A stretch of DNA of 64,000 bases, taken from positions 1,550,001 through 1,614,000 of the forward strand of contig NC_134028.1 in the NCBI RefSeq assembly GCF_964204645.1, given 5' to 3'. The notes under the pieces were generated by a model. That model saw only the letters and a program-made list of their open reading frames with translations. It made no database searches and was not told the origin of the DNA. Of the stretch, positions 1 to 64,000 are shown one piece after another; position 1 is the stretch's first letter, and every line of letters begins with the position of its first letter. This stretch comes from Tubulanus polymorphus (Eukaryota; Animalia; Nemertea). Position numbers and translations under genes: made by a program.

Positions 1-3000
1 GAATAAAGTTAGATGTGATTTCATAGAATTCTCAGGTTTAATCATCCACCCGACGGACTTAACGTTGAAATCGATCGTATCGAGAACTATCTCTTATCAC
101 CGCGAATATGCGGAAAATAATAAATTTTCTCCGGAGTTTCTATCTAAAACGATAATCAGCTCGCGACACGATGGTTGTTGTTAAAGATATAGGAGATAGC
201 AACGAGGTGAATTTCATTTTCATCGTCGATACTCTGTTTGAACAGCAAACACTAGACTCGATTGATGTCTCGTATCCACGTTCAATCGCCCGGTTATACA
301 AAGTGCGTTCGCCGTAAAATTGCAGTTTTCTTATCGTAGAATTTCATGCTTGTTTTCACCATCAGACGATGCTATGAAGTGTTTATCGCCCTCAATCACG
401 ATGAGACATTAAAGGTGCTTCTTGGCACTTCATTAAAACATGTATACGATTCATTTGCGTATCTATATATGTACCTGTTTACAAATCGTGTATACTGAGT
501 GTGAGGAAGATTTTTTTGTGACATAAACAAATACTGGTCAATTCTTACATACTCAGTCTACATAACTACGTATATTTGGTAATATCTAAAAGGTCCATGA
601 ATATTTTTCACGTATATATTTCAAGCACATCGCTAGGACTAGAATAGAAAGAAATTTATTTTCATTAAGATGTTAAATTCTTAGAAATTATTGCAAAGAG
701 GTTTGGTATGAGGACAAATATAACGAGGTAATGGGGCTACGCCTGATCCGTAGGAAATCTTGAATTGAAATTTGGTTAAACCCTTCGATTTATGTATAGA
801 TTGCGCAGGACGATCCCTTGAATTTCCATTCACAGCTGGTGTATCGGAAGGATATAGCTGTCTGTTTATATATACCTGCAGAACTTACCGAATATGAATT
901 CGTTCTTCCCTTCATATGATTGGATTTCATATTTGGCAACGTTTATTTAAGCTATCAGCGGGATATGACCCTCGTGAGTTTCCCTCAAGTGGTCCGTTAT
1001 TTTACGCCATCAAAAGCTCGGAAAATTCTACAATACTGAATGAACCTATATACGGCGGTTGTAATTCTTTTCGCGTATGAAAATTCTTAGAGTTGTAAAG
1101 CGATATTCAGGTCTTCGACAACTTTTAAAAACCGTTCAAATAGTGTTATTTCGAAGTTAGAGTTGTATTCTATCCCGTGTACAAATACGTATTTTTAACA
1201 TTTTATTCGGTTTTGGTTTCATAAGCCGATTAAACGAATTGATTTTTAACCTACATATCTTTACTTGAAACCTTTTTATGATAACTTTGCAATTCAACTA
1301 TATTCGTTTATAGAATATGAAAAATGCGAGATGTACACCCGACACCATTACGGATATGTTCGTGTTTGTGTACAAATCCATATAAAAACTGTAATTATTT
1401 TACTTCGATTCTAAGTGTGCAAACATTTGATCATAAGATTATTTTCCATTTCTAGCTTCGACGTAGCGCGCAAATATTGGACATATAGCGCATATAAATC
1501 GTGAGTAATTAGTATGTATAACCATAGAGTCGACTGTCCGGGCTCTACTCGTTAACGGAGTTCAAGTATTCTCGAGAAGGCACACCTGCAAAAGGCCAGC
1601 TCTTCTCAGCCACTTCCATCGAACAAGTAGATCTAACCCGAAAAAATAACTACTTCAACAAACTATTCAATGATTTCTCTATCGATGTCACGTCGAAGGC
1701 TTATACTATACGTGTAACTAAATCACAAATACGTCATTAAACGTTTACAATTGACATATTTGACGCAAAGTGAAGATATTTAACATCCGAATTTCCCATA
1801 AAACTATAGTAAATTATTCATATAGAAAAGATAGTCAATCGAGTAATACAGTTACCAATCTTGCTAAAAGAAATAATACTAAAAAGAAAATGATTTGATT
1901 TTACAAGATGAAAAAGAGGAAAATAACAGAGATCTAAAAATAGTCACTAAGTTTCTGCGAGTTCTGTGGAGTTCAAAAGTTGACTAAGTTTTTTTTTTAG
2001 ATTATTTCGTCTCATTCTGAACTAAATTCTAAGTGTGCACTGAACGCAAGTCATTGAAACAACTGGTGACGACACTGTCTCATATTCTACTCATCCCAAT
2101 TAATTGACGGTTCTTAATTTCTTCTCGCATATGCAATCGAAGTGATCTCAACGCGAAATAGTTTGTCGGTATAATTAGATTTAGCTCGAACGTTTTTCAG
2201 TCAACAGCTTCCATTACCTGGCATTTAATTGACGGTAATTGCTTTTTAGAACGTGATTTTAGGCGAATTCTTCGCGCAGTCAAACTATACACCTCACAAT
2301 GTCCCTCCCGGCGCGTATTTTATATTATTACTCATATAACGTTTCATGCGGATCTCGGCTCGTTTGGACATCTTATGATATACCGTTATTCACCACCCTA
2401 GCGGTACTTCTGCCGACAGAACAAAGGCCCACTTCTTCATATTTCCCTTTTCATGAACGAACACCCAATAAAACAAGTCTTTCAAGTTGACAAATCCGAT
2501 ACAAATTCGTATTTGCTTTAGGACAAATTGCCGGATATTGCCCGATTGTCACTACTGAAAGAAACTCGTAGCGATCTGATGCGTCAATGTATGACCGTGC
2601 TTCTTTGAAGTTCTCAAATAACCTGGACGTCTTAGCGCGTATTTCGCTCGAAAGTCACGAAAAGTGTAGACAGCGACAAAGAACTTACAGATTCCCATAA
2701 AGTCGTATACACGAATAACGTCAGCAACATGTTTGACAAAATGAACGTGATAAATCATCGAGCTGAACGTAATTTTAGACGATTTACCCGAATTATCACA
2801 CATATATAGAGCCAAATAAGCCCGATTAATCATATAACGTATATTTTGCGTATAATCCGTCGAATTAGATCGTCAACTACAACTGACCAAACTACTTAAC
2901 GCGCATTCATGACCAATTCACTAAATAAAGAAGGCTTTATAAAACTCATAATGACAAACGTGGATATTTCACACAACATCTACGTGTGGGGCCTTTGTAT

Positions 3001-5641
3001 ACTGACCGCTATCCCGGTCCCCAGGTGGCTGATTGGCAATAAAACTTTGAAAACGTCGTTGACATAATCCCATCTTGAAGGTGTGATTGTGTTTATGATA
3101 ATACATTATTATCCGAAAAAAAATCCGATTTTCGATCCTCGTTTCACCTAAAAGTATGTAATCTTTTTATAACCCGAGTTTATAAATACTTTCACAAACA
3201 TGTTCTCTCCAGATATACAAAGCTCAAAGTCATTAGGAAATTCTATATTTCCATTTAACTAGAAACATTTACTTATCGTGGAAAATTATAACGATAGATT
3301 TATAGAAGTGAAGAAAAGCTGTCATGAAGATATTTATTGATAAGATTAGTTAAAGCTGAGTATTATAGATGTGGGTTTTTAAATGGCAGCTCATGTTATT
3401 AAGCAAGTTTCTGTTAACAAAGTTACATCGCACATGGATACGTGAAGAGATACGATGCATTTCTCGACACGTTTCAGATTGATATCGAACCCAATTTCTT
3501 CACCGCGTGCGGGTAATGCCTGCGGTGGCGCGACGGACCTCTTATTAAATCGGCGTGATGCTTGAAAACGAGCTCGCTAATTAAATCTTAGTGAGCCCCT
3601 TTATACGTTAACTGCGCCGGACGGCTAAAGTTGATTAGAAACGTGGAAAAAACGCCGACGAAGCATTTATCTAGTGACTCAGTTCGTGTTAACTTGTTAC
3701 AAGCCGTCGTAGTAACACCTTCACTTCCATCAGATTATATCTAGCTTGGGAATGGACGTCGTTAACTTTCGAATATCAGGAATTATAACATATCAAATAA
3801 ATATTTGAGTGATGTTTTCAGAAGAAAATCTTGTAGATTTAGAATTTAATATCGATCGTGGAGAGCTATCATTAATTTCAGTTTAAATAAAATAGTTATG
3901 TATGAATATAGGTTTATAAGCGAAAATATGAAATAATGCCAGAAAATTGCATAATAGGTTTTGCTTTGTATAGAAACTGATGTATAATAGATAGAGAAAG
4001 GGATTCGAAATCGGAATTCCACCATCACGAGAAACCAATTACTCAACTATTACCGTAATTTCCTAGCAGTCATTTGAGAAATGTTTCTACAACTGTTATT
4101 CGCCAGTTGTTTGATACGTTTCATCCCTGTATATTGGAGAAGCGGCATTATTTACGCCTGAGAATACCTTTAAACACGTTCGCAAAACTGATTTAACGCC
4201 CGAGAACCTGTGAAAAACAAATCGCTCTCGAGTTGCAGCTATAGGTTGCTCGTCATATTTTTTCTTCGTTTTTTTGTGCGATATTTAAATATTTGTTTCC
4301 GTTTTCGATTTCCTTCGAATAGAACATCTGAACAAAAGCCATGACTCAAGAAATTGAAACATGAAATAGATATTATCAGGATTTCGAAAAAAAAACAACT
4401 TTTAGCGATATCTGGGTGTAGTTCTTTAAGGAATGTTCGCACGTCACAATTAGTGACGTCATAAACGTGAATTTATCTTCTGAGATGTGCTGGTGCTATA
4501 GAAGAAATATCTGTAAAACTTTATTGCAGTTTTTTTTTGCTGTTTGTTATAGACAGTAATGAGAGGGGGAATAATTAACGTGATTTGTGTTGCTCCGCTG
4601 AAATTAAACGTATTGCTAGACAAAATCAACATGCTTCTCTATAGGCGCATTCTTACCAGGAAAATGTGTCTAACAACCATGGATGTATAAACTCTAGTTT
4701 ACACGTCCATGATCCGAGCGAAAAAAAATATGTTTTTAGACATAATTCGTCTCTGGTTTCATATTATTGATACATGGTTTATGACTAAATATGAGTAATT
4801 TACAATTCAAGCAATTCAATATATATTACTCTAAATTCCTAATATAGGAAATAATATTGTGGTCTCATGTCACGGTATATTTGGATTGTATTTTAGTCGA
4901 CTGATACATATATAGAACTAAATTCAGTGACTGTGCACAAAGATTATTGGATCGCTAATAAATCTTAAAGCTTGAGATTTGAGAATAAAAATGATTATAT
5001 GTCTCATCATAAGCCATAAACCATTGTGTATTTACGATTGCATCGGTATCAAAATTGTGCTTATATATGCTTTGTTTTTTTTATCCAAGGTAGATGAAAG
5101 GTGGAAAGGGAAAGATGGGGTTGAATTCATTTAAATACATGTTTTTGATTTTATTTTGCTGCCCCACCACATCACTGCAAATACAATACTTACTCTATGC
5201 TTAATATTGTAACTGTGGAACAAGGAAGCTTATGGTCATGTTTGCTTATAACCTTTTCTTTTTACGTATTTAAACACAAATGATTGTTTGTGTATCCTAA
5301 TGTATTGTCAATACGGATGGACGAGTTAATGTTGTTTGAGACACTGGTGGCTTGCTAGTTCACATGTTGGTACAGGCTTTGGCAATATATATATTTTCAA
5401 ATATATCATATTACGCACTTGCTCACTCGAAACTCATGGGTGCCTATCTTGGTGGTGTCGGATTTTGTACACATCATATTACTTCGTGCTGAAACTAATA
5501 CTAACTAAAATTGGGACGAAGGCATCGGAGAAAATGTCCACTATCGGTCACGATGACGAAATCGTAAGATTCGGAGATTTCCAATTCTAACACGCCTAAC
5601 ACGCTATCTAATTGGCAACTGTTTTCTTTGTATACTTTCAG

Positions 5642-5830
5642 CTTGTAACTGTAACCTGCACGCCAGACAGTGTCGCTTCAATCCGGAATTATACAAACTG
5701 TCTGGCAACAAGAGTGGTGGGGTATGTTTAAAGTGTAGACATGACACTGCCGGGCGCAATTGCCACTACTGTAAACAGGGCTTTTATAGGGACCCCACAA
5801 AGCCTCTGACAGACCGCAAGGTCTGCAAAG
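5642..5830 (+). CDS. netrin: Netrin LE-2 exon, copy A (not in the ORF track)
   Basis: tttcag|CTTGTAAC...TGCAAAG|gtagg; 189 nt; [63 protein letters not shown]; open frame, all 8 Cys kept. Confidence 0.92.
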
Positions 5831-8800
5831 GTAGGAAAACCATTTTACATTTTATTACAACTCTTTTTTATTTACAGCTTGTAACTGCAACTTGCATGCT
5901 CGAAATTGCCGGTTCAATACAGAGCTCTTCCTGCTCTCGGGGCGAAAAAGTGGCGGAGTTTGTCTTAAATGCAAGCATAATACGGCCGGTCGCCACTGTC
6001 ACTACTGTGTAGAGGGATATTACCGCGATCCTACTAAACCCATCACTCACAGAAAAGCTTGCAAAGGTAGGACGAATATTCCTTACAATACGCACCATCA
6101 ACCCAACCGCTCGCGACGATCCGTTTTTTATTCCTCTCTCCTCCGCTCTGTCCCAAGCGATCGATTTGTTTTCCCATCTTGCGGATGTGTTGCTTTTATC
6201 TCTGCATCTCTCTATATCTTATCGGTTATCAAGTATAGATAGCTATTATCGATGTTGTCCTAGGTGTTCGCCAACCTCTGTAGAGAAAGGCTCTTATAAT
6301 CTTACTTACATTTCGTCAACCGACAGAATCTTCACGTAGAGAACCCAGCAAGGTTTCGCCACGTTCACTCGACTCTACTTTACACTTTGGCTGTTTGCCG
6401 ATTACCTGGATAGGTTTTTTATCTTCGAAAATAATTGAATCATTGAGATGGACCCATTGTCGGGAGAGGCAATAATCATCATCTTTACGTAGGTTCCGGT
6501 TCAACAACAAGCGTTTTGAGTACGCCTTTCGTATTTTCCGATAACACACTCGGCGAGCGTGCATATCCCCGTATCTAATTCCTGCGCGTTCTTTGATAGA
6601 AATTGCAACGTTCATTACGTAAATGATAAGCGCAGGTGAGCGGTTCACCTCTGACCCAGACAATTATTTTAGCGTGAAAACGTGGTAGGCGGTATATGAG
6701 TTAAAAACGTGCACTGGCGCAGTTTTCTGATGACGAATTTACAGAGTTGCAAAAAAAGTCAGTTAGTGTTAATACGTTCTTCGAGTATAAGGAGAGATGG
6801 TGGCGGCTTAGAATTCACGTGATGGATGAAATGACTCTTTTCTCGCCGTTGGAAATACTTCATGTATTTTCTCAACTCATACGAATTTATTTCAAATTTA
6901 TTCACTTCTGCAGCTTTCAAATGGAAAATTATGATCTCCAATCCTGGACAAGCGTCCGATGATTAAATCTTACACAGTTAGGATTAAGTGTAGGTATAAC
7001 CATTTAGGATCTGCTGCATAGAAAGATCGTCGGAGCAACTAATGAAGCTAACCACCTAATTATATTGTCCTGTTGTCCTTGTTTCCACCGGGGTTTTGAT
7101 TGGATAGTTTTCGTCCGACAAATTAAGAGATCTCGTACGCGGTATAGACTGGTGCGTCGAGATGGCGACCTTGACATTGGCGTATGTACGAGAGCTTTGA
7201 TGAACTATCGGCTGGCCAGGTCATTATCCGACGATTTAATTATCTACATCGAAAGTGTGGTGTGTTAACTTCGTTACGTGTGAGAAGTGGCGGAAAACGT
7301 GTCTACAAGACGTAGAACTACATCAGCTCAGATGGAGAACGTTTCAGTCGACGGCTCGGAAGATAAATCATTCAAATAGGTCTAGAGCTCATCAAAAACC
7401 CGCGCGGCGCATTTATTTCAATCTCTACCTTGCGCTTAACGTGTATACTCGACGAGTTAAAAACGTGGAAACGGCACTAATGAGTTATTGGGTTCAACTT
7501 GGTATCGAAAATAAAACGGAAATATTGTCTATAAGTGAACAATGTCAAGGTTATTGGATATCAGCCCTGTGTAAACCCCCGTGGTTCAAAGATCAATCGT
7601 GGAATATCCCAAAAAAATACCAAGATCTCATCGCTTCCGATACTTGATTCGTCGATACTTTTCATATAGAATTTTGGAACTTGTTTTCATATCGCCATAA
7701 ACTTTATCGGCGGCATCTCCTCATCAAAATGAACTTATCGCCGCCTTGAATAAACCAATCAGCGAGTTATACCCGTTCGAATGAGGTTTCGATACAGTAT
7801 CTTCTTCGTTCTAGGTTCCCCGTTTAAATTTCCGATTCAGTCAATGCACCGGATTTCGCGTTCATCAGTTCAAAAGTAATGCATTTTGTGGATTTCTGTT
7901 AACGCTATCATCGGCAAGCAATTATTGAATAACGGAACCAATTTTCACGTCGAACGAAGCGATAGCTTACGGCGAGACGTTACTTCAACCATATCTTCTC
8001 GCACTTTCTCTTCTCTCTCTCCCTCTCTCTCTCTCTCTTTATACGCTTCAGCTGATGTGATCACACGATCCGATGCAGTTTTACCAAGTTTCTTGCCACC
8101 GGCAACAGATATATTCCTAAAGACCGGACTTGTGTCCAATTCCCTGCTGAAGACATTCGTTCGTCGTCATTCAATCAGAAATTCTCATCTTTCGCAAGCT
8201 TGTTCCGCGGGTTAATTGCATTTTCATTCTTATGTATAGGTTTTTTTCGTACCTTCTTGCTTCCGCGTTAGGACGCTATCCGATTGACACGAACCAATCA
8301 GCGCTCTTCTACGAAATATAAAATTCAAACCCTATCCATATGAAAGATTACCCCGAAAAAGGAATGAGTCGTAAATAAGGTTCGTTCCGAGAAATCGCGA
8401 CAATTTGCTGTCGTTTTTATGCCTACTTATATAAGGTCTGCTATAACGAGAATTTTCATATGCACGGAGGAGTTTGGTTTTCCTATACTCGGAGGGGATA
8501 CGAGATCAGACAACTTTATCACACATGAGAACACCCGTTTGATATCTTCTGGTTCACATGAAACGCGAATTTCCAATATCGAACTGCAGGGGTATTCATG
8601 TGCGGGGACAGTTTACATATAAACAGCGTTCAGGCAGACTCATATCTAGCGTAAGAGTGACTATTACTAGGCAAATAAATTTCCTGTTTCGCTGTTTCGA
8701 TGAATAACGATCGCCGCGCTATTTCCTATGTTCATCGATAAATATCTGATAAATCGTCGGCAAGCGAAGGAAACGATCTGTCTCATCTACCTATCGGCGA

Positions 8801-11800
8801 TAGGCTGTATACCTGACCAGAATGAGAGTATCCTCTAGCGAGCTTCGATATAAACATGCATCTCTCAAAAGGGTTTTGACGTATCCAAAAAGCGTATTTG
8901 TAGCGACATATCCTCTTGGAAATGAGTGCGTGTATCGACGTTTCTCTTGTAGAATTTGATTTCAAATTAGAATATATTTCTAATCTACTGGTCTTCATTT
9001 CATACAGATCAATCATTAAAGTGTCAATATCCAATTAGAACTATCACAAACTTATGATTTGATGACAGAAAATCAATCCACAAAAATAAGAATAAACTTC
9101 TTATTTTGAAATCTTTTTCAAATATTTAATCCTTAAGAATTTTGAAAACGTATTTTCATTTTCCCAAACAACAATCGTACCGTACAAACAAGAACCGAAA
9201 TGTTTGTTAATCGAAATGTTTGTTTTGATTTGAAGAGAACAAACCTGACCAGTATATCGACAATAACAACGTGTATATATAAATGCAAGTATCATTTGAG
9301 TTTACGAAATTGATCTTTTCTCGAAATTTATCTATCGGCACGTATTTGTTTTCTGAAGATCACAATAAACCGAATTCGAGATATCTCGATTCGTTGGTAA
9401 ATATCTAAATATTGCGAGCATGTTTCGTTTAGACGCAGAAAAAGGGATTCAATAACACTCGAATATTCTTTGAAAGTTTAGTGATATATGTCAAAGGCTC
9501 TTGTTCGACAGAAAACTGTTCACTTCCAGCGTGCACGTGTGCGCATTTTCACAGACGATTCTCTTGACATGGATTTTCAGATTCTTCCATTTTCTAGCAC
9601 AATGGATGATCTCCATCTGGCCCTGCACTCCATATATATACATGAAGTCCTCTGTATTTACACCGAATCACATGGACACATCAACGTCTATATTTTTCCT
9701 CATCAATTCGCATCGAAAGAAAGATGTTGTGAATTCACAATTCAAACATTGTAGTTACGTTTGAATATTGAATAAGAAACATAGGAATCTTTTAACTGAA
9801 ATTATATCAACCAGTCCTTCCTTCGCGATCAGCGATATGGAAAATATATGGGAAGATTATCTATAAATGGAATTACAAAACCTGTTGTGTTTTCTGTTTT
9901 TATTTCCTTCCACGAAAAGAAACGATCAATCTCCGTGATAAAGTGGACTCGGATATACGGAACTGTTTCCGGTGGAAAGACAAGTCGCTCGCAATCGTCA
10001 GAAATCAAATTACCAACTTGAACATCAGTTTATATTAACTTCCGACGCTTGAAGACACATTCCTGCGCAGGGGTTTAACACTAGTGATGACTCAATGCCA
10101 CTTCTGTCAGGAAAATAGTCTCGATGTGGCTAATTTTGTCACCGTCGTCTAGAATTCCTCAGGAAAAACCGATGATTCACGGATAAATTGCTTTTATCTT
10201 AATAATGAACAATTTGCAGGATTTTCGATACGGGTAATTCAACAACAAAAAGGGGAAATCATCGTATTTCTGACTTCTGAGTGGAATGGACATTTCTAGT
10301 GGCATTTCTATTAGTAACTGCGGGCACGGGGAAGAACAGCTTCGCGAAGTTTTGTTGTATCGGTGAAAGGTCACGGGGCCTACCGCAGAAAATTTACATA
10401 CCGAATAGTGATTGGTTTATACATTTCTTGCATGACTTTCTTAAAGATATTTCGCCTATTCATATGCAATTCAAGCGGGAATATACACAGTCTTCATGGG
10501 TGAGCTGTGTGTCTCAATCACAATAGTGGCCTCCTATAAAAATGACTGACTTAGATTAATCGGCTACATACAATAATAAACTCGTCGCTGACAGTAATGC
10601 AATTCAAACGCCTCGAAATCCGTGAGTCACAAAAGCATATCACTAAAAGAATGTAGTCGAATTCAGCCGATATTCTCTTTGTGCCCGCGCGGTTCTCGCT
10701 ACAAAAGCAATTTTCTACATCAACACGGATAATAGCGGTTACAAATAAAATGGCGTTTATGCCAAATTTGACCTGATCACCTGCGACCATGACGGCTCGC
10801 CCTCAGCCGGTATACGGCTTTGTGAAGAGGTAACGCGCAGTTATGTTGTTACGTCTTGTGTTCGCGTCTTGATAACGATCTACACGTAGTATATTTTCCA
10901 TTCAGTTTCAATTGCGTGGAAAATTGATCAGCAAGCTTTAATGCGTTATTATAATGCTGAAATATGTTCACTTGCGATTCGTGTACTCAGATTTTTATTA
11001 TGTGTTTTTTTTTCGGGAACTCGAAATTGCTATACGAAACAAACACTTCATTCACACTTTCAACAAAATGACCAATGGCGTCGTCTCCAATACATTAAAA
11101 AAACTAAATCTTTCAAAAACGTACACTAACACATTTAGTTTTATGAATTAGCACAATTTCTATTCATTGCTATACTTAATTCACTCGGGAAATGTAAAGT
11201 AGCCGTGTAGTACAAATTGATTGAAAAAACAATTCGGTCAAAAATGCGTCATTTTCTTCTGTGATAACACATAATTTGTGAACAAAATATTAAGATGTCA
11301 ATATCTTTAAAGGCCGTGTGTGCAAAATACAACAACAAAGAAAATTCTCACTCTTTTCGGCGTGAAAGATACCCCATACTCTTACATTACATTTAGCGTA
11401 TATTTGAATCGACACGGAAAAATTCTTTTTACGAAAATAAAATAAAATTTGAGTTTCAACTTTCTAAATCATCGGATTTTACCGTCTTATTACGAGTCTA
11501 TATAACGCGGTACAATGCATTTATCACTCCGACTTGTGTGCATTTAGATAAGAACACATCCACATTGAAGAACGACCACTTTTATGAATGCAGGTGATAA
11601 TCTTATAATATATGTTTATATCTATGGATAATATTTCAGCTTGTGACTGTCACCCGGTCGGAGCATTAGGTAAAGCGTGCAACCAAACATCTGGACAATG
11701 CCCGTGTAAAGACGGTGTTACTGGTTTGACCTGTAACCGATGCGCGAAGGGATACCAACAGAGCCTGTCACGAATTGCGCCCTGTATCAGTAAGTTCATG

Positions 11801-14800
11801 TTTTATTTGCTTATGTAGTTTTTTTTTAAAATGATTCTATCATGTCATTAATTTTTGTCCGTACGTTTGAGATTGAATTGTGTAAATGTTGTCTTTTCTG
11901 GTCAAGCAAAATATTCGTCGATAAAAAATGAATATATATATATATATATATGTGTTTATATACTTATTTGTCCATATATAGAAAATTAATCTCTCATACT
12001 TTATCTTATATAGTATATTCACGATAATTTATCTAATATGATATTTAGCTTAAACTACATATCGTGCAAATGTAAATATTTCTATTCTGCGAAAAAAAAT
12101 CTCGAAAACGATAGTAAGTCTACAAATAATGGCGAAGTATTTATGCATGTATTGTGAAGTATACGCCAACCAAAATCACGTAGGTTTTCTCCGTCATTAG
12201 AAGCCACGTATATGAAACGAACTTCCCTTATTCTGGCGATGAAATCCGCAGAGATTCGCGAGGAGTACGACGCGCAATCGGCTTCAACGCAGAGTGTGAA
12301 CCCGACCGTGTAATATCAGTGCGGTTGATCAATGACTGCAACAATCAACGGCACTGAATTGCGACGGTAACGAGCGCCTAATGAACGGTGTAAGAACTCA
12401 GTAACCAGTTATCCGATCTTCAGTCGAACGTCGACCAAATTACACACCTACTTTGTAGTTAAGTCCATCGTTCGGTGACGCGAAATTTACAGATGATCAT
12501 AATCGACCTCCGGACGTGTCTATACATCGAATTCCTCGTGCCTGTTACTAGCGACACAAAGTCGAGCATATTCATGAAAGTGAATATATAAATGTATATA
12601 TGTATTTGCTGATTATCCCTGGGGATGGGGGGCATTTTGTGAAACGGAAAAAAATAATGTGCTACGCTTAAAGTCCTAACACGAAATGATGTATATCAAT
12701 TCAAAAACCAGAGCCATCTCGGAATGATGTGGAATTCGTACGTACCACTTTAAGAACTGTGTATTGCGATACAACTCATCATCGGTTTTCTCAATTTATG
12801 CTTCGAGGAGAGCGACTTAACAAAAGCGAGTTCTTTGTCTCATAAAATATTTATATTCGCACGCCGCAAAAAGTGCCGTTCATTAAATCCGTCCGTACGA
12901 GAGTGCGATTGCCTTCGAGCACAACGGAATGGAGGATGAATTACGGTGCCGTTATCCCCTATAAATATGTAAATAACAAACAATCGACAAATGTTTCGGT
13001 AAATCTCCCTGGAGAAATTAATTTTATTTACGACTAAAGCGTCGGGATAATAAATACTGTCCAACGGACAGATTGTCACTCAGCCACCTCGTTTATCGCT
13101 CTGATTACCGGAAAACTTATATATAACTCTGGTCTGGTTGTTAATTATTCGCGCAGACGTAGTATTTTGTCTTAGCTATACGTAATCTGTAATTAGATTA
13201 CGGGGTTGATTTACACACCACGAATTCCCCCCGAGAACTGACAAAACAACTCAGTCAACGATAGGCCAATAACGCGTGATTATTTCAATTTCTAAAAATA
13301 ACAGCCATTCTATCGGCTCAAAAAAGGTCCAAAGATTATACGATAAGTATGAAATATGCCCAGTCAAGATTTCGCTATTACATAGGTTTTAGCTGGCATT
13401 TTGACAGATACATCTGTCGGTTTTATTTGAAAATACAGAATATCAAGCGTCATCCTTTTACAGAAGCTGCCGACCCTAATTCTTCCTCTGAACAGGGAAT
13501 AGTTTTCAGAGAGAGCGACCCCACAAGTTAGTATGACAGGCATGCCTTTATTTAATTCATGGCGTTTATGGCGACTTCCTATCCATCCATACGCGCACGT
13601 TTCGGATCCTTTTGACTACTAAGGTTTTTAAGGAAACCTCACGAAGCCGTTCCACGATTCACTCAAAAATGAATACACTTCATTGAATCTGCTAGTTTTA
13701 TTAGATAGTCGACTAAACAAAGCTTTAGTTACCGTCGTAAAAGAAGGAATGAATAAAAATAAGTGCCGTTTGCATGGCGTTATAGAAGCCATCGGGCTCT
13801 AACAAATTGCATGTGTCATCATTTGATGGATATAACATCGACGTGAATGGTGCATGACTGACAGAAATTGACCACCCCATATCTACCCCATCACGTTTAT
13901 ACCTTTTCTGATATGTTAAAGTAACATGAATTAACCAGAAAATATTCCGATTCTATTAAAGAGATTTATCTATGTTAATGTTTCATCATAAGTAACTTAT
14001 TTCAAACGTTGTGAAATAAAGTGAAGATTAACGGATCTTTTACATACGACTAAAGTCATTACGTTTGAAATAAGCAACAAAAATGCTTATTCATATTTTT
14101 CTCTCATTGGTATTTTTGTGTATTTTTTCGTGATAATGCGTAATTATTGGGTGTTTGATATTGATTTCTGAGAATTCCTTGTATGTCCTTTACAGAACGA
14201 CCTATCAGTGTACCGAAGGGCCCTAGCGTAACCGACAACGCATCTACGTACACAGGTATGCGCAAAAAGACAAATGAACAAAAATTTATTTTATGAAACT
14301 TTATAAACTTTTGAAAAGTTTTTTGTAACCATTATAGAAATTCTAAGAACTAGAAATAACTAAGAGTTTCTGGCTGACTCTCCAGACTGCACCTATACTA
14401 TTTGATTAAATGTTATGTAGTAGAATTACCTTAAGTAATATTACAATTTTCAGCTAAATCTTGTGGAAAATGTAAGAAAAATAGCCGTAAAGCAACGCTC
14501 AGAAAGTATTGCCGTCGAAACTATGGTAAGTCAAATCTAAAATCTATGATTGTATCAATATGTTGATTTTATCTAATTCTAATATTTTGTTAAGCAAATG
14601 AATACAGTATTTTATGTGATGTAAAAGATTGTTAGTTATGAAATCAGCGCGGTTTTTCATCGCGAAATAGTTCATTATGAAATTAGCGCGCGAATTTTTT
14701 GCTTTAAAGAGATTTCGTCCACAATATGTTCATTACCGAATTAAATCTCGAATACGTCTTCAAAAGTGACGGAACATATATTATAAAGAGCGCCGATACT

Positions 14801-16291
14801 TTTGGCGCACCTTTTCACCGTGGAACAAGTCAACAGTTGTGGTCTTTCACACGGACGACCAATCTGTCGCTTGTTTTTCGTTGACAAGCGATATTGCATT
14901 CGATACAAATTTAGATTTATTCGATAGGTTTTATTCAAGAGAAAAGGTTGAGCCGTCAGCCTTTTATCGGTCGCGAACAATATTTCATTATATAGATACC
15001 TGACCTGAATAAGAATTCGCTTATTATAACCGCGGTCGAATAGCGTAAAGCAAACACGAAACACGGCGTGGGTACAAGACCGAAACTCAATTAATAAATT
15101 GCACCAATGCATAATCAAACTACATAAATGAAACATAGGCGAAGGTCTTTCGAAGAAGAACTTTTCTTGTTATCTTGCATTAGTTATGACTTGCGAAGTT
15201 CTTTTTTTTTGCATAACCCGGTTATAAACTTTAAACAAGTTGTCGCAGCTGAAGACTGAATGCGAAGATTATTTTTGCACATATTTCTGCCATATCTGCG
15301 CGTAAACAACGGTGTTTCGGCAGGGGTGGAATTTACGGATGCAAAATCCAATGATAAACCACGGACTCGACGAATCCATGGATAAACCGATCAGTCATCG
15401 AATCTCGGTGGTCGAGACTTTCCGCCTGTAAATCAATGCGTTAGCACGACACACGCGGATTTTTTTCGTTCACCCGCCGAAATCTACTAAATCAGAATCG
15501 CTCAATTCTCCATAAACGATAATGGAGTTAACGGGAATCGAACGTGCCCGGACTCGAAGAACGTGATTACCGGGATTTCTCGTTCGATTCAATTGGAATC
15601 AACCCCTTAATCAGTAACACCGATAAACAATTCGAGCGCTGACGAAATTGCGTCGACGAAATACCGGAGTTAAATTGTTTAGACGATCGACTTTGAATGA
15701 AAGGACGATAGATAAACCAAATAACACGAGCGAATAACGAGGTTAACAAATAAATTGAAAATTCCTTTTTGGGATCTGGAACGACAGATTCTATTCCATT
15801 AAGGAAGTTTAGCTTCACGCAGAGTTCCCTAATCGAGTGGCAATTTACTAAACGTTTTAATAAAAGGGTAGAGTGGCGAAAGTTCACTTGTTCAGATGTG
15901 GCTTCTATCGATTTGTGGGGAAAGATATTTTTTCTATCCAACGTTTTTCTTTTTCTAATTTTCAGCAATACAAGTAAACGTCAACTCGCGCGATAGTTTG
16001 AATACGATGGTGAAATTTACGGTGACCGTCAATCAGATTTTCAAAAAAGGTCGAACGAAGATCAACCGCGGAGACAACGTATTCTTGTGGGTTTCCCAAC
16101 AAGATCTCGCCTGTAAGTGCCCGAAGATAAGAGTCGGTAGGCGCTACCTCGTTCTCAGCCATGACAACAACCAGAACGGACGGGATAGTCTGATCCTCGA
16201 CCGAAAAAGTATCGTGATGCCGTGGACGGAAAGATGGGGCAGGCGAGTGCGCAGATATGCAAAACAGGAGAAACGAAATAAGTGCCGATAG
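5642..16291 (+). CDS. netrin: Netrin (UNC-6/Netrin-1-like), 3' portion: LE-2 (duplicated), LE-3, linker and NTR/C345C domain; 5' exons lie upstream of the window
   Basis: GT-AG exons 5642-5830 or 5878-6066 (LE-2), 11640-11789 ([50 protein letters not shown]), 14196-14255, 14454-14525 ([23 protein letters not shown]), 15966-16291 (...[16 protein letters not shown]...[13 protein letters not shown]). All junctions are phase 1 and in frame; the motifs are characteristic of netrin-1. Confidence 0.96.
5878..6066 (+). CDS. netrin: Netrin LE-2 exon, copy B
   Basis: tttacag|CTTGTAAC...TGCAAAG|gtagg; 189 nt; [63 protein letters not shown]. Confidence 0.93.
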
Positions 16292-18933
16292 ATGGCGACA
16301 CTTGATATGATACTCTGCGCATATATGGATATCGCATGAACGTTGATGATGAGTGCGTCTTGGGGTCACACGAGTAAAAATAAACATTAATTTTTGAGAC
16401 TGCGAAGCGAGAAGAAATATCATAATAATCAATATCAATGTTTTATGATCCATAGCGAAAATATCTTTTCCTTATACGACTATACGTGTGACGTCATTGT
16501 AAATTTGAATGGCATTTCAACATTCCGGGTCAGGAACACAATAGTACGCGAAACGCAACAAAATTTCTGAACAGATTTGTTTCTCCTCTCTTGCATCATG
16601 GATGTTGTTTGTCCATGGATGGATCGACTAGAACTAAATATAAACTATCTTTGTTACGTCTATATTTAATACACACAGCAACTACGCATATACATATATA
16701 TAATCCAACGAATATTATAATAACTATATTAATAATAATACGATAATGATCATAGTAATGATATTAATGATTATATAGTCTAAGTATTATAATATTTCGA
16801 GCAGTGAAAAAAATTATCTTTGTGTGTATTTCCGTCATGTTGTAAACTGTTGATGATTTTCGATGAAAAAGTACAAGTCATTATTATTATCAATACTCAT
16901 AATGCATCGTAATAATAGAAATTTGTGTATATGTTTACTACTTACTCGATTAGAACAGTTTAAACTCTTGTAAATAAGTGAAGTATCTCTAAATGCAGAA
17001 GAAATAATGCTATTTAATATAAATAAGTAAAACAAGTCAATAACGTGAATGATTTACGAGGAGAAACGTTAATATTTTTATTGTGTTGATGTCGACGTCA
17101 AGCTCTGAAGTAGCTGGAATATAGAAGCTGTTTACGTAGGGCGGCGACAACGCTAAATCTGACTTGAAATGTTAATTGAAAAGGAAAGCAAAAGCTCATT
17201 ACGGTATATGGTATATATACGGGGAGAGATGTCCTGGGTCTTCGTCAAATTCAAAACTTTCTGTTTTTATTTTGCTTATCGAGGCTGAACTTTGTAGTAG
17301 TTATTCGTTTTGAAAAATAAAAGTCGAAATCCGCATTTCGAAGAATAGTAATATAAAAAAAACGATATAACAATATGAAATATCATTTTTATTCGAACGT
17401 AAGAGCAATAACTCGAAACATTAGCGCCAGTACACAAATCAGAATGGCTATTCGTAATATTGTCAGCGTACGTACGTCTTAATGATTGCCAGTAGACATT
17501 GTAATGTTAGGTCTTCTATCCTTTGTGATTAACTGTTATCCAGTAAATGTATAATAATTTATAAATTCTTCTTTTCTGTCGTTGGTTTTTTTTGTGGATT
17601 CGCATCTTCGATTTCTGTGAGAGTAAAATAGATGTCTATCCTGGGATATGAATTTCAAGTTATCGATATTAATTCAACGTCTCTTGACGTCAGCATCTAA
17701 TGTGTACAATCTCCACCAAGAAACACCGAGAATGGATGAAATTACGTAACATAAGATTTATTTACAGAAGTATCAATTCTATATACAGATACTAGTATAA
17801 TTAATAAATATTGTGATATTACAACATAATAGTTTCTTATAGAAATAATTGTCTCATTTGATAATAAATGTTTAACATTATCATCAGTCCTTTCAAAAAT
17901 GTCTCAAACCAATTTAATTCTACCACAAAAGATAAAGATTGAAGAAGTTGTTGGAATGATAGTATTATAGGTACGTGTACGAACCGAAGATAAAAATTCA
18001 TTCAAACATCTTTTACTAGTATCACATTAAATTCAATTATTCCTAGAAAACGATTCACACCAGTGCTTATGTAATTAGAATCGGAATTGTCTAGACTAGA
18101 CAATTTACAGGGCGGGCAAATTTCGTTTATCTTAAACCTTATTTTCCTGATGCACATTCACTTGAAAATCAAAAACGTATCACTTTTAATAAATATATCT
18201 TCGTGTTTTAGCACCAATACCTGAAAGCGGATAAGACATTTTTTAAAGTGAGATCAATTCGTGTTGTGGAGTAACAATATGAAACGGTAAGCCACAGAAT
18301 ATTCGAAACAGTTTCAAGTCGAAATCAGTGGAACGATAACGTCCAAGAATATTTGCATGAAGCTTTCAGTGACATGGAACTAGTCGGTACCTGGTAGGAA
18401 ATGAGAGTCCATTAATCTATATTCTATCATTATCTGTTAATTAAATATGCAACGCAAAATGGCACACAATGAATTATCGTTAAATGTACGTTTATAACGT
18501 CTGATTCCATCTCTACAGGAAACGATCTATTTTACCGAATCACGTAACCCAACAGGAAATGCACGAGAATTGATGCTCGGACTAAATTCATCGCGCTTAG
18601 TTGCGAGATATTTAAAATCACGCGGCCTAAATCACTGTTTAATGTAAAATTTGCCTTCGTGACCCGAAACAATAAACGCGCGAATATCGGACTATTTGCA
18701 AGAAACTGATCAAACTTTATCTCCCCGCACAGTTAGGCGCATAAACTTGTGTCTGACAAAGAATTCAATTACTCAGATTGGTCGCGCGATGTTTGCACGA
18801 AAACTGAGCGCGATTATTCGCATATAATCAGCCACGATTCAGAACAAAAATACTCATCTAGTTTATAAGTGAAAGGCATTAGATGCGTCGTGAATATCAA
18901 CTCACCGATTGGGGAAGAAGTCCTACAACTGTT

Positions 18934-21258
18934 TCATTTCTTCCCCGGCACACAGGCAACCGTGATTATGGCAATAAGCAGAAGTATAATGATCACCCAA
19001 TACCCTGAAAATAGATCAGACAGATTAACAAACCCTAGTAACTCGAGAGGGCGAGGAATTTATTACTGCTGATGCTTAAAGTACTTCATAAAACAGGGTT
19101 CGAACAATGATGTGGCTTTTTAAACTTACAACATGAAGAACTAGACTTTCGGTCGACAGTATGAATAGCGCGGGTGCCTTCCAATAGTCGCCGGTCAGTG
19201 TTATCCACATGATCGGTTATATCATCAATCAAGTCTACAAAATATTAAAAATACTAACTTATCAACACCAAGCTGAAGAAAGAAATGCCAATGAAAAATG
19301 AGGATCAGATAAGAAAACCGTAATGAATGTACCACCAACACCAAATGATCCGGATTGATAGTAGGTATCACTTACCATTTTGTGAATCAACTTCATCGCC
19401 GATATCCAGAGCCATGTTTTTCTGTCGTCTGACAATATCTGATAAAACTCCTAAACCTTCGTCTTGTTCTAAGAAAAGAATTATATCGACAAAATAGAAA
19501 AAAGCCAATGGATAAATCTCCAAGTGCGCATCCCAGTTTCTCAGAGATGTGGATTTAAATTTGACAATACAGTTATCAAATATCAAATTTTAATCTCATT
19601 TGATTAAATATTGATTTCGTACTAATATTACAACAAAACTCTCAAGGAGCAACAAAGAATGGAATTTCAGAAAATAAGAGAAAAAACATATACAGTTCAT
19701 CCACCACACCTGGCTACCGCCAAGTAAAAGCATGGTCCCGAATCAACTAAAATGCATTCAGCTTCCCATTTTGTTAACAATTGTTAATTTAAGAATTAAT
19801 TCTAACTCATATGCGTGAAACTAGGTCCTAAATAATTACAAGTAGTTTTACCTTTGATCATAAGCTGTTGTTTGGCTCGCATTTCACCGACAGATAAAGC
19901 AGGTGTGTCTTGTTCGTCCCACGTATCTCGACTTCTTCCGTCAGCTCCTCCAAACAATTGTGATCTAAAGTGATAATGATACATCCCCTGTAGAATTGAT
20001 GAATAATAAGCCTTTCAGTTTAGATCGAGATCATGGAGCTGGCTTTCATTCGACATTATATAGTCAATAGGATCAATGACAAAGATCCCGATTAAATAGA
20101 ATAAGTTTCACAGGATGTAAATTCACCACCTATCCTCGAAACATCATATCCACAAAAACATGAAGACAGGACATCTTTACTAATGTTTCTTACTTTGATG
20201 CATCCGATGTTTCATTCCTGAAAGCCTGGTCGATGCGAGTTTCTAATGTACACAGCTGATCCATCAAATTCTGTCTACGATCGGCTTCACGAGATGATCT
20301 GAGATGTACAGTTAAAGGATTAACACAGAAATAAGGAAGTAAATATTTTGCCATTCGGTATTCTAGTAAACACTATTTTGCATATACAAAAGATTAGAAA
20401 AATAACTTTTACAATTAGAGTTTGAAACAAAATCCGAGTAAGATTTCAGGGTTTGGGTTAGGTCCAGGGTTAGATTTAAGGGTTATGGGGAGTTAAATGA
20501 CAAGCATTAGGTTGTGAACTACATGTATATGTAGTTAAAGGAAGCTTATGAACTGATGGTCACCAACATTAGTTACCAATCAGAATGAGCTAGAGGCAAA
20601 ATCGAAGCGTCTACAAGAATAATACCGCATTGGGAAAATGTCCACTTACGAGAACCAACAGGAAAAATCTATGAATTAATTTCAGAATTGCGGCTTTAAA
20701 ATAAAACGCGTTTAAAATAATCCCTTGTGACTATAGGAAGTGATATATCTCCAATGGTTTTCTTAATAAAACGGATACAGACTTCGAGCTGATTTCATTA
20801 GATTCTGTCGCAGATCGCTGATTTTTGCAGCAAACTGTTTTATCTCTTGACGAATTTGAGTATTTAACTGTAATGACATCAAAATCAACAATTAAAACTG
20901 AACAACAAGTCGCGAAGTTTAAAACACTACGAGCAAAATTGTAACATACTTTCACTGGATTCGCTCCAGTTCTCTTCATGGCATTTCTTTCGTGAATCAT
21001 CTCCATGATGCGTTGTCCGATCTTGTCGGAAACGTCGTAATCTTGTATCCTAAAAAAAGACACCCGCAATTACTTCCAAAAAACGGCCACCTTTCCATTG
21101 CGCAGTTAAAACACCGCTATTCTGGAATCTTTAAGGCAAGTGCATGAGTCGTAAAGCAAACCTATGCCTGCCTAAAGAGCTGTTAACAGCAATCATAAAC
21201 ATTGGAAATTAAACAATTGGTTACAGGGAAATGAAACCTACCATTTGTCTCCAGCCAT
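18934..21258 (-). CDS. STX8: Syntaxin-8 (Qc-SNARE), complete, 8 coding exons
   Basis: Exons 21258-21242 (MAGDKW), 21049-20950 (IQDYDVSDKIGQRIMEMIHERNAMKRTGANPVK), 20867-20779, 20298-20194 (SSREADRRQNLMDQL), 19964-19852, 19468-19376 (EQDEGLGVLSDIVRRQKNMALDIGDEVDSQN), 19234-19130 (DLIDDITDHVDNTDRRL), 19004-18934 (WYWVIIILLLIAIITVACVPGKK*, C-terminal TM). Phases are consistent; the SNARE motif and DRRQNL motif match STX8. Confidence 0.93.
20299..20778 (-). other. U12-type (minor spliceosome) GT-AG intron, STX8 intron 3
   Basis: 5' splice site GTATCCGTTT (U12 consensus RTATCCTTT); branch-point-like TCCTTTAAC ending 12 nt before the exon; no long pyrimidine tract. Confidence 0.72.
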
Positions 21259-22029
21259 AGTGGAAGCTTTCTTCAACTTCGAGTGGGTGACTTCTGGATT
21301 GGAGTCAGAGATAGGTGACGTTAGTAACCTGGTAACCTGCTACTAGTGGCTGGAATTGGGAGATAAGATAGGCATTTAATTTGGCCTAATCAATACTAAA
21401 ATAGAAGTTGCAATAACTTGCAAAGTGATTAAGACGACGTGTGTCCATGATCTGATTTGATTTATTGTGAAAAAAAGATATACCGTAAAAACTGCACTGA
21501 ATAAACGACGAATGTTCCAATCTTAATTCATTTATTGGCAAAACTGTTTAGCAGCGGGTGTACGTGTTCCTAGAGATATATTTACCCTACACGAAGTTTG
21601 GAGTTTTCTGGGAATTTTTGGAGCTGGTGTTTTCTAATTTCGGGATTCGAGCCTGATTATTGCGACCAATTCAATTCAATAGTGTGGAGCGCGTGGTTCG
21701 AATTCCGGCATGGCGGGGCGCTGCTGTAATATTATTATGTTTTAGATAGATTTTAAACGGTGCTAGTTAGAAAATGGACCATTTTAAGAACGTGACCACC
21801 TAAATGTTTAGTTGCCCCGCGGTACTCCTGCCGGGAGGGCTCTTGTCGTTACACGCGTGGGTAGCCAGTGACTCGCTCATCGGGACCCTCCTCTTTCCTC
21901 GCACCACAACTTTACCGATCACATGACGGGAAGTGTTTACTTTTATTACATGCAAACGCAGGAAAAGTTCGCAAGTTTTCACATGAAGTTGAGTTGGCAG
22001 TGGTTCGGGTGTGATTGAGTAGCGGCACA
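21259..22029. promoter_or_regulatory. Head-to-head STX8/fringe promoter interval (771 bp between ATGs)
   Basis: Divergent start codons at 21258 (-) and 22030 (+); contains CCAAT (~21666), a GC box GGCGGGGCG (~21712) and an ETS-like GGAAGTG (~21929). TSSs are not determined. Confidence 0.55.
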
Positions 22030-25000
22030 ATGCGTCATAGGTTGAACAAGATAATTCGATTGACAATTAGCGTCGTTTCTATGATGTGCTGTTTATTAAT
22101 AGTTGCGCAAGTTGGAAATCTGGAGGAATCTGATAATAATAATTTACGATTGATTATCGATCGCTCGGGGGCTGGAATACCCGAGACTATCGTTAAGAAA
22201 ACCGTCAGTGAAAATCATGATGACAGCTCGTATAGGAATTTCGTCCGTCGAACTTTACAAAAAACGGAGCGAAACGGCACGAAGCTGTATTATTACGTTA
22301 AAGTGAGAAGAAAAATACCAGCAGCGGCTAAACTTCGTCTCGACCATCCGAACAACCGCATTCCTCTGACAGCTACCACCAGACCGACAGAAATATCGGA
22401 TTTATTCATCAGTGTGAAAACGACTAAGAAATATCACCGAGAACGTTTAGATGTCATATTGAATACTTGGTTTAAACTCGCTAGAGAACAGGTAGGCAGG
22501 CTATAATAACCTACAAAAATTACCGTAATTTCTATAAAATAGAATAATTGGGTCTCTGATTATAGTGGTATTCTAGTATGTATGTATGTATGCCCTACTC
22601 TACTGGTGGCGCGTAATGTTCTAGGGTTTTAGTGCTAGAACTGTTATTGTGAAAAACTATGACAATCAGGCGTTAGTTAATAGTAGGACACTATATAATG
22701 AGGAATGTTGTGAATATCATTATTAACGGTTTAACAACTGTAGACCTTTTATTATAGTGAGACAATGTAATTGGTATCTAAATTATTGTCAATTGATTTA
22801 ATGAGAGAAACAGAATTTCCAGTCGTTTCTCGTGACTAGCGATTCACAGATAAAACGACTATAACTTTAGGCAATGTCAGTAAAGATATGAATAGCATAC
22901 ACTGCGTAAACAAATTTTCAAAAACTTGAATCTTCTCGTACACTGCCCCTGCTGGCAATAGCTCTATATATTTTCAATGATAATTCACGCTCTATTCTTA
23001 ACGTCTTATTTCGAGTTTCGTTTGAGCTAAAAATAAGCGTTCTAACCGCCGACCGACCGGTACCTGTGTGGGAAGCTGGCTAGTCTCATTGTACCATAAA
23101 AAAACGTCTTAGCCTACATTGTGACACATCTTGTATCGAAAACTATTCTTTCCCTTTTCAATAGAAGCCTTTTCTGATTTTGCACCTGCATCTTTATTCA
23201 ACGACTCCCAATTCATGTCGGCGCCGTGCGATATATTTTTAACCGTTTAAAATTTTAGGTCAGAGACCGTGATTTGAAAAACTTCTTTTCTTCGCGCGAT
23301 GCAACAGGTCTGTGAGCATTTCTCACCCCGATCAGAATGAAAATTAACTACATTTATCTGACATCAGAAATTACTATTATTTTTGCCACACAGTCAATTT
23401 CGATTAGACTTGTTTTTATAACTGGTCCCCTCTTGTTGATTCAGCAGTTTACCGTTAAGTATATATAAACATTGCTATGTTGCTCTGGTCTCTGCGCCTT
23501 CGAGTGTTTTTTGAAGATATGATTTCACTGGAAACACATACAAATAACGCGCGCACCAACTCGATCAAGGTAGAGAATACCACGCCATGCTTAACATTGT
23601 CTGACATCATTAAATGGCCCAGTTCCCACAGACAGCTACAAACATCAGCGCTGAGTCTAGTTCTATTATCAAAATGATCAGATTTTAGGGCCCATAACTT
23701 TCTTGGAAATATGATTTTAAAGTTTTATAAAATAAGCTGAGAATATCGATGTCAGAGTTACCGTTTCTGATAGGTATCGAAGGAAGCTTCATTTTTTGTC
23801 AAATATCTGGGAAATATAGATGCCGGGCAGGTGTTCGACAGTAGTTCAGCTGCGGGACACCCTGAGGTCACACGAGAAATTCCAACGGTTGGTTACAATC
23901 GCAAAAAACCACTTATCTGTGTGTGGTGCTATGCTATGAAAAACTCGTTTTGAATAAATAGTGCGAGGATTGCCTATTATAGTTTTGAGGATCCTTCTTA
24001 TCCTTATCGTATGAATTATCAGTTGTCAAGTGTGTTGACACTTGTCATATCTGATTCACAATTATTGTTGCTAAGGGCTTCGTCATTTATCGGTTAGAGA
24101 GGCAGTTTCCCTTTTTCTCATGAATAGACCTGCCCAGCGTATCACAGATGATCTTCAAATACTCAAACTGTTTCTGTGTACTTTTTGGTTGAAGGGCCCT
24201 GATGACCGCATTCATAGTTTGGATAAATGATCGGAACCATATTGAAAGAATGTTATGTTTTTATATTTTGTAGACACATTTCTTCACAGACTCTGATGAT
24301 CATGAATACCAAATGAAAACAAGTAAGCTAATCATTAGTCTATCAATGTCTTTAGAATGGAAGTTGCCAGTTGATCTTGTAAGGATAAAATACTGCTTAT
24401 ACAGTGGAACCTCGTGACGATTTATCAGTTATTACAAACCTAGAATTTCTCTCCTAATATGACAATTTTAATCATTTCAAAATGGATACGACAAACTATC
24501 GGTAAAAACAATAGATTTGCTGGTCTCGTGAAGTTTGGTGTTGTAAGAAGTGAAGTTTGGTGTTGTAACAAGCCACCGCTGTATTATGTGTGTATTTACT
24601 GCATCTATAGCAGAAATCTACATTTTGATGGGGGATAAAATGAACCACTGTGAGGAAGATACTGTATGGGAAAAAGTTCCCACAGCCACTCACTACCGGG
24701 GGGGGGGGGGGGGATCGGTGATCTATAACAAACTGATAGCAGGTAAAAACTGTGAAACAGATAAACAATGATTCACGACTAGAAACATTGAGGCTTTTAT
24801 TTCACTGATTTGGGAAACTTAGTCATTTATTTGTACTAATCTCATCCGAGTTTTCAAACAAACCGATAAAAAACCAGGAAAAAGTTGATAGCTTATTCGG
24901 CAGGCTATACAAATTTCCATGACTGAACTATTTACCAATAGGAAAATGTAGTACCAGACGAAAATAGTTTGTCCTAGTTTTTTTTGGGCACTCTACACGT

Positions 25001-28000
25001 TTCAAGCGCAGGCGACCGAAGTTGAAGAGGTTCCAAGCCCTAAAAAAGAATAAAAGTTTAGCCTATTTTTTCCTAGGTGATTTTTCTCATGACCTGCACC
25101 TCGTGTATGCCGGTTGATTTTGAACTCATGTGTTCACTGTAGATACTTGGCTGTCAGTAATGATGTTAATCCTTTATCTGTTCAACATCAGCAGCTCATT
25201 TTCACTTCTAACTGATAATAATGAGAAGCATATGCGGAGCAAACCTTTTGTAATGAGATACAAACTGAAGTCAGTGAGATTTTGTTGCTGGTGATGATGG
25301 ATCATTCAATAGTGTGTGATACTGTGTGATCTATGGAGTTCCTTTCAAGACAAGCTCTACTCTCTCAATCCTGTGTCTTATTATTGAGCCTACAGGCTTT
25401 TACTTGTAATCCATTCATAGCCTGGATTCTATTGACTGTTAATATCCGGTCACCAGAATGACCATTGTATCCGGATTAACCCTAAAGCTATAGGCAAAAG
25501 GACAGGATAGGAATCAAAGCATGGACTCTCTAACGTTTTGGGGTACATGATCTAAAGGAACATAGAACTAGCCATGATGCACATGAAGCGCGATGCACAC
25601 AACGCAGAAACAGGAGACCGAAACATTTTGTTGAGTGACTGTGTTTACGAAAAATGAGAAACATGGTTTCGGGAACAACATATATATGAGATCAAACATG
25701 TTTGTTTCCGTGTGCCGTGTGCTTTGGGCTGAGGGAAAACTCATACTATACGCTGGGATCAGTGTCCCTCTGATAATCTATTTTCACGCACCCTGTAATA
25801 AACCTAGTTACCTAGCTAGTTATCAGGTTTCACTAGTATGTGAGGTAAATCATTGTTGACAGGGTCTGTCTTCTGCTACTGTATAACTGGTGATAAACTA
25901 ATAAAATCAGCTATGCTGTAATTAGGTGCTGATAACGCTATATTTATATAGAAAACACATTGATGAAAAGAAGCCTCTTCCATAGAAACATTTGTAGCAC
26001 TGTTGGGGGCTGGTTATATTTGCAGTTTAGTCAACCAACCTTGTTACCAAAATAGTTTCCATCATCCCCTGGTCATAGATTTGCATATTATTATCATGCT
26101 ACTGACCACCAGACAAACTGACATTACACGTGTTCCTTTAATCATAGAATTAATATTTTTATTTTCAGATGGCCGTATGATAAATACAAATTGTAGTGCA
26201 AGCCATAACAGGTACGTTAAGCGGGCCGCCAGGGTTTTTCATCGATCATTTTGATAATCTTCTAATCGTTGATCGTCTGAAGGTGGACACAAGTTTTCCA
26301 CAAAGATAACTTGATATCCGCTGACCTGAAAAATTCTCATTTATTAGTCTACAAGGCTCAGTCACTTTGTTATATGTCAATCAGTTATTATGATTTACAT
26401 CAAATGATTTACTTGTCGTTTTCTGTGGTATATTCGCTATTCAACTCAAATATAATAGCTTATTGTATCCTTGCCGGAGGTCAGAGCAGGAAAGTGTGGG
26501 AATGCATTTTATCGTTCAGCTTCTCGGCAGTTTACGGAGAGCTAATGAGGAGTGCGATGGGGGAGGACAGGCACTTCATACGGCAGTAAACATGAATATC
26601 GAATCAAAACTCGCCTAAACAGGGACTTTGTATCATTTTCCAAGAAAAGCTATGAATTTTCAAGTTGTGGTACGAGTATTAGTCAGATTTTCTCTACATA
26701 TTATCTTTAAACGATGATAGAGCCGGTTTTTACGGGAAATTCCTTCACACTATTTCCTCGCTCGATGCTGCCATCTATCGTCGGTTGAGCGAACCACAAG
26801 CATTCTAAAAAACTAATCGTCACGTTCATTTTCAGAAAGGACCTGTGTTGTAAGATGTCTGCTGAATACGACAAGTTTATTTCTTCCAATAAAAGGTAAA
26901 CTGATTTATGTAATTATAATTTTAAACTCCAATTACAAAAAAGTAAACTAAGTCTCTTTGCTGTCACAATTTGTATAACATGTTATAATACATTTTTTGT
27001 ATATATTTTCAGGTGGTTTTGTCATGTTGATGATGACACATATGTAAACATACCACGGTTGGTAAATGTATTACGTAAATACAACGATTCTAAACCGTGG
27101 TACATTGGAAAACCAAGTCTGAACCACCCGATTGAAACAGCTAATACCGACTTACCCGGTGTAAATATCTATTTCATTATCACCTAAAATTGATGTAATC
27201 AATTAAGAAAATCTATCCGACTGAAAATGAATGTGAATAATTTTTTTTTAAATTTCAGCATAAATTTCTGTTTTGGTTTGCGACAGGAGGAGCTGGTTTC
27301 TGTTTGAGTCGGGCCCTCGCTCTAGCAATGCTGCCCTACAGCGGGTAAGCTTGTCTGATAGCTGGACTTTAAAAATTTGAAAATACAGTGAAAAACAATG
27401 TTTGTATACCGGTATTTCAATTTGCTTCTCTTCTTCCAGAGGCGGAAAATTCCAGAGTGTTTGCAACAAAATTCGTTTGCCCGATGACTGCAGTATTGGT
27501 TACATAATTAGTAAGTATTCATCTCTGAAGACAAATGGTTCTGATTATTTCCATCATATCAGGATAATCATTGATTCAAATGATTTCTCATTTCAGCTCA
27601 ATATCTCAAAGTTGATTTAACTGTAGAAAAAGATTTTCATTCTCATCTCGAAGGCCTCGCACTTCTCAACCCGACGAGGCTTCACCAATATGTATGTAGC
27701 GATTAATTGTCATTGATTTGAGAAAATCTAGTTGTATGAAATATTTTTAGTTTTTTGTTTGTGTTGATCGTTTTGATTTCAGATAACATTAAGTTATTCT
27801 CCGAGTGGTGGGAGGCCTAACGTGATAAATATTCCCGGATTTCCTTTTAAGGATGATCCAACAAGGTATTTATTTTTACTTGTATTATATATTTGGAACC
27901 CTGAATAGAATAAGAAATGATTTTTAGAAAGTTTTCATTTCATAATTTTACAGGTTTTATTCGATTCATTGTAAGCTGTTTCCACATCTAAAATCCTGTC

Positions 28001-28008
28001 CAACGTGA
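22030..28008 (+). CDS. fng: Fringe beta-1,3-N-acetylglucosaminyltransferase (Notch modifier), complete, 10 coding exons
   Basis: Exons 22030-22491 (signal anchor; DLFISVKTTKKYHRERLDVILNTWF), 24274-24322 (THFFTDSDD), 26169-26211 (INTNCSASHN), 26836-26895 (LCCKMSAEYDKF), 27013-27160 (WFCHVDDDTYVN, DDD motif), 27259-27344 (FWFATGGAGFCLSRALA), 27440-27510 (IRLPDDCSIGYII), 27597-27691 (FHSHLE), 27783-27865, 27954-28008 (RFYSIHCKLFPHLKSCPT*). Confidence 0.96.
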
Positions 28009-28214
28009 TATAAACCTTAAAATCAAAACAACTACAAAACTGGAACAGATCGTGCCGCCATTTACTGAGTGATAGATCATGAATATGGATTTGTATCTGA
28101 ATTTCTAAGGTGATTTATGGAAAGATTTGTCCTACAGTGTGAAGTTTTCGGAGTTTTCAGATCGGTTGAAAAAACTAAAGCTTGAAAAGACTAAGTCTTT
28201 CTCAATGCTACAAC

Positions 28215-28377
28215 GGGTCATTCATTTATTACGTACGCATTAAGGGAGGGGGAGGGGTCAGTGCAATTGTGTACTGTAATGCTTAATGTATATGAAAACA
28301 TGGCCGATTTTGCGTACAGAGGGGGAGGGGGGTTGAAAAATTCAAATTTTATGCATACGTAATAAATGAATGATTCC
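28215..28377. mobile_element. MITE, probably PIF/Harbinger-like, in the fringe 3'UTR region
   Basis: TIR gggtcattcatttattacgta ... tacgtaataaatgaatgattcc, with internal GGGAGGGG blocks. Confidence 0.75.
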
Positions 28378-29708
28378 TAACTGTCTGTTTTGATATTGAA
28401 TTGATAAATTTTGCCGGTATAAATCGATTGCTATTTTGCTCAAAATTCGAAGCTATTTATCAGTTTAAACTGCGGTAAAATTGACATGTGCAATGTACGA
28501 TAAACATGTATGATGAATATTTAGATCATACTCGACAGGTTTGCCTTGAGGGAAATGGATTTGTTTTCTGGGAAGGAAACGTGGAGAATAAAATATTTCA
28601 AATATTTTTGCCCGCTGTGTTCTGTTCAAAAATGAACAATTAAACATGAAGTTTGATAACTGTACTCAGTTTGGTGCATCGGTGGCTGTATAAGATACAT
28701 ATCCACTACAGTAGCCTTTAGAAAATAAAATATAAGAGATACTTAGAATTTGATAATTTAGATAATGACAGAATTGATTTCAGTGCCTTAAAAGGTTGAT
28801 TTTGATATGAGAGCGATTAGTATAATTCTGAAGTTAGTACTCAAGTACTGTTGAGGGATAAATCAGATTTCGAATATAATACTCCCTTTAAACAACTTTA
28901 CAAAGATTTCCTATAGTTAGATAGATATACCAATAAGTAAATGCATTAATGAAATCGGATTTCAGTTCAACTTTGAACAATAATCTTGGACTGTTTATTA
29001 TTTGGGGGGATTATGTATTATAATGTGTACAGACAATTATAAGGCTTTATATAGAGATTTGGTGGTCGTTATTGAACTCATACAAGTCAGCCAGTGAAAA
29101 GCTTTGTGAACAGTCGGCCAAATAAGTCTTCATATTGAAGCACAGTGATATAGAATATGAAAATTTCCAGGGATTTGAAGTGTTCTAATTGAAATTTTCT
29201 GATTATTCTGGAATATTGCTGACTGATTCAGGATACCCTCGTTATATATTCACTGGAATCGTTGTTGCTCAAATTGTAAAATAATGTACTTAAACAACTG
29301 TGATGCTTAGCTTATTGCTAGCTTTTTATGTGCCTTTGTTATTTTATGTAGAGTGTAGCAGGATTTGAGTTCTTTGTATTTTCTTAACGTATATATGAAT
29401 TACCACTTTGCTTTTTACGCTTAAAATCTTTTTTGGGGGATATGCCTCCTGTATATAAGTTCAATATTTCATTTCTTCTGAATTCCCGCTTATTAAGTCA
29501 TAGTTTGATTTTTGCAAGTTATTTTTGGTGAATTTGAGTTCAATTTTTAGTTATCAGTTAGTTGTGTATTGAAGATTTGAAGTTAATGAAACTGTGGTTA
29601 TGCCTGTTCAGGAGGATTCGTTTCAATGTTCGTTTTAGTGTTTGCTGAGTCAATATTGACTCGATGTGCCATTCTTTGAAAGTGTTCTGGAAATGATTTA
29701 TGATTGAA

Positions 29709-29714
29709 AATAAA
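29709..29714 (+). other. Probable fringe polyadenylation signal
   Basis: AATAAA followed by a T/GT-rich tract at the end of a T-rich, 3'UTR-like 1.7 kb stretch. Confidence 0.4.
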
Positions 29715-29946
29715 AAATTTTATTGTTTTACATATATATTGTGAACTTTGTTTGTTATTTGCTGCCCTTTTTGGCTGATACCGTTTTGCTCAACTTGAGT
29801 CATTTTCTGACATGCCGCCGCGAGTCTCCAGTATCGAACCAGTATAACGGCATGACAGAATATGGTGGCACTTGTGGAGCGGCAAGCTGTGGCTCACAAA
29901 TGAGGAATTTGCTAAAATTACTACGATTAGTTAGCAAGACTCCATG

Positions 29947-30112
29947 CATCCTCCCACGGCAGGGATTCGAACATGATTGCATCGCTACACAGCTCGGCAC
30001 AAACCGTACCGTGGCTAGACTGGTTAGCGGTCTCTATCTTCGGGACAGGCAACCAGTCTATACCGTGGCAATCTCGATGCCATCAGGTTCGAATCCCTCC
30101 CTGGGGAGGATG
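29947..30112. mobile_element. MITE, CATC...GATG family with B-box-like TIRs (copy 1)
   Basis: catcctcccacggcagggattcgaacatgattgcatcg pairs with cgatgccatcaggttcgaatccctccctggggaggatg; inner IR tagactggtt/aaccagtcta; TIRs nearly identical to those at 36219-36557; no clear TSD. Confidence 0.75.
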
Positions 30113-30299
30113 GGCAAAAATCCTTTACCTTTCAAATTCAAGTGAAGAGCTCGTGGTGATTTCAGCGTCTAAATCCAACAAACGATACATCAATGAAGCA
30201 CAATATCTTATATTTTGTTCCTAACCAGATTCATCAAAATGAACGTATTCTGAGCTTATGAGAGCAAAATTTGCAGGAAAATGGATGCGTGAATGAATT

Positions 30300-30512
30300 A
30301 TGGGTGAAATTTCCAAATCGTTAGGGTTGGGGTGACTGGCATGGTCGGGCTATGGGTGATTTACTGGTAGGGTCGGGCTATGGGTGAAATTTCCAAATTG
30401 GTAGGGTCGGGATATGGGCGATTTACTGGTAGGATCGGGTTATGGGGTGATTTACTGGTAGGGTCGGGCCATGGTTGATTAACTGGAAGGTCGGGCTCAT
30501 GGGTGATTTACT
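30300..30512 (+). repeat. G-rich minisatellite, ~28-29 bp unit (atgggtgatttactggtagggtcgggct), ~7 degenerate copies
   Basis: Tandem units are directly visible. Confidence 0.85.
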
Positions 30513-30817
30513 GCTGAATAGAGGATGTACCAGGGGTGTATATAGAATATACCGATTGTGTCTCTGACTCTATTGTTGAATGGGTTCACAATCACATTGA
30601 GCGAGAGCTTATAATAGCTAGCCGACGAGTAGAACACGCGCCAGTAGCCAGCTGAACAATATCATAGAACTTTAATAAGGCCACCGGAGATAAATTACTT
30701 GATTCTCCTCAACAACTCCTCTCTGAATTTAGCGCCGCCTGTTCTTAGGCGTTTTTTGTGGCCGATAGATCGAGGGTAGATAAGCAGTGATGATAGGTCA
30801 TCGCGCATAGTGAATTA

Positions 30818-32406
30818 TATGGAAGACCTGGAGGGACATGCCAGTCGCCAGTTGCCAAATACGATAATTGTTCTCCGCCCGCTAGCGCCACCTCGGTATA
30901 TACCTTTTGTTATTCATTGCCGCGAAATTGCATGATCAAAAGTATGGTCATGAACCCTATAAAACCAAAGTTGGCATAATACATCGATAAAATGCAAAAA
31001 TATCTCATTCAATCAGAATCATATTTGTAATGGTTATTTTTTGGATGACACCTGGACGGAGGCCAAGAGCACTGATCGATCAGACTGAGGCGCGTCGTAC
31101 CCATGACGACTCGGAGCTGTCGCCCGCCCAGCGGCAGTGCTCGTTTCAATTTCATTGATTTCTTAAACTGAAGAAAATGTTGAAATTTGGCCGATACGTC
31201 GGTCTCACACGTTCACTGAAGTCAGACTCGAGCTGCAGTTTTCGTATAACTAGTGCGCTTGCCGCGTTTCGGCGACCGCCCGGTATATATTTGACTTAAA
31301 TCATCGTTTCTGTTTTGAAAAAAGGGGTCAGTCACATAATACGTTGAATGACTAAAACATAATTTGCGACTGCGCCCGAGTGACGCGTGTGTGCCCGAGT
31401 AAAATACCATGACTATTTAATCAATGATTATGGGTACTACCGAGTGCAATGGTGTTAGATGTCTAAAATCATAGTCTTAACCATTCCCCACTTTCATCTC
31501 TGAGTCAGGGGTCCGCCTATAAAAAATTTCATGCATTCTCAGTCCGCAGATCGAGACACGACCCGAGAGAGCCGCGCTGCCAGAATCCCACCTTGACCGG
31601 ACCGGGCTAGGTGGGGAGTTTTACAGAACTTAGTGGATGACAGCAATAAAATCACGACCACCGTTGATACAATGCCGGACTGCCACAATTTGTCACAATT
31701 AATTTTGATGGAGGATGGATGATGGGCCAATATCCCTATATAAACATGAATCTTTTTATATAGGGATACTGGTATCATCCACTCCTCCATCAAATTGTCA
31801 CAAGCCCGTCTGAACCCGAGCCCGACCCCGACCCGCATTGATATTATTGGTTGCAAATTTATCTGGTCAAATCAGGTTTGATTTGCCTAATTATAATTTG
31901 CTAGTCACGTGTAATCTAATCAAATAAGATTTGCACAACATGATGAATTTGACGCCTTGTTCCAAACAGCTGACAAGAAAATACTGTCCCACTTTTTTAA
32001 ATATTATTTCCCATGAATGGGTTTCAGGTTTTCTTTCAGTTTTGACATTAATATCAGTTTTTCGACAAAAAATTGTGAGTCCACCATCTTCACATCGTAT
32101 CAAATCACCTCCGGGGGTGATTTGATGATTTGATAAATCGATTTGAATTTGATGCCGTGTTAAATTCAAAAATTAGACCAAATAAAATTTGATTATGACA
32201 AGATAAAAACGATTTTACTTTCAAATTTGATTTGACGTGATAAATTTGCCTTATGGTAAATATCTTTAAGGAAACATATATTGAGGTGGCGCTAGCGCGA
32301 ACGAATCGAAAAGATCTTCAACTAGCAAGTGGCATTTGACAACTAGCAATTGGCAACATGTCCAACTAGCAAATGGCAACTAGCAACTGCACTGCCGTCT
32401 TCCATA
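30818..32406. mobile_element. Putative ~1.6 kb non-autonomous TIR element with nested inverted repeats
   Basis: Outer IR tatggaagac (30818) / gtcttccata (32397); subterminal IR cgctagcgccacctcggtata / tatattgaggtggcgctagcg; further inner IRs at ~31704-31793 and ~31853-32249; no transposase ORF. Confidence 0.5.
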
Positions 32407-32745
32407 GTAGAATTGTCCATTGCACCTACTTGTCAGTCATGCTCCGTGTCACATGGAAGCGAATGCGTTCACGGCTTTAAACTGATTAAAATCTTTATTT
32501 GCCGAAAAAATGTCAAGCGTGTGAGAATTACAAGTGGAAGGAAAATGCACTTCATGTATTTCTAGTCAATGGAGCCAAGCCGGTGAGTATTGACAAGAAG
32601 CTCCAACCCGGAGCGCTTCACTGTTATCGTCCAAACATTATGTATCGCGTTGTGTCTTTCAGCAACATGCTTCTTTTTCCCGAGACGCCATGTTGAGTGA
32701 CGTCATCGCCGTTGGAGTGTATGGTTTAATATCGACCGCTCGAGT

Positions 32746-35700
32746 ATGTATGGCGCCGTGCAACGTGTGCTGTTTGTAGGGGTCGCATGTGGTTTACGTC
32801 GCTCTTCCTACCACCGCTCACTGCGACCGTCGTCCATCCTGAGGAGATTGTCGTCCGATTATTGCACTAAAATGTCAGCTCCATTCTCAATCGTCGAGCG
32901 CGGAACTCCGTACAGTCTAGAATATCGTGTATTTTTTAGTAAGTCATTTAGAAGGTGCGGGTAGATCTAGAGTGCATGGGACGGGTGCAGTAGAAGAGGG
33001 TCACACGAAATAATCTTGTTCGGGCCCGTTCGTTTTATCGCTCTGATGATATGGTGTCTGTCACTCTTCACATTTTAATCTTGTTTCGAATTCTAAATTT
33101 AGTCCTAGGCCTACCTTCCACGACCACACTTTGGTGTTTATGTCATGTTTATTTTAGATTCTAAAGGGTTATGTTGAGGTTTAAGGGACCCTTGACTGCA
33201 GTTGCTGAGGTGGATATTTGTTAAATGGAATTATTCTTGTAATTGCTTTTTTGTCTTTTTGATCAGCTACGTGAATGCCTTCATCTGACTTACAAAAACT
33301 GTTAGAAATACAACAATTAGGCCTAACAATCACTAGTAAACAGCTAGATACTAGAGGGAATTCAGAAGCTTCTCACTTGCTCGGTAGAACGAACTATACC
33401 TTTTCCCCAGTTCAACCAGTTAAGATTGGACTTGGTGTTAAATATTAATCGAAAATTTTACTCAAAACCGAGAAGTCATAGAGAGAATGACATAAAACAA
33501 GGAATTATGGAACTGGCATGTACTTCCCAATACCCCATTAATTATTACCATAGTGATATCATCACAGAATATAATAGTAATGGTGTATCAGTACTGAAAA
33601 GCTTGATGTATCACAAACGTGGCTTAATGACTTCCAGTAATAGATGTAATAATGAATCAATGTACGGCTATTGATGACTGTAATAACTAGATTTATTCAG
33701 TGAGTGAGAGAGACAGAGATGTAGTATTAATGAGATCTGAGTTGAGGTGATAATTAAAACATACCTTTAATAGGCACTGAATAATTTATACACAGTCAGT
33801 CATCAGTTGATGAAGGAAATCACGTTTTTCGAATATTTGTATCTGTGATGGCTTTTGATTGGCTGCTGACCATTTTGTTGGAAATTTTATATTAGAAATG
33901 AATGAGCTATAAGTTCATGATATTTAAAGAATGTTCATTTTAAGTGCAATATTGTCTGGGGGTAGGTAGGGGCTGTTTTCCTCGATGTGCCAGTTCAGAA
34001 CCAGTTTGAAAAGAAATGAGCACGCCGACATGAAATGAAATGGTCCCAGTTAGACAAGTTTCTTAAAGAATAAATTATTCATAGTCTGTTCGATGATTTT
34101 TCAGAGGATTCTCAAGATCGTATAATTTCTCCGTTCCACGATATTCCGCTATTCGCTGATAAAGAGAACAATGTTTTCAACATGGTCGTCGAAGTGCCGA
34201 GATGGTCGAATGCAAAAATGGAGGTTCGTTATAGTCCTTTCAGAAAATTTGATATCTCTCTCTCTCTCTCTGAGTCAGTAATGATGTTTGTTATAATTCT
34301 GGGGCTGGTTTTATAGATTGGTATTAACTTTAACCCTGGGTTTTCAATAGAGTTAACGCCTGGGTTAAAGTTGATACCAGTCTATAAAACCGACCCCTGG
34401 AATACTCTTCTGCCGGTGTTTTTATTTCGACCAGAATACACAGGCGACTTATCCCGCAATAGATCCATAAATGATCTTGAAATGGTTTAAACCCGTATGT
34501 AAAACTGGTTGGGTATTCTGTGGCACATTCTGTAGTCTTCCAGTGATACAAACTGTCAGCTCCAGTTGTGTTATCCATTTCATATCGCTTGAATGCATAT
34601 TGAAGTTATAGGCTGCGTAGCTTGCTTTGTTTACAATAATGCGTCTGCATTCATCATATTTTTGAACTGTACGCCATTTGTTTAGAAGATTTACTTGATA
34701 TTTTGTAGATCGCTACTAAAGACAAAATGAATCCAATCAAACAGGACGTAAAGAAAGGAAATTTACGCTTCGTGCGAAACTGTTTCCCGCATCACGGCTA
34801 TATATGGAATTACGGAGCTCTTCCGCAGGTATAGAATTTAATATGACTCGTACACCGTTTAAATTCACACGCGTTCAAGTTGCAAATTTACTTCGAATGA
34901 TTTTGATTCGTTTTGATAATCCTTTTCAGACGTGGGAAGATCCGGAAAGGACCGATTCTCATACGCAATGCAAGGGCGACAATGATCCATTAGATGTTTG
35001 CGAAATTGGTCAAAAAGTATGAATATATTATACCTTAGTCTTCTCGTGCAATTTGCTTATTGTGAATGAGATAGTGCAGATTATTTATTTAGAAATAATG
35101 GTTTAATTTTTGTGCTTCAGGTACACCCACGAGGAGCTGTTATTAAAGTAAAATTATTAGGCGCGATGGCTCTTATAGATGAAGGTAATTACTGAGAAAA
35201 ACAAAAAAACTTCATTGTATATGATATGCTGATTTCCTTCAATTTTGAGAAGGCATACAACAATGTATTTAACCCGGGAATCCCAATCACAAAAATCGCT
35301 TTAAGTGTACATTTATTTTCAGGTGAAACTGATTGGAAAATTATCGCGATAGATATAAACGATCCTTTAGCCAAGGATTTAAATGGTAAGAAAATCTTGT
35401 CCTCTTCGCTGCAACTTGGGTTTAAACACTATAAAATCCTTAATATTTATTCTATTCATTTTCGACGATATTAAGCAATTTATGCGTTATTTTTTCAAGG
35501 CGTCAATATACTTTCAAGTTAGCTTCTTGTTGAATAAAGTAGACTGTAAGACAAATCCCATCAAAATGATGCTGTCCACTTGGATATTGTTTCGTATCAT
35601 TTCAGATATCGAAGATGTAAAAAAAAATATGCCAGGATTTTTAAAAGTAAGTACAAGTTGAGTTTTAGTATGAGAATCGGTATGAAGTAATGTCCAGTTA

Positions 35701-37576
35701 AGGACAATATTAGAATTGTTGTCTTGAATTGCAGGCTACTAATGAATGGTTCCGAATATACAAAATGCCCGATGGTAAAAAAGAGAACCAATTCGCCTTT
35801 AATGGTGATTGTAAAAATAGGGTAAGTTTTCTCAATTCGAATCATCTAGATTATAAAACCACGATACTGATTATGGATTCATCTATAGTGAATTTGTTTC
35901 TCTTTCAGGAGTTTGCTCTGAACATAGTGGATGAAACTCACAAGTACTGGCAAGCGCTTATAGGTGGTTCAGTGGAAAGTACAGATCTTTCTACGTGAGT
36001 AGTCCATTCAATAAATCCCTGAGCAATTTAACAATTATGATAGATAGATTCGGTCAGAGCCGGATTTATTGCACACGTTTACAAAATGATAACAATTCAA
36101 AGGTCCGCTTATATCTGAAGAATTCGTGATAATAACCTTTTGGTCAAATCATGTAGACATACAGTGTATGTGTATAGATCTTAAAGGGTTTAATGGCAGT
36201 CAGATGCAGTGGGTCTGCCATCCTCCCTCTGCAGGGACTCGAACCTGATGGCATCGCTACACTCAGCCACGGCACAAACCCCTGCATCAGTAGACCGGGT
36301 GCGTAGCTACATGCACAGCTTTCCGAACGAAAACTGGCGGCACCAATCAGATTGCTCGTTGTATAATCGTTGAGGCAAATTTCAAGGAAGAACTATAAAT
36401 AGGAAAACCCGGGCTAAAATAAAACAGGATTTCTGATTGGCTAAAAATCACATCATCTGAACTGCGCATGTATCTGCGCACACGGTCGATTATGGCAGGG
36501 TTTCGTGCCGTGGCAATCTCGATGCCATCAGGTTCGAATCCCTGCCGGGGGAGGATGTGGGTCTGCGTGTAAAAAGTGCCCTAAATCTGTCGTGGGTATT
36601 TAAATTAAGATGTATTTTTGTTATGCGTATTTCAGAATGAATGTATGTGTACCGACAACACCTAACAATATACCAGTAGAAGAAGCGAGAGAGCTGGTTA
36701 ATGAGGTATTAAACACTACAGCAAATAACTGCAACAATGTAAGAGATGCAAAGTGATTCATTTCAATCAAATATCTTTGAAAATTGCATCTTTTCTGTCC
36801 TGTGTGGATGGTTTTTCTCAAGTCATCAGACATATTTCTTCTACAGCTGCGTCTATGCTAGTAATTTCAACCCGAAACGACTGTTTTGGGTTAAAATTGA
36901 GCTCGTATCTTTTTATTTAACCATGAAAGGTTTAAACCTTTCAGTGCGGTGTATAAATCAGTGATAGATTTTGCTAGTACACCACACTGCGGTGTATTGA
37001 TGTAATTAGTAATTTGTAATTATCTCTTGAAAAATGGCAGCACCTGTCAAACATAGTGAAATATTAGTAACTAACGATATACCGCGCCAGGGTGTAGAAG
37101 CACTATAGTGGTATTCCCGTTATTCAACACACTAGGGTGGAATTTTTAAAAATTTTCAAATTATCTTCAGCACTATAGGGTATTAATTAGTCAGCGCTGA
37201 AAGGGTTAATAGACTTTAAAAGCTTCACTCTCTGGTTAAAGTGATCTTAATTCTATGATGAGACATCCATGCTATTTTCATCTCAGATAATGTTGCGTCT
37301 ATTGCCTTATATACTTGCCTTACGTACTTACAATTCTGCTTGTTGCGTTTTGTGTATGAAATATTCAAATTAAAAAACATTGTGCCCATTAATCTAGAAA
37401 ATGCTGTTGTATTTTCTTTTCAGCATAGCCCAGCTGCTGATCCCCAACCAATTCCAGATGATGGTAAGCTCTTTTTTACCGAACTCATTTGAGATAGAAT
37501 CGTGATTGAAAGTTGCTAATGAGATGGTCTTTATTTTTCAGTGGATAAGTGGTATTATGTTGATCTGCTGAAGTGA
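32746..37576 (+). CDS. PPA: Soluble inorganic pyrophosphatase (family I, PPA1/PPA2/Nurf-38-like), complete, 12 coding exons
   Basis: Exons 32746-32938, 34105-34223 (ISPFHDIPL...[14 protein letters not shown]), 34709-34828 ([15 protein letters not shown]...[11 protein letters not shown]), 34930-35016 (TWEDP...[12 protein letters not shown], active-site signature), 35121-35184, 35323-35385 (GETDWKII), 35606-35646, 35735-35821 ([12 protein letters not shown]), 35909-35994, 36636-36705, 37424-37463, 37542-37576 ([11 protein letters not shown]). Confidence 0.96.
34301..34397. mobile_element. Short hairpin MITE (GGGGCTGGTT...AACCGACCCC) in PPA intron 2
   Basis: ~36-bp near-perfect inverted arms; CTG at both ends, compatible with a CWG TSD (Harbinger-like). 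Confidence 0.75.
36219..36557. mobile_element. MITE, CATC...GATG family (copy 2), 9-bp TSD, Mutator-like
   Basis: Long imperfect TIRs containing GGTTCGAATCC; TSD tgggtctgc at 36210-36218 and 36558-36566. Confidence 0.85.
36932..37209. mobile_element. TTAA-flanked MITE (piggyBac-like) in PPA intron 10
   Basis: ttaa-acctttcagtgc ... gcgctgaaaggg-ttaa. Confidence 0.65.
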
Positions 37577-37885
37577 GCGCACAAGATTCTCTAAGACTAA
37601 AATCTAAAGATCCAATTCTGTTTATGTATTATGACAACCATGATTGTGTGTTACTGAGTGTACAGTGTATACATGTAAATTGAGTAACTCTGGTCACAAC
37701 TAAGAGTAAATATCAATGTATACTAACTTGAAACCCACTTAAAACCAAAATATTTGAGGAAACCTTAAATGATATAAAACCAACGCTTAACAATATCATG
37801 GATATTTCCGAAACATGATTTTCTTCATTGTTTGATTTCTGGTCATATAGTACTTTATATATTCATTTCAAAGTAAGGTTTACTC

Positions 37886-38209
37886 CATCCTCGCTTGCCA
37901 GGGGTCAGGTATCACTCCCGAACTCGCTTCCACCAGCCCCCTGGCCTCACGAAGCGTAATTTCATTACTGGCGCTGTTGCGCATGACGTCATATCGATTT
38001 GCGAAATACTTCCTTGTTCGGTAAAACTTTCGCTGATTGGTCCATTTAACGGGAAAACCAATAGAAGCCTAAAGTCGTTTGTTACAAGCGCTGTGATTGG
38101 TACGACCGGATTCTGGTCGGCTAGTAACGACTCCAACGACTCGTGAGGTCAAGGGGTTCGGCGAACAGCTTTAGCGTAGTGGGTTCGAATCCCTTGACGG
38201 GTCAAGATG
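37886..38209. mobile_element. MITE, CATC...GATG family (divergent copy 3), 9-bp TSD
   Basis: TSD ggtttactc at 37877-37885 and 38210-38218; IR cccctggcctcacga/tcgtgaggtcaagggg; GGTTCGAATCCC near the right end. Confidence 0.8.
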
Positions 38210-41153
38210 GGTTTACTCTAGAGGTTGATTGATTATATAATGAGTTTAACGGACTGTAGGCGATAGGTGAAAATGAATTTAGCTGTTTGAAAATAGGTAA
38301 TGGAAAATTGACTGACTAGTGCATATCTTGCCCTCTTATTCATATAAGATCTCAAGTTTGATATTTATTCATAATTTCAGTTTTTTCTTCTAGTTCATTT
38401 ATGACCTCAAAAATCAAACTCGTAATAGCTCACCTGAACTTCCATTTTCACTGTGATCACTCATGACTGGAGGAACTCATACTTTGAAATAGTGCCATTG
38501 ATGTGCCAAAAAACCTAGTGCGAAACGTATATCATAAATGATTGACCAGCTAGTGCTGCCACCAATGCTCTAGCGATATTCATTGCACTAATAAGATATA
38601 CACGTAACTAAATCTTTAGAATGGATAGTTAATGTATTCTTATCGATGAGAAATATGTGTGTAGATTTATAAACGGAGTAAATGCAATCATGAGTTTTAG
38701 AAATTAAAACGTGCACTGTCAAGATTATGGTTGTTTAGTTGATACATATATAAAGTATGGGATCTTTGATTGAAATGTATGTGGCAGAAACACTAAAAAA
38801 TGCAATCTCTGTTTTCTTGCTCTGATATTAGGACCTGCTGAGTGAATCTACTCTGATTTACTCTTCAAGAGTCCAGGGGTAGTCGGCTGTACACTATATG
38901 TAAGACATTCTGCCTCTAGATTTTACTATGATATTAAACTGTTACCACTATTAAACCTATTGTTTTTGTTTTATGATTTTGTATACCGCGTACTGAGATT
39001 TTCGATTCTCTTTGTCTACACGGTTCTTACAGATTAAGGAAATTCCCGGATTAACTCTTCTTGAAAACCGGGAAAATTTCTGGTCTTGTCTTGATGATGA
39101 TTGGTACACGGAACTTCTCAAGAAGAAACAGCCCCCACTGAGGTTATCGAGAGTTAGGGTTAGGATTTTGGTTTCTCAGGGTCTGTAGTTGAACCATTGT
39201 CTGCCTTAGTTAGGGTCAGGGTTAGGGAATCCTAAAGAGGCTAGACCCACGTGATATAGTTAACAGGGCACGTTCAAACTAGAAAGATGTGGGGCGACAA
39301 CTCTAGGCAGTTTCAACCAATCATTCAAATCTGTTGAAAAAGCCCGAACAGGGTGGCAGCCCCTTGCTGAATTTCTGTGAACTAATGTCTTCGCCATGGC
39401 AACTGGACCCATCATCCGACAGGAAATAAAACCGAACAAACAACTTCAGTTTCGTCTTATTACAATTTCAACTTTGGGAAGTTTATTACAGAAATATGTG
39501 TCAATATAAATATGTATCTTGTGCTAGGTAAAATCACATCTACTTTGAAATAAATGACATAAGAAATTAACAAAATTTCTGAATTAGCTGCAAAAAAACT
39601 CCCATAATTTTCTCCATGACTGGCTATTGACTCAGTTTAAATGCGCAAAGGAAATTTCTATACCTGCCATTTTCCGTAACTTGATTCGAGAGTTGTTATG
39701 AAATTTGTCATCTAGGAAATTCAAAATATTGTATATTGAATCGGAATCCAATGCCCATGTCTGACTAGTCATCCCGCCAGAACTTTTGACAGAAAAAGCT
39801 TCGAACAAAGGCAAATAAATTGTTTTTTTTTTACTACAAGTTCCATAACAACGGACAAAAAGAACCAGCATAACAGACGCATAGAAAGATCGACGATTTG
39901 ATTTCGCTAAAATTCTGAGAAATATTGTCATATTTTTAGTTACACAGTATTTATGTACAACACCCTGGTTGCCCACCCAGACTAGAATCTCTAGCATGCA
40001 CATTATTAATTACAGACACTATTTACATTTATATCATTATCATGCAATAATTCATCCATCCCAGTTTAAGAAAGCAGCCCTTTCAACTATCTACATCTTT
40101 TGCCACTTGCTAAAAAGGTAAACCATTAAAACTAATCCCTTTCGATTGATAAGTAAACTCCAAATATACATATGCTGAAGATTTACTCTTAAGGTTTAAG
40201 AGCAATTAAGTAAAACAACAGCCAGAAACAAACTGTGCAATTTGAATAGTTTTGAACTTTTAGAGGTAAGTAGTAAGATTAATAATTCGAAGGCTGCTGA
40301 AATGATGAAGTAGGCAAAAGTTGTAGACAATGAAGGTATGCAGTTATTATCTTCATATCCTTGGCACATTAACGAGTTAATATAAATTTAAAGGGGATTC
40401 AAAATGAATTCCCTGTTTGACCCTGTATTTCCGTTGGTTATAAATGTTAGGTACACACGCAATCATGTACAGTACTCTGAACGTATACCTCAGTTTAACA
40501 TACCTATATATATATATATATAGATTGATGACCAGCTATTACTGTCACTTATTAACGTCAAAAGCTTTTGTAAAAATGTTCTGACGGTTTAAACTCTTTT
40601 TTGTGTACGATTTGTTTTCAATAATCGTGAGAAATCGATGAAAGATTTTTACGCCAGTTACAAGTGTGTATTATCAGTGCAGTGATGAAAGAATAGGCGT
40701 TGTGTGATTTGATTACAATGTCATTTCTCCTCTAGTGTTTTTTTTTCGATTTAATGCGTTTTTCCTATTTGTTGAGCAACTTCATCATTGTCAAAACTAT
40801 TTACAACATAAAAATATCCTCCACTTACATAATAATTGTCCATTGATTGTTTAACAACTCATATAAGATTGTCACAGTCAATAATTACAATATTACACAC
40901 ACAAAGAATATACCTCGAGTTTATCTTACAAACGAACGTTTACTTTTCAAAAATCCTTCTACACATCATTGACCATCGACCTAGCAATTTCATTAAAACA
41001 AGTTATCAAAAACAGAGATATAGAGTTAGTTGAACGAATTTAAGCTTGAAGAGCTTGAAAGTTGGAACCAATCCACATGTGCTTCCGATAATTTTTGATG
41101 TATTGAAATATTCAGAGTCTAACAAATAGTTTTGACGACTTAAATGTAATAAA

Positions 41154-41256
41154 GCCAGTTGCACAGTCATGGTTTGGCTCCAAAAATAGGTTCTAAAATA
41201 TCATAAAATCAAAATTGCCTTAGAACGGTCATGAAAAGCCATATTGCGCAACTGGC
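41154..41256. mobile_element. Degenerate MITE related to 52075-52214
   Basis: gccagttgcacagtcatgg ... ccatattgcgcaactggc. Confidence 0.6.
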
Positions 41257-41723
41257 CTGACCAAGTTCTGAGCAGATGCTAGAAAGCCTGACATAACTGT
41301 GGAACTAGGGCTGTTCACAGAAAAACCAAAGACACTTCAAAACCTAAAAGAACAACAAATGAGTCATGAAAAAATCTATGACCAATATACATAGTATAGT
41401 TAGTGTACCGTGAATAGACTATATGGAGTCTACACAACTTCATGAAGATTCCAGGATTCTTTACAGACTTCGATAAAAACATCATCATTAAAACCACATA
41501 TATTTTCCTTGATAACAACGAATCACCTAGATCCTGGTCACAACACATATCAATGAATCCTTTGATTGGTAATACGCCTTTAACTATGCAATGGTGATGG
41601 CCATTTCAACACCTTTTGAAAACTGATAATACGTACATTGATGTAACTGTTCCAGTGTGTGAAGTCACTACTGCATTTGTAAATATTTTAGAATCAACAA
41701 ATCATGAACTTGTACCACATTTA

Positions 41724-41883
41724 CAGGGCCGCCAATACCTGGAAAAGACTACCATTTAACCAGCTGGAAATATTTCAGGAACATTTTGTAGGAAATGTTT
41801 GAATGGTAAGACCCTCACTTATTGAATCATTTCTCAAGACCAGAAAATGGCAACTAACGATAAGGGAATAGTTGGCAGCCCTG
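41724..41883. mobile_element. CAGGG...CCCTG MITE (hAT-like ends)
   Basis: tacagggccgccaa ... ttggcagccctgta inverted termini. Confidence 0.55.
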
Positions 41884-44262
41884 TAATGACAATCAAATGA
41901 GAGAGAATTCCTAATAGGTAACATAATCATCTGTAAAACTGAAATAAAATCAAAAATAATCTAAATTCTGACAACCTAATATCACTTTCATATCATATCT
42001 AATTACATCATTTTCTTCATTAATTATACACTACAATTATCTATCATTATTATTATTATTATGCATTGATAAAATTTCTCAATATATTCATTGAAGCTCG
42101 ATCTACATTATTACAGTACGGTTTAATTTGTGACGAAGGCGCAATAAATCGCTAAATAAAATCGTATAAAAAAAAAAAATCGGTGAACTCCTATCTGTCC
42201 CTGAAGTAACATCCCCTGATACAAAACATGATGAAAAGTCAAACATTTTGGTGCAAAAATGATCATTTCAAGAAATACCAGCGCAATGTCAGCTACCTTC
42301 AATAATCGAGACACAAGAAACTTTGTGGGATGACCATCTTATAAAATCATCGATAAGAATTTGAAACCTAAACGCGTAGTCTTAAACAGAATTTGAAGAA
42401 AAATGTCCACAGACAACCGTATTATGTAATTTAACTACCAGGTATTATGCGCTCAAAACAACTGACCTATTTATACTTCAAAAAGGGCAAAGCGAAAATC
42501 AATAATGGGCTGAAATAATATGGAATGTTCGCTAAAAAGTACTGACTATATTCAAATGTATTCTAAAGAGACAAATCTCTGCAATAAACATAAAATTGGC
42601 CATATCAGCCAGGGAAAAATAGACGGTTCTTAGAGAATTGAGTTAGTCATGTGTATAGGGGGTCTGTGTTGAATCACTAGTATATCACTAATAAATGAGA
42701 GATATTTTCAGTGGCAAGAATCAATACGATTTTTTCTTCTGAGAGATACTTTTGAGAGATATGTTATAACAACATTATTTACACTAATAATCAAGCGGAT
42801 TGACGAGGTTAATACAAGTACATTAAATCTACAAAATGTGCTTATTGTGTATGAAAATGGTTTTAAAACGACGATAATTTGTCATGGCGATTACTGTTAT
42901 GTTCTCTTGTTATGTCTATGAAAGCATTATATTGAGCATTATTAGGAAGTGCTGTAGAAGCATTTTCCATCGAAGAGTAATCACAGAATCAAGAAATCTA
43001 TAGCCAAAAAGTAATTCAATCGATGTTTATAGAAAATCTATCGAATATAAGCGACTGTACGCGTGTTCTTGCACCATTTTATATTCAACGCTCTATCAAA
43101 CTTAAAACTGAATTGTTAAAAAATTAAAATAGAATTCCAACTGCCAACTCCGTAACAGAAAGGGCGAGTAGAATCATGACTAAACCATTCAGAATGTATC
43201 ATAAAACGTGCGCAGTTAAGGCTTCAGGGCTAAATCGTTAGAATGGAATTTAAACAGGTCTAAAACCGACATGAGAATAAAACATCGGTTGATTTCAAAA
43301 ATAAACCGTAAAACAAAGCACCTCAGAATGTCTACATTTAGAGAGTTTACCGTGCAGAAATCCGGAACACCACAACGAACGACAATAGTTACAGATAGAT
43401 TATTAAAACAGTGTCATCTCAATAAGACGGTATAGCTATGATTAATAGAAAAAGCTATATAACCCACCAACTGAGAATTACTTAAAAAATATCTAAGCAA
43501 GTATTGGTGTAAGAAAAGAATAAAACGAATGCGTAATTCCTACAGAATAAAACTGAAAAAGCACAGATTATAGCAACAGTTCAGATTTAAATCAACTAGG
43601 TGCATCTACAACTTGACTCCGAACAATTAATCATTTTACAAACAAACTTAAAGTTTTAAGGTGTTCCTATAAAAAATGATCTCTTTTTAAGCTAGTCAAA
43701 ACATCTCGATATTCATATGCATTTATATACCTATATCATGTATCATATTACATATATATATATGCGTATGAATATGAATATTTTTGTAAAAATAAAAAGC
43801 CTATCTGCACCATAAACCAATCAGAAATCATATATAGCACTTCTTCATATCGCTGATCGTAAAAATATAAACAAACATTATAATATTTGTATTTATATGT
43901 ATATAATATATTCGTAATAATAATTTCAACATAAAATTTAAAGCATTCGAGTAAAATGCTCCTCGCAGTAAATCAATGATAGTTTCGTTCCGCCGGTCGC
44001 GGGATCCGGTTAAGATAATGACACACGCACAGTTACACACACAAACACACACAATACACGAGTTTCAACTGTGTTAAAAGACTGAGTGCGCAAAGTTCTG
44101 TCGGTGCTTCGCCATTTTTAAAATGTACGTCGTACGGTATATTTATATATCTATATATATATATATATCGTCATTTTCATCATTTACAAAATATTACAAA
44201 ATAAAAGGCAGTAGTTTTTTTTTTCTAGACGTCGTTCGAATCGGAAAAAAAACTGCAACACG

Positions 44263-47200
44263 TCACACGCGCGTACTTTGAGTCGTCGTCGATGACGAGG
44301 ATTCCGATTTGATTTTGACAGTTTTCGGTGGTTCGGTCGCGTCGACCGGCGGCGACACATCGGTCGTCGACAGGCAAGACGTCGACGACGACGGCTGCAT
44401 ATCGTGTTGACTCGATGACGAGTCGATTACGTCGTGTTGTTGCAAGTCCAGTTCGGTATCGGAATCGACGTTTGAATTGTGACGACTGGAATTTAAAGGA
44501 CTACTCGATTCGGGCAAATCGGTGTCGTTCGTAGAGTCGGCCTTCGCGATGTTTGTCATGTTCATTTCGTCGAAGCTGTCCGGACCTTCGGCGTCTTCTA
44601 AATCGTCACTGACTCCGTCGTCGTCCTCATCCGTTAAAAATCGTATACATTTTTTCTTCCGCCTGAAACAAAAAAATGACGAGGAAAAGATTTAATTTTT
44701 TGACAATCGCGGAAGCGCGGCGCGTATTCGACGCGATGAATAGAAGGTAAACATATGATTAATATAAGTTGAAAGAAAAAATTCGGGAAACTGATGAAAC
44801 AGAGCTGCCAACCACTGGAAATATTAAAGTAGAATGTTTTAAGGAACATTAAAAATGGACTGCAAGAAGAAAGAACTAAATGATCAAATTAACCAGTAAG
44901 GTTCTTAGGCAATGACTTTCTATTTCAGAATTTTTTTGCACCTCATTTCGTAGAAGTTGTTCTTTCAAAATTTTAGTGTTGCTTTATAATCAATATATCA
45001 TAGTACAACAACAGAATCCACGTAGAAATAAGGTCCACGACTTCAATATTCTCATAGTCATACATTTCAATATTATCAAAGATTTTTATTCAATGGAAAT
45101 GAATATATTTCTCAATGAATTCTGATGTTACATCTGTAATATATTACAGTACATGATGTTCAATAAAAACTTCATGGCAATCGCTACAGCAAAGCAATGT
45201 AGGATTGATACCTACATATTATTGATATCATTACAAATAATCGTATCCTATGTAATATTTATATATATATAAATATGGGTAATGTTAGCAACTGGAAAAG
45301 AATCATAATATTTGATTATCAACAATAATATATAGTTTGATGATAAAATATTCATTGGTTTCCATTGGTCGACCTAAAACTGAATTGAAATGTCGGTTGA
45401 ATTGCTCATAAAACTGCCACCAGGTTAAACAAGTTTGCTGATTATCATTTGAAGGTCAATGCGGAGGCAGGCGTAATTATGATACGGTCAACATAAAGGC
45501 TCGTGCGGCGTGCGCCGACTATTTCTGCGAATTAAACTCCCAGTCATTTTCATCTTTTGTTTTCGCGAATCAGACACGTATTTTTTTATGCGAACCATGA
45601 TGCAATTTGCGCTGAAACACGGACCTTTTGAACTGGGGAGCCTTTACAGTGCCGACATGTGATAATTAACTTTCTTTAGCCCGATATGTAGCGAACTGAA
45701 ATCGTAAGCCATCTCTCATCGATGTACTGATGTGGAAGGCGGGTGTTTTGATGCCATGCAGCCCCGACTTTTATTCTAATTCAGTGAAATGAAGCTGCTA
45801 TAATCACAGTTACATTATAAGAATATGAAATCAATATTGTATGCATACCCATGTGGGATCAGAAAGTCTTACTGCATTAAAAAGCTTTGATAATCTATCG
45901 CGGAGAAGTTCGCCACGAGCTACGGTGATTTTGAAGCTAATCTCGCAAGTTAGGACGACGTGTTTGCGACCGTAATCATCTCTTTTATGTCGGGAATGGA
46001 TTAGAACCCGTTTGTGTGACCCGTGGTTATAATACATGACACGACACTCAAATGTTGTCATCGCGATATTTTGTGATCAAAAGCCATCGGACGCCTCTAT
46101 CAATCTCGGGCGAAGACGCGTTAATCCGAAAGCAGATATTTTCATAAATACATTTCAACTATTCGCGTAGTGAATTACAAATTCAAATATGACAATATGA
46201 CGAATACACTGAAAGCTTACACTTAACAACAACATGCTTAACTGCATAATAAACATTAACAATTATACAACAATAAATATGCACGTTTCAATTTGCTTGA
46301 AAAATGACTGATAGTTTTTATTCTTAATGAATGTGTCCTATGAATATCTATTATCACTAGTGAACCAAGCTACTTGTATTAGATACATTTAAACCCCCTC
46401 CCTACAGAACTAACTTATATGCTAAGCATGATATTTCAAGATAAATCATACTGTTATATTTCTTATGAATGATATTCAGCGAAAATTGCTCATAGAGGGA
46501 TTTAAAAGAGAGTCACTGAATAGAAGGGCAGGAGATGGATCAGATTTCAGGTGATTGATGTACCTGTCGATAATTAATATGATAATAATTATTATTTTAT
46601 TATTGTTCATTATCCAAATAAACGTCAAGTATTAAGAATAAATACATTATGAAAATTATAACGAATAAAATGAAATACGCATGCAAAAATGATATACGAT
46701 ATATGATATGATATATGATCATCAACTGCTGTCTATAGAGTAAGTAATAATAATAATAATAATGATATCATTATTATCATTACGAAGGATAATATTATCA
46801 TTATCATCATCATCATCATTATCATTATTAATATCGAATTATCGTATTAATAATAAGAAGTGTTTACAACGATATACGGTGACGAACATGAGAACGACAT
46901 GAGTAAAAAAAATAAAGTGTGATACCCGGCGACAGTGGATGACGAAATATATGAAAATAATAATGACAATAATAACAACAACAGGTAGAGGCATGATCAT
47001 GCTGCGAAAAACGATCCCCATCTACCTGTCTCATAGATCAGTCGTCGTAACCTGATTCTCATCTAGGACCAAATTTGTGCTAGTCTCACTTGAGTTTTCA
47101 TGCACATAAGATCTGAAATAGAACAAGAGGCCATTGCAGAAAAGTTGATTGCGGCGCCGACCGGCACGGCACTGCTGCTACGGCGCAGGCGTGTGTCCGC

Positions 47201-49574
47201 AACGGTCGGTGCCATTAATTGATTTGTCTTTCAGTTTGTGGTGGTGGTGGTGGTGGTGGTGGTGAACGGTGCTTTTGGCGGATAGATACGAATTGACGAG
47301 CGACGAGGTCGTGTGGAGACACACGCTTCGATCGGCTTCAATTCGTTGGGTGAAATTGCTGCGTTCGTCACGTGGTGACCGACAAGCATGCGTCTGAAAA
47401 TTAACGCAAATCGCATTTCTCTCTCTTTCTGTGTGCGGTTTTATTTGTTTTTGGTTTTTCACGGCACATAAACACTGAGACAGTAGAAAGAGATGAAGAT
47501 GGTGAAATAAAGATACTACTAATACTAAACAGTGAAACGATGGTGTGACAAAAATGACAGATGGTGAAAAAAAGGCTCAAGATATTTCTATGCTTACCAA
47601 TAGAATTTCAAAGAATTTAACCGTTTAGTTTTCAGGCCCAACAATAGTTGGACTTCACGACTATCACGGAATCTGATAATCAGTACTAGCTTCATGTAAA
47701 TACTAGCTAAGAATATCATTGATAAAAAGAACAGATATCAGGGTCTATCCATCATCTTAATGAACTAGTATATCTTCCAACCTTTTTTAAGTGAAAGAAC
47801 ATCTTTTGGACCAGCAAACGTAAAGGTTTTTAGATTCGAGAAAATCAGCACAGTTGTTAAGATTTATGATTTACCGGTATTAACAGGTCCACAGATGAAT
47901 TGCACATCGATTGAACACGATAGAAAAACCATGTTAAACTAAGCGTTCAGTTGATGATCCGGGCAGGAATGAAAATATCACGGAAAAAGGGTTTAAAGAA
48001 TCGAAGGTAACTGGGAAAACGTAGTGAAGGAAGCACATGCAGTCTCAAAGAATAAGCAGTACAGAGGTTTCCGATAAAATCACGATCGACTTAACCTCGA
48101 TATATAAAGTATAAATCCAATTTAAAAACATAGTAATAATAATAATATCAAAATCAATTAAAAAATAGACCGATGATGACTTCGTTCATTATTTTCTCGT
48201 TATAGAACCTTAAACTTTTCTGCATTAGCCCCCATCACGTGCTAAAGACAAGCTGATTACTATTTTACTGTCATGCAGATGTTTTATCGAATATAGAACG
48301 TTCATTAAAAACCAATTATAATCAATCAGCTTGTCTTCGATATATACATTATATATATACACACAAATATATGATAACACTTTCCAGACTAGTAGCACTG
48401 CGCGTTTTAGGAGCGAACGCTCGGCCATCTTCGATCTTCGGTCGATCACGTGAGAACACGAAGAACAATCGGTTATTTACTACACAAAAAGTGATGACAC
48501 GACACATAACGCGGTACACAATTCCAGTACATGCAGTGCTGCCAGTCCCGACTGAATGAATCGACATACAAAGCTTGTAAAAATTGAGCGCAAACAAATA
48601 AATGAATAGAAAATAAGATTTCATCTATCGAGTATTACTGGAATAAGCAAAAAGCTGTGTGATCCTTACCTACACGGTTTACACCACTGACTTTGATGAT
48701 CTACCCCAAAGCGTGCTCGACATTTCTTAGGATTTGAACAATCTGAAACGAGCAAGATTGCACAATACTGTTTGTTGCAATGTTTGCCAAAAGTTCGTTC
48801 TAAATCTATCTTAAACGAATTTACGAATTCGGCTTGAAAGCTTTTAGTTTGTGCTCAATAAGTCGAGTATGTTGGGGAATGACATTGTATCTATAATCTA
48901 ACTAAAATCATCTAAGACCTTTTCGAATTGATTTCTCACAATTTATTATCATGATGAAAAAAGCGAAGACAAAGATTTTTCCCGAGTACAAAATCTTGCT
49001 TCGACCTACTCCAAAACGTAGTGAGATGTAATAAGCTACCAATCAGCATTAAGCGACTACATGTGATAACAAAATGGCTGTACCTCCCACAGGACAATGT
49101 GGAGAATACTATAATTGAGTTGCAACACCCTGCATCGTATTTCAATATCTTAATCAACTGTGGTAAAAATTGTAACAAATCATAAATAAAGGTCAGCACG
49201 TAACGTTGAACAGGGATTGAAACAAGTTTTTAAAATGAATTTCTTCGAAATTTAGTGCCATATCATAGGTTCTTCGGGAAAGAATTCTCATTTTGGATTT
49301 TTTCGTAAGATGCATTTAGAATGTCATCGAAGTTTGGGGCAAATAATCATTGACGGATACACTATACTCATAATTATAACGATGATAATAACATTTATGA
49401 GTGGAACTCGAACTGAAACTACTTGTGAAGTGTGAGGATCATGACACAGGGTTACAATATGCAAGAAGCAAATATACACAAACCAACTTTTCATCACAAT
49501 ATACACAATATCTCATATATACTTCGAAATAAAATTCATTCATAAGTTTCGATATGATCATGCGTAGTTTACAC

Positions 49575-49607
<33 letters not shown>

Positions 49608-52600
49608 TATAACTGATTGTTTATAAATACCTGAGTCTGCGTTCTTGTTTTCACCGGGAGAATCCTTTTTTCTCTTCTTTCGTTTACTGTGACAAGCGTA
49701 GTTATCTCGAGCGCTCCAGCCCGGATATAACTGCATGTGAAGCTCTTTTTCTTTTCGCGCCATCTCGTAATATTTTGCCTGTTCAGACCGGTCTAGCGCG
49801 TGCCACTAGAATAAATATATACGACATTAATAAACCCGAAATCAGTCAAAATCTTTCAACGATCATCATTTCCCTTTCAAACTCTACACATAATTTTGTT
49901 ATTCGATATTATCATCGATTAAACCCTTTTGGGCAAATGAGACTTTTTTCAAAGGTATTAAGTTAATTTCTTCGAGCGTTTTACGGTTTGAATACCGCAA
50001 TAAGCATTTTTAAGACCTTGATACGTTTCGCAATATTCTCGATATTTAAAGATATTTCAAGCGATCTAATAACCATAAGTGACAGCGCTTAATGTAGAAT
50101 TTCAACAAACTGAAACAAATTTAGAATTAAACAATCGCGATGAATATAAAATGAAGTTCTTTTCACTTGGAAAATTGGACTAGAATCAGTCCTGGAAAGG
50201 GCAAACAAATTGAGAGATATCTTTTGGGATATCTTTCCAAAAATAAGTTCATCATGCAGAAAGCAGAGCATCAAAATAAGGCAGCTTTTCTCGAATAAAA
50301 CAATATTGCCAGAAATTGAACCAAGAGGGATGAGCCAATGTTTGTCCAATGTCATCATCTTTTCATATCTTTTTCATTTTTTCTTTTCAATTACTTACTT
50401 TTCGGCCTAAAATTTGATTAATAGCTGCCGATTCTTTGAGTGTGCATTCTGCCACCACTTTTGCTCTTTGCTCTTTCATAAACAGCATAAAAGCATTAAG
50501 AGGTTTCTTGATGTGGGGTTGTTTTTTAGCCGGAGGTTCCGGTTGTTCAATGAGGTCATTACGACCCTGTTCATGTAGAGTAGGATGTCTGAAAATATAT
50601 ATTACGCAATTTATTCAACATAATACACGACGTCATTTCTTACCTTACGACCTAAAATTTGATTAATTGCAGCAGATTCTTTGAGGGTACATTCTGAGAT
50701 CACTTGCGGACGAATCTCCTTCATGAACAACATGAATGCATTTAAGGGCTTCTTTACATAAGGTTTCTTTTTCTCGGACTCGATAGGTCTTTCAACCTGC
50801 AATTCCTGGCAATGTTCAGATTTATCATATAGCCTGAAAAATTATCAGTTTTTGCCACTGAATCCTTTTTCTGATGATTATCACATGAAACTGCCGACCC
50901 AGCCCTAACCCCGCGGGCAGATACGGGCATATCCTGAATCTCATCAAGCGTTAGAATGGCCCACCGAATTTCCTCAAATGCAGAAATTGCATTTCCATGG
51001 ATATCGGATATGCCCCCTTGTTAGAAATACAAGGCCCCTATGGAGTGGTAATGCCATTCCTAGATCGGCCTGTGGATCTAAACCTAATCTTTTAAGTATC
51101 AAACTAAACTAATGAATGGATGGAGAGATACAAGTTATCATAATCAGGGTAGAGCCTAATCGTAATAAAGCATCAATTCGATTCATTTTTATCAATCGAT
51201 TATATTCCTTTTCCATCATTTTCCTCGAAAAGGTTTCTCTATAATGCAAAAGATATTATAGACTTACTCTTTCCAAGAAGCTTCATTCAAATGGGGGTAC
51301 CAGTGGAGTAGATTGTCAGGACTTCTTAAAATATAAAGATTTATAGGAGACAGTTCAGTTAAGAGGAAACTCAAAATAGACAACAATATTTCAGAGACAG
51401 GTCATAAACTATAGAAAATACGATATTAGACACCGAAAGTTAAGAATTCATATTTCAGATTTGTTACTACTGATTGCTTGCTGTAAGCCACGAGTGAGTG
51501 ATAGAAGTTATCCTATGAAATGTTAGATTTTAAAAGAATAGAATTTTTGAAACGAAGTATAAGGGAAAACATCTCTCCATCCAATCATTCGAGGATCTAT
51601 GCTTTTAGAATTGAGGTTTTTACCTTGATTATTACTAATTATGATTAAATATACAAGAATTCTTTGAATTAAACTAAAATTAAATGAAAATCTGGATAAT
51701 TAAATGCACATTGTACAAAGATCAAACAATCTCTAATCTCGCACTGTTTAATACAGAATGACACATGATGAGAGAGAATAAGAGTTTCTCGAAGCTCGGT
51801 TTGATGTTGGAGTCAGATAGGTTACTCCAAGGTTTGATATAAGAATCCGTGTATATTTCAAATCATTGATGAATATCTCATTAAAGTGCTACGACGCATC
51901 TCTTACTAAAAGTTTCGAATTTAGATCTCAATCTTGAATAACTTAAACCACGTTCACACCTCGTTATTTAGAACGTTGTCCGTTCCAAGTCTTAGTCCAT
52001 CTTTTAGAACAGACCAAGATGTCACTCAAGCAAAAACTCTGTTCTAAATTGGTTGTGCCACTTTATAATCGACTGGGGCTGGTTGCATAGTCATGGCTTG
52101 TATTTAAGACCATTCTAAGACCAACTTAGTTCTATAGCCAATCTAACAACTTAATACCAGTCTTAAGATTTAAGACCAATTTTGGACTTAAGTCACAACT
52201 GCGCAACTGGCCCCTGATTTATTAGACCAACGATCAAGGTCTGTTTAAGAATGGAATATTGCTGTGTGCAAATAGAAACAGTGCCAGTCTAGCTGGACCA
52301 GTGATATATCAATGTTTGTGAATGCGCAGCATTGATTTGGTCCGTTCTAAATAGGTCCATTCCAGATAGAGGCCAAATCAGAATGGATTAACTGGCGATC
52401 TAGCGTGAACTTAAGGCTTTAAGATATCCATCTAATGAGTTAATAATATAAACTCAATGTCCCTACGAGACTGAACATATTAAACATACAGTTCAATTAA
52501 TACTTACCGATGATTTTCTTGAGTTTGCGAATGTTGTTGTATATCTTGTTTTGGTCCCGGTGTGACTATAGCCGGATGTGGAATGCCGTGATGCATTCCG

Positions 52601-54703
52601 TGGGGCGGATGAATCAGGCCAGCCGTGTGGTTAAATCGAAGCGCCGCTGAATTCGCCACTAATGGATACGGACCCCGATAACCCGATGTCGTCGCTGGAT
52701 ATGTAGGTGGACCTTGCCTATAAATTCGTAAAGAAAATTAGTTGAAACGAAATTTACCGATATCGACGAAGTAACTTTCAAAACAACCGGGAGGTTGAGC
52801 ATTAGGGTTCCGGAATAAGGTAGGAAATCATTTTCCATTCAGAGCACCCAGAGACCTGGCAAAAAAATTCAATATCCATATTCCAGGCAGTCGATCTCCG
52901 CGAACGGCTTTCAGTATCGAACAAAAACATTTTCAAAGTCGCAACCAATAATCGGTAATCAAGGAAAACCCACAGTTTTACAACCTTTCTTGTATTTCTA
53001 TGTTACAAATCATTCCGTAACTTTTTAGCTAAAAATAAAGCAGTTTATACGGGGGAAATCGGGAACAAAGTACATTTACATAACCGGCTATCGAGTAAAA
53101 TAAAGCCTTGTATTAGAAAGATTAGAATCGGGATACGTAATTGTCTGTGAAGATGATAGTCATTCATATATATTGGAAATTAAAAGTGTTGACGCAATAA
53201 CTGGATGCCTTTAAGGCTATATTCATGTACGCGTTCGAGTGGTATGGGTGTGTTATAGCTTAGTTCTGTCATGTAACACGCACGCAAAAACTTACAGAAT
53301 CTTCGAGAATCAATTGATTTTCTGTTGACGACAAAATTCAACCCTATCCTCGATAGAAAAGTATAGACAAAGAGAAAACCGGGTACTCGCGAGCGCTTAC
53401 AGTCATTTTATAAGTAGTTGCCCGCAGCGAGACATTTACACTAAATTGTTCGACCGACCGATCAAAAAATATGAATCGATGGAAATATGCAGGTAGATTG
53501 CCACAAATAGATAACTATCAAACATGATATGATATAGCGGAACGTCCGAATGTCACCTTCAACTTAAAAATATATTCACAGTTGCTGCCAATAACCTCTA
53601 GAAAGTGCCATCAATCGGTAAACATCATGTATTGGAAAATGTTCACATTAATACCTTCAAATATTACGAGTATATCTAACAACACGTACGCCTGCTTGAT
53701 TCTTCATTCGAAAAAAAAAGAAACAGCATTCAGAGAGGACTATTAGTTTGAAAGTTGCTCTACGTAGCTACCACTGGGCGCAGCCAACACTACAAAATCC
53801 ATTATAAGTTCAAATTGTGTTAGCTATCTACAAAGGTCTGCAGGAGTCAAGTCATCACCTCGACAAAGTCAGGCCATAAATTTGATCACAAGTTTTGCAT
53901 TAATACTTCTAACGGTATGGCTGACGTTTAAGTAAGACGGTAATTTAATGGCTATTACAACCGCAGAAAAGACATTTGATGTGCGAGCTTTGAAGGCATT
54001 TGAAGATAATGCGCCGGGCTGTGATCTCCTGAGAGGCAATGCCATCATGCAGCTGAGACCAACACCGGCCTGCTCGTTGTTAAATGATCTTAATGCCGAC
54101 TGGAAAGTCAAGTCATTAGACCAGTTCTAAGGCGACGCCGCCGGCTCGAGTGCGACTACAATATGTGACCGACGTGTTAGTATTCCACGCTCTCTTTCAA
54201 CGATCAAAAAAGGATTTCGAAAAAAGTTCACTAAATCAAAAAAGTTTTCGTCTAGAAACCTGAAGATCATTAACAATGGAAAGGATTATATGACTGCGGG
54301 GCCACTAACCACATGGCTTTCATCGCTATAAAGTCAACTATTAGAACATATGTCAGTGTGGCTCAAGCCCCAATTCCGAGCCCTTATCGACTGTAGGGAA
54401 ACCACCGGGAATCTGCTGCCCGGCAGCTTCGCGTCATCAGTGATATTGTAACAAATCTTTTTATGAATTTAAGTAGCAGGTGCGAGCGCATTTTCAAAGG
54501 TATCTTCTTTAATGATTTCTGCATGAAATAATGTACATAAACCAGACGAGAAACCATAGAAGAATCATCGTTCAAACGTGAAGAAACAAAGCAACGTCAA
54601 AAAACAACTTACCATTGCACTTGTGAAAATTCTGGACTATACATTGGATGCGTATATTGACTGGGATGTGGAGGGATTGGATACATAGGCGGTCGTGGCA
54701 ACC
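44263..54703 (-). CDS. TCF: TCF/LEF (pangolin) HMG-box transcription factor, 3' portion with C-clamp; beta-catenin-binding N-terminus not found in the window
   Basis: Exons 54703-54613 (GLPRPPMYP...), 52717-52508 (...[15 protein letters not shown]...), 50833-50644 or 50588-50399 (HMG N-half), 49805-49631 ([36 protein letters not shown]...KRKKRKK), 48742-48670 (73 nt; [24 protein letters not shown]), 44662-44263 (RRKKKCIRF...STRV*). Confidence 0.96.
50399..50588 (-). CDS. TCF: TCF HMG-box N-terminal exon, copy B (canonical; not in the ORF track)
   Basis: 190 nt, phase 2 to 0; [63 protein letters not shown]; ttttcag / gtaagt. Confidence 0.93.
50644..50833 (-). CDS. TCF: TCF HMG-box N-terminal exon, copy A (divergent)
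   Basis: 190 nt, phase 2 to 0; [63 protein letters not shown]; tttcag / gtaaga. Confidence 0.9.
52075..52214. mobile_element. MITE (GGGGCTGGTTGCA...TGCGCAACTGGCCCC), Harbinger-like, in a TCF intron
   Basis: Inverted termini, CTG at both ends, internal ttaagacc repeats; termini resemble 34301-34397 and 41154-41256. Confidence 0.75.
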
Positions 54704-55147
54704 CTGAAAATATACACAAACAAAACATCGATTTATTATTTTTCATTACATGAAAAATATTTGGGTAAGATCCCTAGAAACACTGTGTAGTCATAGTCAA
54801 GTCAAATACATGATTAGAGACCGGGAAACATGTTTCTGTGTTTCCCTATACGTCATGTATATTGAGTTTTATACTCATGACCATATACAGAATATGAAGA
54901 ACATTTAGCAGCTTTGGTCGAACATATCCGGCAAAAGAGCATCCAAATCAGTAATACGAATTATAATACATAGTAGAATTCATTTCTTCCCTCGCAGAAT
55001 AATAATAGCAACAGTAGTAACAGCAGCAAGAAGCAAGACAGGTCTGAAATTGACTTACACAACACAGTTTAAAGATATTAAACATCAAACGAGATGAAAT
55101 ATTACTACCTATTTGCTACTATTATAATTTGACGGATATGCACTATG

Positions 55148-55149
<2 letters not shown>

Positions 55150-55213
<64 letters not shown>
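55150..55213. repeat. (AT)n microsatellite, ~32 units
   Basis: Directly visible. Confidence 0.97.
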
Positions 55214-55216
<3 letters not shown>

Positions 55217-58007
55217 GTATTTGTAAATAGAGAAGATGAAAGAACGTACATCTTTATCTGAATCAAACAAATTACTTATCTATACTGGATAAGAATTTCT
55301 TTCCATCGAAACATTCCTTACGTAAAATATGGCGTTCTTTTATTGTAAACTCTGGTCGAAATTTGCTCGGTATAAAACTACGATACGAAGTTTCTTAACG
55401 TTCCTGAGATCCGAACTAAACCAGACCCTAGACCTAGATGGAATATCATCCTTTTCCAATCCATTCAGGCCACAATCGCTAATTGTCAATCGGAGTACCA
55501 TATATGGTTAAACATTAAATTTGTTAACTGTCTAACTTAAATCAGAGCTCTTCAAGAAGAAATTTATGAAAAATCAAAAAAGCTAAGAAATCCCTGAGAA
55601 AAAAGAATAATTTCACGTTACCGAAATCAACGATATCCACAGCAAAACACTTTACTTCTTCCATCATCGCATTGACTTAAACTACTGTACACCGCTAGCT
55701 ACCGAACAGAGCGCGGCCTAAATCTTATGCAACTAATATCTACAAAAGATCGGATCAAAAAATCGCGAAATCCTTCTTAACTACTTTAGCGATTGTCGTT
55801 CCATTATTAAGGTGTCTCGTTTCCTACGCGTAGAGTCCTCCTCACTGATGGGTCTAAATCATATAGACACTCTTCGGAATGATGGACTCATAATCAGCTC
55901 ACAATTCCGATCTATAAACGCAAAAAAACAATCAACCACCTACAATGATACCCCGAACAAAATAACCAGTCTTCGCTTAGATCCGATTTCATGAATTCTA
56001 TACCTAACATCTACGTTACTGCGCAAATCTTTTGACGTCGAACAAAGCTTTATGAGAATGCGATTGAGGACGAGATGGATTATATAACCGAAACTGAAGA
56101 CTTTCTTTCGAAACCCGGTTCTTCAGAACGGTCATCGATAACTTTCTTTTCGTTTGTCCATTGATTCCTAATTTATTTTTATTGTCCCAATACGGTCTCT
56201 ACGTTAAAGGAATGCGAAAATAATATACCTGACTAATTCTATCAAGTTTTTCTTTCATATCACATTGTATTACAATTATAGCGGTAGTGTTAGTAGTGTT
56301 GTCATTGAAATTCTGACAGTTATCTCTCCAATATCCGAGATGGAAACCAAATCTTATATCGACTAGATAACAAGGTTCTATTTCTCTACAAGACGTTTGT
56401 TGAAAGATTAAAATTCATCAAATCAAAAAAAAAAATTGAGAATCATTTAGATTAAAAAAGAATTCAATACACAGTTCAACAGTTTTGTCCCCAGGTCGGG
56501 AACATCCCTTATAAAGCCATACCCGTGGAGCAAAGCAGGGGCTTTGACTTCACGAATTCCGTACAAAACACAGATTAATGGTCGAATTTACAGAATTAGC
56601 AGTTTAAATCTAACAACATGATAGGAAATATTGGTTCTGGTTTGTAGTAATCCGGGGTCGAGGTCTTCTCTTGCCTCTCCTATACAGTTTTGGAAACCTC
56701 GATCCTGCTCATAATAAACCACTCGAAGATTAATTGATGGCACCCTTTTCCAAGAATTCTTATAAAGTGAAAATTCAGCGAAAAATGCCTGAAAAATCGC
56801 TAAAACTTTATTCGCGAATCACGATTTATTCAAAAACCGAATTACTTTTTATCTAAAGCCACGCGATAAAGACAAATACGCCTTTTCAAGTCGGAAACGA
56901 ATTTAGGGAAATGAGTCCCTTTTAATAGAAGATGCCACGGAAACATTTGTTTCAGGTTCACATCTTCGAAGGCACCGAAGAATTAGCCGATGGGTTTTAA
57001 TCGCGTTAAAGATTCGAATTAAATTGGATAGAACTGATTTCACCTTTGTGACTTGTGAATAGCGCCCGCAATCAAAGGCTCTGACGGTTTTTAAATGAAT
57101 GGATTTCTGGAAATGCCCCGATCCTCGTCAAATGAGGATACACTTCGCTCGATTCGACCGATTCAAAGCGAATCCGAGAATCAAAAGAAATATCGCTTTC
57201 ATCTCGGTTCGAACAAAGTGCGCAAGATTCGTCGACATGTTTACACATGTAAAACCAAAAGGAGCGAAGAGAAATTCTAAATAAGAGCCTGCTGGTTACC
57301 AGACAGCTTTTATACGACAATTCTAACTGAGACGCAAACACTCCAAATACACAGAACTGATTTAAACTCGCGAAGAGTAAATTAATATCCATATTTCTGA
57401 ATGCGAGAAATTGAATATTCTTAAAAAGATTCATATTCTAACAAAACGCCGAAACTGAAGATTCTGCAGAGAGAATTATGATTTTAAAAAAATTTCGATT
57501 CGATATGAAATTTTAGCAATTTTTCGAAAAAACGAATCAAAATTGTTCTATAAAGATTGGATTTCGATAGACACAAATAAGTACAAGGGATTTAAAACCT
57601 GAAATCATTCGGCTATAGAAACACTATCATAGCATGGAAAATATTGAATTAGAAACCAATATATACAAACTGAAAAACTGGAAAATTCTAGATGTTTCTG
57701 TAGGTGGTAAAGTTGCAATAGCTGCAGGGCAATGGTCCATTAGGCATTCTAATTACATCAGCAAATATAGTCTGTATTTTTAATCCCGTGTATTGATGAA
57801 CAGCTATTTATTCATGCTAACAATCAATGAATGAACTCTATACTGAGAAGTGTTTCTAATATCATAATTATTTCAGAATTTACCTATTTATACTCATTAC
57901 ACCATTTGAAACAGTGTAAAAGCTTTCATCTGTTCTTTAGACACAAGAAGAAATTGTGGAATGGACATAACGCATAATCTGTATTTTATATGTCCATAGT
58001 TATAGTT

Positions 58008-58128
58008 AGCACCTCATCCACACTATACTCATAGAGACTAGTGTCACGATTATTGGGGTGGGGTGCCTACAATATATTTAACAGGATGTTCAAAAATTGA
58101 CGATGCATAAAAACGATCATTGCTTCAA
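58008..58128 (+). repeat. Dispersed ~120-bp repeat, copy 1
   Basis: Shares atactcatagagac...gcctacaata...ttcaaaaattgacgatgcataaaaac.atcattgc.tca with 61790-61906. Confidence 0.85.
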
Positions 58129-61100
58129 AAATCATCTAGGGAAACGCCTCCTTAGCCAACCTTGCTTCTTGCCCGACTCATACTGTCCTTACCCCCACTC
58201 GCACTGCCCTTGCCCAACTTGCTAAGTGTTTGCCCAGCTTCAACTGACTGTCCTTGCACATCTTACAGGCCTGACTAACAGACACACTGAATTTATCTAG
58301 AGTATAACAAACTTCCAGGGAGTGATTCAATGGAAAAACCATCAACAATAAGGGAACTTCGCGTCATTAAATAAAATATTCCCTTCAGATTACGCATTAA
58401 CTTTTACAAGTTGGTTTTCATTTTGAGAATTTAAAGAGTTTATATTTCACTTATGATTATGATAATATATACATCTATTGCAGTAATTCTTCGGAGAGAG
58501 GTTCAAGGTTATGATAATGCAGACGACCTATGATGGAAGCTCATCTTTGAGGAACTGGATACGACTCTGATGTCTCAACTCTCTCAGGACAGCGTTTTAC
58601 GTTTTATCCTTTGTTTTCGGGAGGCTTTCAACGCTACCGTTTCCAGATTTATTTTGCATTACTGGTTGACATTTCAAACAGGCACCAGTACCAGCAGCTG
58701 CAGCGCGTGATATTCCTCAACAACTGATTTTAAAACATCGAATAATCAGAAATTCTAATGGACCGTAAACTCTCAGATGAGAATTTTTCTAAAATTTGTG
58801 TATTAAAACTTTAATCTCTAAATGCATCCGCCGCCCGTTGATAAATGACTGACAATAAGTCAATCAACTTAAAAGTGGCTTTCATCAAAGGTAAGCTACG
58901 AAAAATGCATCGACAACAAACGACTTCCAGGTAGAAAATAAATCAATTAAGTCTCGTAAAACATATTTTTCAATGCTCGAAAAACTTACCGCATCAAATT
59001 TCAATAAACCGACAAAGGAGACTAGTTTAAATGTGGGCAACTATTAATTTGAGCACGGCGGCAGCGATGGCGATGGAGGGCTGACGATGGAGGGTTGGCG
59101 ATGTAATGTATTACATCGCATGAACAGATCACAGAAAATACGAGAAACCATCGATCGTGATTTGAGCCTACGGCGGCGCCGAGGACTGCAGTTTGTTGAA
59201 TGTCACAACAGCTCATATTATACGCATATAGGAAATCATGTCGTTTTTACAAATTACCTATTGTGCATTTACTGCGTTTGAGAAATTAAAATCAAACGCG
59301 CAAAATGCTCCTTGATTAGTAGAAATTAAACCGAACAAACCTCTGTTTAAGAGATCGATACACGCATGTAAAAACCATCACTTATAATGGGAAATTTAGA
59401 AAAAAAATAAACAAAACAAAATGACTATTTTGCCTCAAGAGTTAAAGTAAGATTTACACGAATTGTCAGCATCAGATAAATAAACATCTCATAAGAAAGA
59501 ATCAACGAACGTTCAACGTATCTTAATTTTACATTCAAAACATACATTAAATGGAACATGTAATAATAATAAGATCAGCTACAGATACAAAAAGATTCCT
59601 GGACGAGTATTTTTCAATTTCAAAACGGAATACGACGACTAATTTTCTATACATACCATCGCAAGACATATCGGATTCCATTTTTTGTAGTTGTCACGTT
59701 TTGGATTCGAACGCCGAGACGAACTAATAATACTTATTATCGATAGAACCGACCAACACCGGTCAACCGAACAGCTGATGATAATAAACTCCTCCTCGTT
59801 GTCGTTGATGTTGTTGTTAATTGTACGCGGTGGCGAACAGTGAAATGAAGCGAACCACCGGACACCGGACCAGACACCGGACCAGTCAGATGCGTTATAC
59901 TAACAACACGAATATGAAGGTAGTATATACAAGCACGATGACGATGACGCTTGCTTTACACATACAACACGCAATAGCGTTTGACACACCCTTTTTAAGT
60001 AATGTCACTAAAGTATGATACTGGTTGTGTGTGTCTCCCGAACAGCCAATACAATTACCGTATTGCAGCACCACACGTTACGACTAAGTTGACTTTCATA
60101 TTTATGCGCGTCCTACCGTGGCTAATTAATAGACTCGCTTTTGCGTCATGTCACCACATTGGACGAGAGCGAGAAACTGGTTTTCCCGAATTCGTTTCTG
60201 CTCCGTTCTCCGACTCTGACTCCGACTCCGACTCTATCGATGTCTCTCAATGATAATGATGATATGAGCATATACACAACGTTAGTTATTCATTAGCATC
60301 TCCCGACGAACAGACGAACATCTTTCCTTCTCTTCAGATCCGACGAACATCAAAATGCAACCCGCAGGCCGCTAAATAGTGTAGAACCTTTGTAATGAAC
60401 ACCTCTCATTCCATTAACAATATACCAGGTCATTACGCTTGTCTTTGACATTAAGTAAAACTGTTAATCATGCGGCAATAATAAATGGTGTTTCCAGTTA
60501 AATTCATTTGCAAATCGACTAAACCTGCAGTTTCTTGCCCACAGCTCACTAGGAGTTCATTTCAGAAATTGTATATTTCACAATAAACACAAAGCATCAC
60601 GACCTCATTAGCCAGCTGATTCCTCTACTAATTAATACTTGCCGATTAATTAAGACTTCCAGAAGTGAACCTCACATTTAGATGTTATCCTCCAGTTACA
60701 TTCGCAGTGCAGTGTCCTACCCTATTAGCTCGAACCTTATGAATTTCTTTGTTACAAACTGTGAAATAATTTCTAACAACCAAATTTTATACTGGCAATG
60801 ACCTTATCAATGCCTGTACACCATAATCTTTCATTTTCGTGAAATTTCAAAGTCTGCGTTGTCTATCATTACTTAAGAGAAATGCAGCCCCGATATTCTT
60901 AAGCAACATCAATTTCAATTTTTGGCCGATGCCTACACATGAAAACATCGCTTAATATATCACTAGATCTCAAGCGAGGAAACTTAAAAAGGGGAACAGC
61001 GGGGAAAACCTTATTCGTACCTGATCGAACTGGATGAAAACAAACACATGAAAACAATACAATATATTATATCTTCGATCTATCAATAGTTGATTCTAGA

Positions 61101-61789
61101 TATCTATCCTAGAGCATTCATCCTTTAAATAACTAACTGAAATATGTAACTCGGTTAGAAAACATCGATACACCGAACAAACTTAATCTCAAAATATCAA
61201 AAGAATAGCGATTTTCATTCGAGATCAACATTATGAAATGTCGAAAAACACAAAATATGCACTAATCATGGGCGTGTTTCGATCGAATTGAGATTTGCCC
61301 TAAAACCATTTTATATTCGATACGCATAAAAACATAACACTTATATCACCTTCGGCTATCTATGATCACATATATATATAAAACTTCTCGAAAGGAATGT
61401 TCGCGATTGTTCTAAAAAGAGCTGGGTCGTGCTGGGTCGCGCTGAGTCGAGTTAGTGAGTGTCTAGCTACTGACCACATCATCAAAAACATTGATGAATC
61501 GTAAAAGAACGAATCAAATGATTTAGTTTAAAAACCATTCGAAAAAATAACTGATAAACCATTCATTCATTATCAGCAGGCAGGTGATATATCTTATTAT
61601 TCCTTTCCACGGTTTCAAAACGTGCATAAATAGCTATTGACTTCAAGCTCAATCAAGTTATAGTAAAAATGGGGTCGCTTTCATAGAATCTCGAGATGCG
61701 AGTAAAGTTGGGGCATAACATATAATCTCTATACTATATGTCTATGTTTATAGTATGGACTCTTGGTTTTAGAGTCCATGGCTGTAGTC

Positions 61790-61906
61790 AGCACATTATC
61801 CGCACAATACTCATAGAGACAGGCGTCATGAATGGAGTGGAACGCCTACAATACATTTTACAGGGAATTCAAAAATTGACGATGCATAAAAACAATCATT
61901 GCCTCA
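61790..61906 (+). repeat. Dispersed ~120-bp repeat, copy 2
   Basis: Same orientation and motifs as 58008-58128. Confidence 0.85.
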
Positions 61907-64000
61907 GTAGATAAGATTTTGTTTTTCAAACTCGATATAAGATTCACGTCCAGAATCATAGCAAGTTAAAACTATACAACGTGTTATTATACGTCAACCG
62001 TAAATAATCGGCTCAATTCTAACTTTCGCCAGATGTCATATATGTTTCATTTTTGCTTGACAAGCGACGTTTCTTACTGTCCAGCATATGGACATCGGAA
62101 AAGATGGAAAACGAGATAGGACTGAATTTTAAAAAAAACGGCTGAATTTTCACCGAATTAATTCCATTCACGTGTATTATTGCCCTGAAGTAGAGAAGGA
62201 TTAACTAGAGACGTTGTCGCGCGTGCGACCCGAGAGACCGGGCGGGCATGAGACAGAAATACGACGACATCAAACAAAAAATCAGTCGAAATTCATAACT
62301 ATTAGCATTGAAAGCGATTACAACACCAGCAAATCATGGTTAGTGACCTGAATGTGGCCTTTAATTTCTGAGTTACATACACGCACACTAGCACGCGCTG
62401 AGCCTCGGGCTGTGCACAAAATAGACAATCGCTAAACTACCGAACAGCTGATTGTTGGGGGTATTTTTTTTAAATCTGCGATCCAAATTAATAACAGTTT
62501 GTCAAACGCGACAAATTGTTGTGACAATGGACTCTCGACGAGGTATTAGTGTTGCTTATCAGGCTGTAAACAAGCCCTCCAGTATCATTACTTCCGCTTG
62601 TAACTAGATATACCCGGGGTAGGCTAGTAGTTTTGGACACCCGACAGAAGAAGAAAGCAGTAAAAACCCATTCATATCATGAATCCATTTTTTTTCTCTA
62701 ATATAAGAGAATTGCGCGTGTTTTGCCTGATTTCCAGGTAAGTGGTCGTCCTGTTTAACTGACACCGTGTTCTACGACACAAGTCTTTTCTAATCAGTGT
62801 TAATGTGACGTTCAAAATAGTTTCTCAATCGCGCGAATGTTTTAACTAATCTTCACCCGATGCTCGAAATTAGAAACGCAATTAATATCGAAACGTACGC
62901 AGATGTTGAATATGATTTTTCGCCTCATTCTGATCTTCGGAAACTTTTCGCCCGTTGTTTTAAGTCGCAAACAAAAACGCTTTCATCATTAAAATATTAA
63001 TCACAATAATTGATGGGCGCGGGACGAGTCGAGACCGCACGGGTTACTGGCGATGATGATATCAGCTGCGACTGAAAGACACTGATGAAATTAATGAGGT
63101 ACATCTTGTCCCGAGATCAAAGATCATCGAATCCAAGACAGAAAGGGAGACATGAGCTAATCGCGGGATATCACAAGCAGTAGTTGTTTGAACGACGCTG
63201 AAGTGGCAGCGATCGGAAACAAAATAAGCACTCGCGACGCTTTGAACTCATAAATCTTCAAAGCGCAAACTGTCATCAAGTCGGATGAAAAATTTATGCC
63301 CGACCTGTATTAATATCTTAAAGCAAAAAACATTCGTATCGTCATCCGGTGAAAACGAGAAGGGCGCAGGTGCGTAGTCGGTTCGGGCCGAGATGCCATC
63401 ACAAAAGCGAGTCTAACGTATGACATCGGCGACGGACGAAATCATTTCATCGTCGTCGTCCTCGTCGCCGTCCTCGTCACCCTCGCGATGTTCAATAGAA
63501 CAAAGTTTTCTTGCTTCGACGCGAAGACAAAAAAACAACAGAAAGTGTAAACAGATCAAACAAGTAAAATAAGCCGCGAGCTGTCGTCAAACAAAACGAC
63601 ACGATCTTCAAAGGTGTCCGTCAGGCGTCAGTTACGTCCGATATCTGTATGTCGAATTATAATTTCCCGACCCTCGAGGGGGGCAGGGAATCTTCGTTCG
63701 GTAATTTGGTATATCAGTTTTTAGAGGGTGACGCGATCAGTGCCTAGCAGTATCTATTCTCTTTCATGTTTACTACTGATCCGGCGCTTTCTGATTTGAA
63801 ACTGAAATTCGAGTTAATTTCTATTGTCATTTCTGAAGTTCGGTATAAATCGAAATTCTATAACTGGCAGCTAGACGGATACACGACTAGGATAGACATT
63901 CGATCATTATCAACGATATTAATTCTAAACAAAATCGAATCAAACATTTTGAAAAATATATGTAACAAATCATAATCAAAATGTGGTGGTAAGTTATTCA

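What the first reader, a model, noticed from the sequence alone, without database searches (positions are those of the whole stretch)
5642..6066. Netrin carries two tandem LE-2 exons 47 nt apart: a probable mutually exclusive switch of the receptor-binding domain
Seen: two intact 189-nt, phase 1-1 exons each encode a complete LE-2 (V-2) domain. They share 49/63 aa, keep all cysteines, differ at many synonymous positions and each have their own AG/GT sites. The spacer (5831-5877) is 47 nt, while the shortest constitutive intron I reconstructed in this window is 78 nt. Established: netrin-1/UNC-6 has three LE repeats, and LE-2 is required for UNC5-mediated repulsion and contributes a basic DCC/heparan-sulfate surface. 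Inference: steric exclusion yields two netrin isoforms from one gene. Copy A replaces conserved residues (SGRK>SGNK, HNT>HDT, GRHC>GRNC, THRK>TDRK), while copy B changes YKL>FLL and CKE>CVE. The isoforms could therefore differ in UNC5/DCC/GAG binding, i.e. attraction versus repulsion. I do not know of a described netrin with alternative LE-2 exons, but I cannot search.
Basis: partly seen in the sequence, partly recalled or inferred. Interest (0 to 1): 0.85.

Follow-up and report, generated by a model that had tools for sequence, protein, structure and literature searches.

The report
Ancient either-or exon switch in netrin
A ribbon worm's gene for the nerve-guidance protein netrin has two intact copies of the exon for its receptor-binding domain, each spliced into transcripts, and the same pair turns up in molluscs, an annelid, a brachiopod, rotifers and a tapeworm, so it is likely a very old one-or-the-other switch that is predicted, but not shown, to tune binding to netrin's repulsion receptor.

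Summary
Two 189-nt LE-2 exons lie 47 nt apart. The gene matches RefSeq netrin of the nemertean Tubulanus polymorphus, whose isoforms X1 and X2 differ only in LE-2. Spliced contigs join A to LE-3 and B to LE-3; no A-to-B joint was listed. A second organism keeps both copies, with 10 of 10 listed exon differences synonymous. The pair is not species-specific: both copies occur in 22 named genera of six spiralian phyla, and 20 of 20 chosen equal-length isoform pairs differ only inside LE-2. Copy order is recovered in 21 of 21 leave-one-out tests, and 22 of 24 B copies form one clade (99/92). Shared A/B differences fall mainly on the loop-b helix that contacts UNC5B in vertebrate netrin-1: B usually has K/R354 and L358 (a natural K358L), A usually M354 and N379. 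Steric exclusion fits here but not every species; four-LE gene models exist, notably in rotifers. Different receptor binding is untested. My five searches aimed at it found no paper describing it. Verdict: new variant of a known kind.

The parts
5633..5641 (+). Acceptor of exon A, TACTTTCAG, identical in 5 of 5 aligned tandem loci
5642..5830 (+). LE-2 exon, copy A (189 nt, phase 1-1); in RefSeq isoform X2 (P0012)
5831..5877 (+). 47-nt spacer, donor GTAGGA, T-rich acceptor of B; not a multiple of three; never seen spliced in the runs laid
5878..6066 (+). LE-2 exon, copy B (189 nt, phase 1-1), donor GTAGGA at 6067; in RefSeq isoforms X1 and X3 (P0122, P0121)
11640..11789 (+). LE-3 exon (150 nt), common acceptor for A and B
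13464..13526 (+). 63-nt cassette exon between LE-3 and the NTR linker (in X1/X2, absent from X3 and skipped in the X2-run contig)
14196..14255 (+). Netrin linker exon
14454..14525 (+). Netrin exon, start of NTR domain
15966..16291 (+). Last coding exon, NTR domain, to the stop codon

Best explanation
The netrin gene carries two intact LE-2 exons, each of which is spliced to the LE-3 exon; they are likely used one at a time because the 47-nt spacer is probably too short to be removed, the pair likely arose once in an early spiralian ancestor, and the two isoforms are predicted to differ in UNC5 and heparan-sulfate binding. Shown: both exons intact, both spliced to LE-3, LE-1 spliced to B, both constrained, the same pair with the same order and diagnostic residues in six phyla. 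Inferred: strict exclusivity (about 0.9 in this species), steric interference as the cause (about 0.65 here; it cannot be the whole story where spacers reach 99-129 nt), single origin (about 0.85), and a functional difference. The likeliest functional mechanism (about 0.5) is a retuned loop-b helix: ancestral M354...K358 becomes K/R354...L358 in B, moving a basic residue one helical turn on the surface that contacts UNC5B, while A tends to lose R349 of the RRxR heparin motif and H379. This would give a graded change in UNC5 or heparan-sulfate affinity rather than an on/off switch.
For: Joints 5830>11640 and 6066>11640, both GT..AG, in spliced contigs of run X2; LE-1 sequence directly before 5878 in X2 and before B in X6. 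No A>B joint among the joints of the narrow lay, which listed all. 20 of 20 chosen equal-length isoform pairs (14 genera) differ only inside LE-2. 15 of 15 listed Logan-sourced spiralian-type proteins with LE-1 and LE-3 joined carry one LE-2. Organism B (run X5) keeps both exons; 4 of 4 listed differences in A and 6 of 6 in B are synonymous while the spacer took 5 substitutions and 3 insertions. Four unnamed genomic loci have A then B with spacers of 49, 57, 69 and 76 nt. Leave-one-out profiles order 21 of 21 tandem pairs correctly; 22 of 24 B copies form a clade at 99/92, including rotifer B. Position 358 is L in 21 of 34 B and 0 of 34 A; 354 is K/R in 27 of 34 B and M in 0; 379 is N in 29 of 34 A and 1 of 34 B. 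PMC13759497 places R353, N355, K360, R364 (chick; human 351, 353, 358, 362) in the UNC5B interface and cites mouse K358L. PMC5740500 uses donor-to-branch-point under 50 nt as the steric criterion, which a 47-nt spacer meets by length alone.
Against: LE-1 joined to A was not seen in the runs: the A-to-LE-3 contig runs 295 nt into the upstream intron; that joint rests on the RefSeq model and on A-type records of other species. All spliced evidence for A comes from one sample's assembled contigs, which drop rare forms. Directly joined four-LE models exist for Pinctada, Tegillarca, Bradybaena, Plakobranchus, Magallana (one UniRef entry), Adineta, Rotaria and Echinococcus. AU tests on 62 columns neither reject Tubulanus A+B as sisters (p 0.126) nor all B as one clade (p 0.061); Echinococcus B and P0305 B fall outside the B clade and A copies are not one clade. 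K358 is kept in only 11 of 34 A copies, and Tubulanus has P/T at 354, so the helix swap is not clean; net charge B minus A averages +0.6 and is 0 in Tubulanus. The four-residue LE-2 interface mutant lowers UNC5B affinity only about 4.7-fold (113 to 535 nM), from a 5.3 A structure.
Confidence: 0.75

Rival explanations
1. The two exons are mutually exclusive and ancient, but the isoforms bind receptors alike; the pair is kept because expression or splicing regulation has been split between them, or because they differ in dimerisation, stability or another partner.
For: No consistent charge difference, and A/B residues at 358 and 362 vary widely in molluscs. Several A-type loci have LE-3 downstream with no B between (L048, L076, L078; also L060), so lineages can apparently drop one copy. 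Most known GAG residues (348, 351, 353, 373, 393, 398) are kept in both copies.
Against: Copy-specific residues at 354, 358 and 379 are shared between rotifers and lophotrochozoans, which neutral redundancy would not keep; two of them lie on the UNC5B-contacting helix.
Confidence: 0.3
2. A and B are independent cassette exons that can also be included together, giving a four-LE netrin as a real third isoform, at least in species with short introns or long spacers.
For: A>B joining keeps the frame. Rotaria socialis has A-only, B-only (597 aa) and A+B (660 aa) models under neighbouring accessions; Adineta has B-only and A+B; Echinococcus has A+B and A-only. Spacers of 99-129 nt occur in read-through ORFs.
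Against: No RefSeq 'isoform' record and none of 15 listed Logan spliced proteins has two LE-2; for Magallana RefSeq gives separate A and B forms although one UniRef entry joins them; gene predictors often chain in-frame duplicate exons (general knowledge). No A>B joint.
Confidence: 0.2
3. The tandem exons arose several times independently and look alike through convergence, or the Tubulanus pair is a recent duplication or assembly artefact.
For: AU test does not reject Tubulanus A+B as sisters; N379 also occurs in nematodes and Ptychodera (4 of 20 outgroup rows).
Against: Synonymous sites are saturated between A and B; two organisms' DNA contigs span both copies; order and signatures agree in 21 of 21 pairs; splice-site sequences TACTTTCAG and GGTAGG are shared with four other loci.
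Confidence: 0.07

Closest known systems
Netrin-1 / UNC-6 family (human NTN1, PDB 4URT, 8SNP; C. elegans UNC-6, PDB 8EDK)
   Same: LN + three LE + NTR architecture in each isoform; LE-2 about 80% identical; same 189-nt LE-2 exon in 55 genomic loci of other animals.
   Different: Single LE-2 in all outgroup clusters inspected (Argiope, Branchiostoma, Limulus/Tachypleus, Amphiura). The review of human netrin isoforms lists for NTN1 only an internal-promoter truncation and a predicted fragment (PMC6408995, passages).
Netrin-G1 splice isoforms (NTNG1)
   Same: Alternative splicing in the LE region of a netrin-like protein (PMC6408995, passages).
   Different: Exon skipping and insertions, not a swap between duplicated homologous exons; netrin-G is a separate vertebrate lineage that does not bind DCC or UNC5 (PMC10084454, passages).
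Platynereis Tcf alternative HMG exons
   Same: Two alternative exons for the start of a functional domain in a single-copy spiralian developmental gene (PMC5996498, passages); the same arrangement lies in this window with a 55-nt spacer.
   Different: Transcription factor DNA-binding domain, not a secreted ligand's receptor-binding domain.
Mutually exclusive exon clusters with steric interference (Hatje et al. 2017); FGFR Ig-IIIb/IIIc and Dscam as recalled examples
   Same: Tandem homologous exons of equal length and phase that encode the same structural region; short donor-to-branch distance (PMC5740500, passages).
   Different: FGFR and Dscam (recalled, not checked here) switch the receptor side; here the ligand's binding domain is switched.

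Membership tests
Netrin-1/UNC-6 family | LN domain, three LE repeats, C-terminal NTR domain | tested here: met
   P0012 carries PF00055, PF00053/PF24973, PF01759; aligns end to end with other netrins; best hits of P0122 are netrin-1-type.
Netrin-1/UNC-6 family | Binds DCC/UNC-40 and UNC5 | not testable with these tools
   No binding assay; no receptor sequence of this species was at hand.
Mutually exclusive exon pair | Neighbouring homologous exons of equal length, same phase, same protein region | tested here: met
   189 nt each, phase 1-1, 48 of 62 aa identical.
Mutually exclusive exon pair | Each exon is spliced to the common downstream exon | tested here: met
   5830>11640 and 6066>11640 in run X2.
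Mutually exclusive exon pair | Each exon is spliced to the common upstream exon | tested here: inconclusive
   LE-1>B seen; LE-1>A only in the RefSeq model and in other species' records.
Mutually exclusive exon pair | The two exons are not joined to each other | tested here: inconclusive
   No A>B joint in contigs, but contigs drop rare forms; four-LE gene models exist in other species.
Mutually exclusive exon pair | Both copies under purifying selection | tested here: met
   10 of 10 listed differences to organism B synonymous; cysteines and frame kept in all 34 pairs.
Steric-interference class of MXE | Donor to branch point under 50 nt | tested here: met
   Whole spacer is 47 nt; criterion from PMC5740500. 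Met for this species by length; branch point not mapped; not necessarily met for 99-129 nt spacers elsewhere.

The most novel reading that the evidence does not exclude
All major spiralian lineages inherited a splice switch in netrin that swaps the UNC5-contacting helix, so that one gene yields a form competent for UNC5-mediated repulsion and a form (with natural K358L) biased to DCC-mediated attraction or adhesion. The attraction/repulsion decision, textbook property of the receiving cell's receptors, would then also be set by the sending cell, and would have been for the whole history of Spiralia.
Probability: 0.25. Interest if true: 0.88.

Novelty: new variant of a known kind. Interest (0 to 1): 0.63.

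Why it matters
Netrin's bifunctionality is normally explained by which receptors the responding cell expresses. A ligand-side exon swap in the domain required for repulsion, conserved from rotifers to molluscs, offers natural variants of the UNC5 and heparan-sulfate surface and a directly testable second layer of control. It also means that in situ and RNAi studies of netrin in annelids, molluscs, brachiopods, nemerteans and flatworms pool two proteins, that four-LE netrin gene models in several genomes need checking, and that the exon pair is a candidate shared molecular character of Spiralia. The isoforms are already in automated annotations; what appears undescribed is their homology, age and residue signature.

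Tried and rejected
No whole genome was held for the window, so the upstream LN and LE-1 exons and genome-wide intron sizes could not be examined; tblastn found no LN/LE-1 exon in the window. No listed run was on record as RNA; X2 is taken as RNA only because its contigs skip GT..AG introns. Contig depths (A 24.6, B 68.6) were not used to rank isoforms. X3 and X4 contigs start at 5836 and cover B and intron unspliced, without A; not interpreted. AlphaFold models of the isolated LE-2 copies were low confidence (mean pLDDT 49 and 47); both drew a helix at 14-19, but they were not used as evidence and no fold search was run. No complex prediction was sent: no UNC5 of this species was at hand and one job cannot compare two isoforms. 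Alignment of flanking introns of five tandem loci showed no conserved element beyond the splice sites, so no support for a docking-site/selector mechanism; no RNA folding was run. An alternative first exon at about 5347 giving a truncated netrin was considered; no in-frame ATG precedes A in its open frame, so partly spliced pre-mRNA is preferred. P0307 (Hyalomma) has a second, truncated LE-2 identical to the first over 36 residues and was set aside as a probable assembly or prediction artefact. The primary K358L paper was not held. Searches of earlier scan findings gave nothing on this feature.

Full report
Observation. The two exons are as described: A 5642-5830 and B 5878-6066, 189 nt each, AG before and GT after, 47 nt apart, 126 of 189 nt identical. 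They share 48 of 62 whole-codon residues and all eight cysteines; 33 of the 48 same-residue codons differ in DNA, with uncorrected pS near 1.0 and pN 0.16, so the copies are old and constrained. B matches LE-2 of solved netrin-1 (E 6e-34); on the full-length chain 8SNP the first cysteine is residue 341, which gives the human numbering used below.

Identity of the gene. Copy A is 100% identical to P0012, NCBI 'netrin-1-like isoform X2 [Tubulanus polymorphus]', a nemertean. Its cluster has 3 members: X1 (654 aa, copy B), X2 (654 aa, copy A) and X3 (633 aa, copy B, lacking a 21-residue cassette). Joining window exons reproduces all three from LE-2 to the stop. The LN and LE-1 exons lie outside the window. 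So automated annotation already holds the two isoforms.

Splicing evidence. Six runs were listed, none on record as RNA. Run X2 has contigs that skip GT..AG introns, among them 5830>11640 and 6066>11640 (15 of 17 joints shown). In the narrow lay, which cut no table, X2 has LE-3 sequence after both 5830 and 6066, LE-1 sequence directly before 5878, and no A>B joint. X6, more divergent (23 differences over B), also shows spliced sequence on both sides of B. Against a complete case: the A contig runs unspliced from 5347 into A, so LE-1>A was not seen, and X2, X3 and X4 are one sample. Organism B (X5) has one contig over 5588-6098 with 19 differences, 15 of them listed: 4 in A, 6 in B, all 10 synonymous third positions, and 5 plus 3 single-base insertions in the spacer, which is thus 50 nt.

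The pair is ancient. Proteins with double scores in the search with A proved to hold two LE-2 copies. Cluster look-ups gave equal-length isoform pairs; of the 20 pairs I chose because their LE-2 differed, 20 differ nowhere outside LE-2: Tubulanus, Lineus, Lingula, Owenia, three Haliotis, Littorina, Patella, Biomphalaria, two Mytilus, Crassostrea, two Magallana, Mizuhopecten, Argopecten, Pecten and two in Rotaria socialis. Ostrea has both types in forms of unequal length, and tandem models add Pinctada, Tegillarca, Bradybaena, Plakobranchus, Adineta and Echinococcus: 22 named genera in Nemertea, Brachiopoda, Annelida, Mollusca, Rotifera and Platyhelminthes. A metagenome scan kept 80 of 112 loci; 55 have an intron donor after LE-2, and 4 of these (L002, L003, L006, L007, unnamed) have A then B with spacers of 49, 69, 76 and 57 nt. 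Outgroup clusters of Argiope, Branchiostoma, Limulus/Tachypleus and Amphiura showed one LE-2 sequence per species among the members listed; this is a small sample, not a survey of ecdysozoans and deuterostomes. For 21 pairs of known order, leave-one-out profiles put A before B in 21 of 21, and 20 of 21 had both copies on the right side of zero; several pairs are close kin, so they are not 21 independent tests. In a tree of 24 pairs and 11 outgroups (10 of the 34 pairs and 9 of 20 outgroups left out as near-duplicates or partial), 22 of 24 B copies, rotifers included, form a clade at 99/92; Echinococcus B and P0305 B fall elsewhere on long branches and A copies are unresolved. With 62 columns AU tests are weak: neither Tubulanus A+B as sisters (p 0.126) nor all B together (p 0.061) is rejected. 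A single origin before the rotifer-lophotrochozoan split, over 500 million years ago by recalled dating, is the simplest reading. Some loci with an A-type exon have LE-3 downstream and no second copy between (L048, L076, L078; L060 resembles Dreissena), so losses are likely.

How exclusion could work. A 47-nt spacer puts any branch point under 50 nt from the donor, the steric criterion of PMC5740500 (passages), and is about half the shortest of 7 pyrophosphatase introns nearby (87-485 nt). Retention would shift the frame; A>B joining would not, so nonsense-mediated decay cannot enforce exclusivity (sequence). Splice sites are conserved: TACTTTCAG before A in 5 of 5 tandem loci and GTAGG donors after 10 of 10 tandem copies against 0 of 51 single-copy loci; the nominal Fisher p of 1e-11 overstates this because loci are related, and mollusc-like read-through ORFs show other residues after the exon. 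No other intronic element was conserved. Spacers read from unspliced ORFs span 45-129 nt, a sample biased to short stop-free multiples of three; the longer ones need another mechanism or allow co-inclusion. Directly joined four-LE models exist in eight genera, and Rotaria socialis has A-only, B-only and A+B models. None of the 15 listed Logan-sourced spliced spiralian-type proteins has two copies (12 B-type, 9 of them oyster-like; 1 A-type; 2 of the Dreissena/Ruditapes type).

What differs between the isoforms. Over 34 pairs: position 354 is M in 20 A, K/R in 27 B and M in no B; 358 is L in 21 B and no A, K in 11 A and 1 B; 379 is N in 29 A, aromatic (H, F, Y) in 32 B; 349 is Q or K in 24 of 30 A and R in 25 of 34 B. 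Outgroups have M354 in 18 and K358 in 15 of 20. PMC13759497 (Results parts 1-2 of 3, passages, and part 1 of 3 of supplementary file 1) reports that the loop-b helix of LE-2 contacts UNC5B Ig2, mutates chick R353, N355, K360 and R364 together (KD 113 to 535 nM), and states that mouse K358L lowers NP137 antibody binding and confirms the residue's role in UNC5B binding; I saw only that sentence, not the primary paper. Its peptide 355-366 fixes the mapping: K360 is LE-2 position 18, where most B exons have L. In Tubulanus A keeps K358 and loses R362, B keeps R362 and has L358. PMC9984387 (passages) names the heparin residues R350, R351, R353, N355, R374, H375, K395, H399, R400, K401 (chick): Tubulanus A lacks two of them (Q349, D397), B lacks one (N349) and has K for R372. 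PMC10871540 (passages) states that deleting EGF2 of UNC-6 abolishes repulsive guidance. No binding was tested; structure predictions were uninformative.

Is it known? Mutually exclusive duplicated exons are a well-known device, and this window holds a second case, the TCF HMG exons described in Platynereis (PMC5996498, passages). For netrin, five searches of the held library (listings and abstract starts only, 17 of 19, 14 of 14, 0, 1 and 20 of 28 papers listed), a planarian search (15 of 24 listed) and passages of two reviews (PMC6408995; PMC10084454) gave no description of alternative LE-2 exons. Most subscription papers are not in the library, and supplements of genome papers, which could list the event, were not searched.

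Verdict. Real, ancient and apparently undescribed as a phenomenon, though present in automated annotations. New variant of a known kind; interest 0.63, rising to about 0.88 if the isoforms prove to differ in repulsion versus attraction.

Noticed in passing
window 50833-50644 and 50588-50399, minus strand: TCF/pangolin has two tandem exons for the first half of the HMG box (190 nt each with the likeliest acceptor) separated by a 55-nt GT..AG spacer; matches the two alternative HMG exons reported for Platynereis Tcf (PMC5996498)..
   Followed up: partly
window 13464-13526: 63-nt cassette exon after LE-3; an optional insert at the same position occurs in Lingula and scallop isoforms (13 residues) and probably other molluscs, a second conserved splice event in spiralian netrin, with NSS/NST sequons.
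   Followed up: partly
P0443, P0455, P0456, P0432, P0232: Annotated netrin isoforms lacking the whole LE-3 repeat in amphioxus, horseshoe crabs, a spider and a fish; LE-3 deletion makes netrin-1 monomeric in PMC13759497.
   Followed up: partly
window 5347-5641: The spliced A>LE-3 contig of run X2 keeps 295 nt of upstream intron: partly spliced pre-mRNA, or an unrecognised internal start.
   Followed up: partly
L048, L076, L078 versus L064, L065, L071-L074, L077, L079, L080: Unnamed loci fall into two single-LE-2 types, one A-like (Q349, N379) and one with DSSRH as in gastropod B exons; might be gene duplicates that each kept one exon, but profile scores of the second type are near zero.
   Followed up: partly
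window about 920-1050, 1526-1664, 2364-2549, 3455-3692, 8503-8742: Intronic blocks of the netrin gene that still align with organism B while their flanks do not; possible regulatory elements.
   Followed up: no
window about 34100-35995 (+) and 22015-27200 (+): An inorganic pyrophosphatase gene (7 introns rebuilt, 87-485 nt) and a fringe-like glycosyltransferase gene (name from recalled motifs translations) lie downstream of netrin.
   Followed up: partly
window about 29700-30200, 36200-36600: Several related short segments with similar translations on both strands (for example '[12 protein letters not shown]' at about 30100 and 36500), likely a dispersed repeat.
   Followed up: no
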